Translations under genes and position numbers: made by a program | Sequence record: OL739525.1 | Origin: Escherichia phage dw-ec | Length of the DNA: 64,000 nt | Reading direction: 5' to 3' (one strand) | Shown here: positions 1 to 64,000 of the stretch, in pieces | Numbering within the stretch: position 1 is the stretch's first letter | How the letters are laid out: the number at the start of each line of letters is the position of its first letter | Notes under the pieces: model-generated | The model's input: only the letters and a program-made list of their open reading frames with translations | Databases searched by the model: none | Told to the model about the DNA's origin: nothing

Positions 1-1
1 T

Positions 2-229
2 TCCCGTGAAGAGTTGATGACACAAGCTAGTGCAAAAATTCGCTCTTTACAAGAAACAGCGGTAGCACTTATAACACCTTTACAGTATGCTAAAGATTTA
101 GAAATGGCTACTGAAGACGAATTAGCTTATCTTAAAAATCTTCAAGTTTATGTAGTTAAACTAAATCGTGTTCCGCTTCAAAAAGACTATCCTTACGCTA
201 TAGATTGGCCTACATTACCGACAGAATAA
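2..229 (+). CDS. C-terminal fragment of a tail fibre assembly chaperone-like protein (5' end outside window)
   Basis: Reading frame is open to the left window edge; C-terminus ...VVKLNRVPLQKDYPYAIDWPTLPTE resembles the conserved C-terminal motif of caudoviral tail fibre assembly proteins; tentative. Confidence 0.4.
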   Translation, partial: SREELMTQASAKIRSLQETAVALITPLQYAKDLEMATEDELAYLKNLQVYVVKLNRVPLQKDYPYAIDWPTLPTE

Positions 230-238
230 GGGATCACT

Positions 239-574
239 ATGGAATTTCAAGAAGCATGGGGACTTGCAAAGGATGCAATAATCCCTTTAATCGGAGTCAT
301 CTGGTTCTTTTTCAAACAAAAAATGGATAAATTCGGCTCTGATCTTGAGGAAATGGAGGAGAAAAGTCGAGAGCTAGAGAAGAAGTTGGTCTTTGTTGAA
401 TCAACTTACGCAACTAAAGCCGAACTTACCCAGATGCTAAATCAAATTAACTCTACATTAATGGCAAATAACAACACCCTTGAGCAAAAAATTGAAAAGA
501 TTATGGACCTCAAGAATGCGACTATCCAAATGATGCTAGATGACATAGTTAAACGTACACAGAATAAGGGGTAA
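239..574 (+). CDS. hypothetical membrane-anchored coiled-coil protein
   Basis: ATG with AAGGG RBS; N-terminal hydrophobic helix (IIPLIGVIWFFF) followed by charged heptad-like sequence. Confidence 0.5.
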   Translation: MEFQEAWGLAKDAIIPLIGVIWFFFKQKMDKFGSDLEEMEEKSRELEKKLVFVESTYATKAELTQMLNQINSTLMANNNTLEQKIEKIMDLKNATIQMMLDDIVKRTQNKG

Positions 575-577
575 TTA

Positions 578-3500
578 ATGGCAACATTCCCAACATATCC
601 AGCAACGTCTCTCGAACAGGGCGTAGACCTGGTTATTTTCTCATCTAACCAACTCCATGATGTTATTAATGGAAGTGCTACAGAGAGTATTGAAACAGAA
701 TCAGGGTTGATACCAACCCTGAGAAAAGCCCTTGTTGACAACTTTTTCTTTAAAAGCCCATTGGATTGGGCGCAAGGCACAAACGAAACAGTTTTTAACC
801 AACTTCGTTATTTCCAGAATGGAGTATTGAGCGGTTATTACTATGCTCCTAACGCTACATTGGTTAACCCAATCCCTATGCAAGGGACTCCAGTAGGAGA
901 TAACAACTGGGTATTGTGGGGACTGAAAACAGAACAATTAGCAACAGAAGTCACCCCGTGGGTATACTCTGGTGCAACTGGTTATGAAACAGTAATTAGT
1001 CCTCCTTACATCTTTGATAGTGCTATTGTTACGATCAATGGTGTTATTCAGGTTCTGGGGGAAGCTTTCCGTATAGAAGACAGTAAGATCATCTTATCTG
1101 AACCTTTGGGACACGATCCTGCAACAGGACTGCCAAACAAGCTTTTTGCTTATATTGGTAAAATCGTAGCTTCAGCAGATACAGATCCTAATCTAGAGAA
1201 CCGTCTTGTTAGTTTAGAAACAAAAACGGAAGAACTAACAGAAAGCATGGATAAAGTCCCTCTGCAAACTATTGCTCGTAAGTATGGTTTGTTAGATGAT
1301 GAGGTGGCTTACGCAACAGCAGGTCAATCGTTAACAGGGATTAAAGCTCTGTACGATCCGGTAGCACAGTCTTCCTACACATTACCTCCTAACATCACAG
1401 GAACTTTAACATCCTTATCTGTTTCTGGAGTAATGACTTATTCTGGAGGATCTGTAGACCTTTCTGCACTGGCTGTTGAGCGTGGACAGTTTGTTCATTT
1501 GCCTACAAGCTTTGGTAATAACGTAACTCTGACAGCTAAAAATCAGACGATTGGACGTGGTGCTGGTCGTTATCGTTGGGCTGGAAGTTTACCAAAAAGT
1601 ATTTTGGCCTCTGATACATTGGAGACAAGCGGAGGATTAGGTCCAAATGCATGGGTTCTGACTAATACAGAAGGACTGTTAACCCCTCGTGGTGGAACAT
1701 ACAACGATCTATTCGATGTTGTCTACTTGTCAGAATTTGCTAACAATACAACTACCTATACCACACCAGAAGCAGCTTTCCAGGCGGCACTGTTAGCAGC
1801 AAAAGCTTCGAAAAGCAAGATTCTCGATGCTTACGGTTGCGACATGACTTTCACGACAAGCTCTTTTGATATTCAAGATATCACTTTGCGTGGTGGTGTG
1901 TTCCGTGGTCAACGCGACTATCGTGTGCAGAATGCTACAGTAGAAGGCACAACTTTCCGTAACTCTCGTGTTATGTATTGGGGTGGTGCTGTGCGCATGT
2001 TCGATTGTTTGTGGGACGGTGCTCCTCGCGCAGGTCAAGTTGGTAGCTTGGTATTCCAAGGCAACCCAATATCAGGTACTTTTGAAATTGATAATTGTAC
2101 TTTTAAAAACGGGTTATATGGTATTCTTCAACAAGGAACAGGGGAACCAGTAACACGCGGTGTCTTCCGTAACCTTACCTTCATGGACATGCAAGGTGAT
2201 GCAATAGAACTGAACGTCATCAATAAACATTATGACGATGGTTGTGTGATTGAGAATATTTACCTGTCTAATATCGATGGGACTAACGCTCCTATTCCTC
2301 TGTCCAACTGGGGTATCGGTATCGGTGTAGCTGGTAAAGGACCATATGGTTACGGAATCCCTGATGATCAATATTGTAAGAACATTACAATTCGTAACGT
2401 TTTTGCAAAACGTTGTCGTCAGATTGTCCACGTAGAAGTTGGTCGTAATATCTCTATCGAAAACATTCATGGCGATCCAGATCAAACCGTATCTGTTGGG
2501 ACAGGTTTGGCAACTGGCGCAGTTGTAATGTATGGAAGTAAAGACTTTACGATTGATGGTGTTTATGGAGAGCCTAAAACAGACGGTAGCACACTTGCAA
2601 GTAATATCCGTATGATTTACTTGGAGTGGGGAACTAACGCAGTTCTGGATGAAGAGGGTAATCCGGTAGTTCCGGCACAGGGCAGACCTTCAAACCCATG
2701 CTTTAACTATTCTGTTCGTAACGTTCACACCAAAACTGGGCGTGTTTTTGCGGGAGTTTCCGCTGGGCCAGGTTATGAAAACAGAGTTAGCTTTGAAAAT
2801 ATTCGTTGCGCTGCCTTGCAGTTGTTCGGTATAGCTTCTTGGCTTTCAATGTCTAACATCACCTGTAATATCTTCGATTGTGTTGGTCAACCTGAATCTG
2901 GTCCAGGGACATTTTATGATGGATTCTTCCGTAGAGAAAAATCTGTTCTTGAAATGGTTAACGTAAACTGTTACCCAGATGGCAAGACGATGGTTACTGG
3001 TCGTCCACAGTGGAGCCGTTGCCGTTACTCGGATATTCATCGTGTCAACTGTAATGTTGAAGCTAATATGTATACCAATATCGCAGGTGGTATTGGAGCT
3101 ATTGTAGGGACAACGGGCAAAGTTTATTACTTAGAGCCTAATCCTAGTCGAAACATTGATGGAATGCATTTCCCAACAGGGAAAGAGTTTGACAAAGGGG
3201 ATATGATAGTCAAGGCGGATAATACGTTCTTCCTTGTAACAACAAGTGGGGCATATATTCCAGATATCCCAGCTTTCGGTATTCGAGCTACACAGGCAGG
3301 AGATACCTTCCTGACACAGAACTTGACTCCTAACGGGACAGCAACAAATGCTTCTTGGTTGTATCATTACCCTCTGTCAGCAGGGACACGTATCCGTATT
3401 CCTGGCGCTGGTGTAGGTGGAGCAGATTTGGACACAGTTATTACTCGTGCACCTTATCAAGATAATGATACGTGGACTAACCCAGTTAAAATAGACATTG

Positions 3501-3631
3501 CAGATCCAATTGTAACGCCTACAAGTGCTGGAGTTAGAATTAAAACCATACCTAATGATTCCAGTAATGTTTCTGTAGGTAATACTGCGGTTATTCGCCC
3601 AACGCCAGTAGTAGATGTGCCAACAACCTAA
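578..3631 (+). CDS. tail spike / tail fibre protein with predicted right-handed beta-helix (possible depolymerase)
   Basis: 1017 aa ORF, ATG with AAGGGG RBS; long central region of Gly/Asn/Thr/Val-rich repeats typical of parallel beta-helix tailspikes; terminator hairpin immediately downstream. Confidence 0.75.
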   Translation: MATFPTYPATSLEQGVDLVIFSSNQLHDVINGSATESIETESGLIPTLRKALVDNFFFKSPLDWAQGTNETVFNQLRYFQNGVLSGYYYAPNATLVNPIPMQGTPVGDNNWVLWGLKTEQLATEVTPWVYSGATGYETVISPPYIFDSAIVTINGVIQVLGEAFRIEDSKIILSEPLGHDPATGLPNKLFAYIGKIVASADTDPNLENRLVSLETKTEELTESMDKVPLQTIARKYGLLDDEVAYATAGQSLTGIKALYDPVAQSSYTLPPNITGTLTSLSVSGVMTYSGGSVDLSALAVERGQFVHLPTSFGNNVTLTAKNQTIGRGAGRYRWAGSLPKSILASDTLETSGGLGPNAWVLTNTEGLLTPRGGTYNDLFDVVYLSEFANNTTTYTTPEAAFQAALLAAKASKSKILDAYGCDMTFTTSSFDIQDITLRGGVFRGQRDYRVQNATVEGTTFRNSRVMYWGGAVRMFDCLWDGAPRAGQVGSLVFQGNPISGTFEIDNCTFKNGLYGILQQGTGEPVTRGVFRNLTFMDMQGDAIELNVINKHYDDGCVIENIYLSNIDGTNAPIPLSNWGIGIGVAGKGPYGYGIPDDQYCKNITIRNVFAKRCRQIVHVEVGRNISIENIHGDPDQTVSVGTGLATGAVVMYGSKDFTIDGVYGEPKTDGSTLASNIRMIYLEWGTNAVLDEEGNPVVPAQGRPSNPCFNYSVRNVHTKTGRVFAGVSAGPGYENRVSFENIRCAALQLFGIASWLSMSNITCNIFDCVGQPESGPGTFYDGFFRREKSVLEMVNVNCYPDGKTMVTGRPQWSRCRYSDIHRVNCNVEANMYTNIAGGIGAIVGTTGKVYYLEPNPSRNIDGMHFPTGKEFDKGDMIVKADNTFFLVTTSGAYIPDIPAFGIRATQAGDTFLTQNLTPNGTATNASWLYHYPLSAGTRIRIPGAGVGGADLDTVITRAPYQDNDTWTNPVKIDIADPIVTPTSAGVRIKTIPNDSSNVSVGNTAVIRPTPVVDVPTT

Positions 3632-3637
3632 TGGAAT

Positions 3638-3660
3638 AGAGGGGGATTCCCCCTCTTCTT
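3638..3660 (+). terminator. rho-independent terminator
   Basis: GAGGGGG-att-CCCCCTC stem-loop followed by T-rich run, directly after stop of 578..3631. Confidence 0.6.
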
Positions 3661-3692
3661 CCAATAGAATGGTCTAATGATAGGAGAGATAA

Positions 3693-5717
3693 ATGAATTT
3701 AACAAGACCTAATAGTGCGATAGCCGATCTGGTAGAAGCTACTTATCGAAAACGTCGCAGCTTTGAGGCAGGTTTTACATTACGTAATTCCCGTGAAGTT
3801 TTGCTGTTAGCAGCAGAAGGGAATTATTACCAATGGAAAGGAACTTTTCCTAAAGTTGTTCCAGCAAACTCTACGCCAGCCACCACAGGTGGTATTTCTT
3901 CCCTTGCATGGCAAAGTGTTGGGACCGCTGATGATATAGCAATTATCAATGCCAAGTTTACGGCAATGCAGCAACAGATTGATGATCTGTCGGAAACAAT
4001 ACCTGAAGCTGGTAAATCGGCTTATCAGATCGCACTTGATAATGGTTTTGTTGGAACAGAAGCACAATGGCTTGCTTCTTTGAAAGGGGATACTGGTGCT
4101 CAACTTAATATTAAAGGATCATTAGCAAACACTAGTGAACTACCATCCACAGGTAACGTTGCAGGGGATGGTTATATCGTAGGTGATGTAATCTACGCTT
4201 GGGACGGTTCTGTTTGGAAACTTATTTCTTCTCTTGGGCCAGAAGGTAAATCAGCTTACGAGGTATGGTTGGCAGATGGTAATACAGGATCTGTTTATGA
4301 TTTTCTTACCTCTATAAAAGGTGATAAAGGTGATGTTGGTCCTACAGGGCCACAGGGAGCACCTGGTGTTAACGCCAACGGTTTTGATTATCGTGGGGAT
4401 TTGCCTTCTACAAGTAACTTACCACAACCAAACTCTGAAAACGTAAGTCAAGCTTATTCTATCAATGGTAATCTTTATGTCTCTAATGGGACAGCTTGGG
4501 TCAACATGGGTAATATTGTTGGTCCTCAAGGTCCACAAGGTGAGGCAGGTAAAGACGGTCTTGATGGAACAGATGGAGATGAAGGGAAATCTGCATATCA
4601 AAGTTGGCTGGATGCTGGTAATGAAGGGACAGAAGTAGATTTTATTGCCTCACTTAAAGGTCCAAAAGGAGACAAAGGTGATCAAGGAGAGCGAGGTCCA
4701 CAAGGTGAACTAGGTCCACAAGGACCAGTGGGTGCAACAGGATCAGGCTTAGATATTATCGGGGTTCTGAACAGTGAAGCTGAACTTCCTCCTACCGGAG
4801 AAGTAGGTGATGCATATAAAATTAATAATGATTTATATGTTTGGGTTCAAGATGCTACGGAATGGATGAATGTTGGCAGTCTTGGAGGAACATCAATTAC
4901 AGCTAAAGGTCATGTTCCGAACAGTGAAGCTCTCCCTGTTTATAATAACTATGGCGATGCCTACTTAACTGAAGACACTAGTAATCTTTACATCTATACC
5001 TACGATCAAGACACCAATTCCGCATCTTTTGTTGACATGGGAAGTATTAAAGGCGACAAAGGTGAAAAAGGGGATAAAGGAGATAAGGGTGATCCTGGAA
5101 CAAACGGAACCAACGGTACTGATGGGACCAACGGTAAGGACGGCGCACAGTGGTTTGTAGCAACAACTAATCCAGTTGCAGGAGACGGTGTTATCAATGA
5201 TTACGCCTTCAATACTACCACTGGAGCAGTGTTTAAGAAAACAGATTCTTCTACGTGGACGCTTATAGGCACTCTTCCTAGTATACCAGAAGCCCCTCAA
5301 GACGGCTTGACGTATGGTCGGTCTGATGGAAACTGGATCGAAATATCAGGATCAGATCCTACGGAAGCTATAACACCAACTAGAGTTACAGCAGGTTTCA
5401 TGGAACTTGAAACAACTGCTGCCAACTCTGGAGCATCTTGGACTCCTTCTGGAACTTCCAATATGTATGTTGTTACAGTAACTGATGCTCTGACAGTTGG
5501 AGCATGGCCTGGTGTCACTGGCTCTACAAAACCTAAAGCGTTTTCAGCAATGATTTATTTGATTCAAGATACAACGGGACACACGGTTACACTAGATGCG
5601 TCTTATGGAGCACTAAATGATACAGAAATAGCAACTGCTGCTAACGCAGTAACAATTTTGCAATTAACGTATCCTGGTGTGGGTGATATCGTGGACATGG
5701 TTGTTGTAACACGATAA
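3693..5717 (+). CDS. collagen-like tail fibre protein
   Basis: 674 aa; several Gly-X-Y runs (GPQGPQGEAGKDGLDGTDG, KGDKGEKGDKGDKGDPGTNGTNGTDG); three copies of a GKSAYxxWLxxG..GT..xFxxSLKG motif and four ~30-aa LPxxGxxGDAYxIxxDLYVW repeats. Confidence 0.8.
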   Translation: MNLTRPNSAIADLVEATYRKRRSFEAGFTLRNSREVLLLAAEGNYYQWKGTFPKVVPANSTPATTGGISSLAWQSVGTADDIAIINAKFTAMQQQIDDLSETIPEAGKSAYQIALDNGFVGTEAQWLASLKGDTGAQLNIKGSLANTSELPSTGNVAGDGYIVGDVIYAWDGSVWKLISSLGPEGKSAYEVWLADGNTGSVYDFLTSIKGDKGDVGPTGPQGAPGVNANGFDYRGDLPSTSNLPQPNSENVSQAYSINGNLYVSNGTAWVNMGNIVGPQGPQGEAGKDGLDGTDGDEGKSAYQSWLDAGNEGTEVDFIASLKGPKGDKGDQGERGPQGELGPQGPVGATGSGLDIIGVLNSEAELPPTGEVGDAYKINNDLYVWVQDATEWMNVGSLGGTSITAKGHVPNSEALPVYNNYGDAYLTEDTSNLYIYTYDQDTNSASFVDMGSIKGDKGEKGDKGDKGDPGTNGTNGTDGTNGKDGAQWFVATTNPVAGDGVINDYAFNTTTGAVFKKTDSSTWTLIGTLPSIPEAPQDGLTYGRSDGNWIEISGSDPTEAITPTRVTAGFMELETTAANSGASWTPSGTSNMYVVTVTDALTVGAWPGVTGSTKPKAFSAMIYLIQDTTGHTVTLDASYGALNDTEIATAANAVTILQLTYPGVGDIVDMVVVTR

Positions 5718-5721
5718 CAGA

Positions 5722-5746
5722 AGCCCCGAAAGGGGCTTTCTTTTTA
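5722..5746 (+). terminator. rho-independent terminator
   Basis: GCCCC-gaaa-GGGGC stem-loop (GNRA loop) followed by TTTCTTTTT. Confidence 0.7.
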
Positions 5747-5758
5747 TGGAGGGTTTAA

Positions 5759-8431
5759 ATGTTTCCAATTCCAATATTTACTATTATGACCAGCACTGGT
5801 GTCGTTCCTCTGCCAGCGGGTATTGTTAAAAAAGTAATCACTTTAGATTACCCAGATAATGCTGGTAATTCTAACAGCAGTTTAGCAATTTTGCTTAATG
5901 ATGGTAGATTGTTTACTCAAGGCGCAAACCTTTTTGGTGAGATTGCAGATGGAACTCGTAGTGCACGATTCAATAATTTCCACTTAGCTTCTACTGTAGT
6001 AGCGGATGTGTTTACCGCAGATCGTTGTTTTGTTATTAAAACTAACAGCGGGGGATGGCAATATTCAGGATTGACAGCAGGGTTGGTAGGATCTATAGCA
6101 GCAGGTGGTACGGATGCATGTGTAACTACTTGGACCAGCTTTCCATCTGTAATAACAGGGACTATCTCTTTAGCCAATCTTAAAGAGGTTAAAGGAGGGT
6201 ATAACAATACTCTTTGGTTAATGAATAGCGGTGTTCTTTATGGATCGGGTCAAAACACAGTAGGCAGTTTAGGTGCAAGCACTACTAACGAAGTTTCTAC
6301 TCCCCGTCAGATAACAAGTTCAGCAGTTGCTTTTGATGCAGGTTATAACCAATGCTCTTATGTCAACAATGCGGGAACCTTGCGTGTTTGTGGAGCTAGT
6401 AAAGGTTTAGCAGGTAATAATAACACAACAACCGCTTTTGTCAATGCCACGATATCCACTACTGAAACAGTGTATGTCAAAGATTACATCAATACAGTTT
6501 CCCAGACAATAGTTGTAGGAGATACCTCCGGTGGCGCGGGTACAGTAAACTACTTATATGTTAGATCTAATACAGAAACAACCTACACTAAACTGGACAC
6601 CTTTGCAGCAGGTTTCTCAACATGGAAATTTCCACCAAGCCGCCACTCTTTTTTCGTTGGGATCAATAATTCCTTGTGGGCTATTGGTAAGAACTACACT
6701 GCAAACTTAGGTTTGGGATATGATTCTGCGAGCGGAGATCCACTCCAAGTGGGAAAACCAGTTAAACCTGAAGGAGTGGGTTCCTGGGATATAAACAAGC
6801 TCACAAGCGTTCATACGTTGAATATGGATATTACTAACCAATTAGGTTATCAAGGAACCTTTTTCGTTTATAACGGGGATATGTATTATTCCGGTATTTG
6901 GAAAGATGGGAAAGCCTCGTATCTGTTCAATAGTGGTCTAAACTATAATAAATTCACACCAATAGCAAGCTCCGTGATTACGGGGGATGTTCTGGCAACT
7001 GGCTTAACTACAGATTCTTTAGGAATTTGTATTGTAGGTGGAACTAAACAGTTGACACATTCTGTTAGCCCAGAAGGAGGTAAACTTTTCAATATTAAAT
7101 ACACTTCTTCTGCCCCTGCAAACATGACAATATCATCTACTGGTTTAATGACTTTCCATGCAGAAGGTGGTTTTGATGCAGGTATGACAGCCTTAAACGC
7201 TGAAGGAACAACTTTATCAGATACCTCTGGAGGATATGCTTCAACATTGAGTGTTTACACCCCTAGCTTATCTGCGATGGATGTAGGAACAACACAAACA
7301 ATGGTAGCAGAAATAACGCCAACAGGAGCAGCAAGCTTACCTGGTATGGTTGTTGAGTATACAACTACAGATCCTAATGTTGCTACAGTAGATCCTACAA
7401 CTGGTGTAATAACTGGTGTTGGTGATGGTGGTTGTAGAATTGGTTGCACAGCTACATATCAAGGTGTTGTTACCGCTTCTGATAGTTCTTATTTAACGGT
7501 GAACGCTGTTGCGGGAAAGGAGTTAGCTCCATCTCCGAGTAGTAGTTTAACGGTTCTAAACGGATATTTCAACCACTCGGCAGATGGGGCAATTACGTTC
7601 CCAATTTTATCGGGTACTGTCACACCAGCTAACTTTGTAGTTAAGGTGGATGACGTTGTAATACCTTCAAATAAAGTAATATTTAGAAATAAAGCTTTCT
7701 CTACAGTGGATAGTTATCCAGCAGGAGAATATAGACTGGCTATTGAATTTGCAAGTGCTTCAGTAGTGAATAGTGTTGATGTGTCTATGGAAGCAAATCC
7801 AGATCTTTTAGAATTATGGGGCGGCAACAGAATTGGTTATTCTACAAGCCCAGCCTCACAATTCTTAAAAGGTTGTGCTAACTTAAGACGAATAACTTCT
7901 GATTGTTTTAGTAACACATCTTACACCGGAACATCTATAAGTGGTATCTTCTCTGGCTGTACAAGTTTGACAGCTATCCCTGAAGGATTATTCAGTGATG
8001 CTTTATTTCCTTCAATGACAACAATGTCAAGCACGTTTGAAGGTTGTACATCTTTAACATCTATTCCTTCAGATTTATTTAAAAATCTATCAAAAGTTAC
8101 AAGATATTCTTACACCTTTAAAGATTGCACCTCTCTTGCAGAAGTTCCAGCAGGAATGTTTGATAATATTCCAACGAAAGTGACCTCTTTAACAGCTACA
8201 TTCCAAGGTTGTTTAGCACTTACAGATTTTAATAAAATCTTTAATGACAACCCAGGGTTAACTGTTTGTGGTAAACGTGGAGCATTATCTTCTTTCTTTA
8301 GTGGATGCACAAATCTTACAGGAACAGGAACAACATTAACAAATACATTAGGCGGAGTAGCTAATAGTTACCTATTCAGGTATTGCACAAAACTTTCTGA
8401 TTATAACAATATTCCTTCGGGTTATAAATAA
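5759..8431 (+). CDS. tail fibre / adhesin with RCC1-like repeats, Big_2-like Ig domain and BspA-type leucine-rich repeats
   Basis: 890 aa; N-terminal G.N..G.LG repeats (RCC1-like); central segment resembling bacterial Ig-like group 2 domain (TQTMVAEITPTGAASLPGMVVEYTTTDPNVATVDPTTGVITGVGDGG); C-terminal repeats F.GCTSLT.IP..LF typical of LRR_5. Confidence 0.75.
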   Translation: MFPIPIFTIMTSTGVVPLPAGIVKKVITLDYPDNAGNSNSSLAILLNDGRLFTQGANLFGEIADGTRSARFNNFHLASTVVADVFTADRCFVIKTNSGGWQYSGLTAGLVGSIAAGGTDACVTTWTSFPSVITGTISLANLKEVKGGYNNTLWLMNSGVLYGSGQNTVGSLGASTTNEVSTPRQITSSAVAFDAGYNQCSYVNNAGTLRVCGASKGLAGNNNTTTAFVNATISTTETVYVKDYINTVSQTIVVGDTSGGAGTVNYLYVRSNTETTYTKLDTFAAGFSTWKFPPSRHSFFVGINNSLWAIGKNYTANLGLGYDSASGDPLQVGKPVKPEGVGSWDINKLTSVHTLNMDITNQLGYQGTFFVYNGDMYYSGIWKDGKASYLFNSGLNYNKFTPIASSVITGDVLATGLTTDSLGICIVGGTKQLTHSVSPEGGKLFNIKYTSSAPANMTISSTGLMTFHAEGGFDAGMTALNAEGTTLSDTSGGYASTLSVYTPSLSAMDVGTTQTMVAEITPTGAASLPGMVVEYTTTDPNVATVDPTTGVITGVGDGGCRIGCTATYQGVVTASDSSYLTVNAVAGKELAPSPSSSLTVLNGYFNHSADGAITFPILSGTVTPANFVVKVDDVVIPSNKVIFRNKAFSTVDSYPAGEYRLAIEFASASVVNSVDVSMEANPDLLELWGGNRIGYSTSPASQFLKGCANLRRITSDCFSNTSYTGTSISGIFSGCTSLTAIPEGLFSDALFPSMTTMSSTFEGCTSLTSIPSDLFKNLSKVTRYSYTFKDCTSLAEVPAGMFDNIPTKVTSLTATFQGCLALTDFNKIFNDNPGLTVCGKRGALSSFFSGCTNLTGTGTTLTNTLGGVANSYLFRYCTKLSDYNNIPSGYK

Positions 8432-8433
8432 GA

Positions 8434-8460
8434 AAAGGAGCCATTTGGCTCCTTTCTTTT
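8434..8460 (+). terminator. rho-independent terminator (possibly bidirectional)
   Basis: GGAGCC-attt-GGCTCC stem-loop followed by TTTCTTTT after stop of 5759..8431. Confidence 0.7.
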
Positions 8461-8497
8461 ATAAAGTTAACTCTTCCCATGTTCTTGTGCCGCTTCT

Positions 8498-8520
8498 GGG
8501 GGGCCCCCCCCCCCCCCCCC
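8498..8520. repeat. G6-C17 homopolymer tract
   Basis: GGGGGG followed by 17 consecutive C in the convergent intergenic gap between late and minus-strand blocks. Confidence 0.9.
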
Positions 8521-8535
8521 TATAGATCAATAAGA

Positions 8536-9423
8536 TCAGAATGGAATATCATCATCGAAGTCCATTGGAGGTTCTTCTTGATTACTTGGAGTTGGTTCTG
8601 GTTGTGGTTCAGGTTTTTTAACTTCTTTCTTCTCTTCTTTCTTAGGTTGTTCTGCGGAACCACGAATGGCAGCAGCAACTTTATCAGACAAAGCTAGAAC
8701 TTTACGAGCAGAGTCAATCAAATCTTCTACAGATACAGTCTTAATGGTATGGTCTTTACAAGCATTGAGGATAGCGTGACCAACAGATGCCCCAAGATCA
8801 TAATCATTAATGTCAACGCCACGAGATTCAGCAATTTCCGATTTCAGCGTGACAGTTGCAGATTGAACAACCCCAGCGATATCGAAAGCATCACCTTTAA
8901 CACCATTACGAATCAGTTCCAGTGCACCATTTACTGCGTGACCAGTTTCCAGACCTACAGTATCACGTTTTTTATAGGACTGCTTAGGAGCAGCATCGTT
9001 GGAACCTTTATTGCCAGAAGATTTGTTAGACTTCTGAACACCATCGGTAGACAATACTGTAATACGAGATTTTTTAGTATTGTAGTAAGTTTTACCGCCT
9101 TTATTATCAACGCGATCAATATCAATACTTACTTCTACACCTTTTTCAATAGTGATCCAATTATCACCTTCTTTGACTTGCAGGTTTTCATAACCTTCTT
9201 TCAGTTCAATGTCACCAAGAGAAATCCAAACACCTTTCTCATCTGGTTTAGCACCTTTCTCTTTCAGAACAAGAGAAGCTCGGTGAGTTGAAACAATCGT
9301 TTTTCCTTCCCAATGAAAAGTTTTAGGTTCAGCGAATTTATCCAGTTTAACGTAGTCTACGATACCAGTTGCATAAGTTACGGTTTTGCCTTTACGATCA
9401 GTTTCAGTATTAATTACGGACAT
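8536..9423 (-). CDS. putative ssDNA-binding protein carrying a host SSB-type C-terminal tip
   Basis: 295 aa, ATG with GAGGAG RBS; Lys/Pro/Glu-rich linker then C-terminal PPMDFDDDIPF, the same nine-residue tip as E. coli SSB; N-terminal domain not obviously E. coli-SSB-like. Confidence 0.55.
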   Translation of the reverse strand: MSVINTETDRKGKTVTYATGIVDYVKLDKFAEPKTFHWEGKTIVSTHRASLVLKEKGAKPDEKGVWISLGDIELKEGYENLQVKEGDNWITIEKGVEVSIDIDRVDNKGGKTYYNTKKSRITVLSTDGVQKSNKSSGNKGSNDAAPKQSYKKRDTVGLETGHAVNGALELIRNGVKGDAFDIAGVVQSATVTLKSEIAESRGVDINDYDLGASVGHAILNACKDHTIKTVSVEDLIDSARKVLALSDKVAAAIRGSAEQPKKEEKKEVKKPEPQPEPTPSNQEEPPMDFDDDIPF

Positions 9424-9439
9424 TATTATCTCCTCTACA

Positions 9440-9832
9440 TTACATTAATTTTGCACAGAAAGAGCGGAGTCTTTCCATATCATCTTGCTCTAACAGGTAT
9501 TTACCTTTACCTATTCCAACTCCAATTTCACCATTAGGGAAATGAACTATTTGCACTGGAAAACCTCCGAGTTTAATTGTGGCAGCTTTGCCTTCTTCGT
9601 CTATAACGTTTCGGATTGTATCTTGCAGTGAAATGAATTCTTTGTTTGTAACAGTGGTTTCAATTATTTCAGATGTTTCAACACGAGCAGTTAGCTTCTT
9701 GTTTCCACCTTGAATAACCAAAATTTGAAAATAAAAAGAGTTGTCAAGACCTACAACATTTTTCTCAACTAGTGTCAAACTGGTATAGTTTCCATAAACA
9801 GTTTCAACAGCTATCTTAGAACGTTCAGTCAT
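9440..9832 (-). CDS. hypothetical protein
   Basis: 130 aa ORF co-directional with replication block. Confidence 0.55.
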   Translation of the reverse strand: MTERSKIAVETVYGNYTSLTLVEKNVVGLDNSFYFQILVIQGGNKKLTARVETSEIIETTVTNKEFISLQDTIRNVIDEEGKAATIKLGGFPVQIVHFPNGEIGVGIGKGKYLLEQDDMERLRSFCAKLM

Positions 9833-9877
9833 TGAATGCTATCCTATCATAAAATGTTTAATATTGTCAAGCTTTAA

Positions 9878-10471
9878 TTACCAAGGAATATCCTCTTCTT
9901 CCAATCTGGTATCTACTTGAGGTGGACGTGGAACCTTAACCTCTTTCACAAAACGAAGATATGGGAAACGTGTAGCAATTTTAATAACGTGTTTGGCATC
10001 TTCTCTAACGTCTTTGTGCAAGAAGCAGATCCCTGTTTCCAAGGTTGTTTCAAAATCTTTAGAATAATAACAATCCTTCCCATCAAATGCAGCCTGGCAG
10101 ATGGACAGATCGAACTCATTTAGAAAGGTTGTCATTACGCTTGGTTCCATAATCATAAGGTTGCAAAGCTGACCATCACGTTCAAACTCAAAAACGTGTT
10201 TAAGACCAGTAACACCTTCATAATTGTCAGAAGCCTCTTTGTTTCCTAGTTTACGAATATTGGTTCCCATTAAAGCAGATGCAATTAATCCTTGTATTTG
10301 TTCTTCAGTCCGATGTGCAGGAAGGGATGTATAGAAATCAAGATCACGTCCAGCAATATCAAGAATACGCCAATCACGAACAGCACCGCCAGCCAAGACA
10401 GAATTAGGATCAGCGATCTTTAATACGGTAAGAATTTCTTTGGCAATATTGATTTGTTTTGATTTAGTCAT
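9878..10471 (-). CDS. nucleotidyltransferase-fold protein (pol-beta superfamily head domain-like) with acidic IPW C-terminus
   Basis: GGAVRDWRILDIAGRDLDFYT resembles the GGAVRD...DxD head motif of CCA-adding / poly(A) polymerase class II NTases; C-terminus EEEDIPW resembles SSB tip. Confidence 0.45.
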   Translation of the reverse strand: MTKSKQINIAKEILTVLKIADPNSVLAGGAVRDWRILDIAGRDLDFYTSLPAHRTEEQIQGLIASALMGTNIRKLGNKEASDNYEGVTGLKHVFEFERDGQLCNLMIMEPSVMTTFLNEFDLSICQAAFDGKDCYYSKDFETTLETGICFLHKDVREDAKHVIKIATRFPYLRFVKEVKVPRPPQVDTRLEEEDIPW

Positions 10472-10682
10472 TGATACGCTCCACAGTTACTTTTACAACA
10501 TCATCCATATTAATCTCATCCCCCAAGACCTCAATAACACCTTCCTCATAAAGTCGAGCACATTCTTCCCACACTTCAGCTTCCGTCATTCCACCTGCAA
10601 TCTTATTTGCAAGACCTTTAATAACATCTTCATTTTGTTCATCAACAAGAATTGAAACATTAAAGCTCACTAATTTACGCAT
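10464..10682 (-). CDS. hypothetical protein
   Basis: 72 aa acidic ORF, ATG preceded by GGAGAA. Confidence 0.5.
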   Translation of the reverse strand: MRKLVSFNVSILVDEQNEDVIKGLANKIAGGMTEAEVWEECARLYEEGVIEVLGDEINMDDVVKVTVERIND

Positions 10683-10692
10683 TGTTTTCTCC

Positions 10693-10860
10693 TTATACTT
10701 CTAAACGGAAAGTTTCTTTAGATACAAAATCGTATCCACCTTTTTCAAGCCAGTCATTGTAAACCTCATCGGCTTGAGACTCTATCATAAAATACCGAGT
10801 GGTAATTTCGTCTCCGACAATACGCACAATTTTATAGCAAATCATGATACCATTTCCCAT
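10693..10860 (-). CDS. hypothetical small protein (55 aa)
   Basis: Not in ORF track (<60 aa); ATG preceded by GGAGGA RBS, start overlaps upstream stop (TAATG), translated by hand without internal stops. Confidence 0.4.
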   Translation of the reverse strand: MGNGIMICYKIVRIVGDEITTRYFMIESQADEVYNDWLEKGGYDFVSKETFRLEV

Positions 10861-11051
10861 TAATCTTCCTCCAGATCAATTTCATTATAACAATGTATGC
10901 AGAAACCATCATTGTGCATATGTTGTTCATAAGACATATCTTTACCACAAGACCAACAACGGATATCCCCATCGTCCCATTCACGTTCTTCTTCACCTTC
11001 AAATTCATCTGGTAGGTAAGGCATACCAAAATAATCTAAATCGTAACTCAT
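10860..11051 (-). CDS. small zinc-ribbon protein
   Basis: Internal ATG at 11051 with AGGAGA RBS preferred over track start; CWSC...CIHC cysteine pairs. Confidence 0.5.
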   Translation of the reverse strand: MSYDLDYFGMPYLPDEFEGEEEREWDDGDIRCWSCGKDMSYEQHMHNDGFCIHCYNEIDLEED

Positions 11052-11100
11052 ATCTTCTCCTATAAAGGGGCAGAAGCCCCTTATAAAACAATACGTTAGA

Positions 11101-13698
11101 TCAATGACAGGATGCCCAAGAATTCCCCACATCATATCCAGCAGTAAGCTGAACATTAAGATTGTAAAATTCTCCAGCCTTAGTAACAGCTAAAGCAGCA
11201 AGTTCACCTGCCCGACTATAAGCTGTAAACCATCCACCTTTGGGAGATTCATGAATGTTAGCCCAAATTTGCCCTGTCTCTTTTTCCTTATTATGCTTCC
11301 ATTCTTCGACTTTAGCAAGGCATTCTTTATCAATTTTCTTTTGTTCTTCAGGATCGTCTACTTTCTTCCAACCTAATGATTCAGGTGAAAACCATTTGAA
11401 TTCTACAAGGTTACGAGAAACTTCAAGCTGGGCTTCATCGTGATATGCAATCATTTGTTGCACGAAGTCTTTATTCTTCCAGTCATCTTTAAAGAAGTCA
11501 ACACTTAGCCCTTCTTCTTCGATCATGTCATCATAAATAACCATTGCACGTTTAGCACAGATAACCCCACCGCTTTGGAACAGAGAGTTAAGAATCGCGT
11601 GAGCAGAACGAGTAGGAACCTTACGACCGTCAATACCCAAAACATATTGTTTACCAGTCTTAACCCAGAAATCATTTAAACGTTCTTTAAGACGCGCCAA
11701 TGGGAATGCAGCTTCCCAGAAAGCATCGAACACCAATTGACCTGTAAACTTGTCGCTACCAATTGTTTTAGCAACCTTGTCGGCTTGTGCACCATAGGTA
11801 ATACCATACTTAACAGATTTAGCAGGACTACGTTCAAATTTACGTCCAATAGTTTCAGTGATACGTTTTGCCATCATTGTGTGAACATCGTTAGGTTTCT
11901 CTAACAACAGAGCGTTACAATATTCGTGTGGCTCTGGCTCGTACCGCCAACAGTAGTGTGATTCAATTTTTGCTTCCAAAGAGTCGAAGTCGTAGCCAAT
12001 CTGGAAGTACTTAGGAACCTCTACACCAAACAAGTTACGCATCTCCCATCCAAACAAAGATGTGACACGAGGAATATTAGCTACAGACCTATGCTTCATA
12101 CGAGAGGTTGCAGCATCACATGTAGCTGCTGGGGTAGGAATACGACCATCCGCCCTTACTGCGGCTAAGAAACCTTTATCATATTCTTGATCTTCCTCAT
12201 CTTCTTCCCAATCAGCACCACCGCCTAAAATAGAGTTCCTACGATGCTTATACGTTAAGTATTCTACAATCTGTGTAGCATAAGGGAATTTCTCACCTAA
12301 AGCTTGCAGGTTAGGACAGATTTCTTTTTCCTGACCTTTGGTAAAACATGGGTTAGTCAATACTTTAAGACCGCGACCCTTACCTTTTGCTATACGCTCT
12401 TGAATCTTCCTCTCCAAGGTTTCCGGTGTGCACTCCAGATGATCACAACGATCCTGACAAAAATTAGAAGACAGAGTTTGCTCAACGTAAGCTCGAATAC
12501 CTTTCTGAAGTTCTTCCTCGCTCTTTTTAATCTTGGTGCCAGATTTAAGAGTCAAGTCTTTATCTTTATATTCAGACGGTACCCAACCTAATCCTACAAG
12601 CCAGTTTTTAATATGGGTAGTATCGTTCAATGTTGCAGGGATATTAGGATCACACAAAGGCTCATCTGCTGCAACTGGCAGTTTCCATTCTTTCCCCAAC
12701 ATCACTAACCACCAATCTCCATCCCTCTCTTCCAAATGACCATCATGTTTCTTAGCAAAATTGATCATATGGTTAGTTGGCTCTAAGTTCTTTTTAATTT
12801 GCAACTTAGGTGGAATAAAAGCCTTAAGATAACCTTTTGTTGCTGGTTTAGGTGGCAAAATAGGCTCAACGAGTAAACGAAGACGCTCCATTTCTGCATC
12901 CAAAAAAGCAAGGTTCTCTTCTGCTTGTTTCATGTTAAAAGCAAACCCACGGTGTTCCTGGCGTGTAATAATGTCTGCTACACGTTGTTCAAGTTCAAAT
13001 GGACCTTCCCATTTATCATAATCACCCCATTCTTCCATAAGGTAATTATATACGCTCGTATTGGCTTTGTTGTCATAGATACAGTAATAAAGCATATCCG
13101 CAGCAAAAGTCTTAAATCGATCTTCTTCTGGAATCTCTTTACGGAAATCTATTTTTACATCACCCCCTGCCTTTCGAGAAAGTGCTGCCAAGCTATGTCC
13201 TGATTTGCCCTCAATCTTTCGATCTGGGTTTAACACTTTACTCAAAATCAAGGAGTCAATAAGTTTTACCTTATTTTTGCCCCACGTATTATATTTAACA
13301 CTGTAATCTAAACCATAAAACAGTTTTGTAGCCAACCAGTCATAGTTGATACCGTTGTGAGCCACAGCTATTTCAACCAGATATTCAGGCTTATCTTTAA
13401 AATAACCTTCATGATTAATAAAGTCTGGGAAATCTTTTAGTTGAAAATGTGTGTAATCTTGCGCCACATACTCTTTAAGAACATATGTGTATTTACCATC
13501 TGACTCTTCATAAGAACGCCCATCAAAGATGTATTTAGGGCCATCGTGGAAAGCTACTATTTCTCCTGTTTCATGGTTCTCTAAGACAATACAGTGCATT
13601 TGAAATGTGTCTTTGAGACGATAAGGACTAGCTAAATAATCGATAGTGTCATTATTCAACAATCCGTTTGCTTCAATATCCCATGTAAACTTACTCAC
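11101..13698 (-). CDS. DNA polymerase, family A (T7 gene 5-like) with 3'-5' exonuclease domain
   Basis: 865 aa; N-terminus ...DIEANGLL and C-terminus ...NSWASCH parallel T7 DNA polymerase (DIEANALL ... NWAICH); GTG start overlapping upstream stop, AAGGAGG RBS. Confidence 0.9.
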   Translation of the reverse strand: MSKFTWDIEANGLLNNDTIDYLASPYRLKDTFQMHCIVLENHETGEIVAFHDGPKYIFDGRSYEESDGKYTYVLKEYVAQDYTHFQLKDFPDFINHEGYFKDKPEYLVEIAVAHNGINYDWLATKLFYGLDYSVKYNTWGKNKVKLIDSLILSKVLNPDRKIEGKSGHSLAALSRKAGGDVKIDFRKEIPEEDRFKTFAADMLYYCIYDNKANTSVYNYLMEEWGDYDKWEGPFELEQRVADIITRQEHRGFAFNMKQAEENLAFLDAEMERLRLLVEPILPPKPATKGYLKAFIPPKLQIKKNLEPTNHMINFAKKHDGHLEERDGDWWLVMLGKEWKLPVAADEPLCDPNIPATLNDTTHIKNWLVGLGWVPSEYKDKDLTLKSGTKIKKSEEELQKGIRAYVEQTLSSNFCQDRCDHLECTPETLERKIQERIAKGKGRGLKVLTNPCFTKGQEKEICPNLQALGEKFPYATQIVEYLTYKHRRNSILGGGADWEEDEEDQEYDKGFLAAVRADGRIPTPAATCDAATSRMKHRSVANIPRVTSLFGWEMRNLFGVEVPKYFQIGYDFDSLEAKIESHYCWRYEPEPHEYCNALLLEKPNDVHTMMAKRITETIGRKFERSPAKSVKYGITYGAQADKVAKTIGSDKFTGQLVFDAFWEAAFPLARLKERLNDFWVKTGKQYVLGIDGRKVPTRSAHAILNSLFQSGGVICAKRAMVIYDDMIEEEGLSVDFFKDDWKNKDFVQQMIAYHDEAQLEVSRNLVEFKWFSPESLGWKKVDDPEEQKKIDKECLAKVEEWKHNKEKETGQIWANIHESPKGGWFTAYSRAGELAALAVTKAGEFYNLNVQLTAGYDVGNSWASCH

Positions 13699-14492
13699 TA
13701 TTCCTCCTTTCTAATGTTCTCCAGAACCCACTGAAGTTCTTTTAAACTTAAACTTCTTACTCCCGCAGTTTTACTAGCTTCAGCTTTAAGTAACGGGTAA
13801 GCCTCAATGATACGCGTTTTAAGATCAGAAGTCAAGGCTTTTAAAAAATAGGTAGATGCTTCAGATAAAGAATCTTCTTCTGATAACACTTTACCTGCAC
13901 TTGCTCCCGCTCTCCTAACGGCTATATCGTAGTCTTTACTGTTACCTAATACGAATAGTCGATTCTCTCCTAAAACAACGGGAGAACGCTTCTCGTTGCG
14001 TTTAATCCATATCTGGAATACACAAGGAACATCCCAAGGTTCTCCATGAAGAATAAAAGATCCTTTTGGACATTCTTCTTCGTAAAAAAGATGCATGTGG
14101 GGATTTAGTTTGTGTGCAAAAAAGATTTTTTGAAATGTGCGAGGCAAGATAAAACAAATACCACCTTCGTTATCCAACATTTCAGCACAATGGTTAAAGA
14201 ACTTAATGGCAAGACTGGCATTTTTTCCAAACGGAGGATTACCGACAAAAGCAGTTACACTACCAACAGACTCAACAGATTGAGCTAAAAAATCTGCCTC
14301 AATACAATCTTCAAACTTAGGGTCAATATCAAAAGAAGTTATGTTTTTAAAACAAGAAGAGAAAGCTCCTTCTCCCGCAGATGGTTCTACGTAGTTAGCT
14401 TCCTCTCCAAAAATTTCTTTGATCTTATCACATAAGAACCCCGCATAAGCGGGGTTAGTGTAATATTGATCAAGTATGTTCAACTTGCTCAA
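13698..14492 (-). CDS. putative DNA methyltransferase (amino-MTase, NPPF motif)
   Basis: EPSAGEGAF (SAM-binding motif I-like) and VGNPPFG (motif IV); TTG start with AAGGAGG RBS. Confidence 0.55.
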   Translation of the reverse strand: MSKLNILDQYYTNPAYAGFLCDKIKEIFGEEANYVEPSAGEGAFSSCFKNITSFDIDPKFEDCIEADFLAQSVESVGSVTAFVGNPPFGKNASLAIKFFNHCAEMLDNEGGICFILPRTFQKIFFAHKLNPHMHLFYEEECPKGSFILHGEPWDVPCVFQIWIKRNEKRSPVVLGENRLFVLGNSKDYDIAVRRAGASAGKVLSEEDSLSEASTYFLKALTSDLKTRIIEAYPLLKAEASKTAGVRSLSLKELQWVLENIRKEE

Positions 14493-14501
14493 TAGTCCTC
14501 C

Positions 14502-14933
14502 TTAGTTGTTAGCGAACTCAATAGTGAGGTCAACTTTACCATCATCAGAAATAACCATGTTTTTAGTATTTTTAAAGATGATGTCTACTTTACCTTCACT
14601 TACACGACAGAATGCAACACCATCTGCAACTTTATCGATATAATATTTGTAAGAAAGAATACCCACTTTACTACGACCAGCACCTTTTGTGAAAGAAGGG
14701 CTTACATCGAAACGGAAACCTTTAGAAGAAACAACACGGTAAGAACGTCCAGTTGGGATATGTTCAATAACAGAAACATTGTTCTCAACAACTTTTACAG
14801 CAAACTCTTCAGGATGATCCTCAACAATCATATGTGGGATGGCAAATGCCAACGCTTGTTTGTGTTTAATAACACCAGCACCTAGAGCACCAGCAGCTTT
14901 AACTTTTGCATTCAGATCGATTGTCATACGCAT
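14502..14933 (-). CDS. hypothetical protein
   Basis: 143 aa; GAGGAGA RBS; preceded by promoter TTGACA-17-TATACT. Confidence 0.6.
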   Translation of the reverse strand: MRMTIDLNAKVKAAGALGAGVIKHKQALAFAIPHMIVEDHPEEFAVKVVENNVSVIEHIPTGRSYRVVSSKGFRFDVSPSFTKGAGRSKVGILSYKYYIDKVADGVAFCRVSEGKVDIIFKNTKNMVISDDGKVDLTIEFANN

Positions 14934-14966
14934 TTTTACTTCTCCTCTTGTTTGGTTGATGAGACA

Positions 14967-14995
14967 AGTATAAGTCCCTTCCGCAAAGTTGTCAA
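14967..14995 (-). promoter_or_regulatory. sigma70-like promoter (TTGACA-17-TATACT)
   Basis: On minus strand, perfect -35 and near-consensus -10 between primase terminator and 14502..14933. Confidence 0.5.
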
Positions 14996-15000
14996 CAGGT

Positions 15001-15027
15001 ATTTTTAATAAAAGGGCCGAAGCCCTT
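15001..15027 (-). terminator. rho-independent terminator
   Basis: AAGGGC-uucg-GCCCUU stem-loop (UUCG tetraloop) followed by U-rich tract on minus strand after primase-helicase stop. Confidence 0.65.
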
Positions 15028-16804
15028 AATAGTTGCTATCCGTAGGCAAATTAGCAGGATTGTTGAAATACTGCTCTTTGTCATGCAGAGTTGCAGTTCT
15101 AATGTCATAGTAAAACTGCCCTGCCGGACCAGTTTCCGAGAACTCACGGTTTTTTAGGATAAAGCAATGAGTCGTATTGCGTTCTACAGGGTCTTCAGCG
15201 GCTTTATCTCGTTCCAAAGCCAAGGTAATACCAGCACCTTTAGCCAAAAAACTACTACCCATTGCATCGTCCTCTGTTAAGTGTTCATTGCCACCATTAG
15301 CCGATTTCTTAACGTGTGAGATGACGATAATAGTTATAGCGTACTCTTTCATGATGCGCTTCAACCATGTTGCTAACTCTTCCTGGGCTTGAACATCCAT
15401 ACCAGAAAGCAAATCAGAATAAGGGTCGATAACAAGAATTGTTACTCCAAAATAGATGATCATCTCCAAAACTTTTTCTTTGATAGACTCCACATCTGCT
15501 CCACGATCATCACACACATAAAAACGTGGTGATCCATCTTCTCTTTCGTAAAAATCTAGGATTTTTTCTTTATTCTCTTCCAAGATTTGAAATTTCTCTT
15601 CCGGTGTTTTCCTGTGTAGAGGAATATGCAGGAACGAGGACAACAGGTTACGAGAATATTTCTTATAAGTTGCTTCCAAGGACAGAATACCCAAGGTATG
15701 TTCTGGGTGAGCAACAATAATATGTTTGGTGATCTCGTTCACCATCAAAGTTTTACCGATACTGGTCTTTGCCAGGATCACTGTAATCTCTTCCTCTACT
15801 AAACCACCACCCAGCATATTTGCAGCAACACGCATAAAAGGAGGCAAGGTAATCATCTTGGATTCCAAGCATTCTAATGCAGCTTCATACAAGACATTAG
15901 AAGCATAAACACCTGCTGGGGTGTATAGACGAGCACTCCAAAAAGCTTTTACGAAATCTTTTGCACGACCTTCTTCCAGATACTGATTGGCATCCTTAAG
16001 ATCCATCTGCATACGGTAGACTTTGTTACGGGGCAGCACCTTAACAATATTTTCAAATGCCTCATTACCTGCTTTGTCATTATCCATGCAAACAATAATC
16101 TTCTTAAATTTTTCAAAGAAAGGATATTGTGCCTGAACTTGTTTATACATACTGGTTTCACCAGTTGTGCCACTAACTACTGCTGGAAGTTCATATTTGT
16201 TGTCCAAGTTTTCAGACAACATTTGATAAGCTGCCAGAGCATCGTGTTCACCACCTGTAATTACCACAGTATGAGAACGGTCTGCAAAACGAATTTGTCC
16301 AAAAAGATCTACATCTTTACCTACTTGACCAATAGGTTTACTGAAATCTTTAGGATGGATACGACGCTTAAAACCAACCAATTCTTTACCGATGGTAGTT
16401 GGATATAAACAACTTTCTACTACCATCTGATCCCCTTCCTGACGGTATTCATAACGAACACCATAGAAAGATGAAACTTTTTCTTTAATGCCTCGATAAC
16501 CACGTGGGTTGGTTGATGTTTCTTGAACAATTTTACGATGAATCTGTTTATTAAATTCCGAACCCACAATCTCCTCCTCTTCTTCTAAAACTTCACCATT
16601 TTCTCGTAACCATTCTACGCTAGGAATAGTGTATTCACACGCAAAGCACTTAGCACCTTTATGCTCTCCATTAGAATCTAATCCATAAACCATCAGGTTA
16701 TTACGAGAGCGATCCTTGCCATTTTTCATGCAGCGCGGACAACCTGTATGCCCTTCCTTGCTAAGATCAACATCAAATCCATATTTAGTTATAATGTGCG
16801 ACAC
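15026..16804 (-). CDS. DNA primase/helicase (T7 gp4-like)
   Basis: 592 aa; N-terminal zinc-binding CPRC...CFAC, central TOPRIM-like region, C-terminal DnaB-family helicase with Walker A (AKTSIGKT); GTG start with AGGAGA RBS. Confidence 0.85.
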   Translation of the reverse strand: MSHIITKYGFDVDLSKEGHTGCPRCMKNGKDRSRNNLMVYGLDSNGEHKGAKCFACEYTIPSVEWLRENGEVLEEEEEIVGSEFNKQIHRKIVQETSTNPRGYRGIKEKVSSFYGVRYEYRQEGDQMVVESCLYPTTIGKELVGFKRRIHPKDFSKPIGQVGKDVDLFGQIRFADRSHTVVITGGEHDALAAYQMLSENLDNKYELPAVVSGTTGETSMYKQVQAQYPFFEKFKKIIVCMDNDKAGNEAFENIVKVLPRNKVYRMQMDLKDANQYLEEGRAKDFVKAFWSARLYTPAGVYASNVLYEAALECLESKMITLPPFMRVAANMLGGGLVEEEITVILAKTSIGKTLMVNEITKHIIVAHPEHTLGILSLEATYKKYSRNLLSSFLHIPLHRKTPEEKFQILEENKEKILDFYEREDGSPRFYVCDDRGADVESIKEKVLEMIIYFGVTILVIDPYSDLLSGMDVQAQEELATWLKRIMKEYAITIIVISHVKKSANGGNEHLTEDDAMGSSFLAKGAGITLALERDKAAEDPVERNTTHCFILKNREFSETGPAGQFYYDIRTATLHDKEQYFNNPANLPTDSNY

Positions 16805-16816
16805 TTTGTTCTCCTG

Positions 16817-17095
16817 TTAAAATGGTTCGTTAGTCTCCATCATATATTCTGCTTCTAGTTCTTCCATGTGCTTTCTAAATTGGAAAGCAATTTCTGCTAC
16901 AGTTACATTTAAATCTTTTTCAAAAACTTCTGTAGAGCCTTCGTAAAAACGAATACCGTCAATTAAAAGCCCTCCGTGGTAATCCCAATCACTTTCACGA
17001 GAAAGCGGGTTAGGCTCTTCATAATAGTAATCCACCTCCACGACTAAAGCTTTCCCGTTACGAGTGGTGTATTCAAAATCAAAAGTGTTAATCAT
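16817..17095 (-). CDS. hypothetical protein
   Basis: 92 aa ORF tightly packed between primase and glycosyltransferase genes. Confidence 0.55.
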   Translation of the reverse strand: MINTFDFEYTTRNGKALVVEVDYYYEEPNPLSRESDWDYHGGLLIDGIRFYEGSTEVFEKDLNVTVAEIAFQFRKHMEELEAEYMMETNEPF

Positions 17096-18039
17096 TATAG
17101 CTCCTCAAATAAAAGTCTACGACGCTCATTCAACACATCAATGTGATAATGAGTCCTGACATACTTAGCTAATGCTAATCCTTTCTCCATGCAAACATCG
17201 GGAGCACTTAATAAGTATTCCGTAATATCTTTCCACTCGGAAGGTGTTTCAGCAAAGAATAACAAATCTTTAAACTCTTGCGTATGATAATTCTCACGAG
17301 GAGAACAGATCAAAGGTAAACCCTTAGCACCTGCCTCAAGAATTTTAAGATTGCTTTTTGCATTATTAAACACGTTATCAATCAATGGCGCAAGACTGAT
17401 TTGATGACCATCGTAAGATTCCATGTAGTTGGCATATGGTCTTACACCTTCATAAACACAAGTTGGTGCTACATTTTCTCTGATTACAGACCATTCACGA
17501 CTACTTAAAACTTCAGAATCCCTACGAAAACCACATATTGTAAGATCTTTACCAAAATCGGGCAAGATAGCCAAATCTTGTTTATGTGTTTCACTTCCAG
17601 CCCAGACTAATGGAGTTTTGGAGTAGCGATCACGGGTCAACACAAATTGACCTTCATCGTAAGGAAGTCCATTAGGGATTATGTGCACATTATCATTGTA
17701 TTGTGAAAGTTCAACTTGCAAAGCAGGTGTCGTAGTTGTGACAAGATCGCTGTGCTCTAAAAACCATTTTAAATGTTCACGAATACCTGATTCAAAAATA
17801 CCTTCTAACATGTGTCCTTTTGGAATAACTAAAGAGTCATCCAAATCCATAACCATTTTAAAGCCTAGGTTTTTAAGGGCTAAAAAGCCCTGTTTACCTT
17901 TTGTTGGCACCCCGTTAAAAACGAAAACGTTGTGTTTAGGTTGTGAAGAGAACTGCCTTGAGTAAGGCAGCACTACCCTATGGAAATCGCAGACACTATA
18001 ATTGATTCCGTTACGATTGTCAAGAATTATTTGTCCCAT
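17095..18039 (-). CDS. putative glycosyltransferase (GT-B fold), paralog 1
   Basis: 314 aa; C-terminal SNLKILEAGAKGLPLICS resembles GT-B (GT4-like) E..G.P motif; tandem paralog of 18047..18994. Confidence 0.55.
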   Translation of the reverse strand: MGQIILDNRNGINYSVCDFHRVVLPYSRQFSSQPKHNVFVFNGVPTKGKQGFLALKNLGFKMVMDLDDSLVIPKGHMLEGIFESGIREHLKWFLEHSDLVTTTTPALQVELSQYNDNVHIIPNGLPYDEGQFVLTRDRYSKTPLVWAGSETHKQDLAILPDFGKDLTICGFRRDSEVLSSREWSVIRENVAPTCVYEGVRPYANYMESYDGHQISLAPLIDNVFNNAKSNLKILEAGAKGLPLICSPRENYHTQEFKDLLFFAETPSEWKDITEYLLSAPDVCMEKGLALAKYVRTHYHIDVLNERRRLLFEEL

Positions 18040-18046
18040 ACTTCAC

Positions 18047-18994
18047 CTACAAACTTTCAATAACCTGGCGTCGCAACTCGTTTGCATCTGCCAGATTATA
18101 ATGTGTTCGAACATGTTCCGCCAAGAACAAACCACGATCTTCCCGATAGTTTGGATTGCGAAGAAGCTTAACAATTTCGTAATGCCATTCTGCTTTATTC
18201 TCTGCGTAAGCAACAGCGCGAGCATCTACAGGGTTAAAATAAGGTAATACCTTAGAACAAACAATTGGAATACCTTTTGCTCCAGCTTCCAGGATTTTGA
18301 GATTACTTTTACAATTATTAAAATCATTATCTACCAAAGGAGCTATAGCAATAGCATGACTTTCGTAAACACTCATGTAATTATCTAAATCTTTTACAGC
18401 GGCTTTATATTTGGCATTTGGTAAATTTCTGCGAATCTTAATCCACTCTTGTCCCGTGATGCTTTGTGATGCTTCATATCCCGCAATAGTAAGAAGTTCA
18501 TCATCGAAAGTATTAGAGACTAGTCGTAAATCTGGTTCGTGACTAGCACCGCCAGCCCATACAACAGGGGTACCGGATGAACGATCATTTGACAAAGTGA
18601 ATTGTCCACTATCAAAAGGAAGTGCATTTCGGATCACAACAACATTCCTATTTAAGTGACGGATCTTATATGCCAAATATTCTGTAGTCACAATAACCAC
18701 ATCAGCAAGCTTAACCATAGCTACAATAGCATGAGTGTTTGACTCGTATAGACTTGCTAAATAATGTTCTGGATTAAGTTGGTAGAAATCATCTAAATCT
18801 ACAACAATCTTAACACCTTGACGTTTCAAAGATAAAACGTATTCTGCACCTTTAGAGTGGATACGGTTAAACACAACAACATCTTTCTTAGGTTGAAGAT
18901 TATGGTTGTTAAATGGCATAACAATACGATGATAGTCACAACCGCTGTGAGGTTTTGCATCAATTTTTAGTTTAGACCATTTTTTATTTGACAT
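18047..18994 (-). CDS. putative glycosyltransferase (GT-B fold), paralog 2
   Basis: 315 aa; shares CD(F/Y)HR(V/I)V(L/M)P N-terminal motif and SNLKILEAGAKG(L/I)P C-terminal motif with 17095..18039. Confidence 0.55.
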   Translation of the reverse strand: MSNKKWSKLKIDAKPHSGCDYHRIVMPFNNHNLQPKKDVVVFNRIHSKGAEYVLSLKRQGVKIVVDLDDFYQLNPEHYLASLYESNTHAIVAMVKLADVVIVTTEYLAYKIRHLNRNVVVIRNALPFDSGQFTLSNDRSSGTPVVWAGGASHEPDLRLVSNTFDDELLTIAGYEASQSITGQEWIKIRRNLPNAKYKAAVKDLDNYMSVYESHAIAIAPLVDNDFNNCKSNLKILEAGAKGIPIVCSKVLPYFNPVDARAVAYAENKAEWHYEIVKLLRNPNYREDRGLFLAEHVRTHYNLADANELRRQVIESL

Positions 18995-19667
18995 GTGCTA
19001 GTGCCTCCTCATAGGAAATTCGGATTTTCCCATTTTTAATATCCTCTAAAGATGCTTTATATTCTTCCCAGTTAATCCCGATAGCAGCTTCTTTCTCTTC
19101 TTTTGTCAGATTAGCAAAAGGCATAGGATTGTTTCCAAAAACATCGTCTGGGTGGATATAAGCCATGATACGAAGTGGACAAGGTGTTGCCTGAATACCA
19201 TGATTCAAACCAGCAGCTTGTAAACGGTGTCCCCATTCAGCATCTTCAAAACCATAACCATGAGTGTAAGGACGGAAATAACCCATCTTCTCAACAACGG
19301 CACGAGAATACATTGCAAATTGACACATTGCAAGTTCCCAGAGAATAACTTCTCCTTTGCTTCCAACAACTTTATCTTTGAAGTACTCCGGCATACCAAA
19401 GAAATCCCATCCTCCAGAGACAGCTTGATCTACAAAATATGTTTCCCATCCCTCCATGACTGGGTAGCAATCGTCGTCAAAAATAAACCAATAATCATAA
19501 CCTTCTTCATAAAACTGGTGCATAAGTTCATTCCTGGCATAAGCTACACCTTTACGGTCTGGATCGTTGAATACTCGAAAATCTGCACGTGGATCTGTTA
19601 CAAGGTAGTCTTTAAGTGGACGGACACCTACAGTGATAACACCCACTCCGATTTTAATATTTTCCAT
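18984..19667 (-). CDS. putative glycosyltransferase (GT-A fold, DxD)
   Basis: 227 aa; WFIFDDDCYP (DxD) and YGFEDAEWGHRL motifs typical of GT-A family 2-like enzymes. Confidence 0.6.
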   Translation of the reverse strand: MENIKIGVGVITVGVRPLKDYLVTDPRADFRVFNDPDRKGVAYARNELMHQFYEEGYDYWFIFDDDCYPVMEGWETYFVDQAVSGGWDFFGMPEYFKDKVVGSKGEVILWELAMCQFAMYSRAVVEKMGYFRPYTHGYGFEDAEWGHRLQAAGLNHGIQATPCPLRIMAYIHPDDVFGNNPMPFANLTKEEKEAAIGINWEEYKASLEDIKNGKIRISYEEALAHVK

Positions 19668-19675
19668 TTTCTCTC

Positions 19676-20239
19676 CTAAATAGTTTTACTGTGATCATGA
19701 CAGTGTAATAAATGATGTATAGACCGTTGAGGATTTGTTTGACCTAATCTGTAAATGTGAAACAGATACATTCCCCGCATCAATCCTAACCTCTTCCCTT
19801 TTTCATGTAAAGTGCGAGAGAAAATTAAGTCGAATTGGATAGATTTTTCTTCGAAAGGAATTTCATTCCACAAGGATTTTCTAAAAAGCAAAAAGAAACC
19901 TGCTAGAGGTGTTCCGAAAGGAACTTCTTCAACACTCACTTTATGATATTCTCTTGCAATCTTAGCATATTCTATATGGTTTAGAATATCTGGATCATCG
20001 TTAATTTGGTTAGAGAAAAGCTGATAACCACTGCCTAACCTGTTACAAGTTGCACCTATTACATCAAAAGGTGGGTTTGACATAACAAGCTCTTCAAGCA
20101 TAGATGGTTGATCAGGTAGGAGGAACATTGTATCGGTATCTCTTAAACACACCCAACTATCATCTGGAAGAACGGCAATGGCTTCATTGATAGCCTTGCC
20201 GATATTTCCTGTCAGATAGGGAGTAATATAATAAATCAT
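19676..20239 (-). CDS. putative glycosyltransferase-like protein (GT-A-like)
   Basis: 187 aa; CLRDTDTMF DxD-like motif; weaker than neighbours. Confidence 0.4.
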   Translation of the reverse strand: MIYYITPYLTGNIGKAINEAIAVLPDDSWVCLRDTDTMFLLPDQPSMLEELVMSNPPFDVIGATCNRLGSGYQLFSNQINDDPDILNHIEYAKIAREYHKVSVEEVPFGTPLAGFFLLFRKSLWNEIPFEEKSIQFDLIFSRTLHEKGKRLGLMRGMYLFHIYRLGQTNPQRSIHHLLHCHDHSKTI

Positions 20240-20255
20240 TCTCCCCTCCGTTATA

Positions 20256-20447
20256 TTAACTGTCGGCTACAATCCCGCGTTTAATCATTTCCTGTTGGAT
20301 TTGGATGACACGATCTCGTGCTTCCATGTATTCTTTAAAAGATTCTTGAAGATGGTCACGAGCTACGTCTCGTAGCTTAATCAGTTTGTCGTTTGTCACT
20401 TCTTGAAGAGAGATTTCGCCAGTTTCATTGGTCCCAAGCGTTTTCAT
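20256..20447 (-). CDS. hypothetical protein
   Basis: 63 aa ORF. Confidence 0.45.
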   Translation of the reverse strand: MKTLGTNETGEISLQEVTNDKLIKLRDVARDHLQESFKEYMEARDRVIQIQQEMIKRGIVADS

Positions 20448-20655
20448 TTACAACCTCCTTAATAGCTACTGCACAGTTCTTACAAATACATTGACCTTTG
20501 TTCTTAGAAATTTCAATGTAAGGTTCATTTTCGTTTTCTCCGCGTCGTGAGTCGTATATTACCGTATTGAAGCAGACAACGCAAATGTTTTTAATAACGA
20601 CATATTTTTGCACTTTCTGTTTAGTGCGAAAATTGACTTCAATGACTTCTCCCAT
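20425..20655 (-). CDS. small zinc-ribbon protein
   Basis: Internal ATG at 20655 with GGGGAG RBS; CVVC...CICKNC. Confidence 0.45.
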   Translation of the reverse strand: MGEVIEVNFRTKQKVQKYVVIKNICVVCFNTVIYDSRRGENENEPYIEISKNKGQCICKNCAVAIKEVVNENAWDQ

Positions 20656-20939
20656 CAGTGAATCTCCCCTAAAATGTTGTTTTGAGACATTACTGCGGAG
20701 CATTCTACAGCATCATGAGTCCTTGCAAAACGCTCCCACAACACAGCATCTACTTTAAGAACCATACAAGGATAAATACTGTCGTTGATCATGTCAATGC
20801 TATATTTATCTACATCCTTTTCACCTTCCATAAACAAAGTAGCATATGCTTCTAAATGCTTACGGGTGTAGTATACATCCTCTTCAGTAAGACCGACAAC
20901 CAGGTAACTTGCTACAACAACAGTATTATCTTCTTGCAT
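20655..20939 (-). CDS. hypothetical protein
   Basis: Internal ATG at 20939 with GGGGAG RBS chosen to avoid 62-nt overlap with upstream gene. Confidence 0.5.
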   Translation of the reverse strand: MQEDNTVVVASYLVVGLTEEDVYYTRKHLEAYATLFMEGEKDVDKYSIDMINDSIYPCMVLKVDAVLWERFARTHDAVECSAVMSQNNILGEIH

Positions 20940-20940
20940 T

Positions 20941-21462
20941 TTAACTCCCCTTTGGTAGATAGAAACCATGCACTTTATCTCGATAAACAAGACGCATATC
21001 ACGTTCCCAGTGTGTCCTTATATTCCGTTTCTTGAAGTATAGAGCACCTTTAGTAACATCTAAAACAGACCGCAATTCAGGAAAATGTTTCTCTAAATAA
21101 AGTAAACGCTCCGCTATTGCTTTTGCTTCCTGCCACTTATCTTTCTCTGTTACGTTAAAAGTTTTCGCATATGAGAATTGCCCTTTCTGGAACAAGACTC
21201 CTCTGACCGTGTTAGGGAAGTAGGTATCATTTCTTCTGTTGATTACCACATTCCCAACGGCATTCATTCCTTTTTTACCCAGACCTCGACCTTCTGCGTA
21301 AATTGCACAAGCTAATAGAATTTTATCATTATATTGCTTTGTACATTTGTGAACTACTTTAGCGGTTTTTACGTTTGCAGCTTCGGCTTTCGCCACAACA
21401 GGTGTAAATGTAAAAGCAGTTAAGGATAGTAACGCAACTGTTACAAAGTTTTTTATCAGCAA
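20941..21462 (-). CDS. secreted cell-wall hydrolase (SleB/CwlJ-like), candidate endolysin
   Basis: N-terminal signal peptide (MLIKNFVTVALLSLTAFTFTPVVAKA); ACAIYAEGRG...VVINRRND...FP..V..VLFQKGQFS resembles Hydrolase_2 (SleB) domain. Confidence 0.65.
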   Translation of the reverse strand: MLIKNFVTVALLSLTAFTFTPVVAKAEAANVKTAKVVHKCTKQYNDKILLACAIYAEGRGLGKKGMNAVGNVVINRRNDTYFPNTVRGVLFQKGQFSYAKTFNVTEKDKWQEAKAIAERLLYLEKHFPELRSVLDVTKGALYFKKRNIRTHWERDMRLVYRDKVHGFYLPKGS

Positions 21463-21494
21463 ATTTTGCCTCCTTTTTAAGTTAACGAATTTCT

Positions 21495-21523
21495 AGTATA
21501 ACACGATAGAGGCTTTATTGCAA
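21495..21523 (-). promoter_or_regulatory. sigma70-like promoter (TTGCAA-17-TATACT)
   Basis: On minus strand upstream of 20941..21462. Confidence 0.45.
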
Positions 21524-21543
21524 GAGGGGGATTTCTCCCCCTC
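21524..21543 (-). terminator. intergenic GC-rich stem-loop (putative terminator after terD-like gene)
   Basis: GAGGGGGA-tttc-TCCCCCTC perfect hairpin directly after stop of 21562..22164; U-tract weak. Confidence 0.4.
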
Positions 21544-21561
21544 AAAATCATTTGTTAATTA

Positions 21562-22164
21562 TTATGGACATTCATACCATTCTTTTTTACCACCGAAGGC
21601 CATCACCACATCGCAAATATCCAGACCGGCTTTACCTACACCATATGCTTTCAGCTTCCATTCCCCATCTTCACGAACCAAGGAAGCCACGTGGCAGATT
21701 GTGTTACCAGCTACTTCAGGAGCCAGGAAGTCAAAATCCAGAATTTCCACATTACGTTCGGAGTCAAAGATTTTAAGCATACCTTCAGAAGCATGACCAA
21801 AACGTTTCAGACCTGTATCATCATCAATGGTCAGAACAAAGGCAATCTCTTGTGCATCAGGAGAGATTTTAGCCAGAGTAATATCAATCTGCTCCATGCT
21901 GCCAGTCCCATCACGAACATCGTCACCAGCGAAGGTAGAACGTTCAGGATCAAACTTGTTAGCGTAGCAAACCAGATGACGTGCAGACAGCATTTCAGGA
22001 TTGCCAGCGGCATTATGACGACAAACCAGTGCACTTACATCCAGATCCAGTTTAGAATCAGATTTCCAAGAGAATTCCAGGCGCAGTTCTTTCAGAGCCG
22101 GAGCAACTTTCTTCAGGGAAATTTTTTCGCTAGAGCCTTTTTTCAGGGAAATTTTATCAGTCAT
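21562..22164 (-). CDS. terD: TerD-family protein
   Basis: 200 aa; motifs parallel E. coli/plasmid TerD: LDLDVSALV, TFAGDDVRDGTGSMEQIDITL, EIAFVLTIDD, REDGEWKLKAYGVG. Confidence 0.85.
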   Translation of the reverse strand: MTDKISLKKGSSEKISLKKVAPALKELRLEFSWKSDSKLDLDVSALVCRHNAAGNPEMLSARHLVCYANKFDPERSTFAGDDVRDGTGSMEQIDITLAKISPDAQEIAFVLTIDDDTGLKRFGHASEGMLKIFDSERNVEILDFDFLAPEVAGNTICHVASLVREDGEWKLKAYGVGKAGLDICDVVMAFGGKKEWYECP

Positions 22165-22179
22165 CTTTTGTCTCCTCTA

Positions 22180-22449
22180 TTATTTAAGTGTAATACCAGT
22201 TACAGTCAATTCTACTTCCAAAAGCTTAGATGTGTTTTGGATTGATACTAATTGTGCATGATGGTTTAGTTCTACAGCGGAATAATCATTCTCCCCATCG
22301 TCTACTTTTAAATAAACAATGATTTCACTAAGGTCTAAACCATTTTCGTCAAATGCATTTTCATAGACGAAAGTATCTCCTACATCCAAATCTTTAATGG
22401 TAAGGCATCGTTTATTTACTTTTTGCTCATCAATTTCGAAGTTTAACAC
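22180..22449 (-). CDS. hypothetical protein (paralog family with 23471..23749)
   Basis: 89 aa; shares DLDVG(D/A)TF...GLD...VE(L/V)T(G/N)ITLK with 23471..23749. Confidence 0.55.
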   Translation of the reverse strand: MLNFEIDEQKVNKRCLTIKDLDVGDTFVYENAFDENGLDLSEIIVYLKVDDGENDYSAVELNHHAQLVSIQNTSKLLEVELTVTGITLK

Positions 22450-22678
22450 TTCTTCCTCCTAATGTTATCTCCGGTTTGTATATACGAAGAATTATAGCAT
22501 TTTCATTTTCTTTGTCAACCCATTCTTCATAATCGGGCCATACATGAATCTCTACTCTACTTACAATATCTTCCATTCGCACAGTCCCAATGAAATACTC
22601 TTTGAGACTGCGCATAATGAAAGCTTCTCTCTCGCGCCAATAATTTTCTACGACTTGAGAGGCAAGCTCGTCGATCAT
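22430..22678 (-). CDS. hypothetical protein
   Basis: 82 aa ORF. Confidence 0.5.
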   Translation of the reverse strand: MIDELASQVVENYWREREAFIMRSLKEYFIGTVRMEDIVSRVEIHVWPDYEEWVDKENENAIILRIYKPEITLGGRSVKLRN

Positions 22679-23469
22679 TTTTTAGCACCTACTTTAACAA
22701 CCCACTCTCCGAACTCTTCAGATAAGAGTTTGTCATAAAGCTCTGAATCTGTCAAGTCTAAATCTTTAATGCCAATAAAACCAACATTATCATAAGCATT
22801 TGCCAGTTCTTTCAGGAAGCCAAACTTCTCATTACCAACGCCAACCATGAACCAATAAATAGGTTTATTCTTATTCTCTTCAATAAGACGACGAACAGCA
22901 CTAGGATCACCATTCTCACCATCCGTCTGGAAGAATACAACACCAGGGGTAACGTCAGCACCTGGTTCAGATACAGCTACAACTTTTTCACGCTCTACAG
23001 ACACTGTTTCAGTTTTACCAAGCAGACGATTAAAGAAGCCTTTCTTTGGAGCCTCCTCTTGTACCACTTGTTTAGTGGTAATATATTTGGTAACAGTGCC
23101 AAAATACTCATCGTAGATATCTGCCATTACAGGGGCGTAATTTGTTCCACCTCCGATACGAACATTACGCATACATTTACCAACATAGTCATCGTAAACG
23201 TCTGCTGTTGCTGGAGTAAGCTCTTGGGAACTCGTATTGAAGGCCCACATATCAATTTGTTGATTATCGTCGAACAGCATACCAAAAGGAAGCAGTTTAC
23301 CTACAAAATCACTCACTACCCCACTAGAATATAGACCATGCATACTACCAGAAATATCTAGAGCACATGCTACACGAAGAACAATCTTACCTTCATTCAG
23401 GTTCTTATTCTTTTTCAGAGAGAAAGCAAGGTTTTCTTGACGTTTTTTCAGGCTGATTTTCTCGGACAT
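22675..23469 (-). CDS. von Willebrand factor A (vWA) domain protein with TerD-like N-terminal leader (TerY/TerF-like)
   Basis: 264 aa; MIDAS motif ALDISGSMHG; N-terminus MSEKISLKK resembles TerD N-terminus; AGGAGA RBS. Confidence 0.65.
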   Translation of the reverse strand: MSEKISLKKRQENLAFSLKKNKNLNEGKIVLRVACALDISGSMHGLYSSGVVSDFVGKLLPFGMLFDDNQQIDMWAFNTSSQELTPATADVYDDYVGKCMRNVRIGGGTNYAPVMADIYDEYFGTVTKYITTKQVVQEEAPKKGFFNRLLGKTETVSVEREKVVAVSEPGADVTPGVVFFQTDGENGDPSAVRRLIEENKNKPIYWFMVGVGNEKFGFLKELANAYDNVGFIGIKDLDLTDSELYDKLLSEEFGEWVVKVGAKK

Positions 23470-23470
23470 A

Positions 23471-23749
23471 TTATTTCTCCTTCTTAAGTGTAATATTGGT
23501 AACTTCTAAATCTACTTCCACCATATTTGTATCTGGTGGGATGCAATGAGTATAGCCTCGTTGTGCTAGTGATCCATTAATACAAATCGCACTGTTTGTG
23601 GAATTTTTAATGAACACCAAGTTACGGTAGGTATCCAACCCTGCGTCTTCATAGGCATCATAATACATGAATGTGGCCCCTACATCAAGATCTTCGAAAG
23701 CAATAGGTAAATCCTGACTTTTTTCTTCTTGAATATTGAATCTAAACAC
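23471..23749 (-). CDS. hypothetical protein (paralog of 22180..22449)
   Basis: GTG start at 23749 with GAGGAGG RBS gives 93 aa matching paralog length; alternative track start 23815. Confidence 0.45.
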   Translation of the reverse strand: MFRFNIQEEKSQDLPIAFEDLDVGATFMYYDAYEDAGLDTYRNLVFIKNSTNSAICINGSLAQRGYTHCIPPDTNMVEVDLEVTNITLKKEK

Positions 23750-24305
23750 GCATACCTCCTCTACCAATTTTGAAGCCCAAATCGTAAGCTTCCTTAGTGA
23801 TCTTTTGTAACTCACTTATAGGAAGTGTTACAAGAGGATCATCTTCTTCAATTTCCATCTTGTCATCTTCTGTTTCAATGAGAGTATTATGCACTTTGTG
23901 ATAAGGGTTGTCAACACGTTTAAACTTATTCTTTTCTGTGCTGAAAAAACAATCTGGATCTTCTTCACCATCACCCCAACCTTGGTTAGGATCTCCGTCA
24001 GATTGTTCTGTAGGGATTTCACCTGTAAAGTACTCTTCCAGCACCATAGCGATACCGTCCCTTGGATTTGAGGAATGCATCAAATCACAAACCTTACTCC
24101 AATCCATAGCCCATTCAAATCGTTCACGAACACCATTTTCATCCTCCTTTCCAGAGAAAACACAACCATAACTATCATAGTTGCCATACATCTCTTCAAT
24201 AACAACACCGTCCTTCAAAAGAAAGAGGTAGCAAGGTGATCCGTCGAAAGAAGTAGAAAGGGCAGCTTTGCCCGATTCTTTGCACAAAAAGCTAAAACAA
24301 CCCAT
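23742..24305 (-). CDS. hypothetical acidic protein
   Basis: 187 aa ORF. Confidence 0.55.
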   Translation of the reverse strand: MGCFSFLCKESGKAALSTSFDGSPCYLFLLKDGVVIEEMYGNYDSYGCVFSGKEDENGVRERFEWAMDWSKVCDLMHSSNPRDGIAMVLEEYFTGEIPTEQSDGDPNQGWGDGEEDPDCFFSTEKNKFKRVDNPYHKVHNTLIETEDDKMEIEEDDPLVTLPISELQKITKEAYDLGFKIGRGGMRV

Positions 24306-24703
24306 TACAAACCCTCCTTCAGATTATCAAGAGCTACAGTGGTTTCACAAAATTCTCCATAAGCTTTATGATGTTCCAGAAAAGCTTCGGGTCCACCCCA
24401 GTCATTATCTTGTGTATTCCAGCCATCTATAAAAGCATCTTCAATGATTGTGATCAGTTCCTGTCGAGTCAACGTAATGGTATCAGGTTTCTGCGTAGTT
24501 TCCACACGGAACCCTGGTTCTTCATAAAAACCTTTAGTTATAATGGATTCTAACTCTTCTGCATCACAGAGGAAGTAGCCACAAAGATAACACCAACCGT
24601 CATCATCTTTCATTACTTCATAAACTTCACCACTTGCCAAATTAGTGAAAAGAGTAGGGTCTGTTACTGTAAGTTTTAAAAGAATACCTGTTGGATTATA
24701 CAT
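24305..24703 (-). CDS. hypothetical protein
   Basis: 132 aa ORF, RBS GGAGGAAG. Confidence 0.55.
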   Translation of the reverse strand: MYNPTGILLKLTVTDPTLFTNLASGEVYEVMKDDDGWCYLCGYFLCDAEELESIITKGFYEEPGFRVETTQKPDTITLTRQELITIIEDAFIDGWNTQDNDWGGPEAFLEHHKAYGEFCETTVALDNLKEGL

Positions 24704-24869
24704 CTTCTTCCTCCTCTAAAATATGGAACCCGTAATTACAATAATCCTGAAAGGTTTCGTGTGCAAGATCTTCTATATCCTCTTGAGACATATCATCTTC
24801 AATTTCGATATCCACAACCTCATTGCATCCACACCAAGCAGTTTCAATATTCACTCGTAGTATTTTCAT
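24696..24869 (-). CDS. hypothetical small acidic protein (57 aa)
   Basis: Not in ORF track; ATG with GGAGGAGGAG RBS, start overlaps upstream stop (TAATG); hand-translated without stops. Confidence 0.35.
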   Translation of the reverse strand: MKILRVNIETAWCGCNEVVDIEIEDDMSQEDIEDLAHETFQDYCNYGFHILEEEEDV

Positions 24870-25066
24870 TACTCCTCCTCCTCATTGAAGTCAATATCTG
24901 CAAGGAGTTCGAATTTACGGAAGTTACGACAACCTTCATAAATATAACAATCACGACAAACTGCTAGAACACTTGGGGGATATATACCTCCCATCGGCGC
25001 GAATCGTTTTTCGTCATCATAACGGACACCAATGTCCTCATCAATTATATAGATACGGATTCTCAT
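24869..25066 (-). CDS. hypothetical Cys-containing protein
   Basis: 65 aa ORF (CRDC...C). Confidence 0.45.
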   Translation of the reverse strand: MRIRIYIIDEDIGVRYDDEKRFAPMGGIYPPSVLAVCRDCYIYEGCRNFRKFELLADIDFNEEEE

Positions 25067-26175
25067 TTACCAAGCCCTCGTTTCACAGCAGCTACCATCC
25101 CGTCTTCCAGAGATTGAACTTCATTAATATAATCAACACGAGCAGCACGGGCTTCCGTATTGATGCGGTTAGTTTCTTCCAACATCTTAACCAAGTTTTC
25201 CTGATCGTGACGCAGAGTTTCAATATCCAACACTTGACGGTTAGCCAGTGCTGCTGCTTCGATCTGATTCTGTGTGGCAAGATCGCTACCCAGTTTAATT
25301 GCCAGGTTAAATTCATCAAGAACGTTATTCTGCGTCTCTGCTGCTTTCATTTGACGTAAGCTCTCGATATACATTGAGAAGTTAGCAGAGTAAGCAGGAA
25401 TAACATTATTTACTATGTTACGCGCAGATCGCATTAAGCTTGCAGAAACTTTTTGCATACCTTGTACACGCGGTCCCATTTGGACACACAGTAGGCGCAA
25501 TGCTTTTAAATCTGCAATACGAATCTCCAGAAGATCCAAAGTATCTCGGATCACTTGTCGCTGTTCTACTGCATCTTCTGGAAGAGCAGCCAAAGCTTGT
25601 TCTTCTTTTTCATAGGTTGCTGTTAGAAGCTGCATATCTCGGTTCAAACTTGCAGCATATTGTCCAATAGCTTGATGTAGCTTTTCAAGATATACCAAGG
25701 AATCTTCTTCTTTGCGAATATCCATTTGAAGGTTCTTTACCAACTCTTCAATACGGTTATTAACATTATCAAACTCCCCGAACAGGTCTTCTTTCATACC
25801 CATAACTTTTTTAATGAGTTTAGTAATACCCTTGCTTTGTTTAATAGAGTTTGGATCAAGTTGTTTTGCCTGTTTAATCAAAGCTGTAAGTCGTTCACTC
25901 ATCTGATCGCCTTGATTACTACGTTGATGTTTTAACACCTCGGCATTCAAGGAACGCAAGGTTGTTCCTGCCTCTGCCCCAATCTCTTCAATCTCTTGTC
26001 GGGTCATAGAAGGCAAAACTGGAACTTCTTGCGGTGCCGCTGGTGCATAAACAGGACTGGCATCTAACACGCTTGGAGCGAATACAGATTTACTTGCATC
26101 TGTTGTTGCAGCGAATACACTCATTTCAGACTTCTTCTGACCACCAGTAGCTGCTTTTAAAAATGGACTTGTCAT
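25063..26175 (-). CDS. TelA-like (toxic anion resistance family) protein
   Basis: 370 aa, largely helical; LDPNS and DIETL segments resemble TelA/KlaA family; genomic context with TerD/TerC; needs HMM confirmation. Confidence 0.5.
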   Translation of the reverse strand: MTSPFLKAATGGQKKSEMSVFAATTDASKSVFAPSVLDASPVYAPAAPQEVPVLPSMTRQEIEEIGAEAGTTLRSLNAEVLKHQRSNQGDQMSERLTALIKQAKQLDPNSIKQSKGITKLIKKVMGMKEDLFGEFDNVNNRIEELVKNLQMDIRKEEDSLVYLEKLHQAIGQYAASLNRDMQLLTATYEKEEQALAALPEDAVEQRQVIRDTLDLLEIRIADLKALRLLCVQMGPRVQGMQKVSASLMRSARNIVNNVIPAYSANFSMYIESLRQMKAAETQNNVLDEFNLAIKLGSDLATQNQIEAAALANRQVLDIETLRHDQENLVKMLEETNRINTEARAARVDYINEVQSLEDGMVAAVKRGLGK

Positions 26176-26762
26176 TCTTCATTCTCCTCTTCTGCATCTC
26201 TTATATATGGTGAAACACCGTACTCTTTAGCTACTTTAACCCAATCATCCCATTTATACAACCATAATTTTCCTTCAGTTCCTTCTTTATCTGATTTCAA
26301 CCACATGTTAGGTTGCTTGCCTGGGTACATGCGATTAGGTTTACGATTATAACCTCTAACACATCTTGTCGCAAACCTATCTACCAGAACAAGAACATAT
26401 TTATACTCGTGGTTCAACGGCTCTTTGGAAGTGGCTTTAGGATTAGCCCCTAACTCTGCTGCCAGTTTTTGCCAATGAGCACCGTGCCTACTAAACTTAC
26501 CCATACAACCATCAATAGCGTGAGCAATTTCGTGCTTCATTGTATCCACGATCATATCTCTTGTAGAGTTCTTATGCAAGTGCCAATTTACAACAACAAT
26601 TTTATCTCGGTAGTTGCACCAACCGAAAGAGTTATTCACTTTGTTTCTAACACAAGCTTTATATCCTGCTTCACGTAACATGTTGTAGTAAACAGGAAAA
26701 TCTTCTTTTATTTCCTGCATCACTTCCCACCACAAGAGTTGCAAGTCTCTCTCGGTATGCAT
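26172..26762 (-). CDS. SprT-like zinc metallopeptidase-domain protein
   Basis: 196 aa; HEIAHAID (HExxH) within SprT-like context. Confidence 0.5.
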   Translation of the reverse strand: MHTERDLQLLWWEVMQEIKEDFPVYYNMLREAGYKACVRNKVNNSFGWCNYRDKIVVVNWHLHKNSTRDMIVDTMKHEIAHAIDGCMGKFSRHGAHWQKLAAELGANPKATSKEPLNHEYKYVLVLVDRFATRCVRGYNRKPNRMYPGKQPNMWLKSDKEGTEGKLWLYKWDDWVKVAKEYGVSPYIRDAEEENEE

Positions 26763-26764
26763 AC

Positions 26765-27358
26765 TTACACCTTAAAAGCGAAATGCGTGGTCGTGGCTTC
26801 AAAATCAGGGCCAGATAAACTTGCACTGAAATCTGAAATATTTGTAATTAAAAAGCTTTTATGCATACCTAACACAGCCACGCTTTCAATATCTTCTACT
26901 AACATTTCAATCATGTTAGAAACATGGCTGAACGTATAGTTTTGTTTTTTGATGGTGTAGAAAGAAAGACTCTCACCTGCTGTATAAGATACTTCTTCAA
27001 AATCTTTAATCGTATACTGTGTCCCATCAGTAAAGAAAATGGTAGCTTTATTAGTAGCACGTTTCTTGTTTTTTGGTCCTTTTTTACGTTTACTGCGAGT
27101 AGGCAAACCGTTTGGAAATACCGTAGCTACAAATTCTTCAGGAGAAACCTCCTTACCGAAATCATAACCGTAAGAAACAGCGTCTATAAACTCGTCGTCT
27201 TCATTTTTAAAATAATGAAAATAGGGCCAATTTGAGAGATTATCGAGCATCTTATGCTCATCCACAGCAGAGAACGTATCCCTCAAAGCACGTGTGATTT
27301 GCAAAGCATTAGGCAAACTTTTAACACCTGTAATGGAAGTACGGATAGAAATTGTCAT
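26765..27358 (-). CDS. hypothetical protein
   Basis: 197 aa ORF. Confidence 0.55.
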   Translation of the reverse strand: MTISIRTSITGVKSLPNALQITRALRDTFSAVDEHKMLDNLSNWPYFHYFKNEDDEFIDAVSYGYDFGKEVSPEEFVATVFPNGLPTRSKRKKGPKNKKRATNKATIFFTDGTQYTIKDFEEVSYTAGESLSFYTIKKQNYTFSHVSNMIEMLVEDIESVAVLGMHKSFLITNISDFSASLSGPDFEATTTHFAFKV

Positions 27359-27372
27359 TGTTTTTCTCCTTA

Positions 27373-27810
27373 TTAACGTCGCTTGCTACGAGATGAACTC
27401 TTTTTACTTAAAGGGCTATTGTAAGATTTACGAGTTGTATAGCTACTATTTGTTTTAAAAGTTTGTCTCGGCTTTTCATAAGTTTTTATCTCTTGTTTAG
27501 GCTTACCATAAAAATTAGTTTTCGGTTTAGGTGTATTATAATGCTTATTAATAATCGTTCTGTTATCGTTATAATCCCCACTGCTACGATTACTACCGCC
27601 ACTCATCATATGCCCTAACAACATACCTGTAGCAAACTCACCAACACCGCTACTACTAGAACCGCCACCATTGTTGATAATAGTTGTATCTCCGTCAGAT
27701 CCTTGTTGAGCGTATTGTTGAGGAGGTTGTTGGTATTGTGCAGGATTTGTTTCATCCTCGCAAGCTGTTAAAAAGATACAACCAATTAAAATCAGGGCTA
27801 GTTTTTTCAT
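27373..27810 (-). CDS. lipoprotein (candidate superinfection-exclusion protein)
   Basis: Internal ATG at 27810 with GAGGAA RBS; lipobox MKKLALILIGCIFLTAC; Gly/Ser-rich middle, basic tail. Confidence 0.55.
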   Translation of the reverse strand: MKKLALILIGCIFLTACEDETNPAQYQQPPQQYAQQGSDGDTTIINNGGGSSSSGVGEFATGMLLGHMMSGGSNRSSGDYNDNRTIINKHYNTPKPKTNFYGKPKQEIKTYEKPRQTFKTNSSYTTRKSYNSPLSKKSSSRSKRR

Positions 27811-27997
27811 ATTTGCTTTCCTCGTTTTGGCTATTAATACATCTGTGTTTGAAATCTCCAGAGAAGCAATAAAGTTGCTCTCCATCTCGGTATAAACTCA
27901 CTTTACTGCCGTTGATTACGCTTGTCAATACAAAAATTACAACAAACAACCCTATTGCAAAACAGATATTTTCAAACACAACCAACAAGTATTTCAT
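27752..27997 (-). CDS. hypothetical membrane protein
   Basis: 81 aa; one N-terminal TM helix; C-terminal part overlaps lipoprotein gene start so 3' extent uncertain. Confidence 0.4.
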   Translation of the reverse strand: MKYLLVVFENICFAIGLFVVIFVLTSVINGSKVSLYRDGEQLYCFSGDFKHRCINSQNEESKYEKTSPDFNWLYLFNSLRG

Positions 27998-28344
27998 TTT
28001 AAAAATACCTCATCATCAGTTTCATTATCCCAGAAGAACAAATCCCAACCATTCGGATCATTCCATTTGGCTGCTGGAGAAGTCCATATTTGTTCAATAT
28101 CAATATTCAAAACTTCACCGTTTCGTTTTGAAACAGCTTTAGTTAATTCCCAACGAGATACAGGCTCTACTTCTCCTGAACCACTTCCACAACAAGCTAC
28201 CACATTAGGAGGCAAATTAATCGGATCTTTGGTCACAATCATAACGCTTACCCCAGGGTAAACTTTTGAAAGATAATCTGAAATGTAATCCACATCACCA
28301 GGTAAATCCCAAACAAGTTCTTGAATTTCATCAAAATTATTCAT
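27994..28344 (-). CDS. hypothetical acidic protein
   Basis: 116 aa ORF downstream of terC terminator. Confidence 0.55.
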   Translation of the reverse strand: MNNFDEIQELVWDLPGDVDYISDYLSKVYPGVSVMIVTKDPINLPPNVVACCGSGSGEVEPVSRWELTKAVSKRNGEVLNIDIEQIWTSPAAKWNDPNGWDLFFWDNETDDEVFLK

Positions 28345-28361
28345 AAGTCTCTCCTATAAAA

Positions 28362-28384
28362 TAGCCTCCCGAAGGAGGCTCATC
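28362..28384 (-). terminator. rho-independent terminator
   Basis: GCCUCC-uucg-GGAGGC stem-loop with U-rich tail on minus strand after terC-like gene. Confidence 0.6.
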
Positions 28385-28386
28385 TA

Positions 28387-29361
28387 TTAAATAGCAGCTT
28401 CTTCTTTTTCAGGGAAGATAAAGCTTGCAATAACACCAAGAGCTAATGTGCCTAGAACAATCATCAGACTTACGTTAGGGGAAATATCATGCGGGAGGAA
28501 TGACCACTTGGCATGAAGTGTTTCACCGAACGGGTGGTACATAAGTTTAGCACCAACAAACACCAGAACCACAGCAACAGCTTTCTCTAAGTGAACCAGA
28601 TATTTCACAGCTACACTCAACACAAAGAAAAGTGCACGTAAACCAAGAACAGCCATCAGCATTGCAGAATAAACTAGCAGAGGTTCTTGTGTCACACCGA
28701 TCACAGCCGGAACTGAATCAAAAGAGAAGACAATATCTGTAAGCTCAATAACAAACACACAAAGAAGAGCAGGAGTTGCATATTTAATACCATTCTTAAT
28801 GGTGATGAACTTTTCACCATCCAGTGCATTGTGCACAGGCAGAACTTTACCTACTAAACGAACAGCCCAATGCTTAGAGTAATCAATATCCTCTTCTTCG
28901 TCACCACCTTTGATGATAGCCACGGCAGACCAAGCTACAATCAAACCGAACAACACTTGGACCGACCAATGAAGGTTAAACAAAGCGGTCCCTGCTGCAA
29001 CAAAAATACCTCGGAAGACAATGGCTCCTGCAATCCCCCAAAGTAGAATCTTATGTTGGAGATGTGTGCTCTTAATTCCAAAGCTTGCAAAAATCGCCAT
29101 GAACACCATCAGGTTATCTACAGAAAGACTCTTTTCCAACACATAGCCACTTAGGAAAAGCGCGGCAAACTCTTTACCATGTTCTACCCAAATGAATGCG
29201 TAATATCCTAAAGCTAAAGCAATCCAAAAAACAGACCAAAGCAAAGCAGATTTAATTCCAATTTCTTTATTCTCTTTATGACCAAAGAAATCGATACCAA
29301 TAGACAATGCCAAAATACCAACTAAAACAACTACATCAATAATTGGGAAACCGAGTTGCAT
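28387..29361 (-). CDS. terC: TerC-family integral membrane protein
   Basis: 324 aa multi-pass membrane protein; SLSVDNLMVF and ELTDIVFSFDSVPAVIGVTQEP motifs typical of TerC/Alx family. Confidence 0.8.
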   Translation of the reverse strand: MQLGFPIIDVVVLVGILALSIGIDFFGHKENKEIGIKSALLWSVFWIALALGYYAFIWVEHGKEFAALFLSGYVLEKSLSVDNLMVFMAIFASFGIKSTHLQHKILLWGIAGAIVFRGIFVAAGTALFNLHWSVQVLFGLIVAWSAVAIIKGGDEEEDIDYSKHWAVRLVGKVLPVHNALDGEKFITIKNGIKYATPALLCVFVIELTDIVFSFDSVPAVIGVTQEPLLVYSAMLMAVLGLRALFFVLSVAVKYLVHLEKAVAVVLVFVGAKLMYHPFGETLHAKWSFLPHDISPNVSLMIVLGTLALGVIASFIFPEKEEAAI

Positions 29362-29378
29362 TCTTTTCTCCTCTCTTT

Positions 29379-29437
29379 GCGGGGAACTATTCCCCGCTTC
29401 ATGTGATATATCTTACTCTTTTTAAGAACTATGTCAA
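29379..29437 (-). promoter_or_regulatory. promoter-leader cassette on minus strand (TTGACA-16-TAAGAT + GCGGGGAA-tag-TTCCCCGC stem-loop) driving terC
   Basis: Same -35/-10/hairpin/AAAGAGAGG leader architecture as the plus-strand early cassettes, here upstream of 28387..29361. Confidence 0.6.
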
Positions 29438-29440
29438 CAC

Positions 29441-29662
29441 TTATTTTGTTGAATGAGAGGAAAAGATTCCTCGTAATACCGCCAGAATAAACGAAACACA
29501 AACCACGGTCCAGAAGGTTACTGGGACAGTGATATCTGCATGACCCATAACTTCAGCAACATAGTTGTAAGCCAGCAACAGTAACCAAGCTGGAATCAAA
29601 CTAAGCATAAAAGCAATAACAAAAAAGCTTACCACTGCAACAATACCTGCAAAAACACCCAT
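29441..29662 (-). CDS. small membrane protein (2 TM helices)
   Basis: 73 aa hydrophobic ORF. Confidence 0.5.
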   Translation of the reverse strand: MGVFAGIVAVVSFFVIAFMLSLIPAWLLLLAYNYVAEVMGHADITVPVTFWTVVCVSFILAVLRGIFSSHSTK

Positions 29663-29674
29663 ACTAATCTCCTC

Positions 29675-30148
29675 TTAAAGTTTATAAATAGTCACATCGT
29701 GACCTGTTTTTACTAAAGTTTCTTCAATCATCACTTGGATGATAGCCCAATTACCTCCAGCATATCCAGCGCCAATCATAGGTAAGCCGATCTTACATTT
29801 TTGGTCACGGAGAAGCAAATCATTAGCCATAGCTATTAGTGCATCGTAAAGTGCATCATAGTCCAACTGACGACCTTTAGCATTGTATCCATAACGGTAT
29901 TGCCCGTATAGATTATATACCAAAGGGTCTGATTGTTCGTCTGGCACCCCTAAACTAAAACAACCTAGTTTACTTTGATCACCAGCCATTGTGTCTAAGT
30001 CTGCTGCATATGCGTAAGGAAATGCTTGTTTGATTTGTGGGGCAATACCTGCCCCCATATTACACATACAGTTGCAACAATGAGCAATAACAGTTACTTC
30101 ACCTGCTTTAGCGGCATCAATAAGATTACCTCTTTTCATTTTAAGCAT
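29675..30148 (-). CDS. macro domain-like protein (ADP-ribose processing)
   Basis: Internal ATG at 30148 with AAGGAG RBS; G.LIDA...VIAHCCNCMCNMGAGIA and later IGLPMIGAGYAGG resemble macro-domain Gly-rich loops. Confidence 0.5.
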   Translation of the reverse strand: MLKMKRGNLIDAAKAGEVTVIAHCCNCMCNMGAGIAPQIKQAFPYAYAADLDTMAGDQSKLGCFSLGVPDEQSDPLVYNLYGQYRYGYNAKGRQLDYDALYDALIAMANDLLLRDQKCKIGLPMIGAGYAGGNWAIIQVMIEETLVKTGHDVTIYKL

Positions 30149-30161
30149 TTTTAGCTCCTTA

Positions 30162-30989
30162 TTACAGAATGTGTTGTTTTGTGTAACGATCCAAGAATTC
30201 AAAGTTTTCAGCATACTTTGAAATTCGGTTGTAACCTTCTCCCAAACATCCAAAGAAAAGTTGCTCTACATAGTAATGTGGCAATTGGCTAAGAATGATT
30301 TTGAAGTCTTCATGATTTTGGCCCATAAGATACTTAATAGGACGAACAAGACACTGTGCATCACGTTCTTCATTAATCATTTTAACAAACGCTTCTGGTG
30401 TATTAATGTAGTTAAAATTCAGTTTAGCTTCGGTATCTGCTTGATTACCTTCGTATTTTGCAAAATACAAGAAGTAAACATCATTTTTAACTTGATTTTC
30501 ATCAAGGATCTCAATCAGTTTGTCTTCATGCGTTCCAGTGATATTTACATCATCAATGAATACAAGCTTCTTATCACCCCAGAATTCTTTGTTGCAGTAG
30601 AATGTATCCCCATCAATAAGTTTCTTACGACTAGCTTTATCCAAGAAACCATAATCGTTGATATAGCTAACTTTACGATGAATAATGTCCAGTTCTGCTG
30701 AACGACCTTGATCATATTGTGATTGCAACATATTAAAATAATTAATAAAATGATCTGTCATCATTGTTGCAGCATTATGCACATGGTTATAAGGAGAAGG
30801 AATGATAACAAATTGTTCCCCAATATGTTTCATTGCCACTTGAGCAAAAAACTGAAGTGCCAATTCTTTACCCATACGACGCGCAGCTTGGTTACTACCA
30901 AATTTCAATTTTGAATAATCTTGGATATCAAAAGTAGCAGTTTCCAGGTCATCAAATTTATTTGCAAAAATTTGAGTTTGATTACGCAT
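30162..30989 (-). CDS. phosphoribosyltransferase-like protein (type I PRTase PRPP motif)
   Basis: 275 aa; LVFIDDVNITGTH matches hhhhDDhxxTGxT PRPP-binding loop; GAGGAGA RBS. Confidence 0.55.
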   Translation of the reverse strand: MRNQTQIFANKFDDLETATFDIQDYSKLKFGSNQAARRMGKELALQFFAQVAMKHIGEQFVIIPSPYNHVHNAATMMTDHFINYFNMLQSQYDQGRSAELDIIHRKVSYINDYGFLDKASRKKLIDGDTFYCNKEFWGDKKLVFIDDVNITGTHEDKLIEILDENQVKNDVYFLYFAKYEGNQADTEAKLNFNYINTPEAFVKMINEERDAQCLVRPIKYLMGQNHEDFKIILSQLPHYYVEQLFFGCLGEGYNRISKYAENFEFLDRYTKQHIL

Positions 30990-31638
30990 TTACAATTTCT
31001 CCTCTTTTAAGTTTCTCTAGTAAGTCGTTAGGGTTCTTAATATGACAGAAGTTAAATCCTAAGTCAACACATTTTCCATCATATTCTTCACTATCACCTA
31101 CATGCAACACTTCGTGCCCTAACAGAGGGATCGGAGAATACGTGAGCGTGCGAGCAAAGAATCGCGGATCTGGTTTACAAAGTAAAGCTTCATCCGAGAA
31201 ATGGGTGAACTCAAAACAATTCCAACTATCAAACTTACAAGCACGACGCAGGATATCCCCTGATATGAAGTTGGTATTGCTCTTAATACTCAAATCATAA
31301 CGCCCCGAAAGATACAGCAAGTACATCGGCAGATCCACGGCTACGTGTGGTGGAAACTTAAGGAACCACTGTTCACACTCGAAACGAAGCTTTGCAGACT
31401 TCCAAGGCGTTATCCCAAGTTCAGAACCAAGTCTTTCCCAGGCGTATGCTGCACACTCGGCTTTGCCTTGAAGTGCTGCATTATCCAGTTCCTTTTTGAT
31501 CTTTTTATAAGCTGCTCTTGCTTCCACTTCCGTAATATCTCCATATTTTGCGATAGTCCAGGCTCGCATGTCTGCGTAATTGGAGTTTGCTGTGATCAGT
31601 GTGTTCCATACATCAAAAGAGATATGTTTAATAGTCAT
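30982..31638 (-). CDS. HAD-superfamily hydrolase
   Basis: 218 aa; motif I FDVWNTLI and motif IV-like HVGDSEEYD. Confidence 0.55.
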   Translation of the reverse strand: MTIKHISFDVWNTLITANSNYADMRAWTIAKYGDITEVEARAAYKKIKKELDNAALQGKAECAAYAWERLGSELGITPWKSAKLRFECEQWFLKFPPHVAVDLPMYLLYLSGRYDLSIKSNTNFISGDILRRACKFDSWNCFEFTHFSDEALLCKPDPRFFARTLTYSPIPLLGHEVLHVGDSEEYDGKCVDLGFNFCHIKNPNDLLEKLKRGEIVNA

Positions 31639-31639
31639 A

Positions 31640-32245
31640 TTAAGCCCACCATGCGTCTAAGTTAAGATTACTGTCCACTACCACTTGTTCTATGTGGTAG
31701 CCTTTTATCTGTATCCCACTATTCAAGAGCATATCATACGCTTCATTGAAACGCAACTTATCTTCTGCGGAATATAAGCGAGCATTATAAAATCGGTAAT
31801 CAACTTCTTCAGCATTAGAAGAAATACGGAAGAAGTTTGTTTCTACTTCGGGATCACTTGCTGAAGTCTTAATGTGAACTTCTCCGTAATTTTCTTTACT
31901 TAGATCCATGAAAAGAACACAGGCAACATGTTTAAACATTCGTTCCAGCTTGTAACGAACAACATTGAAACCTGCATTCTCAAGTTTTTCTACACACTGC
32001 AACATTAAAGTAGTGTCGAGATCGCTTTGATACTTTGTTAACATACGATCACGTTGAGACTTTGTATCCCGATGTAAATCAATTGTTGTGCATTTGGCAC
32101 CAATAATCTTAGCTGCTTTCATCAACTCTTCAGAACTAACGTTAGATAAAGTAAGATGAAAATGGGCTTTCCACACTTTTTTAGCAGGGACACCAAAAGA
32201 TTTATCCCCACTATTCGGCATGTTGACTACTACACTATGTTGCAT
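31640..32245 (-). CDS. 2H phosphoesterase-family protein (LigT/CPDase-like)
   Basis: 201 aa; two H-x-T motifs (HLTL, HIKT) ~95 residues apart. Confidence 0.45.
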   Translation of the reverse strand: MQHSVVVNMPNSGDKSFGVPAKKVWKAHFHLTLSNVSSEELMKAAKIIGAKCTTIDLHRDTKSQRDRMLTKYQSDLDTTLMLQCVEKLENAGFNVVRYKLERMFKHVACVLFMDLSKENYGEVHIKTSASDPEVETNFFRISSNAEEVDYRFYNARLYSAEDKLRFNEAYDMLLNSGIQIKGYHIEQVVVDSNLNLDAWWA

Positions 32246-32260
32246 TACTTATCTCCTCAC

Positions 32261-32452
32261 TTAAAATGGAAGTCTTTGAAGTTCATCTCCTCCGATATCA
32301 AGTAATTTAGCAACATCTCGATCAGAAAGCAACTCTTTTCTTTGTAAAATATCCACAAGGGTTGCAAGAATATCCTTAACGTCCCGATCACTGTTCTTCA
32401 AAAGTTCTCCTGCCGTCCCTACTCTATCTCCTACAGCAAAATATGTAACCAT
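32261..32452 (-). CDS. hypothetical small protein
   Basis: Internal ATG at 32452 with AGGAGG RBS. Confidence 0.45.
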   Translation of the reverse strand: MVTYFAVGDRVGTAGELLKNSDRDVKDILATLVDILQRKELLSDRDVAKLLDIGGDELQRLPF

Positions 32453-32465
32453 AAAACCTCCTAAG

Positions 32466-32936
32466 TTAATCTGATTGCCAACCACTTGCCGTTTTGGTCC
32501 ATAATCTTTGATTATCTGACCCTCTGAAAGGTTTTGTAGTTGGATTGTTTATTTCATACTTTCCGTCTACAATAATGTCAACAAGATTTTTAATATACAA
32601 AGGCACTTCCTCAAAAGTATATCCTGTATACACCATTATATCTTTGCTTGACCCATAAACGTCTCTAACCTTTTCTATAAGGTTTTTAACATTGTAAATA
32701 TTCTGCGGATCTAATGGCTCTCCTCCTAAAATTGTTAAACCTTTTACAAACGGTCTTGACAAATCTTTTAAAACTTGCTCTACATTTTCGTGAGTGAACG
32801 GTTTCCCATAAGAATAAGACCAGGCTTTTTGGTTAAAACAGCCACGACAACCGTGGCTACAACCACTAACCCAGAGGGAGCACCTAACTCCCTCACCATT
32901 AATAAGATCTACAGGTTCATATCCTGCAAAATTCAA
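32466..32936 (-). CDS. nrdG: anaerobic ribonucleotide reductase activating protein (radical SAM)
   Basis: 156 aa; CSHGCRGC radical-SAM cysteine cluster; TTG start overlapping nrdD stop. Confidence 0.85.
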   Translation of the reverse strand: MNFAGYEPVDLINGEGVRCSLWVSGCSHGCRGCFNQKAWSYSYGKPFTHENVEQVLKDLSRPFVKGLTILGGEPLDPQNIYNVKNLIEKVRDVYGSSKDIMVYTGYTFEEVPLYIKNLVDIIVDGKYEINNPTTKPFRGSDNQRLWTKTASGWQSD

Positions 32937-34747
32937 AGATGTTTCTCCCTTTGCAAAACTTCCTGCATTTTACCTTTGTTGTAAGGCCGTGAATTAGGGG
33001 CAGAAAGATACCCTGATACACGTCTAACTACAGAAATAGTTTCTTCTTCATGGTTGCCACAATCAGGACACTCAAACCCTTTAGCCGTTGCCTTAAATTC
33101 TCCATGAAAACCACACTTAAAGCATTGATCCACGGGCTGATTAATACCAAAATAGTGAATATGTTCATAAGCGTAGTCTACTAAAGTCTCCAAAGCTTCT
33201 AAGTTATTCTTTAAGTTTGGTGTTTCGACATAACTTATGTTACCACCATTGCTAATCTGTGCAAAACCTGCTTCATAATCCCATTTTTCAAAAGGATTTG
33301 TTACCAACCATACAGGTTGGTGAAAAGAGTTGGTAAGATAGTCTCTTTCTACCAAACCTGGGTATTTTTCATTTAAAGCTGTTGCAAACTTATAACACAA
33401 GGATTCTGCTGGAGTTCCATAGAGACTAAACGCCAACTTAGATCGTTCTTTAAACACAGCACACACATCTTTCATATGTTGCAGAATGCTTTTACCAAGT
33501 TCCTTTTTATCTTTTTCTTCTGGATAAAGGATTTCCAAAGCTTCGGCAAGACCTACATAACCAATACTAATAGAAGCATAACCACCTTCAAACAAAACAC
33601 CAATTTCATCATTGGCATTTAAACGCGCTAAAGCCCCTTCCATGAAAAGAATAGGGTTTTCAGATGCTTTGGTATGTCTGATACGGTTTACACGTAACAT
33701 GTGAGCATCGTAGGCTATCTCCATATGTTTATTAAGAAGATCGGTGAAAGATTCTCCTTTACTTCTCGCTTCCGCAGCGATCAGAGGTAAGTTGATAGAA
33801 ACTACTCCAAGGTTGAATCGTCCATCGTATTTTTCTCCTTGTTCGGTGGCATAGTACGACAAAAAGGAACGACAACCCATACTCGTAACAGTGCCATCTG
33901 CTGATCCCGTAACTTCTTTGTTCAAAGGAACAGAAATAAAATCTGGATAAATACGATCAGCACAACATGCCAAAGCTTGTTGCTTAAGGTCATAGTTAGG
34001 ATCACTAGGTTTCATGTTAACACCTTCTTGTAAAAAGAAAATAACTTTAGGGAATACAGGTGTTACATGATCTTTGCCTAGACCGTTACTATGAACTTTA
34101 AGATAGTTAGCTGTGATCATTCTGCCAAAAACAGAGGTATCCAGACCCATACTGATTGTAATAAAAGGAGATTGTCCATTAACACTCATTAAAGTATTAA
34201 CCTGATACAAGAGAGTTTGCATAGCATCATATACATCTTGTTCGGTCATTTCTAGTGCTTCTTTCCTTGCATAACAACCGTAGCGACGTTTGGTTATCTC
34301 CATGTTTTTAAGGAAACTAGCTTCAACATAAGGACTAAGACCTTTATCAATGTGCGCACACGTCTGACCTCCATACTGACTGGAGGCAACAGCTTGGATG
34401 ATTTGAGTTAGCACTGTGGTAGCTACCCCAATAGATTTTGGTTTTTCTATCTGTGCGGCTCCGATCTTAAAGCCATTCTCTAACATATCTTGATAATTAA
34501 CAAGACAACAGTTTGTAAGAGGAGAGAGTAGATAATCTAAGTCGTGAATATGTCCAAAACCTTCTGTATGCCATTCTGACAAGTTTTTTGGCAGTATCTG
34601 TGTCATTGCCATATGTTTGCTTAAAATCCCCGCCAAGAGATCCCTATGCGTGTTAACGAGGTGGGAAGGTTTGTTTGCATTCTCTCTAGTGTATGTTTCT
34701 GAAGTGCGATCTAAAAAAGAAAAAACATCTTGGTACAAATCTTTCAT
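32933..34747 (-). CDS. nrdD: anaerobic ribonucleoside-triphosphate reductase (class III)
   Basis: 604 aa; C-terminal zinc ribbon (CFKCG...CPDCG) and glycyl-radical motif RRVSGYL. Confidence 0.9.
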   Translation of the reverse strand: MKDLYQDVFSFLDRTSETYTRENANKPSHLVNTHRDLLAGILSKHMAMTQILPKNLSEWHTEGFGHIHDLDYLLSPLTNCCLVNYQDMLENGFKIGAAQIEKPKSIGVATTVLTQIIQAVASSQYGGQTCAHIDKGLSPYVEASFLKNMEITKRRYGCYARKEALEMTEQDVYDAMQTLLYQVNTLMSVNGQSPFITISMGLDTSVFGRMITANYLKVHSNGLGKDHVTPVFPKVIFFLQEGVNMKPSDPNYDLKQQALACCADRIYPDFISVPLNKEVTGSADGTVTSMGCRSFLSYYATEQGEKYDGRFNLGVVSINLPLIAAEARSKGESFTDLLNKHMEIAYDAHMLRVNRIRHTKASENPILFMEGALARLNANDEIGVLFEGGYASISIGYVGLAEALEILYPEEKDKKELGKSILQHMKDVCAVFKERSKLAFSLYGTPAESLCYKFATALNEKYPGLVERDYLTNSFHQPVWLVTNPFEKWDYEAGFAQISNGGNISYVETPNLKNNLEALETLVDYAYEHIHYFGINQPVDQCFKCGFHGEFKATAKGFECPDCGNHEEETISVVRRVSGYLSAPNSRPYNKGKMQEVLQREKHL

Positions 34748-34847
34748 TATTAATCCTTATTTTGTGAGTAGAACTATTATTCTACCTCTTCCAACCGAAA
34801 AAAGCTTTGAGGAAAATCAAAAAAGGCGCAAAGTGCGCCTTTAAGTT

Positions 34848-36194
34848 TTATCGTTTGGAGAGGAATTGTCTTCCCATGATCTTACCGTTCTTTACAGCGG
34901 TCCCATCGTGTCCATTATAATCCCAAGTTCCATCAATGTTACGCAAGAAGCTATCACGAACAGTGTAGGCTTTACCGTTCTCTACTTTACTTTCTTCCAC
35001 AATGATTGCCATAACAAGCTTATTTTCAATTTCGGTAGTAACCGATTCTTTAATACCCTCTGTAACTTCACGATCATATTGGATATAAACTCGCTCCTCG
35101 GTCACTTGCACGTCTACCACATTTTTAAATGTGTATGTCTGCTGTGTAGTGTAAAGGACACGAACGACACTCTTCTTACCTACTGGCGGCTTCTGACGAC
35201 GCTTGCGGTAACGTGGAGACGGGTTAAGTTGAATATAACCTACAATATCTGACCCATCTCCAGAGTGGCTCCAATAAAACGTCTCTGCCAAACCTTTTCC
35301 TTTGTCCCCATTTCGAAAAAGGATATTAACAGGACCATCACAAGGGCGTCTACCTCCGATGTGGGCTTGGTATTTTGCTGTTCTTGGGAGAACAAAATAT
35401 TCTTCAATCTGCCATTCACTGTCGTATTTCTCCCATTCGAAGTGGTTGGCTTTGCATACTTCTAAAACACCATTTTTGTAACGGACTTGAACAAAGTCCT
35501 CACAAGGTTGAATACCTGTATTAGGAATATAGGTAGGCTCTGTGTCTTCTGGTTCAAAAGTCTCTTTTTGTTGTTCTACATCTTCCACTTTTCTTACATG
35601 CTTAGTATAAAACATATCTTTAAACTCCTGTGCTTCAACCTCAACTGCAAATTCATGTTCTCTAACAGCCGGAGGCACAAGGCTTCCACACTCAAGATGT
35701 AGAGCATCCAGACCTGCCATTTTATCGTAAAAGATAACTTTTCGATACTTCTTACCGTCTTCTGGAATAGCAGGGTCTACTCGTTTAAGACGGGAAGCAT
35801 CGTTTTTAGTCCAAAAACTCTTCCCTGTTGTATTATTGAAAGTAGTAATCATTTCTCCAATTTCTTCTTCAGAAAGGTTACTAGTGTCTGTGTAAACATC
35901 TTCAATTTTTAGCATTTTAGTTTTCTTAAAAATTAAATCTAGCATTGCATCTCCTGTAAAACGTAGTTCATTATCTCCTACTGTCGGCTCTCCAGAAAAT
36001 TCATCAGTCCCGACTGTGTGACAGATGTATGGAAAATTTGTGCAACCGTGTAAAAGAGCATATTGTCCTGTAAGTTTAGGATCTGTCTCTTTAGTCCAAC
36101 CATATGCAATCTCAATAGCTTTGCAAAGCCTATCGAACAAGCCCCGATTGTTTGCCGCTGTTACCAAATCTTGCTTATGTGCATATACATTCAT
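34848..36194 (-). CDS. hypothetical protein
   Basis: 448 aa ORF with GGAGG RBS; no motif recognised. Confidence 0.6.
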   Translation of the reverse strand: MNVYAHKQDLVTAANNRGLFDRLCKAIEIAYGWTKETDPKLTGQYALLHGCTNFPYICHTVGTDEFSGEPTVGDNELRFTGDAMLDLIFKKTKMLKIEDVYTDTSNLSEEEIGEMITTFNNTTGKSFWTKNDASRLKRVDPAIPEDGKKYRKVIFYDKMAGLDALHLECGSLVPPAVREHEFAVEVEAQEFKDMFYTKHVRKVEDVEQQKETFEPEDTEPTYIPNTGIQPCEDFVQVRYKNGVLEVCKANHFEWEKYDSEWQIEEYFVLPRTAKYQAHIGGRRPCDGPVNILFRNGDKGKGLAETFYWSHSGDGSDIVGYIQLNPSPRYRKRRQKPPVGKKSVVRVLYTTQQTYTFKNVVDVQVTEERVYIQYDREVTEGIKESVTTEIENKLVMAIIVEESKVENGKAYTVRDSFLRNIDGTWDYNGHDGTAVKNGKIMGRQFLSKR

Positions 36195-36745
36195 AATAAT
36201 CCTCCCCGTTTTATTGCAATAGATGCCCTAGGCTCTGCGATACCAGTGGCGTATAAATATGGATGACCTTGTGGAGAAGTTCTCATCCCAAACGAACCTA
36301 ATTCTAACCCATACATATCTTCCACGTCAAGACCAATATCTGTCTCTATGATTTGAGTTTGAACTTTGTAATACGTCCAAAAGAAATAGCGCATAGTTTC
36401 GGCATATTCTTTGACGGACGCTCCTGGATAAAACTCAATAATTTCCAACTTTAAGAAAATGTTAAAATGAGCATCATCCAACTCTTCTTCTGTTCGGTAG
36501 CAAGGTGTTAGAGCCATATAAGGATGATCTGTTGAAAATTCAAACCCATCTTTCTCCATCTGGAGGAAAGACTGCTCTGCACTGGCTACGTAGAACTTAC
36601 CATTAGGATGCCCCAAGGGGCGATCCTCTTTACCTTCTGGTAATGTATATGCAAGGATATCCGCATCTACAAGATAAGGGACTTCCAACATCTCCGCAAA
36701 TCGCCCGTAGTAATCAATAGCTTGAGCAATAACAGCTACGTTCAT
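36191..36745 (-). CDS. hypothetical protein
   Basis: 184 aa ORF, AGGAGGAAG RBS. Confidence 0.55.
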   Translation of the reverse strand: MNVAVIAQAIDYYGRFAEMLEVPYLVDADILAYTLPEGKEDRPLGHPNGKFYVASAEQSFLQMEKDGFEFSTDHPYMALTPCYRTEEELDDAHFNIFLKLEIIEFYPGASVKEYAETMRYFFWTYYKVQTQIIETDIGLDVEDMYGLELGSFGMRTSPQGHPYLYATGIAEPRASIAIKRGGLL

Positions 36746-36993
36746 GATCTTCCTCCTGTGCGGAAAGCGCGTTTAGTAATGTTGGACATAATGATTAAGT
36801 CTTGTAAAGTCATATCTGGGAACTGTTGTTCTAAAACTCCCTCAACAGCACCTATAATATCTGATAATTCAACAAGTTGCATTATTTTGCAATCCTGTTC
36901 AACAGCATCAAAAAGTTCTTCTACTTCCTCTTTAATCTTTTCTATGCTGCCATAAGGTTGTTTCTTAATGTCTGTTATGTGATACCCTGCCAT
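36742..36993 (-). CDS. hypothetical protein
   Basis: 83 aa ORF. Confidence 0.5.
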   Translation of the reverse strand: MAGYHITDIKKQPYGSIEKIKEEVEELFDAVEQDCKIMQLVELSDIIGAVEGVLEQQFPDMTLQDLIIMSNITKRAFRTGGRS

Positions 36994-38586
36994 TTAACGA
37001 TCCTCTCTGATTTGATTAATCTTACGAGCAAGGGCAGCTATAAGCTTATCTTCTTCAGACACAGGAGCCGTGCTCTTACCTAAACGATGCATGTCTAAAA
37101 TCTCTTGAACAGTTCGGTTCCATTGTAGACATTTAATACAACGTGTATGTGCAACATACAGAAGATTTCGTTCTGATTCTTCAAGACCTACCCACTCACC
37201 CTTCTTATCATAATTAGAAGGAAAGTCATTTGCAACAATAACCTGATCCCATTCCAAACCTTTTGATTTGTGGGCTGTAGTTAAAGTAACTTTAGCCGTT
37301 GGAGAGTTACGGTGCATACGTAAAGTGTATGCAATATTATTAGCTTTACCAGAAACAACAATGTTTAAAAGTCGTTTTGCATCAGGATCTGATTCTGCAC
37401 ACTCTACAAATTCTTCCCAAGAAGTGTAAGGGAGAACTGTCTCATGCTTAACTTTGTCCAAATCACCTCTACGTAAAGCATTAACACTATCAACCATAGA
37501 AATGAAATCTTTGGTATCTACGTTAATAATAATCTCTTCTCCGTTAGCGATTCGGTCCATAGCTTCGAGCAACAGAGTCAAATTTTTACGGAAAATAATG
37601 GTGTAAGGTTTACTATAATCTACCACATCAGAATGAAAACTTCCAGTGACAGTATCATAACCTTTGCCTACCAGCGGATGCTTCAGAGGTGAGCGATCAG
37701 AAAGGATCGCATTAGCAATGTCCGCAACTTTAGGACCAAAGCGAAAACAAGCTGTCAGAGGCAACTCAACCCCATATGTAGCCGTTTGCTTCATCATGTT
37801 CTGGCTTCCACGGAACTGATAAATACTCTGAAATTCATCACCCACAACAACAATACGTTTAGCTGATTTAGCATTGCGAAGGATAGACAGGAATGCAGGG
37901 TTAACATCCTGGAATTCATCTCCAAAAATAATATCGTATCCTAAGTCTTCTTTGCTCAATTCAAAGAGTTTCACATAGGTGTCATGAGTCATAATGGTTT
38001 CTGATTTAGGATCAATACGCTCACGCCAAAGTTGCTTCGCATATTTAACAACTTCGTTAATAAGTTTTTGTTCGTTGATGTTCTTACGTTTAAGATCTGA
38101 CATATGCACTTTAGGAAAATGTTTATGTCCGATATGTTCATCGTCAGAAAACTCATATTTAGCTAAAGTTTGTTTTACCATTAACCCGATCATTGCACGA
38201 GTCAGTAGCACTTTACCATTCTTATCAATCAAGTTCTGAATCTTGAATTTTTTGGCAATCTCACTACCAGTTCCAGCTACGTTAACATATTGACCTTCTG
38301 GACGAGACAATTTGTGTCGAAGGTTTTGTGGAAGACGCTGGTAACAGATTGAATGTAGCGTTCGGCACATAACGTTAGGCGGCATTTTACGTCGAGCTTC
38401 CTCTGCCATACTCTTGTTAAAGGCCAAGTATAGAATACTATCATTTGTGCCATTAGCCAACATATACAGTGTTGACGTTTTACCTGATCCAGATTTAGCT
38501 TGAATTGTAACGAAACGATTTTCTTTATACCCGCTTTCAATAGCGTATTGTTCCTCGGTAGGTGTAAAACTCAATTGTGTAGACAC
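36994..38586 (-). CDS. superfamily 1 DNA helicase (UvrD/RecD-like)
   Basis: 530 aa; Walker A AKSGSGKT, VVVGDEFQSIYQFRG, C-terminal TAHKSKGLEWDQVIV; GTG start with GAGGAG RBS. Confidence 0.8.
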   Translation of the reverse strand: MSTQLSFTPTEEQYAIESGYKENRFVTIQAKSGSGKTSTLYMLANGTNDSILYLAFNKSMAEEARRKMPPNVMCRTLHSICYQRLPQNLRHKLSRPEGQYVNVAGTGSEIAKKFKIQNLIDKNGKVLLTRAMIGLMVKQTLAKYEFSDDEHIGHKHFPKVHMSDLKRKNINEQKLINEVVKYAKQLWRERIDPKSETIMTHDTYVKLFELSKEDLGYDIIFGDEFQDVNPAFLSILRNAKSAKRIVVVGDEFQSIYQFRGSQNMMKQTATYGVELPLTACFRFGPKVADIANAILSDRSPLKHPLVGKGYDTVTGSFHSDVVDYSKPYTIIFRKNLTLLLEAMDRIANGEEIIINVDTKDFISMVDSVNALRRGDLDKVKHETVLPYTSWEEFVECAESDPDAKRLLNIVVSGKANNIAYTLRMHRNSPTAKVTLTTAHKSKGLEWDQVIVANDFPSNYDKKGEWVGLEESERNLLYVAHTRCIKCLQWNRTVQEILDMHRLGKSTAPVSEEDKLIAALARKINQIREDR

Positions 38587-38600
38587 GTATTTCTCCTCTC

Positions 38601-39110
38601 TTAATAAAAACTCTTGACAATCCTCATCATTTCCTTAGCTCTGCTGGCATAAGGTTCTTTTAGATTAGGTGGCAAATGTGCATTAATGTACCCCATTTGT
38701 TTTTCCCATGTCCACTTATCTTTAAATCTTGGCATGGTGTCTCCTGCTAAACTGTTTTCTTTTCGTGTTTGAATAATCCAATTACATGGAAAATGCACAC
38801 CACCTTTACGGAAGGGAATATAATGTCCCAATGTGAATGCCTTATTATTCTTTAAACGTCCAGCTAAATTAAGATTAACAATAAGACTACGAAACACGTA
38901 GTATTGATAAAGATTGTCAACAGTATATACAGAGTAGTATGCTCTAAGTGCATTATCTCTACTAAGATTACCAACATCCAAACTGCACCAGTTTAAATTA
39001 CTTGGATCGTAGTTGTGATTATCAATCCATTCTTCTCTTTCCTCAAATTCTGCATTAACAGCAGACTGCCCTGCTGTAGATACAAAAAGAGAATTTGCAT
39101 CAAAGAACAT
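38601..39110 (-). CDS. hypothetical protein
   Basis: ATG at 39110 with GGGGGAG RBS preferred over GTG at 39116. Confidence 0.55.
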   Translation of the reverse strand: MFFDANSLFVSTAGQSAVNAEFEEREEWIDNHNYDPSNLNWCSLDVGNLSRDNALRAYYSVYTVDNLYQYYVFRSLIVNLNLAGRLKNNKAFTLGHYIPFRKGGVHFPCNWIIQTRKENSLAGDTMPRFKDKWTWEKQMGYINAHLPPNLKEPYASRAKEMMRIVKSFY

Positions 39111-39123
39111 ACTCACTCCCCCT

Positions 39124-39477
39124 TTAGTTTACATCGTTTAGAGCATTACCAATCTTTAAGATAATAGCATCATTAAGAGCGTCTTCTCCATTAAGGCCAG
39201 AGAAAGCAGGAGTAACGAAAGTTACCATATAATAATGGTCTTCTTGTAGGATTGCGATAACGCCGTCTAGTTTAACATCTCCTGTGAAACGAAAAACTTT
39301 CAACTTTTGTTCTAAAGGAAGATCTCCTTCAACATTTAAAACCATATCTCCGACACCAAACTTTTCTGCCCCGATGTAGATGTAAGCTTGGTCCTCTTTT
39401 TTATGGTAATACAATGTTGCTTGTTTGTCTTGTAGTGTTGTGATACCAAACACATCCACATCAATAATATTTTTCAA
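39124..39477 (-). CDS. hypothetical protein
   Basis: TTG start at 39477 directly after GGAGGAG, overlapping upstream stop; track start 39534 would overlap upstream gene by 61 nt. Confidence 0.4.
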   Translation of the reverse strand: MKNIIDVDVFGITTLQDKQATLYYHKKEDQAYIYIGAEKFGVGDMVLNVEGDLPLEQKLKVFRFTGDVKLDGVIAILQEDHYYMVTFVTPAFSGLNGEDALNDAIILKIGNALNDVN

Positions 39478-39842
39478 AAATTCTCCTCCCAAATCCAATA
39501 ATTGTCTACATAAGTAGGATGCCTTTTGTCCCACTCTTTTCTAGCCCAAGCTACGGCTGCTACCAATACATCTCCATGACAAGGTTGAGGTGAGCAGAAG
39601 CAAACTAAATCTTTCCCTTCTAACTCTAATAAATCTTCAAGAGTGATCTTACCACAACGAATTTGCTCCCACAACCACTCTTTATACCTTTGTATAGTTG
39701 ATCCTCGTGGCTCATCATCTTTTAACTTAAAAGGGTTTGCAAACTTAGAGGCTTTTAGTCCCATGTGTGGCATTGCTCTACCAATATAAACAGCACCTTC
39801 TGGGATTGTTTTGCCTAAATGGTAAAAGTTTAATACCTTCAT
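39474..39842 (-). CDS. DUF4326-like protein
   Basis: 122 aa; GAVYIGR...ANPF...GKDLVCFCSPQPCHGDVL resembles DUF4326. Confidence 0.5.
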   Translation of the reverse strand: MKVLNFYHLGKTIPEGAVYIGRAMPHMGLKASKFANPFKLKDDEPRGSTIQRYKEWLWEQIRCGKITLEDLLELEGKDLVCFCSPQPCHGDVLVAAVAWARKEWDKRHPTYVDNYWIWEENF

Positions 39843-39843
39843 A

Positions 39844-40206
39844 TTAACCTAAACACATACGTGCGATCAGACCCTGGATGAGTTTATCTGCTTCTTCCCG
39901 ATCATAGTCGGTATCTTCTATACCACCATCTTCGTCACGATAAACTTTACCTTCCAGGTACCCAGCATCGATCAAACCAATAATCAAATCGAACTGCCAG
40001 CAAGAGTTACCGAAAGGGCGTTTTCCACTGAAACTATCTTCTTCTTCCCAAAGTGTAGAGAGTAGTCGTCTGAAATATTCACGCACAGTAACAGTGCCAA
40101 GATCATCGTCTTCAAAAACAACATCTAAAGCATCTGGTTCAGCTTTCTCTACAACAGGCACATAACGTTGACCATTAATAACAACATCTACGATTGTTTC
40201 TCTCAT
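39844..40206 (-). CDS. hypothetical acidic protein
   Basis: 120 aa ORF. Confidence 0.55.
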   Translation of the reverse strand: MRETIVDVVINGQRYVPVVEKAEPDALDVVFEDDDLGTVTVREYFRRLLSTLWEEEDSFSGKRPFGNSCWQFDLIIGLIDAGYLEGKVYRDEDGGIEDTDYDREEADKLIQGLIARMCLG

Positions 40207-40565
40207 TTTTCCTCCTTTTTGTATTCAATGAACATATCTGCATAGTAAGCTTTACGTTCTTCAAATTTAGCAGGGTTTACCACAATGAACAACACCTTTC
40301 TATTGTCTTGTGGTTCTTTGACTGTAATATATAAATCTTTTGTGCAATAGAAACCTGTGGCTTTGTAAGCGTCACCCCAATTATCCACTCCACGATCTAT
40401 ACGATCAAACTTGCAGTTATACTTTTTATCATCCACCTGGTAGACAGCTTCACCACCATACCAAGTGAAGAATTGGCTACCTTCCACCCCAATCTTGAAA
40501 CCATCACGGGCTGCTGTAGCATTGGTGGCAATCATCAACATCAGGACACAAAGTAGCCTTTTCAT
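40203..40565 (-). CDS. secreted/periplasmic protein
   Basis: Signal peptide MKRLLCVLMLMIATNATAA. Confidence 0.6.
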   Translation of the reverse strand: MKRLLCVLMLMIATNATAARDGFKIGVEGSQFFTWYGGEAVYQVDDKKYNCKFDRIDRGVDNWGDAYKATGFYCTKDLYITVKEPQDNRKVLFIVVNPAKFEERKAYYADMFIEYKKEEK

Positions 40566-40871
40566 TTAGAATTCCTCTTCAGTCTTCTGTCGGTTTTTGA
40601 AGAATACTACGTCATATACCTCTCCGTAACCATCATTCACACAGAACATAATAAAACGATCATCTTCTGCTGTTGGTGCGCGATGTTCAAGTTCAAAACT
40701 TTCAATAAAACCGCGTGAATTTACGTAGTAGATTTCATCCTCACCAGAGAACATCCAATCCCTGTCTATCAGATGGAAAGCTAAACTCACAGGCGACAAC
40801 TCATCCTTCACAGAATCATTGTACAGCATGTGGGCTGCAACTGCCAAACTTAAAGTCGTATTGTGCCGCAT
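40566..40871 (-). CDS. hypothetical protein, tandem paralog A
   Basis: 101 aa; aligns with 40871..41179 (LSLAV..H..Y...VKD...ELE.RAP..DD..IM..VN.G.GE...VVF). Confidence 0.6.
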   Translation of the reverse strand: MRHNTTLSLAVAAHMLYNDSVKDELSPVSLAFHLIDRDWMFSGEDEIYYVNSRGFIESFELEHRAPTAEDDRFIMFCVNDGYGEVYDVVFFKNRQKTEEEF

Positions 40872-41179
40872 TACATCTCCTCGTCGGACTTCAAGGCTTT
40901 AGAGAATACTACATTAAACGTTTCACCGCAACCATTATTAACATAATACATGATGTAATTATCATCTTCGTCTACAGGCGCACGATACTCCAATTCATAA
41001 CTATACAAATTAGAATTACTTGTGCAACCTTGTGGATACCAAAAGTAAAGTTCACCACAAGATTCTACCCACTTAAGACCAGTCCGATCTTCAAATACTA
41101 ATGTAGATGGATTTTCTGAATCTTTTACAGCTTCTTCGTAATACTGGTGCACCGTAACTGCTAATGATAATGTACTCAT
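40871..41179 (-). CDS. hypothetical protein, tandem paralog B
   Basis: ATG at 41179 (track used GTG at 41182); paralog of 40566..40871. Confidence 0.6.
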   Translation of the reverse strand: MSTLSLAVTVHQYYEEAVKDSENPSTLVFEDRTGLKWVESCGELYFWYPQGCTSNSNLYSYELEYRAPVDEDDNYIMYYVNNGCGETFNVVFSKALKSDEEM

Positions 41180-41352
41180 CACGCCTCCAAATAGTGTTTA
41201 CAAATGACAAAACGCCATGTTTGTTTGTAATAGTCTCTTTTTTCAAGAGCCTCTTTGTAAGAGGGTATACGTTGCGACAGAAGCATCCATTCACAATCTG
41301 CACCCATTCTTCCATAAAGCGCGTAACGGATGTTACTTTGTTTATCTCCCAT
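41179..41352 (-). CDS. hypothetical small protein (57 aa)
   Basis: Not in ORF track; ATG with AAGGAGG RBS; stop overlaps downstream start (TGATG); preferred over track ORF 41091..41315. Confidence 0.4.
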   Translation of the reverse strand: MGDKQSNIRYALYGRMGADCEWMLLSQRIPSYKEALEKRDYYKQTWRFVICKHYLEA

Positions 41353-41395
41353 AAACGCCTCCTTAATCTTGTTTACAAGTATACCCTCTAATTAG

Positions 41396-41593
41396 TTACA
41401 CTTTTTCCCAAGTACCAAAAGCACAGGAAGGGTAGATTCCAACTTGAGGGTTTCCGTTATCATCTTTGAAAGTAAAACTGTTGTTGTCTTTATCAAGAAC
41501 TGTAGAATAAATCTTACCAACAGTAACGCAGTTGGAAGCTTGACCCAGTTCAGTGAGAGTAAGACATTTCATTTTCTGTTTCTTTGTAGCCAT
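41396..41593 (-). CDS. hypothetical protein
   Basis: 65 aa ORF. Confidence 0.45.
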   Translation of the reverse strand: MATKKQKMKCLTLTELGQASNCVTVGKIYSTVLDKDNNSFTFKDDNGNPQVGIYPSCAFGTWEKV

Positions 41594-41675
41594 TTATAAA
41601 ATCTCCTTAGTAAGTGAATCTTTATTCTACACAAAGAGCTTTGCACATGTCAAGTAACTCTTTGTCAGATTAGTC

Positions 41676-41945
41676 TTAATGATTAATGATGTTGATGACA
41701 ATCTTAGTTTCAACCTTAGCCCAACAGTAATCTGCTTCATTAAAACGACTAGTCACAATGTATTCTCCTGCACGAGAACCTGTTAAGCACACTGCACCTG
41801 TATCTGTAGCTAAGTAGTAGTCCCGTTCTTGTTCACTTACTTCTGAATCGTAGTAGTAGAAAACAGACATAGGTTCAATTTCAGATAAACGGTATAACTT
41901 TGGAACAGGGGATTTCTCGATAAACTCAACAGAAGTTTTACTCAT
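41676..41945 (-). CDS. hypothetical protein
   Basis: 89 aa ORF. Confidence 0.5.
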   Translation of the reverse strand: MSKTSVEFIEKSPVPKLYRLSEIEPMSVFYYYDSEVSEQERDYYLATDTGAVCLTGSRAGEYIVTSRFNEADYCWAKVETKIVINIINH

Positions 41946-42178
41946 TTGTTTTCTCCTAGATCTAAACTAATTAAGAAGTCACGAAGGATGATCATTTGTT
42001 CTGTAGACAATGATAATACACCTTCTCCATAAATATCACCAGACCATTCAGCAGTTAGATCTAGTGTACCAGTACCAGGAAACCAATCAACAGTGATCTG
42101 ATTACCATTAGAGTCAGGTAGTATTTCACTGACTAACATAACACACTCTCCTATTATTGTTCTTGATCTTACGATCAT
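41942..42178 (-). CDS. hypothetical protein
   Basis: 78 aa ORF, start overlaps upstream stop. Confidence 0.5.
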   Translation of the reverse strand: MIVRSRTIIGECVMLVSEILPDSNGNQITVDWFPGTGTLDLTAEWSGDIYGEGVLSLSTEQMIILRDFLISLDLGENK

Positions 42179-42634
42179 CTACCGATAAGAACAAGTACTT
42201 AAATCTCTGTTCTTCGAACATCTAACGATAGAGATTAATCTATTACATAATCTATACTCGCTATCGCTCGACCCTTCGGGGTTAGGGTAGCATATTTTTT
42301 GAAAAAAGTCAACACTTATTTTTTTGGTAAGTAGATAAATCAATTGTTCACCTGCTTCTGGTGCATATAGTGCTTTAGTATCGAAGTCAAAGAAGTGAGT
42401 GACTCCTGTTACTTTGGATGCATGAATAGATAATCGTGCAAGCTTAAGCAGATTATCCATTTCCGCAATCTTTGCACGAAATACTGCACGTGTAGCGTCA
42501 AAAGCTGCATGTGGCATGTATTTACGATTTAGACTACTACGTTTAAATTTACGATAATCTGCAATGATCCTGTTACGTTCTTTGTTCAAGTGCTTTACCA
42601 GTGCAGTATATACATGTGGTTCTTTGTTAGCCAT
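42179..42634 (-). CDS. hypothetical basic protein
   Basis: ATG at 42634 with GAGGAG RBS. Confidence 0.5.
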   Translation of the reverse strand: MANKEPHVYTALVKHLNKERNRIIADYRKFKRSSLNRKYMPHAAFDATRAVFRAKIAEMDNLLKLARLSIHASKVTGVTHFFDFDTKALYAPEAGEQLIYLLTKKISVDFFQKICYPNPEGSSDSEYRLCNRLISIVRCSKNRDLSTCSYR

Positions 42635-42839
42635 TGTTAATCTCCTCTTCATATGTTGGTAGTGCATGGTATGCGATCACAGGTGCCAAGTCAAAATAAA
42701 AATGACCATTGATAACAGCTATCGTGCCATTGCGTGTTTTGTTAACTTCACAGAATCCCTTCTTGCCGTTTGCCATGATTACAAGCCACTCTCCGATAGG
42801 AACATCCTCGGTACCAGATACTTTAATCCATCCACTCAC
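42627..42839 (-). CDS. hypothetical protein
   Basis: 70 aa ORF. Confidence 0.45.
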   Translation of the reverse strand: MSGWIKVSGTEDVPIGEWLVIMANGKKGFCEVNKTRNGTIAVINGHFYFDLAPVIAYHALPTYEEEINNG

Positions 42840-43096
42840 TTTACTTCCCCTTTGTAATCGGACACTATGCCAGGTCTTACTTTTGCCTTAAGATGTTTCA
42901 ACTCTGCCATAGGAGTTGCCACTTGTATAAGGTTAATAATTTCAACCTCGTAGATAGTATACTCATAACCCGCATACTTCCCGATGGAATGCAGGTATTT
43001 GATAGCATGTTCAGGTGAATCTGCTTCAACATACCCCAAATCTTTTGTAGTGCGGCCTTCACAGTCGCCTTCTGTAGTTACGTGATAAAGTGTCAT
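42836..43096 (-). CDS. hypothetical protein
   Basis: 86 aa ORF; start overlaps upstream stop. Confidence 0.5.
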   Translation of the reverse strand: MTLYHVTTEGDCEGRTTKDLGYVEADSPEHAIKYLHSIGKYAGYEYTIYEVEIINLIQVATPMAELKHLKAKVRPGIVSDYKGEVK

Positions 43097-43242
43097 AAAA
43101 CCTCCTCATAGTAAGGTAAAGCCTTGATCAGTTGTTCTGAAGTGCCATTTTGCACCCACGTAACACCCTTGTCAAGAGAAACATACCCTTTCTTATCGAT
43201 AAATTTACGAAGACAACCAGTGAACTTGTTTTTGTAGATCAT
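43093..43242 (-). CDS. hypothetical small protein (49 aa)
   Basis: Not in ORF track; ATG overlaps upstream stop (ATGA), AGGAAAG RBS; hand-translated. Confidence 0.35.
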   Translation of the reverse strand: MIYKNKFTGCLRKFIDKKGYVSLDKGVTWVQNGTSEQLIKALPYYEEVL

Positions 43243-43673
43243 TTCTTCTTTCCTTTCTTTAATTTGTTGTGACCTTTACCCTTATAAAGCTTGTGATTAC
43301 GAGCAGACGGGTTATTTTGGTTCTCCAGTCGGCTAACAGGTGTATTCCAAAGGTTTCCTGCTACAAAAGATGCTGCCACAAGTTCTTCCAGGTATACAAA
43401 ATCCAAAGCAGGTATCTTTGTTTCCCTCATCTCGTGTTCTACATTAGACAACACACCTTCTTCCTTACTGTCTTCTTTTTCAATTACAGACCAACCCTCT
43501 TCCTGCCAAGCTTCCCCTCTGAACCAAGTTTCCATGTTATAACCTTGTTCGTCGAGAATAACACCATCTCGCATTTCAAACCATTCGCCACCACAAAAAT
43601 GGCGGTGCTCAACACGTCTACCTTCCTTCATTGCTTCTTTAGCTTCGGGCCAAGTCAGTTTGATGTTTTGCAT
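43239..43673 (-). CDS. DUF2829-like protein (possible Tad2-type signal-nucleotide sponge), first gene of minus-strand operon
   Basis: 144 aa; N-terminus LTWPEAKEAMKEGRRVEHRHF..GEWFEM fits the [FW]xEAxxAxKxGxxVxR pattern of DUF2829; Lys-rich C-terminal tail; AAGGAGAA RBS. Confidence 0.45.
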   Translation of the reverse strand: MQNIKLTWPEAKEAMKEGRRVEHRHFCGGEWFEMRDGVILDEQGYNMETWFRGEAWQEEGWSVIEKEDSKEEGVLSNVEHEMRETKIPALDFVYLEELVAASFVAGNLWNTPVSRLENQNNPSARNHKLYKGKGHNKLKKGKKK

Positions 43674-43700
43674 TTGTTTTCTCCTTTTGTTTGGTAGGAG

Positions 43701-43763
43701 TTGATCTTAACAAGATTAAAAAGTATGTCAATACTTGATCTGAAATTATTTTCAGGTATCATG
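43701..43763. promoter_or_regulatory. divergent promoter hub between minus-strand and plus-strand early operons
   Basis: Plus strand: TTGATC-16-TATCAT (43735..43762) and TTGATC-17-TATGTC; minus strand: TTGACA-16-TAAGAT (rc of 43704..43731); small ATCTT-aac-AAGAT hairpin. Confidence 0.5.
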
Positions 43764-43787
43764 TATGAACATTAACAAGAGAGGTAG

Positions 43788-44081
43788 ATGATGAACATTA
43801 CTTTAGCAACTAAGAATATTTCTGAAACAATTAACGGTTTTGGTGTGATTGTAGCCTTGCACGGTAACAATGAGAAATGGTTGGCTTCTTTTGAAGAGGA
43901 TCGTCAACACAACATTATTTTAGATGCTCCTATAAAAGTTATGCATATCGTTGGTGAAAGCAAAGTGCTTACTTCCTCCCGTTCAAAAGAACAAATTACA
44001 AATGAATTAGTAAAACTGCTTGACAATGTTCTTAACATGTTTGATAATGCACCCATCGACACAAAACGTGTCTTAATGTGA
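43788..44081 (+). CDS. hypothetical protein
   Basis: 97 aa ORF, first gene of plus early operon. Confidence 0.6.
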   Translation: MMNITLATKNISETINGFGVIVALHGNNEKWLASFEEDRQHNIILDAPIKVMHIVGESKVLTSSRSKEQITNELVKLLDNVLNMFDNAPIDTKRVLM

Positions 44082-44093
44082 AAGGAGAATATA

Positions 44094-44585
44094 ATGGCTT
44101 ACCCTGATTACATTGACGAACGTGCTATGGGTTTCTTCCGTAACTTCTTGGTTGGTCGTTCTCACGGAGACAACGGTTCCAGTTATAAAACAAGCTGGGA
44201 TAGTCAGTGTGGCGCTAAGGCTACCAAAACTTTGAAAATGCCAGGTCGTCCGTTGTGCGCGTATTGTGGTAATGAAGCTTTAGCTCTTCAACCTGGTATT
44301 GAACATGGTGATTATACTATTAAAGGTTACACTTGTGTCTGCAAAGGTGCAATGGACGAGGCGGATTGGGTGAAAGAAAAAGCAGAGATGGAGGAACGTC
44401 ATAAACGAGAAGCTTATGAAATGGAAAAACGTATGCCTGTTCCAGATTTGCAAGTTAAGAAAGATATTGTTGCGAAAATGATGGAAAAAGTCCAGAAAGC
44501 AGAGACGGAAGAAGACCTAAATCGTGCACTGGAAAACTTACGTAATTTTAAAGAAGAAAAAGAGTTGCGTGAGATTATGTGGTAA
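44094..44585 (+). CDS. hypothetical Cys-rich protein
   Basis: 163 aa; AAGGAGAA RBS; C..C...C.C cluster. Confidence 0.6.
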   Translation: MAYPDYIDERAMGFFRNFLVGRSHGDNGSSYKTSWDSQCGAKATKTLKMPGRPLCAYCGNEALALQPGIEHGDYTIKGYTCVCKGAMDEADWVKEKAEMEERHKREAYEMEKRMPVPDLQVKKDIVAKMMEKVQKAETEEDLNRALENLRNFKEEKELREIMW

Positions 44586-44622
44586 GGTATACTATTTCCA
44601 TCAATTAAGAGAGGAGAACCAA

Positions 44623-44910
44623 ATGTATTATTCACAAGACGAAGTAGCAAACATTAAACTGGCAGTTGGCGATCTTATTGTGTCACCTAACTACTATTGG
44701 GATAACACAGACTTGGTTGAAGTAGTAACCTATGTTGGAGTTGAAGGTATTGTGCTCTACACACTAGGTGGAGGTGTTGTTGGGGAAATGGAACGTTATA
44801 CGACAACGAAGAAACTGGTAAGCTCTTATCACATGTTTTTACACCAAGGTTCGGAAGAGTATACAGCTTTCTTGTTGAAATTAGATGCAGATCGGGAGAA
44901 GGCACGATGA
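44623..44910 (+). CDS. hypothetical protein
   Basis: ATG at 44623 with GAGAGGAGAA RBS (track start 44524 rejected). Confidence 0.55.
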   Translation: MYYSQDEVANIKLAVGDLIVSPNYYWDNTDLVEVVTYVGVEGIVLYTLGGGVVGEMERYTTTKKLVSSYHMFLHQGSEEYTAFLLKLDADREKAR

Positions 44911-45263
44911 AAATTGTACACGATGAAATTCAAATAGAAGAAAGTGACCTGATGGATTTGGATGCAGCTTTGGGGAAGGTAATCTATGCAGGAATTAAAG
45001 CCTTCCGTGAGAAGGCAAACAATAGCACGTTTGTCATGATCCCCACTAAACTGATGCGTGTTTTGTATCCAAATAGAAGTGCGCCGTATACAGATGAAGA
45101 AGAGGAGACAGGTAGAAGAGAGTGGTTAAATATTTTAGAAAAGATGGAGAATGCTTTTATTGATAGTGGTAATCCAGAAATCGTGTATGCTGAAGATCAA
45201 AGGAAGGCACGGTTAGAGGGCCGTCTTTTATTCGCTAGTTATTTTGATAATCTTTGGAGCTAA
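44907..45263 (+). CDS. hypothetical protein
   Basis: 118 aa ORF. Confidence 0.55.
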   Translation: MKIVHDEIQIEESDLMDLDAALGKVIYAGIKAFREKANNSTFVMIPTKLMRVLYPNRSAPYTDEEEETGRREWLNILEKMENAFIDSGNPEIVYAEDQRKARLEGRLLFASYFDNLWS

Positions 45264-45265
45264 AT

Positions 45266-45442
45266 ATGTCTGAATTCTTCACAATGGCTTTCTTAGGGAT
45301 CTATCTGATTATTAGTGCTGTTGGCTTAATCATGTCTCTAATAGAGGAAATGGGAATTAAGTGGAATTGTGCATTCGGTATAGCTCTTATGCTCACTCCA
45401 GTTTGGATTTACATTTGCAAATCGGTTGAACTAATTGGTTAA
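45266..45442 (+). CDS. small membrane protein
   Basis: ATG at 45266 with GGAG RBS; two hydrophobic helices. Confidence 0.5.
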   Translation: MSEFFTMAFLGIYLIISAVGLIMSLIEEMGIKWNCAFGIALMLTPVWIYICKSVELIG

Positions 45443-45452
45443 TGGAGGTAAT

Positions 45453-45791
45453 ATGTTTAGTAAAGAAATGAGAGAGGTAATCGCTACTCTGGTAGTTGAT
45501 CATGGTGTTGAAGTTGAGCGTCACGTTTGGAAAGATGAGCCTCCTTTCTTTGATTTGGCATCACGAGCTAAAAGTCACATGAATCTCCTTGAAGATGATA
45601 AGGATTTTATTCTGCGTATGCGTTATGATCGAGAGTTTAGAATTCCTCTTGACACAAATCCTGATGATGTAGTATTGTGGTTGGCAGAGCATTTCGCATT
45701 TAACGCTCTACATGGAAGAAGTTTTGGTAATGAACGTTGGGATACCATTTGTCGTAAACATAATATTGAACCAGAATACGGGAGTATGTAA
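45453..45791 (+). CDS. hypothetical protein
   Basis: ATG at 45453 after GGAGGT. Confidence 0.55.
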   Translation: MFSKEMREVIATLVVDHGVEVERHVWKDEPPFFDLASRAKSHMNLLEDDKDFILRMRYDREFRIPLDTNPDDVVLWLAEHFAFNALHGRSFGNERWDTICRKHNIEPEYGSM

Positions 45792-46042
45792 TGTTAAGCG
45801 TTAAGCCTAAGATGATCAGTGAAGACCAGAAAGATTTCATTTACAAGTGTGGACGAATCTGGAGAGAGTATACCAAGGGTAACGAGGTCGTGGTGGTTAC
45901 TGAACACCAGATTGAAATCTCTGATCTTTTCGGTGATTATTTGCAAGTGATCAAATTAGGCATTGACAGAGGTTTGGTGCAGGTGTTAACATTATCCCAA
46001 GTTGAAGCAGAACACTTAGACAAAATCATTGTCGAGTTCTAA
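45791..46042 (+). CDS. hypothetical protein
   Basis: 83 aa ORF. Confidence 0.55.
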   Translation: MLSVKPKMISEDQKDFIYKCGRIWREYTKGNEVVVVTEHQIEISDLFGDYLQVIKLGIDRGLVQVLTLSQVEAEHLDKIIVEF

Positions 46043-46055
46043 GAGGAGAAAGAAT

Positions 46056-46220
46056 ATGATCTCTTTAGAATCAATAGCTTTTAAGAAAGGGTATACCGCA
46101 GGGTTCAAGTTTGGTATGTTTAATAAAGTAAATCCGTACTGTCCAATGACACACAAAAAGGAATTCGAAGAATGGGAAGATGGATTTTCTAAAGGCTACC
46201 AGGCAAAGGGTTGGTTGTAA
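46056..46220 (+). CDS. hypothetical protein
   Basis: ATG at 46056 with AAGAGGAGAA RBS. Confidence 0.5.
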   Translation: MISLESIAFKKGYTAGFKFGMFNKVNPYCPMTHKKEFEEWEDGFSKGYQAKGWL

Positions 46221-46229
46221 GGAGAGAAT

Positions 46230-46394
46230 ATGATTTTAAACTTCATCATCAATTTGTGTTTGACATTGGGACTACTTTGTGCAATAGTATCCCCTCTGGT
46301 TGGTGAATATTGTTCTGAACTGGCGATGTTTATAGTTCTTGGTGCGGCTATTGTTAATATGTTTGTCGCTGCGATTTGTATGTTGTGGGAATAG
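46230..46394 (+). CDS. small membrane protein (54 aa)
   Basis: Not in ORF track; ATG after GGAGAGAA; two hydrophobic segments. Confidence 0.4.
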   Translation: MILNFIINLCLTLGLLCAIVSPLVGEYCSELAMFIVLGAAIVNMFVAAICMLWE

Positions 46395-46405
46395 GAGGGA
46401 AGTTT

Positions 46406-46762
46406 ATGAAAAAACTAATCTTAGCCACATTGCTGGCTACCGTAAGCTTCACCACTTACGCTCAAAAATTTGTAGCAGTTAAAACGGATATTGGTAAAGA
46501 TGTTGTGATCACAGGCAACAAGTTTTACTATACATCTGGAAATGGTATTCTAGAAGAGTGCAAAGATGTTGAGGCATATACAGGAAAAGAAGATAACACG
46601 GAACGTCCTTTTTATTCGATTATAGCTACTTGCAAAAATGAAATAGTAGCTATTAAACAATACAAAGATGCCCCTGGAGGAGAATACTTATTAGTCAAGA
46701 ATATTAAGAGTGAAAAAACTGCAAAGTTTACAGTAATTATTTTAAAAGGAGAAACGTTCTAA
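46406..46762 (+). CDS. secreted protein
   Basis: ATG at 46406 with AGGAGGGA RBS; signal peptide MKKLILATLLATVSFTTYA. Confidence 0.6.
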   Translation: MKKLILATLLATVSFTTYAQKFVAVKTDIGKDVVITGNKFYYTSGNGILEECKDVEAYTGKEDNTERPFYSIIATCKNEIVAIKQYKDAPGGEYLLVKNIKSEKTAKFTVIILKGETF

Positions 46763-47901
46763 TGAAATACACTATTTTTGGAGATGTAGCTGTTGTAAAT
46801 AAGGAATATGGCGTTGAAGCTAATAAACTTCCTGCTGGAGTTTGGGTTGTCAACTGCGATCCGCACGGTAACTACTCTTTAGTGCGTGGCGAAAGTTTCT
46901 CTCTTCCGAACACTCTTTATGGGGAAACTAAAGATCGCGCCGCACATGTTATTAAAACATTTGCTCGTCGTAGTAAAGAAGGTAAAAATACTGGGGTGTT
47001 ACTGACAGGGACAAAGGGCAGTGGTAAGACGATGTTAGCTAAACTGATTAGCATGTCCCTAATGTCCACAGAAGGTTTAGGTATTCCAACCATTTTGGTG
47101 ACACAGCCTTACACAGATGCTGGATTCTTAGAATTTATGAGTAAAATTACAGATCGTGCTGTTGTTTTATTTGACGAGTTTGATAAAGTGTACGCTAAGA
47201 AAGAAGATCAGGAAGCACTGTTGACCTTGTTGGATGGAACAGGAAGTGGGAATAAACTTTACATCCTCACTAAAAATAGTGGCTATATCTCGGAATATTT
47301 TGTAAACCGTCCTAGTCGTATCTATTACAGTTTCAATTACGATAAACTGTCTAGTGAAACTATGTTAGATTACTTGGATAAGAACTTGGTAAATAAAAAG
47401 CACGTAGATAACTTCCAACGTTTATGGGATGTTAGCACAGAGTTGTCTTTCGATGTTATTCAAGGTATTGTAGAAGAATTGAATTTCTATCCAAAAATGA
47501 CTTTTAAAGAATGTCTTGAAATGATGGGTATTTCTTTAGGGAACGATGCTAAATGGAATGTGGCTTCTATCGTAGCTAATGGCAAAACCTTGAAGGTGAA
47601 TTGGATCAATAACTGGCACGACTTCACCCCTACTAAGTTTTTGTCGGGTGCTTGTTCCCTGAACATCTATCTACAAAGTTTGAAAGATGATGAAGTGGAA
47701 GCAATGGAAACCAACAGTTATGTTATCCTGGATGAAGATGGTGATCCACATATTGATCTATGTGCAACGGCTGATGGTCTAACTTGTGATCTGATTGAAG
47801 GTGGTAAGATTCTGGTTATGAGCACTACACCAGGAAACACTCTGCGAGTGGTGCTGGAGCCTGTAACACAACGTTCCACCACACTGGGTAGCGTGTTCTA
47901 A
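46762..47901 (+). CDS. AAA+ ATPase
   Basis: 379 aa; Walker A GTKGSGKT and Walker B VVLFDEFDK. Confidence 0.7.
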   Translation: MKYTIFGDVAVVNKEYGVEANKLPAGVWVVNCDPHGNYSLVRGESFSLPNTLYGETKDRAAHVIKTFARRSKEGKNTGVLLTGTKGSGKTMLAKLISMSLMSTEGLGIPTILVTQPYTDAGFLEFMSKITDRAVVLFDEFDKVYAKKEDQEALLTLLDGTGSGNKLYILTKNSGYISEYFVNRPSRIYYSFNYDKLSSETMLDYLDKNLVNKKHVDNFQRLWDVSTELSFDVIQGIVEELNFYPKMTFKECLEMMGISLGNDAKWNVASIVANGKTLKVNWINNWHDFTPTKFLSGACSLNIYLQSLKDDEVEAMETNSYVILDEDGDPHIDLCATADGLTCDLIEGGKILVMSTTPGNTLRVVLEPVTQRSTTLGSVF

Positions 47902-47917
47902 TAATTTGAGATTTATT

Positions 47918-47945
47918 AAACCCGCTTCGGCGGGTTTTGTTATAT
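47918..47945 (+). terminator. rho-independent terminator
   Basis: AACCCGC-ttcg-GCGGGTT followed by TTGTTAT. Confidence 0.65.
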
Positions 47946-47975
47946 TGGTTTTAGTTTAATAGAGAGGATCGTTAG

Positions 47976-49202
47976 GTGAGACGTAAATCAATAGAAGAAT
48001 ATATGGAAGAGTGCGCACCGATAGCGACTGAGAGGGGGATCATCATCCTCGGCACGTATGGAGAGGATAAGGGAAGTAAGACTAAAATGATCCTACGGGG
48101 AAGAGATTGCAATCATGAGTGGAATACCACGACTTTTAACCATTTTAAAAGGGGTAGTGGTTGTCCTGTTTGTGCAAAAGAAATGGAAAGTAGAGGTAAA
48201 GCTAAAAAGAAAAACTTAGAAACCTGTCTTATAGAGTGTCAACCTTTAGCACAGGAAAGAGATATTGAGATTATTGGGGTTGTGAAACCTTTTAAAGGTG
48301 TACGGACTAAAATGATCAACCGTTGTAAAGTTTGTTATCATGAATGGAATACTTGCAGTATTGCCAATTTCAAGAGAGGTTCGGGATGCCCGAAATGCAA
48401 AGCTGAGAAAATAGGAGAATTAGGCAAGTGTGCGGTTATCCCAGACGATCAGCACATACAAGATTTCATGAATACTGGCGCTTTCCAACCAGGAACCATC
48501 TTCATCAATACAGGGGAACGTACTGGAAAGAGCGACAGTATTTGGTGTATAAAATGTCCTATTTGCTCATACGACGAATATGTACAAGCTGGAGTATGTG
48601 ATGGTAAGTTTTATTCTACAAGGGGCAGTCTTAAAAACGGGAGTCTCGCTTGTCGTTGTTCTACACGTTATGTGTTTAGCGATCAGCAGTTAACATACCG
48701 CATGAGAAAGGAGTTGCAGAAAAAAGATTTGATTTTTATCGAATGGGTAGGCAAACCGTCTGTAAGATTAGGTAAGTTTAAATATGGATGTAAGAAACAT
48801 GGGGTACAAATAGGACGTGCCAGTAGTTTGTTAAATCATGGCACTGGTTGTCCGCAATGTGCTAACCAGACACAACAACAATGTTACATTAACCACATTC
48901 ATGATGAACAAGGTATTCTCTGTGCTTTGAAATTTGGAATTGCCAATAATAGTGATCGCCGTATCAAAGAACAAAATAGTCGTAATGTGTTTACTATGAA
49001 ACAGGTCCAAGTGTGGCACTTCCCTACTGCGAAGCAGTGCAAAGATGCAGAGAAGCGTTGTAAGCGTGTCCTTCACACGGAAGCAGTGAGCAAATATGCT
49101 ATGCCAGATGGCTACACAGAGACAGTGGAGTTATCTTGCATGGCATCAATACAAAACATTTATAAACTTTATGGTGGAACATTACAGGAGGAAACATGTT
49201 AG
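47976..49202 (+). CDS. zinc-ribbon repeat protein, possible GIY-YIG-like nuclease
   Basis: 408 aa, GTG start; repeated C.HEWNT...F.RGSGCP.C modules; C-terminal GILCALKFGIANNSDRRIKEQN weakly GIY-YIG-like. Confidence 0.5.
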   Translation: MRRKSIEEYMEECAPIATERGIIILGTYGEDKGSKTKMILRGRDCNHEWNTTTFNHFKRGSGCPVCAKEMESRGKAKKKNLETCLIECQPLAQERDIEIIGVVKPFKGVRTKMINRCKVCYHEWNTCSIANFKRGSGCPKCKAEKIGELGKCAVIPDDQHIQDFMNTGAFQPGTIFINTGERTGKSDSIWCIKCPICSYDEYVQAGVCDGKFYSTRGSLKNGSLACRCSTRYVFSDQQLTYRMRKELQKKDLIFIEWVGKPSVRLGKFKYGCKKHGVQIGRASSLLNHGTGCPQCANQTQQQCYINHIHDEQGILCALKFGIANNSDRRIKEQNSRNVFTMKQVQVWHFPTAKQCKDAEKRCKRVLHTEAVSKYAMPDGYTETVELSCMASIQNIYKLYGGTLQEETC

Positions 49203-49561
49203 TTGACGTTCAAATTATGCGCAACGAAAGAATGGACTTCTTTGAAGCAGTAGAGAAACATCTGATCAGATGGGACTATGAATTTGTTCCTGCTGGATGT
49301 GGACCAGTAGAGCATTTAGCGGAAGACGACGATGTATACATGATCATTCGTCAAGTGTACCAGACAGACCAGTGTGAAGAAACTCCCGAACTGATTTTGT
49401 TTGAGTGTAAAGATCTTGCAAAATATTTTGACTATGGTGGAAAAGAGGGTCATAATCTCTCCAGATACAATAAACGTCTACTTATCTTAGACTACATGCG
49501 GAACAATAAACACAAACTCATCGACGCAGACGCAGTTTATGGCTACTGGTGGATGGACTAA
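49196..49561 (+). CDS. hypothetical protein
   Basis: 121 aa ORF. Confidence 0.55.
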   Translation: MLVDVQIMRNERMDFFEAVEKHLIRWDYEFVPAGCGPVEHLAEDDDVYMIIRQVYQTDQCEETPELILFECKDLAKYFDYGGKEGHNLSRYNKRLLILDYMRNNKHKLIDADAVYGYWWMD

Positions 49562-49574
49562 CAAAGGAGAAATT

Positions 49575-49763
49575 ATGGCACGTTTAGCAGATCATGAAAT
49601 CTTTAAACCTATTCTGAACCATTATAATGAACTTAAAGCAGTGTTGGATTGTTATAAAGAGGATGAAGAACGCTTGGAAGTCAATCTTAAGATAGTTCTG
49701 ATGAAAGCTTTTCAAGACGGGCAAGCTGAAGTCTTAAGAGGTATGAAAAATGCGAATAACTGA
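49575..49763 (+). CDS. hypothetical protein
   Basis: ATG at 49575 with AAGGAGA RBS. Confidence 0.5.
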   Translation: MARLADHEIFKPILNHYNELKAVLDCYKEDEERLEVNLKIVLMKAFQDGQAEVLRGMKNANN

Positions 49764-50283
49764 TGAATATGTATTCTTCTTTTCACATAAAGATGTGTTT
49801 AGCAATTGGTACATTGCACCATTCACAGAGACGGAACCAGGGTACAGTGAGACTTTCTGTTGTGTAGAGCAATACATGATGTGGCGTAAGGCTTTGCTGT
49901 TCAAGGATCAGGTAATCGCAGCAGCTATCCTTGATCACTCAATGAAGCGAGACGACGAGAAGGGACAGGCATACTACAAGCGTATGGGTCGAGCGGTGTC
50001 TGGTTTTAATAATGACATGTGGGAAGAGTACCGAGAGCGTATCGTAATGCGAGGCTTATGCTTGAAGTATACACAGAACCCTGATCTTTACTCTGACTTG
50101 CGACTGTACCAATTCAAAACGTTCGTTGAGGCGAGTCCTTATGATAAGGTTTACGGAATTGGAATGGGTATGTACGAACCAGGGGTGCTTAATCCTGCCA
50201 ACTGGAAAGGGCAGAATCTTTTAGGTAAATATCATAATAAACTGATCGAAATACTTTTCCCAGACAAAATACCGCAAAGATGA
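49750..50283 (+). CDS. NADAR-domain protein (YbiA-like)
   Basis: 177 aa; FFFSHKDVFSNWY, CVEQYMMWRKALLF and KYTQNPDL..L segments fit the NADAR/DUF1768 fold family. Confidence 0.6.
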   Translation: MRITDEYVFFFSHKDVFSNWYIAPFTETEPGYSETFCCVEQYMMWRKALLFKDQVIAAAILDHSMKRDDEKGQAYYKRMGRAVSGFNNDMWEEYRERIVMRGLCLKYTQNPDLYSDLRLYQFKTFVEASPYDKVYGIGMGMYEPGVLNPANWKGQNLLGKYHNKLIEILFPDKIPQR

Positions 50284-50535
50284 TATTTGTGATATTTTAA
50301 CTTTTTTCATTTTTAGAACAAAGGTGTCACTTTGTAGCACAGAAATAAGGCTCCTACAGCACCGTAGAGAGCCTGTTATTTTGTCCTATACAAACCCTTA
50401 TCTTTTTCAGTTTGCATCACTAAGATTCGATCTAAGTGGGTTCCTGAAGGTCTACTAATAAGATTAAAGGTTATATCAAATTCCCACTATCCATTATCTC
50501 AAAAATCCCTCAAATTATTTAAACTTTTTAAGAAT

Positions 50536-50720
50536 TTACAAAAGTGAAAGTTGAAAACCAAAATTTAAAGTTTAGGAAAATTATCTTAAAATGTTAGATA
50601 CAAAACAAAACTCAAAAGTCAAGGAAAATTTTAAAAATTTTGCGCGCCCACAGTATTTAAAGTTTTTTTGCTTTTACAAAAATGAAAGTACAAAAGCAAA
50701 ATTTAAAGTTTACAAAAATT
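50536..50720. repeat. AT-rich direct repeats (two ~47-bp copies plus partial copies)
   Basis: 50536..50582 and 50674..50720 about 83% identical (TTACAAAA.TGAAAGT...AAAATTTAAAGTTTA..AAAATT); ATTTAAAGTTT occurs three times. Confidence 0.7.
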
Positions 50721-50731
50721 TTTATGCAGGT

Positions 50732-50752
50732 GAGAATGAGAAGAGTTCTCAT
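50732..50752. promoter_or_regulatory. palindromic operator-like site (ATGAGAA-gag-TTCTCAT)
   Basis: Perfect 7-bp inverted repeat; same half-site family as the Fur-box-like elements. Confidence 0.4.
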
Positions 50753-50762
50753 ATGGAAATGC

Positions 50763-50783
50763 AAATGATAATGATTCGCATTT
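50763..50783. promoter_or_regulatory. Fur-box-like element
   Basis: AAATGATAATGATTCGCATTT, partial match to GATAATGATAATCATTATC. Confidence 0.4.
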
Positions 50784-50820
50784 AAGTTTATAAATGAGAT
50801 TGATTCTTATTTAATAAGGT

Positions 50821-50850
50821 AAATGATAATCATTCTCATTTAGAGAATGA
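50821..50850. promoter_or_regulatory. Fur-box-like element with TCATTCTC-attta-GAGAATGA palindrome
   Basis: AATGATAATCATTCTC matches 15 of 16 positions of the Fur-box core AATGATAATCATTATC. Confidence 0.5.
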
Positions 50851-51098
50851 CGCGCAGGGGCGGTGTTTGTCTCGCGCTCCCGTGTCCCCTCGCCATGTAA
50901 TAAGAATAACAGATCCAGCCAGGAAAGCAAGCGATTATTTTATCTTTACATTTCTTTACAAATATATAGCGCCCAGCCTACCGGCGATCAACCTTCCAAC
51001 CAGCGCCCTGGTATGTTAGCCCCGCCTTTACGCCGTGGGGTGGCGCTTCCTCTTCTGTATGTAAAACAGTATAAGCCCGATCCCTGGGCTTGTCAAGA

Positions 51099-51365
51099 TT
51101 ATTTTTTGTTTTCTTGCCAGGATAGGACACCTAACCAAAAATACATATCGCCCCGCGCCCCTGGTGGTATCTTGCTTTCCCCGCCGCCACTGCAAGCCCA
51201 TAGATAACCATTTGCGAACGTATCAAAATGATCTATCTCTTCCACCTTATGATCGCCCAGGTTGAGAACGGTTTCAACCTTTAAGCCCGTTGCGCTTGCT
51301 ACCTGGTGCACCGTGCCGCCTTGCCAGCCCAATGAGTGCATAAGGTGTAATGTAGTAGTTGTCAT
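51099..51365 (-). CDS. hypothetical protein in GC-rich island
   Basis: 88 aa ORF with protein-like composition; surrounding 50860..51560 noticeably GC-richer than the rest of the window. Confidence 0.4.
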   Translation of the reverse strand: MTTTTLHLMHSLGWQGGTVHQVASATGLKVETVLNLGDHKVEEIDHFDTFANGYLWACSGGGESKIPPGARGDMYFWLGVLSWQENKK

Positions 51366-51474
51366 GGTGTCGCCCTTTCTTTGTTGTGCGCCCTGGTTGG
51401 CGCGGTAGAAAGATGATAGCCTTTTCCTTTATATATAGCAAGCAAAAAGAAAATAAAAAAGATTGAAAAAGTGG

Positions 51475-51503
51475 TTGACGTTCCTCACCTGGTAGCGTAG
51501 TAT
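51475..51503 (+). promoter_or_regulatory. sigma70-like promoter (TTGACG-17-TAGTAT)
   Basis: Upstream of 51639..51836. Confidence 0.4.
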
Positions 51504-51638
51504 TCATCTTGTCGAGGGGGGCGCGGCACAACGACAATAAAAAACAGGAGGGCGCAATGTAGGACGGGCAAAGGTGAGGATCTCCATAATCCACCGTCAA
51601 CCAACAAAAAACATCATTCATCACCTGGAGTTAAAATC

Positions 51639-51836
51639 ATGGCAACATTGCACATAGTAGCGAAAGCAGGACAAATCAGCGTCGTGGTAAACGGTTTTAC
51701 TGAGTTCAGTCATCCCCAGGATGATCATGAAACGGTTTTATCTTTCATTGATTCACTGTTAGAAATGGGAGTAATTACAGAAGACCAGCACGCTACAAAA
51801 TGCAAACGCGTTAATCAGATTGCAGGAATAGAATAA
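51639..51836 (+). CDS. hypothetical protein
   Basis: 65 aa ORF. Confidence 0.5.
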   Translation: MATLHIVAKAGQISVVVNGFTEFSHPQDDHETVLSFIDSLLEMGVITEDQHATKCKRVNQIAGIE

Positions 51837-51842
51837 AAAGTA

Positions 51843-51904
51843 TTGACAACAACCAACAACCTGATAAGATGTATCACATAGGGCGGCGGAATGGTCCACC
51901 GCTC
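51843..51904 (+). promoter_or_regulatory. promoter-leader cassette P1 (TTGACA-16-TAAGAT + leader stem-loop)
   Basis: -35 51843..51848, -10 51865..51870, then GTATCACATAGGGCGGCGGAATGGTCCACCGCTC hairpin and AGAAGAGAG leader. Confidence 0.7.
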
Positions 51905-51927
51905 ACAACAGAAGAGAGATTATAATC

Positions 51928-52200
51928 ATGGCATCATATAGCGCAACAATGATCGTAGCTGGCACCACTGGTAAACCTATGAGCGGTGGCGGATCTTTCG
52001 CAAATATCAACATTGACGGGCGTTTATCCCTGGACGCAGCGATCACCGTGGCGCGGGAAACATTTAAGAAAGAATGTAAATTCAATAAACAAGATTATCT
52101 CGGTTTTGCTATTGAAAAAACCGCGCGTTTTGTTGATTATAAAAGCCCAAAAATGGTTGATACTACACTAAAAGCGCAAGATGTAGCGTTTTTGCTTTAA
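51928..52200 (+). CDS. hypothetical early protein
   Basis: 90 aa ORF downstream of P1. Confidence 0.55.
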   Translation: MASYSATMIVAGTTGKPMSGGGSFANINIDGRLSLDAAITVARETFKKECKFNKQDYLGFAIEKTARFVDYKSPKMVDTTLKAQDVAFLL

Positions 52201-52203
52201 GGC

Positions 52204-52259
52204 TTGACATTAACGAATAATTTGTTAATATGTTACATAAAGCGGGAATAGTTCCCGCT
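52204..52259 (+). promoter_or_regulatory. promoter-leader cassette P2
   Basis: TTGACA, TAATAT, hairpin GCGGGAA-tag-TTCCCGC. Confidence 0.65.
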
Positions 52260-52276
52260 ATTTGTAAGGTGGTAGA

Positions 52277-52534
52277 ATGTTTTACATCAAATTAAAAGGT
52301 CACGTGATCGCGTTCAAAGATAACGCTTTTTACAGATTAGCAAAATATGCGTTAATACATCCCCACTATGTTTATATAAGGGGGCGTGATGAAATAAATA
52401 TCTTTGATCAAACAACATGCGAAAACATCGAGATCCGCAAGGTTGGCGTACGTGATTATCGTACATCTTTCTACCCTTGCAAGGATTCAGCAAGTCTTTT
52501 CAAAGTATGCCAATTGTTGAAAAAAGGTGGTTAA
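52277..52534 (+). CDS. hypothetical early protein
   Basis: 85 aa ORF. Confidence 0.55.
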   Translation: MFYIKLKGHVIAFKDNAFYRLAKYALIHPHYVYIRGRDEINIFDQTTCENIEIRKVGVRDYRTSFYPCKDSASLFKVCQLLKKGG

Positions 52535-52535
52535 T

Positions 52536-53093
52536 ATGGGCCGCGAATATGTGATCCAGTCTTGGGTAAAACATGAAGCAGATGATCCGCGCATCATTCC
52601 CGATCATCTTATCGATGAATCCACGGGATATAGCGGTGAGCAAATAGGTAACAGATTAGCACGTAGTAACGGCAACGTAAAAGCGCGTTATGTGCGCCCT
52701 GGTTGGCTGGCAAATGGTAATGCTGATTTATCCAGTGCGGAAGATGCGAGCGACGGCGCGAAAGATAATCCTTTGTACAAAGTTGATCCGGCTTTTCGTG
52801 TCCTGGATGAATACCCCAGCAAGATAGCGGCGCTCGATCAGGCCCTGGAAAGTAAGCGCATCACCTGGACCGCTTACAACATGGCAAAAAACGTACTTGA
52901 TGGTAAATTGATTCAAGCTGAAAGAAAATTAGCCAAAATTGCAGCCATAGCCCAGGAGGAAGACGAGGAGACAACGGAAGAGGAAGAGTACGAAGAGATC
53001 CCGCCGTTGTTGTGTGTTGATGCTTTTCCTGATTATCAGCCGACAGAGGAAGAAAAAAGGATCGCACTAGAAAACTTTGAAAATAGTCTTTGA
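52536..53093 (+). CDS. hypothetical early protein with acidic C-terminal region
   Basis: ATG at 52536 after AGGTGG; E-rich segment. Confidence 0.55.
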   Translation: MGREYVIQSWVKHEADDPRIIPDHLIDESTGYSGEQIGNRLARSNGNVKARYVRPGWLANGNADLSSAEDASDGAKDNPLYKVDPAFRVLDEYPSKIAALDQALESKRITWTAYNMAKNVLDGKLIQAERKLAKIAAIAQEEDEETTEEEEYEEIPPLLCVDAFPDYQPTEEEKRIALENFENSL

Positions 53094-53148
53094 CATATCG
53101 CCGCCACTGGCATAATATTTACCACGTAGGGCGGCAATGGTGCCGCTC
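53090..53148 (+). promoter_or_regulatory. promoter-leader cassette P3
   Basis: TTGACA-17-TAATAT, hairpin GCGGCA-atgg-TGCCGC. Confidence 0.65.
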
Positions 53149-53175
53149 ATAGTAAAATTATGCAAGAGGTTTGCA

Positions 53176-53271
53176 ATGATTAATAAAGAAAATAGCTTGA
53201 CGGTTGGAACGATTAACGCTATCATTTTCGCCGTTCCATTTTGGGTTGTAGTAGCGGCTATTATTTTCTAA
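53176..53271 (+). CDS. small hydrophobic peptide (31 aa)
   Basis: Not in ORF track; ATG after AAGAGG; MINKENSLTVGTINAIIFAVPFWVVVAAIIF; lies between cassettes P3 and P4. Confidence 0.35.
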   Translation: MINKENSLTVGTINAIIFAVPFWVVVAAIIF

Positions 53272-53280
53272 AAAATATTC

Positions 53281-53341
53281 TTGACAACGTTTTTTAATCT
53301 GATAAGATGTATCACATAGGGCGGCGGAATACTTCCCCGCC
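53281..53341 (+). promoter_or_regulatory. promoter-leader cassette P4
   Basis: TTGACA-16-TAAGAT, GTATCACATAGGGCGGCGGAATACTTCCCCGCC. Confidence 0.65.
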
Positions 53342-53362
53342 AAAACAAAAAAGGGTAACACA

Positions 53363-53725
53363 ATGAGCAAGCAAATCAGTACTATCATGTTTAATCTGGT
53401 ATCTTTCCGCGATGATATGAAAAATTTACCACGTGAAACGGTTGATATTCATGTTTCAGCTTATCGCGCCCTTATTGACATGTTACCGCTAAAACGTGAT
53501 CAACATGCCGCTAATATGATGCTTAATGCTATGCTTAAAAAGATGATTCAAACGGATCTCACCCTGGCATATGAGTATCAAGGGCGCTTATATGCAACTT
53601 ACAACAAAGCGGTACCTGGTTTGGGAAGTACCGAAGAGTTGCACGGCTTAAACCTGGATCAAAACACTTGGGATAGTATGCGCCGCGTTATGGTATGGGC
53701 CGAAAGCGGTAAAATTTACGAATAA
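53363..53725 (+). CDS. hypothetical early protein
   Basis: 120 aa ORF. Confidence 0.55.
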   Translation: MSKQISTIMFNLVSFRDDMKNLPRETVDIHVSAYRALIDMLPLKRDQHAANMMLNAMLKKMIQTDLTLAYEYQGRLYATYNKAVPGLGSTEELHGLNLDQNTWDSMRRVMVWAESGKIYE

Positions 53726-53731
53726 AAACGG

Positions 53732-53788
53732 TTGACACTGTTTAAACTTCTGGTATAGTTTATCACGTAGGGCGGCAATGGTGCCGCC
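53732..53788 (+). promoter_or_regulatory. promoter-leader cassette P5
   Basis: TTGACA-16-TATAGT, hairpin GGCGGCA-atgg-TGCCGCC. Confidence 0.65.
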
Positions 53789-53808
53789 AACAATAAAAGG
53801 TTAACATC

Positions 53809-53988
53809 ATGGCTATCATTGCAAAAACTGAGATTATAGGTTTAGATTCGATCCTCCTGGCTTATGAGGAAACTTTAAAAATGTATATAGTGACCTATGG
53901 TGATTATGTGCGTGAATACGAATACATTGATCTTGCTTTCGAATGTTACATTCGCCAGGTCAATAAAGCCTATAACGATTATCGTTAA
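53809..53988 (+). CDS. hypothetical early protein (59 aa)
   Basis: Not in ORF track; starts MAI like neighbouring cassette genes; hand-translated. Confidence 0.45.
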   Translation: MAIIAKTEIIGLDSILLAYEETLKMYIVTYGDYVREYEYIDLAFECYIRQVNKAYNDYR

Positions 53989-54007
53989 AAGTTTTAGTCT
54001 TATACTA

Positions 54008-54060
54008 TTGACAATGAGTGATAGTATAAGCATAATAACTTTTATCGGGAATACTTCCCA
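54008..54060 (+). promoter_or_regulatory. promoter-leader cassette P6
   Basis: TTGACA-17-CATAAT, hairpin GGGAA-tac-TTCCC. Confidence 0.6.
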
Positions 54061-54085
54061 CTAACCAAAAAGAGAGAGTGACACC

Positions 54086-54451
54086 ATGGCTATTAATATC
54101 AATGTTTCCGCTTATGCTACCCTGGCTAACACGGCTAAAATTGAATTATCCAGCATTGAGGCGGTGCATATTAGCGCCCGTCGCTGGTTTCAACGGTCCT
54201 ACGGTAACACATATTTTTCTTTAATGGTTGACGTTGAGATCGGCGGTAAACTGATCGAGGTGGTTAACGTTCCGTTTCAATATGGCTATGGTGATCATTT
54301 TGATACCGTCGCCCTGGAAGAATTTAGCAAGGTTATCAACCTTGAGGGCAAGGAATTTTCACGCGGCGCGTATCTTTCCCGTTTTTGCCGTGACAATGGG
54401 ATCACTGTATACAGTCATGCAAGCGATGTAAAACGTAAAAAAGATTTATAA
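54086..54451 (+). CDS. hypothetical early protein
   Basis: 121 aa ORF. Confidence 0.55.
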   Translation: MAININVSAYATLANTAKIELSSIEAVHISARRWFQRSYGNTYFSLMVDVEIGGKLIEVVNVPFQYGYGDHFDTVALEEFSKVINLEGKEFSRGAYLSRFCRDNGITVYSHASDVKRKKDL

Positions 54452-54456
54452 AAGCA

Positions 54457-54517
54457 TTGACAGCACGAATAAAAAGAGTAAACTGTATTACATAGAGAGC
54501 GGGAATAGTTCCCGCCT
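54457..54517 (+). promoter_or_regulatory. promoter-leader cassette P7
   Basis: TTGACA-16-TAAACT, GTATTACATAGAGAGCGGGAATAGTTCCCGCC. Confidence 0.65.
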
Positions 54518-54539
54518 CATTCAAAGAGAGATTATCATC

Positions 54540-54779
54540 ATGGCTATTACTAAAACTTACAACGGTCACAAAAACAAAACTCACTGGAATGTAAGCCTTT
54601 GGATTAATAACGATGAATCGTTATACCGGTTGGCCCAAGATTTTATTAACGCTAATGCTAATCGTAATGATGCGGCGCGGGATATGATGCTTTTTCTGGA
54701 ACAAACTGGACAAGATAAAACGCCAGACGGTTTCAAATATAGCACTACTGCGATCCGTGCCGCGATGGTTGGAATGTAA
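54540..54779 (+). CDS. hypothetical early protein
   Basis: 79 aa ORF. Confidence 0.55.
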   Translation: MAITKTYNGHKNKTHWNVSLWINNDESLYRLAQDFINANANRNDAARDMMLFLEQTGQDKTPDGFKYSTTAIRAAMVGM

Positions 54780-54788
54780 TAAAAACAG

Positions 54789-54849
54789 TTGACAACGTTT
54801 AAAATTAGTGTAAGATGTATCACATAGGGCGGGAAGTGGTTTCCCGCCA
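54789..54849 (+). promoter_or_regulatory. promoter-leader cassette P8
   Basis: TTGACA-16-TAAGAT, hairpin GGCGGGAA-gtggt-TTCCCGCC. Confidence 0.65.
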
Positions 54850-54869
54850 AAACAGAGAGATTAAAGATT

Positions 54870-55097
54870 ATGGCTATCAATATTGTTCGCGTATCCGGCA
54901 CCGTTGGCACTTCCCAGGTCATTGCAGTTGTAACAAACAAAAAGATTAATGATGTATGTGAGATCTTGAATAAGTGGGCTGTTGCTAATTTTGGGGAATA
55001 TGCAAGCGTCGAGTACATCGAATCCTACCAGGTGCCAACCATCAGCCTAACCGATCTCAACGTTGATCGCCTGTTATGCCTGGATGAATTAATCTGA
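54870..55097 (+). CDS. hypothetical early protein
   Basis: 75 aa ORF. Confidence 0.55.
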   Translation: MAINIVRVSGTVGTSQVIAVVTNKKINDVCEILNKWAVANFGEYASVEYIESYQVPTISLTDLNVDRLLCLDELI

Positions 55098-55106
55098 AAA
55101 AGATTG

Positions 55107-55164
55107 TTGACACGGGAAAGAAAAAGAGTAAACTGTATTACGTAGGGCGGCAATAGTGCCGCTC
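55107..55164 (+). promoter_or_regulatory. promoter-leader cassette P9
   Basis: TTGACA-16-TAAACT, hairpin GCGGCA-atag-TGCCGC. Confidence 0.65.
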
Positions 55165-55187
55165 ACAACAGAAGAGAGATTATCACG

Positions 55188-55400
55188 ATGGCTAATATCC
55201 GCACACTGTTAAAAAATGCAAGTCAAGTTTTATTTTCTGATCACGATCATTTTAATAAAGATATTACAGGCGTGAAGAATATCAAAGATGTAAAAAGTGT
55301 TATGGGTATATATTGCAATGTTAAACGTGTTGGAACGTTCGGTGATAAAGTATTGTATCAATCAGGTGATTACAATTTTACTTTGACGATTATTTCATAA
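55188..55400 (+). CDS. hypothetical early protein
   Basis: 70 aa ORF. Confidence 0.55.
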   Translation: MANIRTLLKNASQVLFSDHDHFNKDITGVKNIKDVKSVMGIYCNVKRVGTFGDKVLYQSGDYNFTLTIIS

Positions 55401-55406
55401 AACCGC

Positions 55407-55468
55407 TTGCAATACTGCAAAAATAAAGTAAACTGTATTACATCAAGGCGGCGGAATGGTCCACCGCC
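55407..55468 (+). promoter_or_regulatory. promoter-leader cassette P10
   Basis: TTGCAA-16-TAAACT, hairpin GGCGGCGGAATGGTCCACCGCC. Confidence 0.6.
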
Positions 55469-55492
55469 TAACAAAGAGAAGAGGAAAACATC

Positions 55493-55660
55493 ATGATCAC
55501 TTTCGCTACCCGTGAAGCCGCTCGCAACGTTGCCCGTAAAGTTAACGCCGCCAACCTGGGCGCTACGTTTAAAGCACCTGTAAAAGATGAATCAGGAAAA
55601 TGGATCTTCCCTGGTCTGCGTCACGCTGATAAGCTAGGCACTTTAAGCCTTAAAAAATAA
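55493..55660 (+). CDS. hypothetical early protein (55 aa)
   Basis: Not in ORF track; MITFATREAARNVARKV...; shares MITFA start with 55735..55956. Confidence 0.45.
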   Translation: MITFATREAARNVARKVNAANLGATFKAPVKDESGKWIFPGLRHADKLGTLSLKK

Positions 55661-55663
55661 TCG

Positions 55664-55701
55664 TTGACTTTTCGTTATAGCGCCCATTATAAGGCGCTAT
55701 A
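55664..55701 (+). promoter_or_regulatory. promoter-like element P11 with distinct hairpin
   Basis: TTGACT then AGCGCC-cattataa-GGCGCT hairpin overlapping the -10 region. Confidence 0.4.
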
Positions 55702-55734
55702 GAGAAGAGAAACCACTACTAACAAGGAAACATC

Positions 55735-55956
55735 ATGATCACTTTCGCTATTGTCGCCGTTGTTGCTGGTCAGGTTTACGTAAACGATACATTCACCACA
55801 GAAGACAAGGCCGCAGGAGACATAACCGCCGTTTACAATGAGTGCAAGGCAGTAGAAAGAATGTTAGCGCCTTGTATGCTAATGAGTGAACGCCAGGACG
55901 GGATAACAGTATTTACTAACATTGAAACAGGGTACCAAATGGTAGTAACAAAATAA
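55735..55956 (+). CDS. hypothetical early protein
   Basis: 73 aa ORF. Confidence 0.5.
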   Translation: MITFAIVAVVAGQVYVNDTFTTEDKAAGDITAVYNECKAVERMLAPCMLMSERQDGITVFTNIETGYQMVVTK

Positions 55957-55959
55957 AGC

Positions 55960-56018
55960 TTGACACGGATTTAATTTTCAGTAAACTGTTACACGTAGAG
56001 CGGGAATAGTTCCCGCTC
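55960..56018 (+). promoter_or_regulatory. promoter-leader cassette P12
   Basis: TTGACA-17-TAAACT, hairpin GCGGGAA-tag-TTCCCGC. Confidence 0.65.
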
Positions 56019-56035
56019 AAAAAGAGAGAAAGACC

Positions 56036-56389
56036 ATGAAAGCACAAAATGCAATTAAAGAGTACATCCTTGCCGCTATCGATTTTAATGATTACGGTAT
56101 TACAACCGAAAAAGAGAAGATCGCGGAATTGATGCGCCGTTTTAATTCCGAGTACTGGTACCCTGATAACCAATCACGTTTTAATTATAGTATTGTTAAA
56201 GCACTTGCATCATGGTTACAAGGTTTGCCATCAGATATCAATATCGCTTTCGAATATTGGGAAATTGATCGCCTGTTAACATCCTGGGGATACATTAAAG
56301 AGAATAGCAGCGATGATAAAATCCAACGAGAAAGGGAAAATTATTGGCTTTATATTGCAGGCGTGATCCTTGCTTGCTCTTATGAATGA
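56036..56389 (+). CDS. hypothetical early protein
   Basis: 117 aa ORF. Confidence 0.55.
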   Translation: MKAQNAIKEYILAAIDFNDYGITTEKEKIAELMRRFNSEYWYPDNQSRFNYSIVKALASWLQGLPSDINIAFEYWEIDRLLTSWGYIKENSSDDKIQRERENYWLYIAGVILACSYE

Positions 56390-56395
56390 TAAACC

Positions 56396-56449
56396 TTGAC
56401 AATTTTACAAAACAGTTTAAATTAATAATATAGCGGCAATGGTACCGCT
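56396..56449 (+). promoter_or_regulatory. promoter-leader cassette P13
   Basis: TTGACA, AT-rich -10 region, hairpin GCGGCA-atgg-TACCGC (one mismatch). Confidence 0.5.
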
Positions 56450-56468
56450 CATATAAAGAGGAAACAAA

Positions 56469-56615
56469 ATGAATACATCTAATCGCGCAGAAAAAATTCA
56501 ATCTTCCAAGATCCGCAAGGCCTGGAATGAGGAAGTGATCCGCAAAGGCGACAAGCGCAATAAAACAAAGCGCGGGAAGAGTGACAAATATAATTGGATG
56601 GATTTAGAGAATTAA
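56469..56615 (+). CDS. small basic protein (48 aa)
   Basis: Not in ORF track; ATG after AAGAGGAAA; Lys/Arg-rich. Confidence 0.4.
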   Translation: MNTSNRAEKIQSSKIRKAWNEEVIRKGDKRNKTKRGKSDKYNWMDLEN

Positions 56616-56621
56616 CATAAC

Positions 56622-56650
56622 AAGGGCGCACCAAGCGCCCTTTCTTTTTA
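56622..56650 (+). terminator. rho-independent terminator
   Basis: GGGCGC-accaa-GCGCCC followed by TTTCTTTTT; near-identical copies at 61964 and 62529. Confidence 0.7.
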
Positions 56651-56670
56651 CATGTAGAGGATAAACAAAA

Positions 56671-56856
56671 ATGACTTTAAACGAGCTTAAAACAGCGTAC
56701 AGCGCAACATTAAAAATAGCCGTGCGTTACCGTGACGAATACGGTTTTATTGCGCAGGGCGTGATCCTGGGCTTTTCTGACGATGGTTTGATCTATGTTG
56801 ATGCACATTATAACAAGGTTAAACCGGAAAACGTTATTAGCATAAAATATCTTTAA
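56671..56856 (+). CDS. hypothetical early protein
   Basis: 61 aa ORF. Confidence 0.5.
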   Translation: MTLNELKTAYSATLKIAVRYRDEYGFIAQGVILGFSDDGLIYVDAHYNKVKPENVISIKYL

Positions 56857-56862
56857 AAACGG

Positions 56863-56922
56863 TTGACACCATAACCGGACCTGTTAAACTGTATTACATC
56901 AGGCGGGGAATAGTTCCCCACC
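56863..56922 (+). promoter_or_regulatory. promoter-leader cassette P14
   Basis: TTGACA-16-TAAACT, hairpin GGGGAA-tag-TTCCCC. Confidence 0.65.
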
Positions 56923-56941
56923 ATACAAAAAGGTAAATATT

Positions 56942-57148
56942 ATGATCACCGCAAAACAAGAAAAAATCATTATCGACGTTGCAGCCGTTGCCGCTATCGC
57001 TATTATTGGATCTTATTATGATACCCGTTTCCCGTCGGCTATGCATGAGGTCGCCGCCGTTGCATCAGTTGGCGTACTGTTTTACGTTGGTAAACGCTAT
57101 TTATCACCAATGATTAACAAGCTGACACCGTGGAAAAATAAAGGTTGA
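56942..57148 (+). CDS. small membrane protein
   Basis: 68 aa; hydrophobic segment IIIDVAAVAAIAIIG. Confidence 0.5.
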   Translation: MITAKQEKIIIDVAAVAAIAIIGSYYDTRFPSAMHEVAAVASVGVLFYVGKRYLSPMINKLTPWKNKG

Positions 57149-57201
57149 TCCTGTTTTACATTGTGTTATAGTTATCGTGTAGGGCGGCAATGGTGCCGCG
57201 C
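57145..57201 (+). promoter_or_regulatory. promoter-leader cassette P15
   Basis: TTGATC-16-TATAGT, hairpin GCGGCA-atgg-TGCCGC. Confidence 0.55.
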
Positions 57202-57219
57202 CCCTTTGAGGATGCAATC

Positions 57220-57504
57220 ATGAGTAAAGCTAACACCGTGCTAATGTTTTCCCTGATTAATGATCTCGCTTACTTGTCCAACATGACGCAGGAGGGTAAC
57301 ACATTAACGGCAACATTCACCAATAAGCTTGACCGAGTGATCATCATCTCACTGAAAACAGTTAGTAAAGGCTTTTACTCGTTAGCTTATCATTGGATCA
57401 CCGATACCGATGAGACAAGCCAGGACTATAGCGCCCCTTTCCCTGAATCAATGGCACGGGAGATCATCGCCGCCGTTATAAATGATGGTTTGTTTACTGC
57501 ATAA
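57220..57504 (+). CDS. hypothetical early protein
   Basis: ATG at 57220 after GAGGA; track start 57190 lies inside the leader hairpin. Confidence 0.5.
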   Translation: MSKANTVLMFSLINDLAYLSNMTQEGNTLTATFTNKLDRVIIISLKTVSKGFYSLAYHWITDTDETSQDYSAPFPESMAREIIAAVINDGLFTA

Positions 57505-57521
57505 ATAATTTAGAAAAAGGC

Positions 57522-57578
57522 TTGCAATCATTTTGAGATAGTGTATATTTAATTCATAGGGCGGCGGGAATAGTTCCC
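57522..57578 (+). promoter_or_regulatory. promoter-leader cassette P16
   Basis: TTGCAA, TATATT, hairpin GGGAA-tag-TTCCC. Confidence 0.55.
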
Positions 57579-57601
57579 AAAGCAAACGAGAGGATTACAC
57601 G

Positions 57602-57721
57602 ATGAGCAAGTACACAGTAGAATACACGGTAGAAAATCCGGCAGTATCCGAAGGTAAAAAGATGACATTTGCCATCAGTATAATCGCTTTCGTTGTCACT
57701 ATCTTATCAATCATCTTATAA
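57602..57721 (+). CDS. small membrane peptide (39 aa)
   Basis: Not in ORF track; ATG after GAGAGGA; C-terminal TM helix FAISIIAFVVTILSIIL. Confidence 0.35.
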   Translation: MSKYTVEYTVENPAVSEGKKMTFAISIIAFVVTILSIIL

Positions 57722-57731
57722 GGTGCACACC

Positions 57732-57893
57732 ATGAAAACAACAGACATTATCAAAGAGATCGCCCTTGCCGCTGGCGTTGAAGTCGAGGAAGTGATCGCG
57801 CTCAATCTTACAGAAAACGATCTGCGCAACTATGAAGCGGAAAGCGTGAAAGCAAGCGGCGCGGTCCTGGTATATGATCCGGCTAACAAGTAA
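57732..57893 (+). CDS. hypothetical early protein
   Basis: ATG at 57732 after AAGGTG. Confidence 0.45.
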   Translation: MKTTDIIKEIALAAGVEVEEVIALNLTENDLRNYEAESVKASGAVLVYDPANK

Positions 57894-57902
57894 GGGGATA
57901 AC

Positions 57903-58013
57903 ATGAATCCGAAAGATATGCAAGCATGGAAAGGGTACGACGATCTAAGCGCCTTGCGCAATAAGTCAAGCCGTAACCTTAGACGGTTGGAAGCAAAGAA
58001 AAAGAAAAAATAG
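57903..58013 (+). CDS. small basic protein (36 aa)
   Basis: Not in ORF track; ATG after AAGGGGA; Lys-rich tail. Confidence 0.3.
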   Translation: MNPKDMQAWKGYDDLSALRNKSSRNLRRLEAKKKKK

Positions 58014-58014
58014 T

Positions 58015-58071
58015 TTGACAAGTCCGCCTAGTCTGATAATATGTATCTTGTAGGGCGGCAATGGTGCCGCT
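58015..58071 (+). promoter_or_regulatory. promoter-leader cassette P17
   Basis: TTGACA-16-TAATAT, hairpin GCGGCA-atgg-TGCCGC. Confidence 0.65.
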
Positions 58072-58091
58072 CACAAGAAGAGAGAAAAATC

Positions 58092-58376
58092 ATGAAAATC
58101 ACAAAAAGCCTAACTAATTATGCAGCACGTCGCGGATTATGTTTAACCGTTGAAAACTTAGGGAAAGAAGACTTTTTGTGTTTTTGGGAGCTTGAAAATG
58201 ATTGCGAGTGGATGTTTTCTTATTCTATCTGCGAAGATCAAAACGGTTGTTTGTTAACCTGGCGCGGTAATATCTATTTACCGGAAGAAATTAAAGAAGA
58301 GTTACCAGGTACGATCATGACAGAGAGACAGCTTAAGGAAATGATTAATTTTGTAGGGCAAAACATTAAAAAATAA
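58092..58376 (+). CDS. hypothetical early protein
   Basis: ATG at 58092 (track start 58041 overlaps the leader hairpin). Confidence 0.5.
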   Translation: MKITKSLTNYAARRGLCLTVENLGKEDFLCFWELENDCEWMFSYSICEDQNGCLLTWRGNIYLPEEIKEELPGTIMTERQLKEMINFVGQNIKK

Positions 58377-58377
58377 T

Positions 58378-58440
58378 TTGACAGCACGCAAATAACGTAG
58401 TAAAGTTTATTACATAGAGCGGCGGAATGGTCCACCGCTC
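58378..58440 (+). promoter_or_regulatory. promoter-leader cassette P18
   Basis: TTGACA-17-TAAAGT, hairpin GCGGCGGAATGGTCCACCGC. Confidence 0.65.
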
Positions 58441-58461
58441 ACAACAGAAGAGAAACAAATC

Positions 58462-58632
58462 ATGATCCCGACTATGTTTTATGTATCGCGCAAAGGTCAC
58501 AATATTTTTTGGTCTGAAGATTTAAATGAAGCTATGACGTTTGCCCGTGATCGTGTTGCTATCGGTGGCGTTAACATCACCGTAACCGATGAAAACGGCA
58601 TTGAATACTATAACGGCGACAATGAAGAGTAA
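58462..58632 (+). CDS. hypothetical early protein (56 aa)
   Basis: Not in ORF track; hand-translated without stops. Confidence 0.45.
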   Translation: MIPTMFYVSRKGHNIFWSEDLNEAMTFARDRVAIGGVNITVTDENGIEYYNGDNEE

Positions 58633-58639
58633 TCAACAA

Positions 58640-58657
58640 GGCGGGATTAATCCCGCC
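58640..58657 (+). other. intergenic stem-loop (GGCGGGAT-ta-ATCCCGCC)
   Basis: Perfect 8-bp stem between two small genes; no U-tract. Confidence 0.5.
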
Positions 58658-58676
58658 TGTATTAAAGGGCAATATA

Positions 58677-58814
58677 ATGAAAACTTTCAACGCAACAGCC
58701 TCGACAATTGGTTATATTATTACAGTACAAGCCGTTGACCTGGTAGCGGCAGCAAACAAGATTAAAAAAATGATCCCAACAGGCAGCGAATTTTCCGTTT
58801 GGGAAGTAAAATAA
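58677..58814 (+). CDS. hypothetical early protein (45 aa)
   Basis: Not in ORF track; hand-translated. Confidence 0.4.
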   Translation: MKTFNATASTIGYIITVQAVDLVAAANKIKKMIPTGSEFSVWEVK

Positions 58815-58817
58815 AGC

Positions 58818-58880
58818 TTGACAATAATTTGTTATCTAGTAAAGTGTATTACGTAGGGCGGGGCAATGGTGCAACGCCCA
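58818..58880 (+). promoter_or_regulatory. promoter-leader cassette P19
   Basis: TTGACA-16-TAAAGT, GTATTACGTAGGGCGGGGCAATGGTGCAACGCCC. Confidence 0.6.
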
Positions 58881-58897
58881 TTAATGAGGGTAGAATC

Positions 58898-59002
58898 ATG
58901 TTAGAGAAAATTTTCACGGTTGCAGTGGTTGGCCTGGCGTTATCGGTTGGAGTAGTTGCAACTATGGCTAATATGATCCTATCTTCCCACGGTATCGGTT
59001 AA
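58898..59002 (+). CDS. small membrane peptide (34 aa)
   Basis: ATG at 58898 after GAGGGTAGAA; MLEKIFTVAVVGLALSVGVVATMANMILSSHGIG. Confidence 0.35.
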   Translation: MLEKIFTVAVVGLALSVGVVATMANMILSSHGIG

Positions 59003-59003
59003 G

Positions 59004-59228
59004 GTGAAACAAATGATCACGAACAAAACAGGCAAAACGGAATTTTTACGCGGCTTACAAGTTGGTAAGCCTGAGATCTGGCATTGCACGAAGTCCGCGC
59101 ATAATGAAATGAAAGATTTTACCGCTACTTTACAACGTGTTAAAATATCTATCACACAGAAAAAAGCCTTGTTAGTAGTAGAAAACGAGATCCCGCAAAC
59201 TATTATTATTGTCGAGCGTACAGCATGA
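59004..59228 (+). CDS. hypothetical early protein
   Basis: 74 aa ORF. Confidence 0.5.
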   Translation: MKQMITNKTGKTEFLRGLQVGKPEIWHCTKSAHNEMKDFTATLQRVKISITQKKALLVVENEIPQTIIIVERTA

Positions 59229-59611
59229 AAACAGAAATCATTATTGAAATCATCAACGGCTATAAAGAAGCCTTTATTTTTGCTGAATCAGCAAGGGATC
59301 ATGAAGGTAATTTTATTGATAACTTAGACGATTATGATTTTTCTCCTAGCGCGGATCAACGGATCGCCCAGGATGTAACAGCCTTTATTAATGCTAATCT
59401 TGCCGCTATCTCTGAGGCAATGAGCGACGGCGCAACAGCCAACCAGATCGGGAATGATTTACATTTTACCCGTAACGGTCACGGCGTAGGCTTTTGGGAT
59501 CGCCCTGAAATATACACCACTAACACGGCGAACCGCCTAACCAATGCAGCTAAGTTTATGCCGAACGTGTCGGCTTACATTGGTGAAGATAATTTGATTT
59601 ATATTGAATAA
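59225..59611 (+). CDS. hypothetical early protein
   Basis: 128 aa ORF. Confidence 0.55.
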   Translation: MKTEIIIEIINGYKEAFIFAESARDHEGNFIDNLDDYDFSPSADQRIAQDVTAFINANLAAISEAMSDGATANQIGNDLHFTRNGHGVGFWDRPEIYTTNTANRLTNAAKFMPNVSAYIGEDNLIYIE

Positions 59612-59617
59612 AAAGTA

Positions 59618-59675
59618 TTGACACAGATCGCCAGTGTGATAATATTTACCACGTAGGGCGGCAATGGTGCCGCTC
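59618..59675 (+). promoter_or_regulatory. promoter-leader cassette P20
   Basis: TTGACA-16-TAATAT, hairpin GCGGCA-atgg-TGCCGC. Confidence 0.65.
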
Positions 59676-59694
59676 ACTGTAAAAGGTAAACATT

Positions 59695-59886
59695 ATGAAA
59701 ACTATCACCTATCTGGAATCGAATAACATGTTTTTTGCGCCCGTTGATGAAATCATCGAAGCATTAAACAACGAGGAAGGGATCAATGGTTTATCTTATA
59801 GCCAACTTTTAGGAATGGTTGCAGCAAATGCAGAGCTTGCTTACTATGTTGAAAATTTTGATGAAGCTGTAATCTTTACAAAATAA
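59695..59886 (+). CDS. hypothetical early protein
   Basis: 63 aa ORF. Confidence 0.5.
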   Translation: MKTITYLESNNMFFAPVDEIIEALNNEEGINGLSYSQLLGMVAANAELAYYVENFDEAVIFTK

Positions 59887-59889
59887 TCC

Positions 59890-59946
59890 TTGATCTAATC
59901 TCTTAAATAACTTATATTTAATGCGTAGGGCGGCAATGGTGCCGCC
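59890..59946 (+). promoter_or_regulatory. promoter-leader cassette P21
   Basis: TTGATC-17-TATATT, hairpin GGCGGCA-atgg-TGCCGCC. Confidence 0.55.
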
Positions 59947-59964
59947 GATAATGAGGAAAGTAAA

Positions 59965-60264
59965 ATGGAAACTATCGCTATTGTTACCGTAGAAAAACTG
60001 GTTGTTGGTGATGTATTCGCGTTAATGGTGCCTAACAGCAGCAAGCTGGGCGCTTATGAAGTAATGGATCATAAAAATGAATCATTTGGCGACGGTTGCA
60101 CAATGGCGGTAAAATCTTTAAAGGATGGAATCATCCGTCAAGCTAATTGGCACAAAGGAAATCAAGTCGGATTAATATCAGCTAATTTCTTGCCAGAAGA
60201 GCAAACGTTAGACCAACTGTCAGGCGGTAAGACGTTAGCCGAACTACTGGAAACAGCGATCTAA
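59965..60264 (+). CDS. hypothetical early protein
   Basis: 99 aa ORF. Confidence 0.55.
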   Translation: METIAIVTVEKLVVGDVFALMVPNSSKLGAYEVMDHKNESFGDGCTMAVKSLKDGIIRQANWHKGNQVGLISANFLPEEQTLDQLSGGKTLAELLETAI

Positions 60265-60272
60265 TCAACAAA

Positions 60273-60288
60273 GGGGCGGCAACGCCCC
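60273..60288 (+). other. intergenic stem-loop (GGGGCG-gcaa-CGCCCC)
   Basis: 6-bp GC stem with GNRA-type loop, no U-tract. Confidence 0.5.
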
Positions 60289-60308
60289 ACGTCAGAAAGG
60301 AAAAGATT

Positions 60309-60545
60309 ATGAGTATTGCAACAGTATTAAACGCCGTTAAAACCGCTGAATCATCCGGCTTACATGTTGAGCTTATAGATCAACCAGGTGGCGATCTCCT
60401 GGTCCAGGTTTACCCGCCGAAAGTAGGGGATGATTATTATTGGTGCTATTCCGATACGTTCGAACAAGTAGACACGAAAGCGATCACGGCTTTTATTTTA
60501 AAAGCTATTGAAGAAAATAATTTTCATTATAACATCAATCAATAA
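60309..60545 (+). CDS. hypothetical early protein
   Basis: 78 aa ORF. Confidence 0.5.
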   Translation: MSIATVLNAVKTAESSGLHVELIDQPGGDLLVQVYPPKVGDDYYWCYSDTFEQVDTKAITAFILKAIEENNFHYNINQ

Positions 60546-60554
60546 ACCATAAGC

Positions 60555-60570
60555 GGGGCGGTAACGCCCC
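60555..60570 (+). other. intergenic stem-loop (GGGGCG-gtaa-CGCCCC)
   Basis: Same stem as 60273 with a different GNRA loop. Confidence 0.5.
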
Positions 60571-60600
60571 ATTAAACGCAATAGGAAGAGGCTAGAAAGC

Positions 60601-60885
60601 ATGAAAAAGATGATCGCAGTAGTTGCCCTGGTTGTTGGTATTAACGCGCCTGTAATGGCGAAAGAGTTGCCAGAATCCATCACGTTAACCGATATTAACG
60701 CAGTGAACCGGATCGGCGTTAATTATCGCCTATGCCTTGCCGCTAAAACTTTCCAGGACGGCACAACAGAGTACTACGGATTCGAGGGTGTCCGGTGCGG
60801 TGAGCTTGCACGCGACCTTAAGGAAGATCCAGACCTTGAGGCCATACCGATGACCGTAAACGGTAAAGCCCAGGTAAACCGCTAA
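60601..60885 (+). CDS. secreted/periplasmic protein
   Basis: Signal peptide MKKMIAVVALVVGINAPVMA. Confidence 0.55.
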   Translation: MKKMIAVVALVVGINAPVMAKELPESITLTDINAVNRIGVNYRLCLAAKTFQDGTTEYYGFEGVRCGELARDLKEDPDLEAIPMTVNGKAQVNR

Positions 60886-60887
60886 CC

Positions 60888-61022
60888 ATGAGAAAGGTAA
60901 TCATCACAATGGGGATCGTAGTAGCAACGCTGGCGCTTATCCCCTTCCTGGTTGAATATGTGCTGATTAATGTTGTCCTGGTAGTCAGTGACCTATTGGA
61001 AACGGTTGGCAACTGGTTTTAA
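60888..61022 (+). CDS. small membrane peptide (44 aa)
   Basis: Not in ORF track; ATG after GAGAAAGG; two hydrophobic segments. Confidence 0.35.
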   Translation: MRKVIITMGIVVATLALIPFLVEYVLINVVLVVSDLLETVGNWF

Positions 61023-61197
61023 GATAAATAAACAGGGCTTGCTTTTGTCCTGTTTTTTGTTATGCTTATTGAACGGGCGGCACCTGGGAGCAGGGGAAGA
61101 TAATCACCGGAAGACCCCGCTATATATTGATAGCTAACATCTATCAAACAACAAAACATCAAAGGAATAAACTATCAAATCTTTACAATCCCACCTA

Positions 61198-61254
61198 TTG
61201 ACACCGGATCACGCTTACATTATTATTTATCACGTAGGGCGGGAATGTTTCCCA
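61198..61254 (+). promoter_or_regulatory. promoter-leader cassette P22
   Basis: TTGACA-17-TATTAT, hairpin GGGAA-tgt-TTCCC. Confidence 0.6.
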
Positions 61255-61274
61255 CCTGATTTAGGAGTCATATC

Positions 61275-61508
61275 ATGATCGAACAAATTAAAAGCACTAC
61301 ACCAAATGTTAACGGTAATGTTTCTCACTTTATCGGGGATAATGAAAGAGGTACACCGTACGCCGCCGTAACCGTTCAACCTAACGGGGATTATTGGTTT
61401 ACCGTGTACGGATCTTACTCTTTTGGACGTTCGGCACATGATAAGATCTTGCAAGTGGTTAAGCCTACTGGGAAGAATATCACAGCAGAAAAATTTTATA
61501 AAAAATAA
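61275..61508 (+). CDS. hypothetical early protein
   Basis: 77 aa ORF. Confidence 0.5.
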   Translation: MIEQIKSTTPNVNGNVSHFIGDNERGTPYAAVTVQPNGDYWFTVYGSYSFGRSAHDKILQVVKPTGKNITAEKFYKK

Positions 61509-61569
61509 CTTGCTTTATAGCTCCTGTTAACTTATAGTTATTGCGTAGGGCGAGCAATACAGCAAGCCC
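61509..61569 (+). promoter_or_regulatory. promoter-leader cassette P23 (divergent variant)
   Basis: TTGCTT, TATAGT, then TTGCGTAGGGCGAGCAATACAGCAAGCCC with alternative pairing. Confidence 0.45.
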
Positions 61570-61586
61570 ACAAAGAGGAAAATAAA

Positions 61587-61955
61587 ATGAGCAAATCAGC
61601 AATTAAAGCACTTGAAAAAGCACAAGAAGTGATCGCAACGTCAACCACTGGCGCAAATATTAATTTGGTCGCTTATCTGGAAGATGAAACTATCCGTAAA
61701 AATTGGCGTAATGCTGATTTACTGGCTTGCTTATTGATTAATAGTGTCGCTAATGCTTTCCAGTGTGAAACAGCCGAGAGCCTGGAGGAAAACTTGTTTG
61801 ATAATATGGATCAAGCCATTGAAACCTATATACAATCAAACTTGGATAGCTGGAACAGTAAAACATGGCCCGACAATTTACGCGATACAACTGATCAACT
61901 GATCCGCCTTGCCGTGATGGTTGAACGCGATAACGTTTACAACAGCACAAAGTAA
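61587..61955 (+). CDS. hypothetical early protein
   Basis: 122 aa ORF. Confidence 0.55.
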   Translation: MSKSAIKALEKAQEVIATSTTGANINLVAYLEDETIRKNWRNADLLACLLINSVANAFQCETAESLEENLFDNMDQAIETYIQSNLDSWNSKTWPDNLRDTTDQLIRLAVMVERDNVYNSTK

Positions 61956-61963
61956 GATTATAC

Positions 61964-61990
61964 AAGGGGCGCACTAAGCGCCCTTTAACG
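61964..61990 (+). terminator. rho-independent terminator
   Basis: GGGGCGC-actaa-GCGCCCC followed by TTTAACG. Confidence 0.55.
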
Positions 61991-62011
61991 TAAAGAAATG
62001 TAAATAATGCG

Positions 62012-62050
62012 CTATCCCCTATTGACAGGGGATCGGCGTTATATTATATT
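62012..62050 (+). promoter_or_regulatory. promoter P24 with -35 embedded in a palindrome
   Basis: TCCCCT-attgac-AGGGGA hairpin contains TTGACA (62022..62027); 17 nt later TATATT. Confidence 0.45.
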
Positions 62051-62095
62051 TAACTCACTGGCAGCAAACAACGAAACGAAACAAAGGATAACACT

Positions 62096-62515
62096 ATGAA
62101 CATTAAATCAAATAATCCAGCTTACTCCTTCGATAACGCTTTTTGTCACGGTAGCGCCGCCAAAGGCTTCGAAATCGATGGTAAATTGGTTATCGTGAAC
62201 GTTGACGGGGAAGAGGTTGCAGTGTATCCGGTAAACGATGTTAAAAGCCGTTTACAATGCCGTATGGATGTTACCGCATATCAGCTTGATCCGATCCGTG
62301 TAGTTGCCCTGGTATTAGAGGAAGAGATCAAAGCAATGCATCACAGTAATAAGTTTATTGGTGACGCGCAGGATAATATGAACGTTTGCCGCCATAAAGT
62401 TAATGAAGCACTGAAAGAATGCGGTTTTAAGGATCTGATGATCAAACGTGATGAAAAATTCCGCTTTCGTAATGACCTGGCAAACCGGATCTACTCAATC
62501 TATGAAGCGTTATAA
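62096..62515 (+). CDS. hypothetical early protein
   Basis: 139 aa ORF, last gene before the non-coding A+C-rich region. Confidence 0.55.
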   Translation: MNIKSNNPAYSFDNAFCHGSAAKGFEIDGKLVIVNVDGEEVAVYPVNDVKSRLQCRMDVTAYQLDPIRVVALVLEEEIKAMHHSNKFIGDAQDNMNVCRHKVNEALKECGFKDLMIKRDEKFRFRNDLANRIYSIYEAL

Positions 62516-62528
62516 TTGACAACAAAAC

Positions 62529-62556
62529 AAGGGCGCACCAAGCGCCCTTTCTTTTT
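62529..62556 (+). terminator. rho-independent terminator
   Basis: GGGCGC-accaa-GCGCCC followed by TTTCTTTTT; identical core to 56622. Confidence 0.7.
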
Positions 62557-63130
62557 GCCCGAACAATGTTGATAGCTTTCGCCTATGAAAAACCGACACA
62601 GAACAAAATTGAATAAATCGCGGTATCGAGCTAATCAACCATTAAACGAATAACCATACCTCCCAGGGTAACAGGCTGTTAGAGAGCCATTTATAGCGGT
62701 TAAAATCGATCAACAACCAACAACAAACCATCAAAAACACCCTTCTACCTCCTTTCTAGTGCAATGATAACCATTATCATCTACCCATGATTATCTATGC
62801 AATATAAGCGCATAATTATAATGTTGATAATAGTTCGCAACAACTAACCAACAAACAACATAAAACAATAAGCAAACTAATCATAATCAAAGGAATAATA
62901 GCAAGATGATTGATAACGACAAACAATCAAACCATGATGAATACTAAGCAAAATAACGATAACACGACAAAACAACCAACTAACGAACAATAACAAACGA
63001 AACCATTAAAATAATAACTATTGCCATAATAGTGACTGAATGAAATCATTACAAAACGAATCATTCACAGGATCATCATTAGCACGCTATGCCGGACACA
63101 TAGCGAGCTAATAATAAGCCAACTACACCC
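62557..63130 (+). other. ORF-free, strongly A+C-skewed non-coding region
   Basis: No ORF of 60 aa or more in any frame from 62516 to the window end; plus strand dominated by A and C with CAA/AAC-type triplet runs. Confidence 0.7.
62765..62779. promoter_or_regulatory. palindrome TGATAA-cca-TTATCA
   Basis: Inverted repeat of Fur-box-like hexamers. Confidence 0.4.
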
Positions 63131-63138
63131 CAACAATC

Positions 63139-63206
63139 ATAACCATCGGTGATGGTTATTTCTTGTTACTGCGTAGCTTGCAATAATTGCAAGCGTAATG
63201 ACGCTT
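63139..63206. repeat. cluster of three distinct palindromes
   Basis: ATAACCATC-ggt-GATGGTTAT (63139..63159), CTTGCAAT-a-ATTGCAAG (63177..63193), AAGCGT-aatg-ACGCTT (63191..63206). Confidence 0.7.
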
Positions 63207-63590
63207 ACACTTATTGCGCTGGCTTATTATTAGCATTATATGTAATTACCAAGATCATAACATTAGCGCAATAACAATAATCATTGTAATGGTTACAATA
63301 TGAAATCATTAGCAGGATGAATAATTGCACGTAGCAACATGAGCGAATAGCGACAGGTTGCATAGTGTGCACATAATAGAATAAAAGTCAATAATTTTGG
63401 GGGCGAAATGTTACCGCCACGGGCGGGAATGTTGAGCACTAAGAAAAGAGATAAACCTTAATCATGGGGGCGTAAATATCCGCAGGATTGCCAACGGCGA
63501 TCCGGTAGGATGTTGAGCATCTTCTCTTAAACGTAAATAAAATCAGAAAATTCTTGATTTATTCTGGTTTTTATGTTAATAAACGTTTAA

Positions 63591-63610
63591 ATAATAATCA
63601 TTCTCATATG
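63591..63610. promoter_or_regulatory. Fur-box-like element
   Basis: ATAATAATCATTCTCATATG; shares ATAATCATTCTCAT core with 50826..50839. Confidence 0.45.
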
Positions 63611-63766
63611 AATAATAGTCCGTCTGTCATGAGCGGCATTAGTTGACATTGTTCCGTCATATGATGAAGTTGCCAAACCATTGATAAATAAGCGTTTGTG
63701 TGATTTATAATCAAGTGGCCCACCTTGTCGCTATGTTGGCATAAGCCTTGCATAAGTCATTGAATA

Positions 63767-63789
63767 CGAATGATAATTATTCTCATTCG
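63767..63789. promoter_or_regulatory. Fur-box-like palindromic element
   Basis: CGAATGA-taattattc-TCATTCG. Confidence 0.45.
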
Positions 63790-63895
63790 CATGATATTTG
63801 GGAATTGTCGCTGCGTGGACCTGACGGCCCGAAAATTCGCGTTAGGTTAAACACCCAAGCAGACGCCGCAATATCAGCACCGACAGGAAACACAA

Positions 63896-64000
63896 AGACA
63901 CCGACAACTTTCTTGTCACATGTGTACTTCGTTCAGTTTCGAATGTTCGGGTGTTTATGCAATCGTAAGCCCTACCGTGACAAGAAAGTTGTCGGTGTCT
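63896..64000. repeat. 24-bp perfect inverted repeat (arms 63896..63919 and 63977..64000) flanking a 57-nt spacer
   Basis: AGACACCGACAACTTTCTTGTCAC and its exact reverse complement; right arm touches the window edge. Confidence 0.8.

Follow-up and report, generated by a model that had tools for sequence, protein, structure and literature searches.

Escherichia phage dw-ec, a phAPEC8-like E. coli phage (Phapecoctavirus), carries next to its nrdDG genes four small open reading frames (ORFs), which raise the question of whether they encode one pathway or several unrelated functions sharing a transcript. From the 64,000-nt window analysed here (OL739525.1), the original prediction read positions 29675–32245 as a four-gene operon for a macrodomain protein, a PRTase, a HAD hydrolase and a 2H phosphoesterase, which together would salvage or detoxify ADP-ribose (ADPR)- or NAD-related compounds. 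Our preferred reading, held at a probability of roughly 55%, is that three functional modules share one co-transcribed unit extending from nrdD to terC, namely a HAD–PRTase pair linked to Ter genes, a macrodomain protein with a probable anti-DarT role, and a further protein, denoted X.

Gene order and extent of the transcription unit

All four ORFs are present and co-oriented on the minus strand. In the direction of transcription they encode X (201 aa; 31640–32245), a member of an uncharacterised, mostly viral family; a HAD-superfamily hydrolase, subfamily IA-like (218 aa; 30982–31638), recognized by PDB match and motifs; a ComF-like type I PRTase of family PF15610, PRTase_3 (275 aa; 30162–30989), recognized by its Pfam match and PRPP loop; and a macrodomain protein of the clade of SCO6735, BT1257 and T4 Tk.4, the latter also known as AdfM (157 aa; 29675–30148), recognized by PDB and Pfam matches. 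Since PHROG families match all four proteins strongly (E 1e-55 to 1e-161) and some 70 phage genomes conserve all four genes at 99%, the ORFs represent real genes. They are tightly packed, with a 1-nt gap between X and HAD, an 8-nt overlap between HAD and PRTase, and a 13-nt gap between PRTase and macrodomain genes. The start codon of the macrodomain gene is the ATG at 30148, which comes with an AAGGAG ribosome-binding site and yields the 157-aa product; a start at TTG 30253 (ORF 29675–30253) was rejected as an artefact of ORF calling.

As predicted, the four genes adjoin nrdDG: upstream of X, on the same strand, lie nrdG, encoding the anaerobic ribonucleotide reductase activase (32466–32936), and nrdD, encoding the class III reductase itself (32933–34747). 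Downstream, also on the minus strand, follow a small hydrophobic ORF of 73 aa (phrog_16065; 29441–29662), which is kept between the macrodomain gene and terC in relatives, and a gene for a TerC/Alx-family integral membrane protein (TIGR03718, 319 bits; 28387–29361). The two strongest terminator-like hairpins, both given here on the minus strand, are a bidirectional one upstream of nrdD (34822–34842) and an intrinsic-terminator-like one 3′ of terC (28363–28380), so that the transcription unit likely runs from nrdD through terC. Inspection of hairpins and gene packing found nothing delimiting exactly the four genes. The notion of a four-gene operon is thus sustained as regards tight packing and common orientation, but its limits are likely too narrow, and the prediction had overlooked the same-strand Ter genes further downstream. 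A promoter-like site is located just 5′ of terC.

A HAD–PRTase pair frequently linked to Ter genes

The PRTase matches PF15610 with 142.5 bits (cut-off 28.7) over residues 11–266 of 275. The motif LVFIDDVNITGTH, from which the PRTase had been recognized, is a true PRPP loop and is family-invariant (pattern IDDVxITGTHE), with D146, D147, T151, G152, T153 and H154 unchanged across 25 diverse homologues. The protein is accordingly a type I PRTase of the ComF-like kind, but profiles revealed no kinship to Nampt, Namat or Adps, the families with which comparison had been proposed. A PDB profile search for a solved relative returned just the PRPP loop of HGPRT (E 0.19). We predict the protein to be a PRPP-using transferase.

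For the HAD protein, homology to the superfamily is clear from its motifs and from the match to PH1421 (PDB 2om6; 7.6e-05), which has the same motif I, despite scores below the cut-off for PF00702 (21.2 versus 26.4 bits) and far below the cut-offs for all NCBIfam matches. Motif I reads FDVWNT and conforms to a family pattern D-x-W/Y-[N/G/R]-T, in which the nucleophile, D9, is kept in all 25 partner HADs. The Asp+2 general acid/base is missing: of the 25 aligned partners, 24 have Trp at this position and one (L015) has Tyr. Motifs II–IV (S-x-x-S-N-T-N-F, K-P and H-V-G-D...D) are intact here and in nearly all aligned partners, the sole exception being a protein with a truncated C-terminus (L032). 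The call of a HAD phosphatase therefore stands as to HAD identity, nucleophile and motifs II–IV, but not as to the general acid of phosphatases, without which simple 5′-nucleotidase chemistry is not assured.

The two genes form a strictly coupled pair. HAD lies directly upstream of PRTase in all 31 related loci, phage and bacterial, often with the same 8-nt overlap, and is the only universally co-conserved neighbour of the PRTase (21 of 21 non-redundant loci). In bacterial chromosomes the pair is a stand-alone cassette amid housekeeping genes, without companions in Ensifer, Sinorhizobium and Akkermansiaceae genomes. Its next commonest neighbours are Ter genes. In dw-ec, these encode a TerD-domain protein (21562–22164), a vWA-TerF-like protein (22675–23469), TelA of the toxic anion resistance family (PF05816, 115.7 bits; 25063–26175) and TerC, all with Pfam or NCBIfam matches above cut-off, on the minus strand as is the pair and within 9 kb downstream of it; a SprT-like Zn-metalloprotease domain protein is encoded between TelA and TerC on that strand (26172–26762). 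The ORFs scanned yielded no ATP-grasp, TIM-barrel C-C lyase, TerB or TerZ. Ter linkage is frequent, not obligate, for no Ter gene is closer than 10 kb to the pair in six of some 16 viral lineages and in nearly every bacterial locus; the bacterial exception is a Haliea MAG, in which TerD lies at a distance of 1.1 kb.

PRTase and HAD proteins are described as the biosynthetic module of Ter systems, including those of phages (PMC7824862; PMC5512222); it is the module for a ‘nucleoside-like metabolite’ that was predicted computationally in 2012 (Anantharaman, Iyer and Aravind, as related in PMC7824862 and PMC5512222). Phage Ter systems were noted earlier for phage ME3 and ‘certain smaller tailed phages’ (PMC7824862). 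A literature search retrieved no experiments with the phage version that address resistance to tellurite, phages or colicins or superinfection exclusion. The dw-ec locus resembles this module in combining a PF15610 PRTase and an adjacent HAD with TerD, vWA-TerF, TelA and TerC, but differs in having one PRTase, of the ComF-like type, in the Ter-free bacterial counterparts of the pair, and in a HAD lacking the Asp+2 general acid. The PRTase would transfer the ribosyl moiety of PRPP to a base-like acceptor, forming a ribotide whose phosphate would be processed by the HAD protein, with release of a nucleoside-like small molecule. The pair forms a self-contained two-gene cassette, which in phages would belong to a system of the Ter type (TerD, vWA-TerF, TelA and TerC); its product might act as a signal for, or be detected by, a metal-binding complex associated with the membrane, possibly in superinfection exclusion or host manipulation.

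CobT and CobC, which make alpha-ribazole, offer a parallel, in that ribosyl transfer of the PRPP or NaMN type to a base is followed by 5′-dephosphorylation by a dedicated partner. The families are nevertheless unrelated, CobT not being a type I PRTase and CobC being a histidine phosphatase, and the usual acid/base residue is absent from the HAD protein here. Synthesis of a modified nucleotide was also allowed by the original prediction; in this alternative, PRTase and HAD could make a modified nucleotide or nucleoside for phage DNA or RNA, perhaps with nrdDG and glycosyltransferases. The pair does adjoin nucleotide-metabolism genes, and four glycosyltransferase-like genes (17095–20239), one of which weakly matches a TET-associated glycosyltransferase family, have counterparts near the pair in a distant phage (L017). 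We consider this very improbable, however: phi92-like phages have the same pair, which in bacterial chromosomes stands alone, and across the 21 non-redundant loci its conserved neighbours include no kinase, dNMP-modifying enzyme or DNA transferase.

A macrodomain protein related to anti-DarT factors

The macrodomain assignment is borne out by matches to PF01661 (22.3 bits, cut-off 22), to the PDB entries for SCO6735 (5e3b; 2.5e-12) and BT1257 (1e-08), as well as DarG and TARG1, and to T4 Tk.4 (34% identity, E 7e-21); the PADLOC DarG model matches at 5.6e-10. The protein falls into the ALC1-like class, as do AdfM, SCO6735 and DarG2. Its YGQ motif corresponds to IGQ in SCO6735 and to YTQ in Tk.4, placing Gln, as in both these proteins, where DarG (K80) and TARG1 (K84) have the catalytic Lys, and its AHCCN motif aligns with AHVCN, so that the active-site Asn is also conserved. 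These Gln and Asn residues correspond to Q85 and N27 of SCO6735, both of which are essential in that enzyme, which removes thymidine-linked ADPR from DNA (PMC9411070). A long basic loop likewise resembles that of SCO6735, whereas V25 and K34 of the latter lack counterparts (Cys and Ala, respectively, occupy these positions). Unlike DarG2, the protein has no second, DarT-binding domain.

T4 Tk.4 is reported to be the anti-DarTG2 factor AdfM, the knockout of which sensitised T4 to DarTG2 (bioRxiv 10.1101/2025.11.20.689424), and the AdfM macrodomain of a chimallivirus strips DarT2 marks from DNA (PMC13309987). Given the SCO6735-type Asn and Gln residues, the dw-ec protein probably removes ADPR from DNA and is a candidate DNA ADP-ribosyl glycohydrolase with anti-DarT2 function; it would most likely strip thymidine-linked ADPR from phage DNA and thereby counter DarTG2-type defence. 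The idea that part of the locus counters an ADP-ribosylating host defence fits this AdfM-like gene.

The neighbourhood of the gene suggests another possible role. The same macrodomain clade is found 0.1–6.3 kb from Ter or PRTase–HAD genes in three lineages, namely Stephanstirmvirinae, a 197-kb phage (L014) and jumbo phage ME3, compared with a rough expectation of about 0.65 among 13 lineages, and in dw-ec the gene is probably co-transcribed with terC. In ME3 the PRTases belong to different families, a NAD synthetase gene nearby adjoins the macrodomain gene, and an iterative search found no other macrodomain of this clade in the 235-kb genome. Such recurrent proximity hints at a functional link, to which the preferred reading may give too little weight. 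The protein could then be integral to the Ter/PRTase–HAD system rather than an autonomous anti-DarT factor, hydrolysing or sensing an ADPR-like or ribosyl conjugate or resetting an ADP-ribosylation that regulates Ter. This possibility appears unlikely. At least 10 other viral lineages, like all the bacterial loci, have no such gene closer than 10 kb to the pair; in some relatives, 0.3–0.95 kb of unrelated sequence separates macrodomain and PRTase genes; and accessory and anti-defence genes of phages cluster anyway. Moreover, the annotation of the 12 kb around Tk.4, whose loss renders T4 DarTG2-sensitive, shows neither PRTase nor HAD nor Ter genes, in contrast to the surroundings of the dw-ec gene.

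X is not a 2H phosphoesterase

The assignment of X to the 2H phosphoesterases had been based on two H-x-T motifs, HLTL and HIKT. The first (H30-L-T32) is present and conserved, but the second is H-x-K-T, with Lys126 as the conserved residue: following H124-I, Lys is found in 83% and Arg in 6% of 139 family members, and Thr and Ser are not among the commonest residues. Some resemblance to 2H proteins is real, in that the N-terminal F-H-x-H-Φ-T-Φ matches the second ThpR motif, FHPHITL, the size is comparable (about 180 aa) and a second conserved His follows ~94 residues on. However, no Pfam family of any kind matched X at E up to 1, the 2H models PF13563 and PF02834 were each matched weakly by one of 144 family members (E 0.007–0.009), and hhalign gave probabilities of 2.3% with ThpR, over 13 columns only, and 0.3% with Acb1. 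The predicted fold consists of two ferredoxin-like alpha+beta halves rather than the LigT-like bilobed arrangement. Failing by profile, fold and second motif, the 2H assignment was abandoned. The residues invariant in the family are R97, K99, E101, E122, H124, S142, E186 and D191, together with H30, T32 and K51; unlike in 2H enzymes, the acidic ones (E101, E122, E186 and D191) point to metal dependence.

The family, with 253 cluster representatives, is missing from phi92-like loci that retain HAD, PRTase and macrodomain genes. Rheinheimera phages and ME3 have it without the HAD–PRTase pair; in ME3, the X homologue sits between phosphoesterases. Some members carry a fused NUDIX (14 representatives), HD_4 (a SpoT-like HD domain) or HTH_3 (one member) domain. 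The gene for one homologue adjoins Acb1, at 4 kb from NADAR, and another member lies beside a NAD kinase, with Nampt and NadM 3–4 kb upstream. The only genuine NARP2 set observed belongs to an unrelated phage and accompanies an HD–X fusion. X is most likely a metal-dependent protein that binds or hydrolyses nucleotides, in counter-defence or nucleotide housekeeping, and would represent a lineage-specific accessory gene.

The PADLOC ‘AbiEi’ models would suggest a different role, as PDLC02277 (3.6e-13) and PDLC02279 (3.1e-12) match X, and 142 of 144 family members are matched (best 2e-76). X could accordingly be an orphan antitoxin-like protein acting against an AbiEii/MenT-type nucleotidyltransferase toxin, and form, with the DarG-like macrodomain protein, an island of orphan antitoxins flanking Ter. 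The HTH_3 fusion and the homologue beside Acb1 and NADAR would fit, and phage orphan antitoxins have precedents in AdfN (PMC11825919) and AdfM (PMC13309987). On the other hand, the canonical AbiEi Pfam domain (wHTH) was found by Pfam search neither in X nor in its family, no AbiEii-like neighbour was present in roughly ten contexts inspected, all of them phage-like, and no plasmid matches to X were found. We therefore regard an antitoxin role as quite unlikely and retain the view of X as a nucleotide-acting accessory protein.

One pathway or several modules?

In the single pathway envisaged originally, the 2H enzyme would open Appr>p, the macrodomain protein would remove the 1″-phosphate, and PRTase and HAD would rebuild or trim phosphoribosyl nucleotides, in response to NAD-depleting or ADP-ribosylating defences. 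Tight packing and probable co-transcription speak for such unity, as do the proximity of the macrodomain clade to PRTase–HAD and Ter genes in three lineages, its position next to NAD synthetase in ME3, the NUDIX, NAD kinase, Nampt and NadM associations of X, and the ThpR-like motif and stray 2H Pfam matches in the X family. Nonetheless, we accord this scheme little probability. With no 2H enzyme, and four genes that do not travel together, the sequential action on Appr>p is unfounded. Further, the PRTase is of the ComF-like kind and gives no signal for Nampt or NAPRTase, and the macrodomain protein is of the DNA-de-ADP-ribosylating SCO6735/AdfM type, not the Poa1p/MacroD type. Of the four genes, HAD and PRTase alone are invariantly together: X is dispensable in phi92-like phages, the macrodomain gene is missing near the pair in most lineages, and most loci have the pair without either. 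Per-gene identities between relatives are mosaic, indicating separate histories.

A connection to NAD holds for X-family members elsewhere, which associate with NAD or nucleotide enzymes. NAPRTase, NAMPT, Nmnat, CTP_transf-like and PRPP-synthetase families gave no match to the four proteins in Pfam or NCBIfam, and no Adps-like or Nmnat-like gene was seen among those examined at 17–38 kb of the window. The known NAD pathways NARP1 (Adps and Namat) and NARP2 (Nampt and Nmnat) are similarly phage-encoded, involve phosphoribosyl-transfer chemistry and serve counter-defence, but families of the Nampt/NAPRTase, Nmnat and PRPP-synthetase-like kinds find no match in the locus. A single, integrated ADPR/NAD pathway is not supported, although a link between the macrodomain protein and Ter/PRTase–HAD may exist, given their recurrence together in three lineages.

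Under the preferred reading of three modules in one unit, the locus combines a PRTase–HAD Ter module of a type predicted in 2012, a macrodomain protein related to a known anti-DarT factor, and a member of an uncharacterised family. A bolder and rather doubtful view of that family, drawn from its NUDIX and SpoT-like HD fusions and its NAD kinase and Acb1 neighbours, is that X might found a group of metal-dependent phosphoesterases or sensors for NAD(P)-, ADPR- or alarmone-type nucleotides, cooperating, in phAPEC8-like phages, with the macrodomain protein and the PRPP-dependent HAD–PRTase pair in producing or degrading an ADPR-like or nucleoside signal. Were this the case, the signal would serve to regulate the Ter membrane complex of the phage or to weaken host immunity based on nucleotides, and the locus would be a functional analogue of the ADPR/NAD pathway first proposed, assembled from non-2H and non-Nampt parts.

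Locus organization and the Ter neighbourhood

The original prediction of a four-gene operon next to nrdDG is largely real as an observation, with one wrong domain call and an arbitrary operon boundary. The four genes are tightly packed on the minus strand, ORF calls placing X, the presumed 2H phosphoesterase, at 31640–32245, HAD at 30982–31638 and PRTase at 30162–30989, followed by macro at 29675–30148; the real start of the latter is ATG 30148, located behind an AAGGAG site, and TTG 30253 was rejected. X and HAD are separated by 1 nt, HAD and PRTase overlap by 8 nt, and a 13-nt gap precedes macro, whereas nrdG and nrdD lie upstream of X. The region is 99.6% identical to that of Escherichia phage Mt1B1_P17 and ~70 other Phapecoctavirus genomes (phAPEC8-like, Stephanstirmvirinae). 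No convincing promoter or terminator sets the four genes apart. Because the best two terminator-like hairpins are found at 34822–34842, before nrdD, and at 28363–28380, after TerC, the transcription unit likely comprises nrdD-nrdG-orf-X-HAD-PRTase-macro-orf-TerC. In the 79-nt gap before TerC (29362–29440), TTGACA-16-TAAGAT resembles a promoter, and there is a perfect hairpin of 7 bp (CGGGGAA tag TTCCCCG). The yybP-ykoY riboswitch is known for alx; a whole-window Rfam search yielded no match to this or any other family. Upstream of nrdD, a 448-aa ORF (34848–36194) without a Pfam match is unusually variable, with 58% identity in SKA64 compared to 83%–100% for the flanking genes; its annotation in SKA64 as a ‘class III ribonucleotide reductase’ found no support.

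Directly downstream of the macro region, on the same strand, reside four Ter (tellurite-resistance-type) genes which the original prediction overlooked, namely, TerC/Alx (28387–29361; TIGR03718, 319 bits), TelA (25063–26175; PF05816, 116 bits) and, identified by Pfam/NCBIfam profile matches, vWA-TerF-like (22675–23469) and TerD (21562–22164). Between TelA and TerC, the minus strand also encodes a protein with a SprT-like Zn-metalloprotease domain (26172–26762), which is present in some relatives only (loci L007 and L008) and absent from phi92-like loci. Further downstream of the Ter cluster are four consecutive glycosyltransferase-like genes (17095–20239), one of which (18984–19667) weakly matches, below the cut-off, the family of TET-associated glycosyltransferases. 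All four have homologues near the HAD-PRTase/Ter region of a distant 153-kb phage (L017). According to later papers from the group that defined Ter systems, these include PRTases and HAD phosphoesterases that yield a nucleoside- or nucleotide-derived product, along with TerC, TelA/TerF-vWA and the ligand binders TerB/TerD; the papers also record a relatively complete version in phage ME3 and ‘certain other related smaller tailed phages’ (PMC7824862; PMC5512222). As related in these two accounts, the PRTase-HAD module has been a computational prediction only, since 2012 (Anantharaman, 2012).

A strictly coupled HAD-PRTase cassette

The PRTase call is borne out by a match to the ComF-like PRTase family PF15610 (PRTase_3; 142.5 bits) and by an invariant PRPP loop, which is accompanied by the invariant motifs SPYN..NAAT, HRKVSYxNDYGFL, VRPIKY and GCLxEGY. 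Among 31 loci with PF15610 homologues (34%–100% identity) from viral contigs, metagenomes and bacterial genomes, every one carries a homologous HAD gene directly upstream of PRTase, often with the 8-nt overlap, which extends to 26–32 nt in Ensifer and Sinorhizobium. When all ORFs within ~6 kb were clustered for 21 non-redundant loci, HAD and PRTase were the only genes common to all 21, the next-commonest neighbours being TerC, TerD and TelA (seven loci each) and vWA-TerF (six). In Ensifer, Sinorhizobium and one Akkermansiaceae MAG, only unrelated genes surround the pair. For instance, it neighbours genes for a LysE exporter, a GntR-aminotransferase and a ClpP-like protease in Sinorhizobium kostiense (L023), and for a trypsin-like protease and a Na/Ca exchanger in the Akkermansiaceae MAG (L027), with no Ter genes within 10 kb at either locus. 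In phages, PF15610 occurs in 156 records, including Stephanstirmvirinae, Xanthomonas phage XaC1 and phages of Klebsiella, Rhizobium, Caulobacter and Brevundimonas.

The HAD assignment likewise holds, the family having retained the nucleophile Asp and motifs II–IV. A general acid at Asp+2 is a feature of phosphatases at HAD motif I; here, this position is occupied by Trp or Tyr (D-x-W/Y-[N/G/R]-T), and the same replacement is seen in PH1421 (PDB 2om6), an uncharacterised archaeal protein. It is a reasonable inference that PRTase would produce a ribotide from which HAD would then remove the phosphate. Sequence and profile searches of the PDB detected no solved structure related to PRTase beyond the PRPP loop, and literature searches found no experimental work on PF15610/PRTase_3 or on a phage PRTase and HAD. 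The database labels ‘orotate phosphoribosyltransferase’ and ‘DNA methyltransferase’ attached to PRTase are inconsistent with our results or unsupported, and need correction. Could the product of the pair serve DNA hypermodification? This is unlikely, given that the BASEL study reports an exceptional sensitivity of relatives of these phages to restriction-modification systems (PMC8594841) and that HAD-PRTase is also a free-standing cassette in bacteria.

A putative anti-DarT2 macrodomain

The macrodomain call is well founded: the nearest solved relatives of macro are SCO6735 (5e3b, 2.5e-12) and BT1257, with DarG and TARG1 next, and the PADLOC DarG model also matches (5.6e-10). Compared to DarG and TARG1, the catalytic Lys is replaced by Gln and TARG1 Asp125 by Ala, exactly as in SCO6735. 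The latter enzyme cleaves thymidine-linked ADP-ribose off DNA, neutralises DarT and requires Q85 and N27 (PMC9411070). Counterparts of both essential residues align in the phage protein, whereas SCO6735 K34 and V25 have no matching residues. Macro is also related to T4 Tk.4 (34% identity, E 7e-21), named AdfM, which protects T4 from DarTG2 and the knockout of which sensitised T4 to this system (bioRxiv 10.1101/2025.11.20.689424); AdfM macrodomains of chimalliviruses remove DarT2 marks from DNA (PMC13309987, 2026). The most economical reading of these similarities is that macro is a putative AdfM-type anti-DarT2 enzyme. Some relatives carry an extra 0.3–0.95 kb between PRTase and macro (L034, L005–L007). 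In Klebsiella phage phi1_175008 (L034, 6106–6669), this space holds a gene whose 187-aa product bears the annotation ‘MazG-like pyrophosphatase’; it has no Pfam match and was rejected as an X paralogue for its dissimilarity to X.

ORF X belongs to an uncharacterised viral family

The assignment of X to the 2H phosphoesterases did not survive scrutiny. Searches against Pfam, NCBIfam and PDB sequences gave no match, profile searches of the PDB gave nothing useful either, and hhalign of a 144-member X alignment with Escherichia coli ThpR covered 13 columns only (FHxHIT in X, FHPHITL in ThpR) at a probability of 2.3%. A search for ThpR homologues retrieved close relatives only (at least 73% identity), too similar for a deep 2H profile. 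Probabilities in hhalign were lower still for phage Acb1 (0.3%) and a CYTH domain (0.5%). Of the two H-x-T motifs noted in X, the first stands and the second is H-x-K. The family-invariant residues are R97, K99, E101, E122, H124, S142, E186 and D191; since four of these are acidic, we judge that they point to metal-dependent chemistry. The database label ‘MazG-like pyrophosphatase’ for X is inconsistent with these results or unsupported and should be corrected.

The X family includes 253 cluster representatives (E 1e-3 or better), and all contexts inspected were phage-like; a plasmid search returned no X homologue, and structural relatives of X are also found in giant viruses. In 14 representatives (including P0195, P0201, P0209, P0212, P0225 and P0233), proteins of ~340 aa combine an N-terminal MutT/RppH-like NUDIX domain with a C-terminal X domain, and single representatives carry SpoT-like HD_4-X and HTH_3-X fusions. 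In the 75–93-kb phage contigs L047 and L048, the HD_4-X gene (4001–5125) directly follows an NAD kinase gene, with genes for Nampt and a NadM-like Nmnat/Nudix protein 3–4 kb upstream, an arrangement suggestive of an extended NAD(P) module in these phages that includes the uncharacterised X domain. In another, 110-kb phage contig (L037, 6001–7021 and 10545–10976), the gene for an X homologue of 36% identity runs into the beginning of the anti-CBASS gene Acb1, and an AdfN-like NADAR gene lies 4 kb downstream, the region resembling an anti-defence neighbourhood; neither NADAR nor Acb1 homologues were found in the window. The PADLOC candidate model PDC-S07 matches 11 family members, and PADLOC names the family ‘AbiEi’, a label that is unverified and calls for correction, given that neither a canonical AbiEi domain nor, in the contexts inspected, an adjacent AbiEii gene was seen. 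X represents a catalogued, uncharacterised viral family tied by fusions and neighbours to nucleotide enzymes, and may reasonably be regarded as a candidate for counter-defence through a new activity directed at nucleotides.

One pathway or separate modules

The original prediction combined all four proteins into an ADP-ribose or NAD salvage or detoxification pathway. That they operate as one such system is unlikely: the invariant part is HAD-PRTase only, X and macro are each found without the pair and the pair without them, and phi92-like L005 and L009 lack X but keep the other three genes. Furthermore, gene-by-gene identities are mosaic among relatives. Compared to the window, the near-identical contig L021 has 100% identity in X and PRTase and 77% in HAD, whereas L008 has 93% in HAD, 76% in X and 79% in PRTase, a pattern suggesting that recombination breakpoints within the cluster coincide with gene boundaries.

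A narrower alternative, in which macro has an integrated role in the Ter/PRTase-HAD system, fares slightly better. Members of the same macro clade lie near the pair in Stephanstirmvirinae (0.1–0.9 kb) and in a 197-kb phage (L014; 6.3 kb). In Acinetobacter phage ME3, the only macro of this clade found by iterative search in 235 kb sits at the Ter cluster (L054 9142–19173; 209–219 kb of the record). Its distance is 1.6 kb to vWA-TerF and 4.8 kb to a PRTase-HAD-PRTase set, the PRTases of which belong to other families, and an NAD synthetase gene is close by. The order in the record, opposite to the direction of transcription, is PRTase, HAD, PRTase, hypothetical, TerD, hypothetical, membrane protein, vWA, two hypotheticals, macro, hypothetical and NAD synthetase. 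ME3 is thus an independent recurrence of macro beside a Ter/PRTase-HAD set. X does not accompany this cluster: a whole-genome scan placed its homologue ~80 kb away, between histidine-phosphatase, DHH and metallophosphoesterase genes. Given that the rough expectation is ~0.65 of 13 lineages, the three in which macro lies near Ter or the pair are suggestive. However, accessory genes cluster anyway and the estimate of the expectation is crude; moreover, no PRTase, HAD or Ter gene is annotated within 12 kb of T4 Tk.4, the knockout of which sensitised T4 to DarTG2. Weighing the recurrence against mosaicism and separate occurrence, we consider an integrated role of macro improbable but keep it as a live rival to independent modules.

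Implications

Taken together, the components are of known kinds, namely, a PRTase-HAD module of the Ter kind, a macrodomain of the AdfM type and an uncharacterised viral family that is already catalogued. The earlier interpretation was partly right: part of the cluster, macro, probably acts against ADP-ribosylation, and some of it has links to nucleotide or NAD biology, but not as a unified salvage pathway. The main points of interest at the locus are the recurrent macro-Ter proximity, the HAD active site, the product of the pair and the activity of X. The strictly coupled cassette with its unusual HAD active site, carried by a cultivable, genetically tractable family of E. coli phages, offers a way into the role of phage Ter systems and a practical entry to the predicted ‘nucleoside-like metabolite’. 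Finally, macro predicts that phAPEC8-like and phi92-like phages would resist DarTG2 through an AdfM-type enzyme, which bears on the host range of phages considered for therapy.

Follow-up and report, generated by a model that had tools for sequence, protein, structure and literature searches.

The locus raises the question of whether a phage gene with a NADAR domain, standing at the end of a gene cluster, encodes an enzyme that removes ADP-ribose from DNA, and whether it is complemented by a macrodomain gene elsewhere in the same genome. The window (i.e., the whole stretch of DNA analysed, 64,000 nucleotides from Escherichia phage dw-ec) represents a Phapecoctavirus, a phAPEC8-like myovirus of the subfamily Stephanstirmvirinae. 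Positions 49000-51500 were 94-96% identical to UP17, ukendt, phAPEC8 and many other phages.

The NADAR gene and its neighbourhood

A preliminary description, made from the sequence alone, had placed a NADAR-domain gene at 49750-50283 and at the end of an early operon. The ORF coordinates were exact. The position at the operon end was a reasonable reading, given that the gene was the last member of a co-directional cluster on the plus strand (43788-50283), which started at a divergent intergenic region, and was followed by a terminator-like hairpin. The features of the locus were as follows:

43788-49561, plus strand: rest of the co-directional cluster (small ORFs, AAA ATPase, CapR gene and orf121), given as context only
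46762-47901, plus strand: AAA ATPase, cluster member
47976-49202, plus strand: CapR/treble-clef 'endonuclease', cluster member
49196-49561, plus strand: orf121, cluster member
49575-49763, plus strand: small upstream gene of 62 aa, phrog_22330, from its ORF and a PHROG match
49734-49739, plus strand: AAGAGG ribosome-binding site, 10 nt 5' of the NADAR ATG, as read from the sequence
49750-50283, plus strand: NADAR coding sequence (AdfN^Bas60-type), ATG start, 177 aa, from its ORF, Pfam, PDB alignment, structure and ortholog
approximately 50339-50385, plus strand: intrinsic-terminator-like hairpin with a U-rich tail (RNA fold of -18.6 kcal/mol, z = -3.2)

The order of the cluster was conserved in phAPEC8, UP17, Mt1B1_P17 and PaulScherrer, and an ARNold terminator was annotated in phAPEC8 at the position homologous to the hairpin. 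The 62-aa gene was annotated in phAPEC8, UP17 and Mt1B1_P17, and was absent from Justusliebigvirus, for which PaulScherrer was the genome checked. Its stop and the NADAR start overlapped by 14 nt, which suggests that translation of the two genes may be coupled.

Early timing of the cluster can only be presumed. In an array at 51.5-61.3 kb, a promoter with a 5' hairpin recurred as a characteristic element, of which the plus strand of the cluster contained no good copy. That array (approximately 51557-61242, plus strand) comprised small genes, many of which followed a TTGACA-N17-TAAGAT-like promoter with a conserved 5' hairpin (GGCGGCAATGGTGCCGC). The element, with its strong sigma70-like promoter, occurred at least 16 times across the array, against approximately three expected for the core motif, and its promoters were those annotated as 'PHIRE' promoters in phAPEC8. 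No tRNA genes were found in the window.

Downstream of the NADAR gene, the most conserved DNA of the neighbourhood lay within a gap (50284-51638) that is largely without annotated genes. The segment 50629-51599 showed 85% nucleotide identity with Justusliebigvirus, compared with approximately 66-72% for flanking genes, and 96-100% identity within Phapecoctavirus. A direct repeat of 72 nt (50511-50582 and 50649-50720) lay in an AT-rich segment of the gap; there was also a GC-rich part without a convincing ORF, and a minus-strand ORF of 88 aa (51099-51365) that was annotated in some relatives. Rfam returned nothing credible, either for the whole window at gathering thresholds or for 50250-51900 at E<=1. 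The conserved segment may serve as an origin or a regulatory hub, or may encode an RNA. At 50764-50840, a Fur-box-like palindrome (AATGATAATCATTCTCATT) occurred three times in tandem with a spacing of 29 nt, and further copies occurred at 62763, 63590 and 63769, in the ORF-poor region at 62.6-64.0 kb. In total there were nine such sites at <=3 mismatches, where 0.07 were expected by chance, and the best copy agreed with the E. coli Fur consensus at 16/19 positions.

Domain, active site and ortholog of the NADAR protein

The profile search proposed in the preliminary description matched the protein to Pfam PF08719 (E = 7.1e-34, 117.9 bits against a gathering score of 35.1) between profile positions 3-154 of 163, corresponding to residues 11-161 of 177. 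PHROG phrog_1017 was matched also (E = 2.4e-49), while the sole sequence match in the PDB was 8bau, the NADAR of P. nicotianae (E = 3.7e-13). An AlphaFold2 model based on an alignment of 30 homologs was produced with a pLDDT of 96.4 and a pTM of 0.90, and it retrieved NADAR structures only at E<=0.001, namely 8bau (TM 0.81) and E. coli YbiA (2b3w, TM 0.70).

The catalytic and ADP-ribose-contacting residues of the family were defined by Schuller et al. (PMC11543638); these are a catalytic Glu-Lys pair (E43 and K50 in P. nicotianae, E88 and K95 in E. coli C7), together with a contacting Arg, an acidic residue and an Asp. In the phage protein, E40, K47, R95, E127 and D132 aligned to the catalytic or contact residues of 8bau, and E40, K47, E127 and D132 were invariant across the 30 homologs of the family alignment. 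One contact differed, in that W133 of P. nicotianae was replaced by Tyr135, as it is in AdfN^Bas60, and a clade-specific variable loop was present at approximately residues 63-72. By profile, fold and catalytic residues, the protein is a NADAR superfamily enzyme.

A tblastn search with the protein matched 718 phage records, including Phapecoctavirus (80-99% identity), Justusliebigvirus (approximately 57%), PVP-SE1-like phages and large phages of Staphylococcus, Listeria, Enterococcus and Bacillus; approximately 70 database records carried a NADAR that was >=80% identical. The Justusliebigvirus counterpart is bas60_0111 (QXV83846.1) of phage PaulScherrer, which is Bas60 in the BASEL collection, and the gene was also present in EmilieFrey (Bas61) and JohannJBalmer. 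The product of bas60_0111 was named AdfN^Bas60 by Johannesman et al. (Nat Commun 2025;16:1598; PMC11825919). It matched PF08719, as did the window protein, and the two were 58% identical over their full length (E = 7e-68), with the catalytic residues, the Tyr-for-Trp replacement and the clade-specific insertion in common. Both loci had the order ATPase, CapR 'endonuclease' and NADAR, and then a conserved gap of approximately 1.3 kb. Differences were nevertheless evident: 42% of residues were not shared, the window protein lacked six consecutive residues that AdfN^Bas60 has in its N-terminal beta region, and, relative to this other genus, two additional small genes lay 5' of the window NADAR. 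Sequence and gene order together identify the gene as a syntenic ortholog of bas60_0111.

It was the ortholog that gave weight to the role against DarT-like toxins put forward in the preliminary description, since AdfN^Bas60 is an experimentally established anti-DarT1 factor. When expressed in uninfected E. coli, it neutralises DarT1; on DarTG1 hosts it enabled RB69, T5 and Bas25 to regain full titre, and against DarTG2 it was without effect. These data come from ectopic expression only (PMC11825919). By analogy with the ortholog and with the biochemistry of the family, the window protein is expected to be a guanine-ADP-ribose glycohydrolase, and its neutralisation of DarT1, its specificity for guanine-ADPr and its inactivity on thymine-ADPr are predicted on the same grounds.

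In the proposed mechanism, 49750-50283 encodes a NADAR of the AdfN^Bas60 type, a stand-alone ADP-ribosyl glycohydrolase that most likely cuts the N-glycosidic bond between ADP-ribose and guanine N2 on phage DNA during infection. Removal of ADP-ribose would reverse modification of the DarT1 type, as imposed in DarTG1 abortive infection, and allow replication to go on. In a weaker step, the unlinked macrodomain gene would probably supply the complementary activity on thymine-ADPr (DarT2), as AdfM does in T4. It was considered probable that the NADAR protein erases guanine-ADPr against DarT1 in the manner of AdfN^Bas60, with the macrodomain gene as its likely complement.

The macrodomain gene and its neighbours

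The preliminary description had referred to a macrodomain gene in a different operon. Such a gene was present approximately 20 kb from the NADAR gene and on the opposite strand, being part of a long leftward strand of replication and nucleotide-metabolism genes. The relevant features were:

29675-30148, minus strand: macrodomain gene, 157 aa, SCO6735/DarG/TARG1 class, from Pfam, PDB, PADLOC and comparison with T4
30162-30989, minus strand: ComF-like PRTase (PF15610, E = 2.2e-41), annotated alike in EmilieFrey
30982-31638, minus strand: HAD-like hydrolase, from a weak HAD match, annotated alike in EmilieFrey

The Pfam Macro profile was matched at 22.3 bits, barely above its gathering score of 22. 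Similarity to individual structures was found with SCO6735 (5e3b, E = 2.5e-12), the macrodomain of Thermus DarG (5m31, E = 1.7e-6) and TARG1 (4j5q, E = 2.8e-6). DarG was the sole PADLOC match (E = 5.6e-10), as it was for T4 Tk.4, and Tk.4 itself was 34% identical to the window protein over 144 residues (E = 7e-21). Like Tk.4 and SCO6735, the protein is an ALC1-like/TARG1-class macrodomain; it lacks the C-terminal DarT-binding domain of DarG2. The catalytic Lys of DarG (K80) and TARG1 (K84) was replaced by Gln83, as in Tk.4 and SCO6735 (Gln85), and N26 and Q83 corresponded to N27 and Q85 of SCO6735. The latter enzyme cleaves thymidine-linked ADP-ribose on DNA, for which Gln85 and Asn27 are essential (PMC9411070), and SCO6735, DarG2 and TARG1 are listed together as reversing DarT2 thymine-ADPr (table in PMC12945103). 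Furthermore, Tk.4 has been named AdfM and protects T4 against DarTG2, so that T4 pairs a NADAR directed against DarTG1 (AdfN) with a macrodomain directed against DarTG2 (AdfM; bioRxiv 10.1101/2025.11.20.689424).

The neighbourhood of the macrodomain gene admits another interpretation. Its start lay 14 nt past the PRTase stop, with the PRTase and HAD genes directly upstream, and the order on the minus strand was HAD, ComF-like PRTase, Macro, a small ORF and TerC, with SprT-like, TelA, vWA-TerF-like and TerD genes downstream. Anantharaman et al. 2012 and Iyer et al. 2021 (PMC7824862) reported Ter systems of phages that include a PRTase and a HAD protein. It is possible, though doubtful, that the macrodomain protein is a component of such a Ter/PRTase/HAD module, with a phosphoribosylated 'nucleoside-like' product as its substrate, in which case it would not complement the NADAR protein at all. 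Its place inside this run of genes, in an order (HAD-PRTase-Macro-Ter) that was the same in Justusliebigvirus, agrees with such a role. The replacement of the DarG/TARG1 catalytic Lys and a Pfam score only just at the cut-off count against the anti-DarT2 reading. However, the residues for SCO6735-type catalysis on thymine-ADPr were conserved, and the validated homolog, T4 AdfM, has no Ter, PRTase or HAD neighbours. The link is not general either, given that Macro homologs were present in approximately 2980 phage records and the PRTase (as a PRTase-HAD pair) in 156.

The complementarity of NADAR and macrodomain is supported by the T4 precedent of AdfN and AdfM and by the homology with Tk.4, and in this comparison the window pair appears as a mirror of the T4 pair; the Ter/PRTase/HAD setting would allow the macrodomain another substrate. 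An anti-DarT2 role for the macrodomain protein is likely on these comparisons, but not secure.

As a separate observation, the region 21565-31638 (minus strand) constituted a fairly complete phage-borne Ter-type system, resembling the Ter systems of some jumbo phages (PMC7824862).

Allele divergence, other substrates and comparison with known systems

Comparison of Phapecoctavirus genomes showed that nucleotide identity fell to 64-90% per 100-nt window in the interior of the NADAR ORF, compared with 96-100% on both sides. Within the genus, the NADAR gene had a dS of 0.56-1.26 (i.e., approximately 0.6-1.3), compared with 0.02-0.13 in two flanking genes, the ATPase and orf121. Values of dN/dS for the NADAR gene were 0.06-0.09 (about 0.07), which indicates purifying selection. 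Amino-acid differences were clustered at residues 52-72, including the clade-specific insertion. This restriction of divergence to the interior of the NADAR ORF, among genomes that were otherwise near-identical, is the new detail of the present analysis. The pattern looks as if old alleles had been exchanged by recombination while being under purifying selection, and it hints at selection for allele diversity.

These data raise the prospect that the gene is an allele cassette swapped by recombination, which could reflect selection for alleles that differ, e.g., in substrate range (G-ADPr, C-ADPr or RNA-ADPr) or in the evasion of host factors such as AdfN sensors or inhibitors; were this so, selection on the alleles would exceed the picture of a toxin-independent eraser. 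As a separate part of the same proposal, the macrodomain protein might have its function in the Ter/PRTase/HAD module and not in countering DarT2. The proposal as a whole was regarded as unlikely.

The other hypervariable patch lay in the CapR gene (47976-49202, plus strand), which encodes a protein of 408 aa with four CapR repeats, a treble-clef zinc finger and a weak MUG113 (T5orf172-like) domain, and is annotated as 'endonuclease'. Nucleotide identity in its N-terminal two-thirds was 43-77% between otherwise near-identical genomes.

The substrate of the NADAR protein might also be something other than DNA. Iyer et al. 2022 argued that NADAR, Macro, SLOG and Nudix proteins of phages degrade signals or toxins, and reported a co-occurrence of the NADAR and Macro domains in DNA viruses that exceeds chance (PMC9503650). 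Accordingly, the protein might act on small immune signals or toxins derived from ADP-ribose (cADPR variants or ADPr-phosphates) or on ADP-ribosylated RNA, with the macrodomain protein acting on other ribosyl linkages. It is known that NADARs remove G-ADPr from RNA too, and that both the NADAR and YbiA families act on C-ADPr (PMC12945103). Against this, AdfN^Bas60 alone, without phage, neutralises DarT1, which is a DNA-guanine ADP-ribosyltransferase (PMC11825919), and no small-molecule substrate has been demonstrated for the AdfN^Bas60-type clade. A wider range of substrates could, in any case, coexist with a role on DNA instead of replacing it, and an exclusive action on such substrates seems quite improbable. 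When 52 further window proteins were scanned with Pfam, no ADP-ribose-related families (ART, Nudix, SLOG, Sir2 or NAMPT) were returned.

A housekeeping function like that of YbiA, destroying damaged or excess intermediates of the riboflavin pathway, was considered very improbable: the protein does carry the YbiA-type Glu (E127) and scored 110 bits against a cut-off of 73.7 on TIGR02464 ('riboflavin biosynthesis intermediates N-glycosidase', NCBIfam), but the proven anti-DarT1 factor AdfN^Bas60 was its equal on that profile (109.4 bits), so TIGR02464 cannot separate the two functions, while YbiA (2b3w) gave no sequence match even at E<=10 where the non-YbiA NADAR 8bau did, the Bas60 clade falls outside YbiA according to Johannesman et al., the scanned window proteins included no riboflavin-pathway families, and YbiA is itself published to hydrolyse G-ADPr in vitro. 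The name given to the ortholog in several GenBank records, 'GTP cyclohydrolase II / COG3236', would accord with this function; the 'GTP cyclohydrolase II' part looks like a mis-transfer from COG3236/'ribA/ribD-fused' naming and not like evidence of such an activity.

With the reading of an AdfN^Bas60-type guanine-ADPr eraser retained, the gene acquires a likely function as an anti-DarTG1 DNA de-ADP-ribosylase, whereas most of the Phapecoctavirus records examined label it 'hypothetical protein' or, wrongly, 'GTP cyclohydrolase II'. Since several Phapecoctavirus phages have been used or proposed for therapy, their infectivity on E. coli carrying DarTG is of practical relevance. The finding is correct and mostly known, as publications of 2024-2025 cover the biology of both the ortholog and the T4 pair, and the concept itself has likewise been published. 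What the window adds is a myovirus lineage unrelated to T4 with the same set of NADAR and macrodomain, the NADAR having been acquired independently; this supports DNA ADP-ribosylation as a widespread selective pressure on phages.

Among known systems, T4 AdfN (gp30.3) is comparable in being a stand-alone phage enzyme of the NADAR superfamily that acts against DarTG1, as proposed for the window protein. Kinship between the two was tried and rejected, as BLASTP gave E = 2.5 and gp30.3 belongs to PF08010 (Phage_30_3), the window protein to PF08719. T4-type AdfN has His in the place of Glu127. AdfN^T4 is efficient only in T-even infection, possibly through a preference for hydroxymethylated DNA, and it did not neutralise DarT1 in uninfected cells (PMC11825919). 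Repeated acquisition of NADARs by phages is the published view, with which the lack of similarity to T4 AdfN and Glu127 in place of His or Asp agree.

DarG1, the antitoxin linked to DarT1 (e.g., in E. coli C7), belongs to the same superfamily and presumably shares the removal of ADP-ribose from guanine N2. Equivalents of its E88 and K95 were conserved in the window protein, while its third catalytic position is Asp (D171 in E. coli C7) rather than Glu127. A toxin-antitoxin module of the DarG1 type was rejected for the locus: a toxin gene and an N-terminal extension were lacking, and Glu stood where DarG1 has Asp. Pfam identified no ADP-ribosyltransferase family in the NADAR cluster, the immediate neighbours of the gene being the 62-aa ORF and the terminator.

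Homologs nominally from bacteria were closest at approximately 41-47% identity (L009 4001-4486; L011 4001-4480). Two of these 'bacterial' homologs (P0090 and P0073) were located in phage- or prophage-like or giant-phage-like contigs, beside a Gp3-like gene or unannotated runs, and such contexts are uninformative on cellular partners. The clade to which the window protein belongs may be largely phage-borne.

The NADAR of P. nicotianae (8bau) was the best match in both structure and sequence and has the E/K/R/E/D active site in common with the window protein, although they are only 28% identical; the latter is distinguished by a 7-residue insertion at residues 64-72 and by the change of Trp to Tyr at 135. 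The family of stand-alone NADARs to which 8bau belongs, with the sigma70-linked NADAR of E. coli and SCO5665 among its bacterial members, clears DNA and RNA of G-ADPr as well as C-ADPr (PMC12945103). Those enzymes are cellular, whereas the NADAR of the window is viral.

Follow-up and report, generated by a model that had tools for sequence, protein, structure and literature searches.

In iteron origins of replication (lambda ori, P1 oriR, R6K, RK2, and pSC101 oriV), at least three direct repeats of 17–22 bp with an approximately two-turn spacing, in the same orientation and unique to the genome, lie beside or within an AT-rich minimum on bent DNA; the repeat sequence is lineage-specific, as in incompatibility-type initiator/iteron pairs. 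Transcription activates or primes the origins of lambda, T7, T4 (oriF/oriG), and ColE1, and T7-type replisomes start at origins that combine a promoter with AT-rich DNA. Repeat Region 3 of phage T5, a candidate injection-stop signal about 8% from the genome end, is a large untranslated region conserved across the phage group, with dense direct repeats (a 66-bp DRE), Fur-box-like palindromes, and paired DnaA boxes; it is part of a terminal repeat of 10 kb (Davison, 10.1101/866236). In the rV5-like myovirus phiTE, non-coding direct repeats form pseudo-ToxI, a head-to-tail 36-nt repeat that acts as RNA (Blower et al., 2012, PMC3475682).

The locus analyzed here is an AT-rich repeat array at positions 50511–50720 (+ strand) of the window, i.e., of the whole 64,000-nt stretch of Escherichia phage dw-ec (OL739525.1) under study. 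Like iteron origins, it consists of same-orientation, genome-unique direct repeats at an AT-rich minimum on bent DNA, with a lineage-specific repeat sequence; unlike them, it has composite units of approximately 65–75 bp, only two of them full copies, and lacks helical phasing, an adjacent initiator, DnaA and IHF sites, and plasmid similarity. With the T7 primary origin, T4 oriF/oriG, ColE1 RNA II, and lambda ori activation it shares a promoter directed into an AT-rich segment, a G-rich structured upstream transcript, and a T7-type replisome. It differs from these in that the promoter is of the host sigma-70 type and 340–550 bp off, with four Fur boxes in between; that its conserved lineage-specific repeats are needless in those origins; and that the RNA occurs also in phages without the array. 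The likeness to the T5 region extends to conservation, dense repeats, palindromes, and distance from the genome end, but not to DnaA boxes, to a location inside a long terminal repeat, or to sequence outside the Fur-box-like palindromes; moreover, the replication origins of T5 are reported near the genome centre. The phiTE repeats, although also non-coding and from a related phage, differ in genomic position and sequence, and the array has neither an RNA structure signal nor an Rfam match.

The phAPEC8-, phi92-, and rV5-like myoviruses are often isolated and are used as therapeutic and biocontrol phages. The literature searched yielded no mapped replication origin for them, no description of the array, and nothing on the origin or the gap in rV5, phAPEC8, and PVP-SE1; the rV5 paper sought the origin by skew analysis only, and one genome map shows the gap simply as a "non-coding" box (PMC3606486). 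The array belongs with repeat-bearing origin or control regions, and is more telling as one part of a three-part cis module (a lineage-specific array, boxes for host Fur, and a structured RNA that has a promoter of its own) than alone.

Layout of the gap

The window comes from the genome of a myovirus of the phAPEC8-like group, genus Phapecoctavirus in the Stephanstirmvirinae. Matches to the 1357-bp gap are found in 147 phage records; in 65 of these they cover most of the gap, with 93–98% identity. The genes on both sides are on the + strand, and hence GC skew has no informative inflection at the gap. The left neighbours are an AAA ATPase of the Cdc48/Rix7 type, a CapR/GIY-YIG-like endonuclease, two small ORFs, and a NADAR (YbiA-like) protein, whose gene stops at 50283; to the right, from 51639, begins a long run of small, promoter-led, early-type genes, and the gap is at the head of an early-gene block of approximately 33 kb. 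The original prediction placed the repeats in a 1.3-kb non-coding gap. The extent of this gap (50284–51638) stands, but it is not wholly non-coding, as it holds a minus-strand ORF and an RNA gene; the ORF-free part is 50284–51098.

At the left end of the gap, a hairpin with U-rich tails on both strands (50349–50373) folds with –19.6 kcal/mol on the + strand and –17.2 kcal/mol on the – strand. It is the terminator of the upstream + strand operon, being annotated as such in phAPEC8, and may also stop leftward transcription that crosses the array. The repeat array follows, and is adjoined on its right by four Fur-box-like palindromes with 29-bp spacing (50735–50842). Further right are a conserved GC-rich block (about 50850–51067) with a minus-strand structured RNA gene, recognized from alignments and covariation; a minus-strand sigma-70 promoter, TTGACA-17-TATACT (51096–51068, 11/12 match); a conserved minus-strand ORF of 88 aa (51099–51365); and a divergent promoter zone at the right end (51366–51638). 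Two short sequences recur in this part of the genome in both subfamilies: GATATTTG, in 2–4 copies directly after the upstream stop codon (window 50282–50305), and TATCTCAAA, in 2–4 copies left of the repeat array (window 50475–50505).

The 88-aa ORF belongs to phrog_19316, but has no Pfam or PDB match. Judged by eye, it contains an HTH-like stretch, GTVHQVASATGLKVETVLNL. Its Seunavirus counterpart is a 63-aa DUF7170 protein; Certrevirus genomes do not have the ORF, yet carry the repeat array. The NADAR gene (49750–50283) is 96% identical to that of the otherwise divergent phiWec181 and only 82–88% identical to those of close Phapecoctavirus relatives. The promoter zone shows an identity of 97% to phiWec181 and of 59–63% to three close relatives, which was noted as the reverse of the NADAR pattern; the opposite patterns point to recombination breakpoints flanking the conserved module, i.e., to mosaicism.

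Structure, physical properties and conservation of the array

Two direct repeats of 72 nt, unit 1 at 50511–50582 and unit 2 at 50649–50720, are identical at 59 of 72 positions (82%), with a start-to-start distance of 138 bp. They had been predicted as repeats of approximately 47 bp, 83% identical and 138 bp apart; the location and the distance are retained, while the length is corrected to 72 nt and the identity of the 47-nt portion (50536–50582 and 50674–50720) to 87% (41/47). Each unit is a composite of an A-box, TATTTAAAsTTTTT, a TTTACAAAArTGAAAGT box, and an A'-box, CAAAATTTAAAGTTTA. In unit 1 (+ strand) the A-box reads ATTATTTAAACTTTTT and is followed by TTTACAAAAGTGAAAGT; in unit 2 (+ strand) it reads AGTATTTAAAGTTTTT and is followed by TTTACAAAAATGAAAGT; the A'-box is the same in both. 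Unit 2 also contains a 10-nt inverted repeat, TTTTGCTTTT/AAAAGCAAAA, read from the sequence and seen in folds as well.

Partial copies with a recurring core, the other component of the prediction, are recovered by the repeat search: a 34-nt copy (50599–50632, + strand) between the units is 74% identical to the 3' part of units 1 and 2, and the core ATTTAAAGTTT occurs exactly three times in the window (50563, 50655, and 50701), always in the array and on one strand. A C variant, ATTTAAACTTT, starts at 50517, and the core motif has a 46/92/46-bp register (50518, 50564, 50656, and 50702). The middle segment as a whole is 68% identical to the units in a global alignment vs. 64 ± 5% in AT-rich shuffles, which is not significant; hence, only the 34-nt partial copy is claimed, and a full degenerate unit is rejected. 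Longer sub-motifs of the units (14–17 nt) are confined to the array in the 150.6-kb composite genome (positions 1–90 kb of Schickermooser plus the window). The best direct-repeat score is 34; when the 320-bp AT-rich segment was shuffled 300 times with its dinucleotide counts preserved, the score was 10.0 ± 1.4 (maximum 17; 0/300), so that AT-richness alone is an insufficient explanation. TRF calls no tandem array at the repeats, since the copies are not head-to-tail.

Several other identities of the array were considered and rejected. The units are not tandem sigma-70 promoters (the matches are 9/12 and not kept between genera), nor is the array coding, as the 64-aa ORF at 50591–50785 loses its frame in phAPEC8 and anhysbys through a deletion of 2 nt. 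ARAGORN finds no tRNA or tRNA-like element in it, there is no credible Rfam match to a known RNA family, and no similarity of the arrays to plasmid origins or to the E. coli chromosome was found.

GC content in the window is lowest in the array, at 18, 21.5, and 23.3% over 100, 200, and 300 bp, respectively, vs. a mean of 39.5%, and the array is also the lowest-GC 200 bp of the approximately 150-kb composite genome. At 200 bp its duplex is also the least stable, –224 vs. –258.7 ± 9.2 kcal/mol (nearest-neighbour, approximately +3.8 sd). The segment of 21.5% GC and low stability at 50512–50711 is a candidate DNA unwinding element and, as in iteron origins, coincides with the repeats. The most curved 120 bp of the window under the wedge model, 50442–50562, overlap the left edge of the array, with an end-to-end/contour ratio of 0.749 vs. 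a mean of 0.949 (sd 0.030); these values are approximate.

The original prediction named missing conservation of the repeats in related phages as an outcome that would speak against it; the repeats turn out to be conserved. In four Phapecoctavirus genomes the array is 98.6–100% identical, the best conserved segment of the neighbourhood (NADAR gene, 82–88%; left part of the gap, 94–97%; Fur boxes, 89–97.5%), and it is kept at 97.5–100% in about 64 records. On these alignments, the array is evidently under strong purifying selection. Its identity falls to 72% in phiWec181 and 62% in the Justusliebigvirus EmilieFrey, where the GC block retains 97 and 90%, respectively; near-invariance in the genus and such values beyond it indicate tight constraint within the genus and turnover between genera.

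In EmilieFrey, BME3, and Klebsiella phage phi1_175008, three A-box units with spacings of 67 and 75–76 bp lie directly left of the Fur boxes, so the 138-bp spacing in the window seems to span two periods, the copy in the middle having decayed. In Klebsiella phage 05F01, there are two A-box units, about 114 bp apart. Vequintavirinae carry at the homologous place at least three repeats of similar period with other cores: GG(G/T)TCTCGATCG...GATCGTATT in Seuna-, Certre-, Mydo-, and Avunavirus, and GAACTTGAGrGGTTTTTC in rV5-like and Erwinia phages. A fourth core type, GGTCGTAGGATTTTTTCG, is found in two metagenomic contigs. The repeat units often terminate in AAAAAATTTTT. Thus, there are at least four core types, each homogeneous within a genome. 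Such arrays are found at 17 of 28 IMG/VR loci that were anchored on the GC block; their periods are 63–74 bp (mostly 67) or 143–144 bp, and in 15 of the 17 loci one or more Fur boxes separate the array from the GC block. Direct-repeat periods across the two subfamilies are 63–76 bp (mostly 67) or doubled (138–144). The architecture conserved in Stephanstirmvirinae and Vequintavirinae thus comprises about three repeats of approximately 67 bp, Fur boxes, and an RNA gene with a sigma-70 promoter.

Paralogous units are 76–82% identical and orthologous ones 81–82% (window and phiWec181), and the duplication of the units predates the split between the window and phiWec181. Four sites have the same derived change in both phiWec181 copies, vs. 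about 0.4 expected under independence. Paralogues as similar as orthologues, together with the four shared changes, indicate concerted evolution of the units. As the cores vary by lineage even among phages of E. coli, while the Fur boxes and the RNA are constant, the binder is likely to be specific to the phage rather than to the host; the pattern fits co-evolution of the array sites with a phage-encoded DNA-binding protein. A separate observation concerns Dam sites. Vequintavirinae-type units contain two GATC sites each, about 22 nt apart, and the corresponding arrays have 6–10 GATC in about 200 bp, a density recalling oriC and P1 oriR; the array in the window has zero GATC sites.

Fur-box-like palindromes and the candidate RNA gene

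The palindromes at 50735–50842 are called by TRF with a period of 29 and are also found as direct and inverted repeats in the repeat search. The best Fur-like box matches GATAATGATAATCATTATC at 16 of 19 positions, and their constancy between lineages argues that the palindromes serve the host Fur. A weak + strand promoter (–10 nAGAAT) overlaps the last Fur box and is readable in all lineages. Similar Fur-box arrays are present in the T5-like Repeat Region 3 and in many Vequintavirinae.

The GC block shows 72–97% identity across both subfamilies and matches 233 phage records; its + strand ORF is frameshifted in Schickermooser. In a 30-sequence alignment, six of seven pairs of the RNA hairpin change on both sides, 90.7% of the hairpin cells are paired (28–48% in slid controls), and the covariation score is 0.196 vs. 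0.074 in shuffles (0/500). There are two further short helices, CGCC/GGCG and CCNN/N'N'GG, the latter seen as CCCC/GGGG, CCAA/TTGG, CCAG/CTGG, and CCAT/ATGG. The RNA core at about 50975–51050 forms the covarying hairpin and, through the two short helices, probably an H-type pseudoknot. No Rfam family matches it, and the GC block is a candidate novel phage ncRNA gene.

The promoter hexamers are kept in 30 distinct sequences, with invariant A at –11 and T at –7; the distance between promoter and RNA is fixed in all sequences, and the spacer varies in sequence, not in length. The fixed minus-strand promoter sets the strand of the RNA, which starts near 51060 and reads towards the Fur boxes and the array. 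The array lies 340–550 bp downstream of the promoter, with its nearest edge at 340 bp, and negative GC skew of the + strand over 50800–51300 makes the leftward transcript G-rich. The RNA gene is also present in Aeromonas myoviruses that have no array, which makes it an independent gene and means that the promoter and RNA are not an obligatory origin component. In the record OY978796.1 (Klebsiella Mydovirus), annotations of tRNA-Met and tRNA-Ile at 2362–2515 overlie Fur-box and GC-block sequence, apparently through misplaced coordinates.

Functional readings of the array

From the lineage-specific cores we infer that the array is bound by a sequence-specific, probably phage-encoded protein, which could be found by pull-down. 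Our tentative preference, which stops short of calling it probable, is that the array is the binding-site and unwinding part of a replication origin, possibly activated by the leftward promoter. The protein would occupy the A-box and A'-box (TATTTAAAsTTTTT and CAAAATTTAAAGTTTA) of two or three units and wrap or bend the DNA; the segment of approximately 21% GC would open, and the replisome would be loaded there. This replisome is of the T7 type, with a family-A polymerase (DNA_pol_A in 11101–13698, – strand) and a Toprim–DnaB primase–helicase (Toprim_2 and DnaB_C in 15026–16804, – strand). Transcription from 51096–51068 would pass the RNA gene and the Fur boxes before it enters the array, where it may activate or prime the opening, and Fur on the four boxes could gate this transcription. 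The replisome type and a promoter aimed at the AT-rich array are both counted for the origin, and both correspond to T7/T4-type origins, with the promoter farther away than in T7 or T4; this distance (340–550 bp) and the intervening Fur boxes count against it.

Of the originally predicted alternatives, an origin or an array of protein-binding sites, both are favoured by conservation, uniqueness, the GC and stability minimum, and the lineage-specific cores; the classical iteron geometry, however, is not found. Instead of at least three short repeats there are two 72-nt units and a 34-nt partial copy, and the 46- and 138-bp spacings are out of helical phase. None of the six matches to the DnaA box TTWTNCACA in the window, and none of the six to the IHF site WATCAANNNNTTR, falls in 50284–51638. 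Pfam, PHROGs, and PDB searches reveal no initiator (Rep) and no other recognizable DNA-binding protein among 10 neighbouring proteins, which include the ATPase, the endonuclease, the NADAR protein, and small unknowns; an initiator gene may lie farther away. The same domain searches give no support for any of the neighbouring proteins as initiator or binder.

A broader proposal takes the whole 0.8-kb ORF-free stretch as an iron-gated, transcription-activated origin module shared by Stephanstirmvirinae and Vequintavirinae. We regard this as improbable; if true, occupancy by host Fur would decide whether the leftward pseudoknotted RNA reaches and opens the initiator-binding array, and phage DNA replication would be coupled to the iron status of the host.

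The nearest rival to the origin is a regulatory nucleoprotein array, in which a phage regulator, possibly helped by nucleoid proteins, would use the repeats like an operator or enhancer, without controlling replication. It would govern the Fur-box/RNA module or a switch at the head of the early-gene block, and we consider it rather unlikely, yet deserving real weight. The array always adjoins the Fur boxes and the RNA gene, separates the preceding operon, with its terminator, from the first early genes, and lies on curved AT-rich DNA of the sort typically found ahead of regulated promoters; any specific binder would suit the lineage-specific cores and the concerted change, and the weak promoter overlapping the last Fur box is kept in all lineages. 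However, no conserved promoter in or beside the array offers an obvious target, the sigma-70-like matches within the units being lost between genera; the motif is absent from all other promoter regions of the genome, which means that there is no regulon; and so extreme a GC minimum is unnecessary for an operator array. Action at the RNA level is very unlikely. Here the array would be the U-rich 3' part of a leftward transcript of approximately 700 nt, from about 51060 to the hairpin at 50349–50373, with the repeats serving as a sponge or decoy or mimicking a repeated antitoxin RNA. The conserved promoter does point into the array, the next good terminator-like hairpin lies beyond it, and the 46-nt core register is within the size range of type III antitoxin repeats; a relative, phiTE, encodes a repeat RNA decoy (PMC3475682). 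But neither strand has excess structure (fold z = +0.64 and +1.58), the array matches no Rfam family, ToxI included, and instead of folded head-to-tail repeats of approximately 34–45 nt the copies are separated; Fur-box palindromes intervene between the RNA core and the array, and the phiTE locus has tRNA genes on one side and the terminase on the other, outside the homologous gap, so that homology to pseudo-ToxI is rejected.

A slim prospect is that the gap is the analogue of T5 Repeat Region 3, pausing or anchoring the entering DNA and marking the inner edge of a terminal segment of approximately 12–14 kb with small early genes. The gap is indeed a conserved untranslated region of repeats and palindromes at the inner edge of a segment of approximately 8%: in the 151-kb Schickermooser genome, the right physical end is 13.3–14.5 kb (about 9%) away; in BME3, the distance to the direct terminal repeat (DTR) is about 12 kb (about 8%); the intervening genes are all small and of the early type; and the first-step segment of T5 is 7.9% of the genome. 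Against this, the gap has no pairs of DnaA boxes, and the terminal repeat, 12–13 kb away, is only 329–342 bp long; the early-gene block runs on for 18 kb past the physical end on the same strand, and the end is therefore no border of a functional unit. Two-step injection of these phages was not found in the literature searched, and the function of the T5 element is itself a candidate one. The least probable of the readings is a remnant without function, left by a duplication that is decaying in an AT-rich spacer, or else a packaging (pac or terminus) signal. The decayed middle unit would agree with the former, and with the latter the fact that the other least stable 100-bp segment, also with Fur boxes, is at the terminal repeat; yet the array is conserved above the neighbouring genes (98.6–100%), its architecture is kept across two subfamilies, about 13 kb separate it from the mapped physical ends, and the DTR matches the inverted A-box only marginally (E = 0.18). 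Some probability is reserved for functions that we have not thought of.

With the replication origin as the preferred reading, the three-part module is a testable candidate origin and control region, and could serve as an engineering handle for replicon rescue and for safe insertion sites.

The position of the physical ends was taken from two relatives, Schickermooser, with a DTR of 329 bp (PMC6563267), and BME3, whose DTR was defined by PhageTerm (PMC12210895). The Schickermooser DTR maps to window positions 63510–63844, about 13 kb off the array, which rules out the array as the physical genome end; the start of the ETEC-TG record 36 nt before the array is no such end either, as that record is circular with an arbitrary start. 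The A-box copy in the terminal repeat, marginal as it is, was discarded also for overlapping a Fur box. The terminal repeat homologue at 63510–63844 contains the second-lowest-GC 100 bp in the window and its least stable 100-bp duplex. Fur-box-like palindromes are enriched in the window (12 sites at 14/19 or better vs. 2.5 expected) and cluster in the gap and in or near the terminal repeat (62760, 63270, 63587, and 63766); in BME3, the annotated DTR begins, on the reverse strand, with a 17/19 Fur box.
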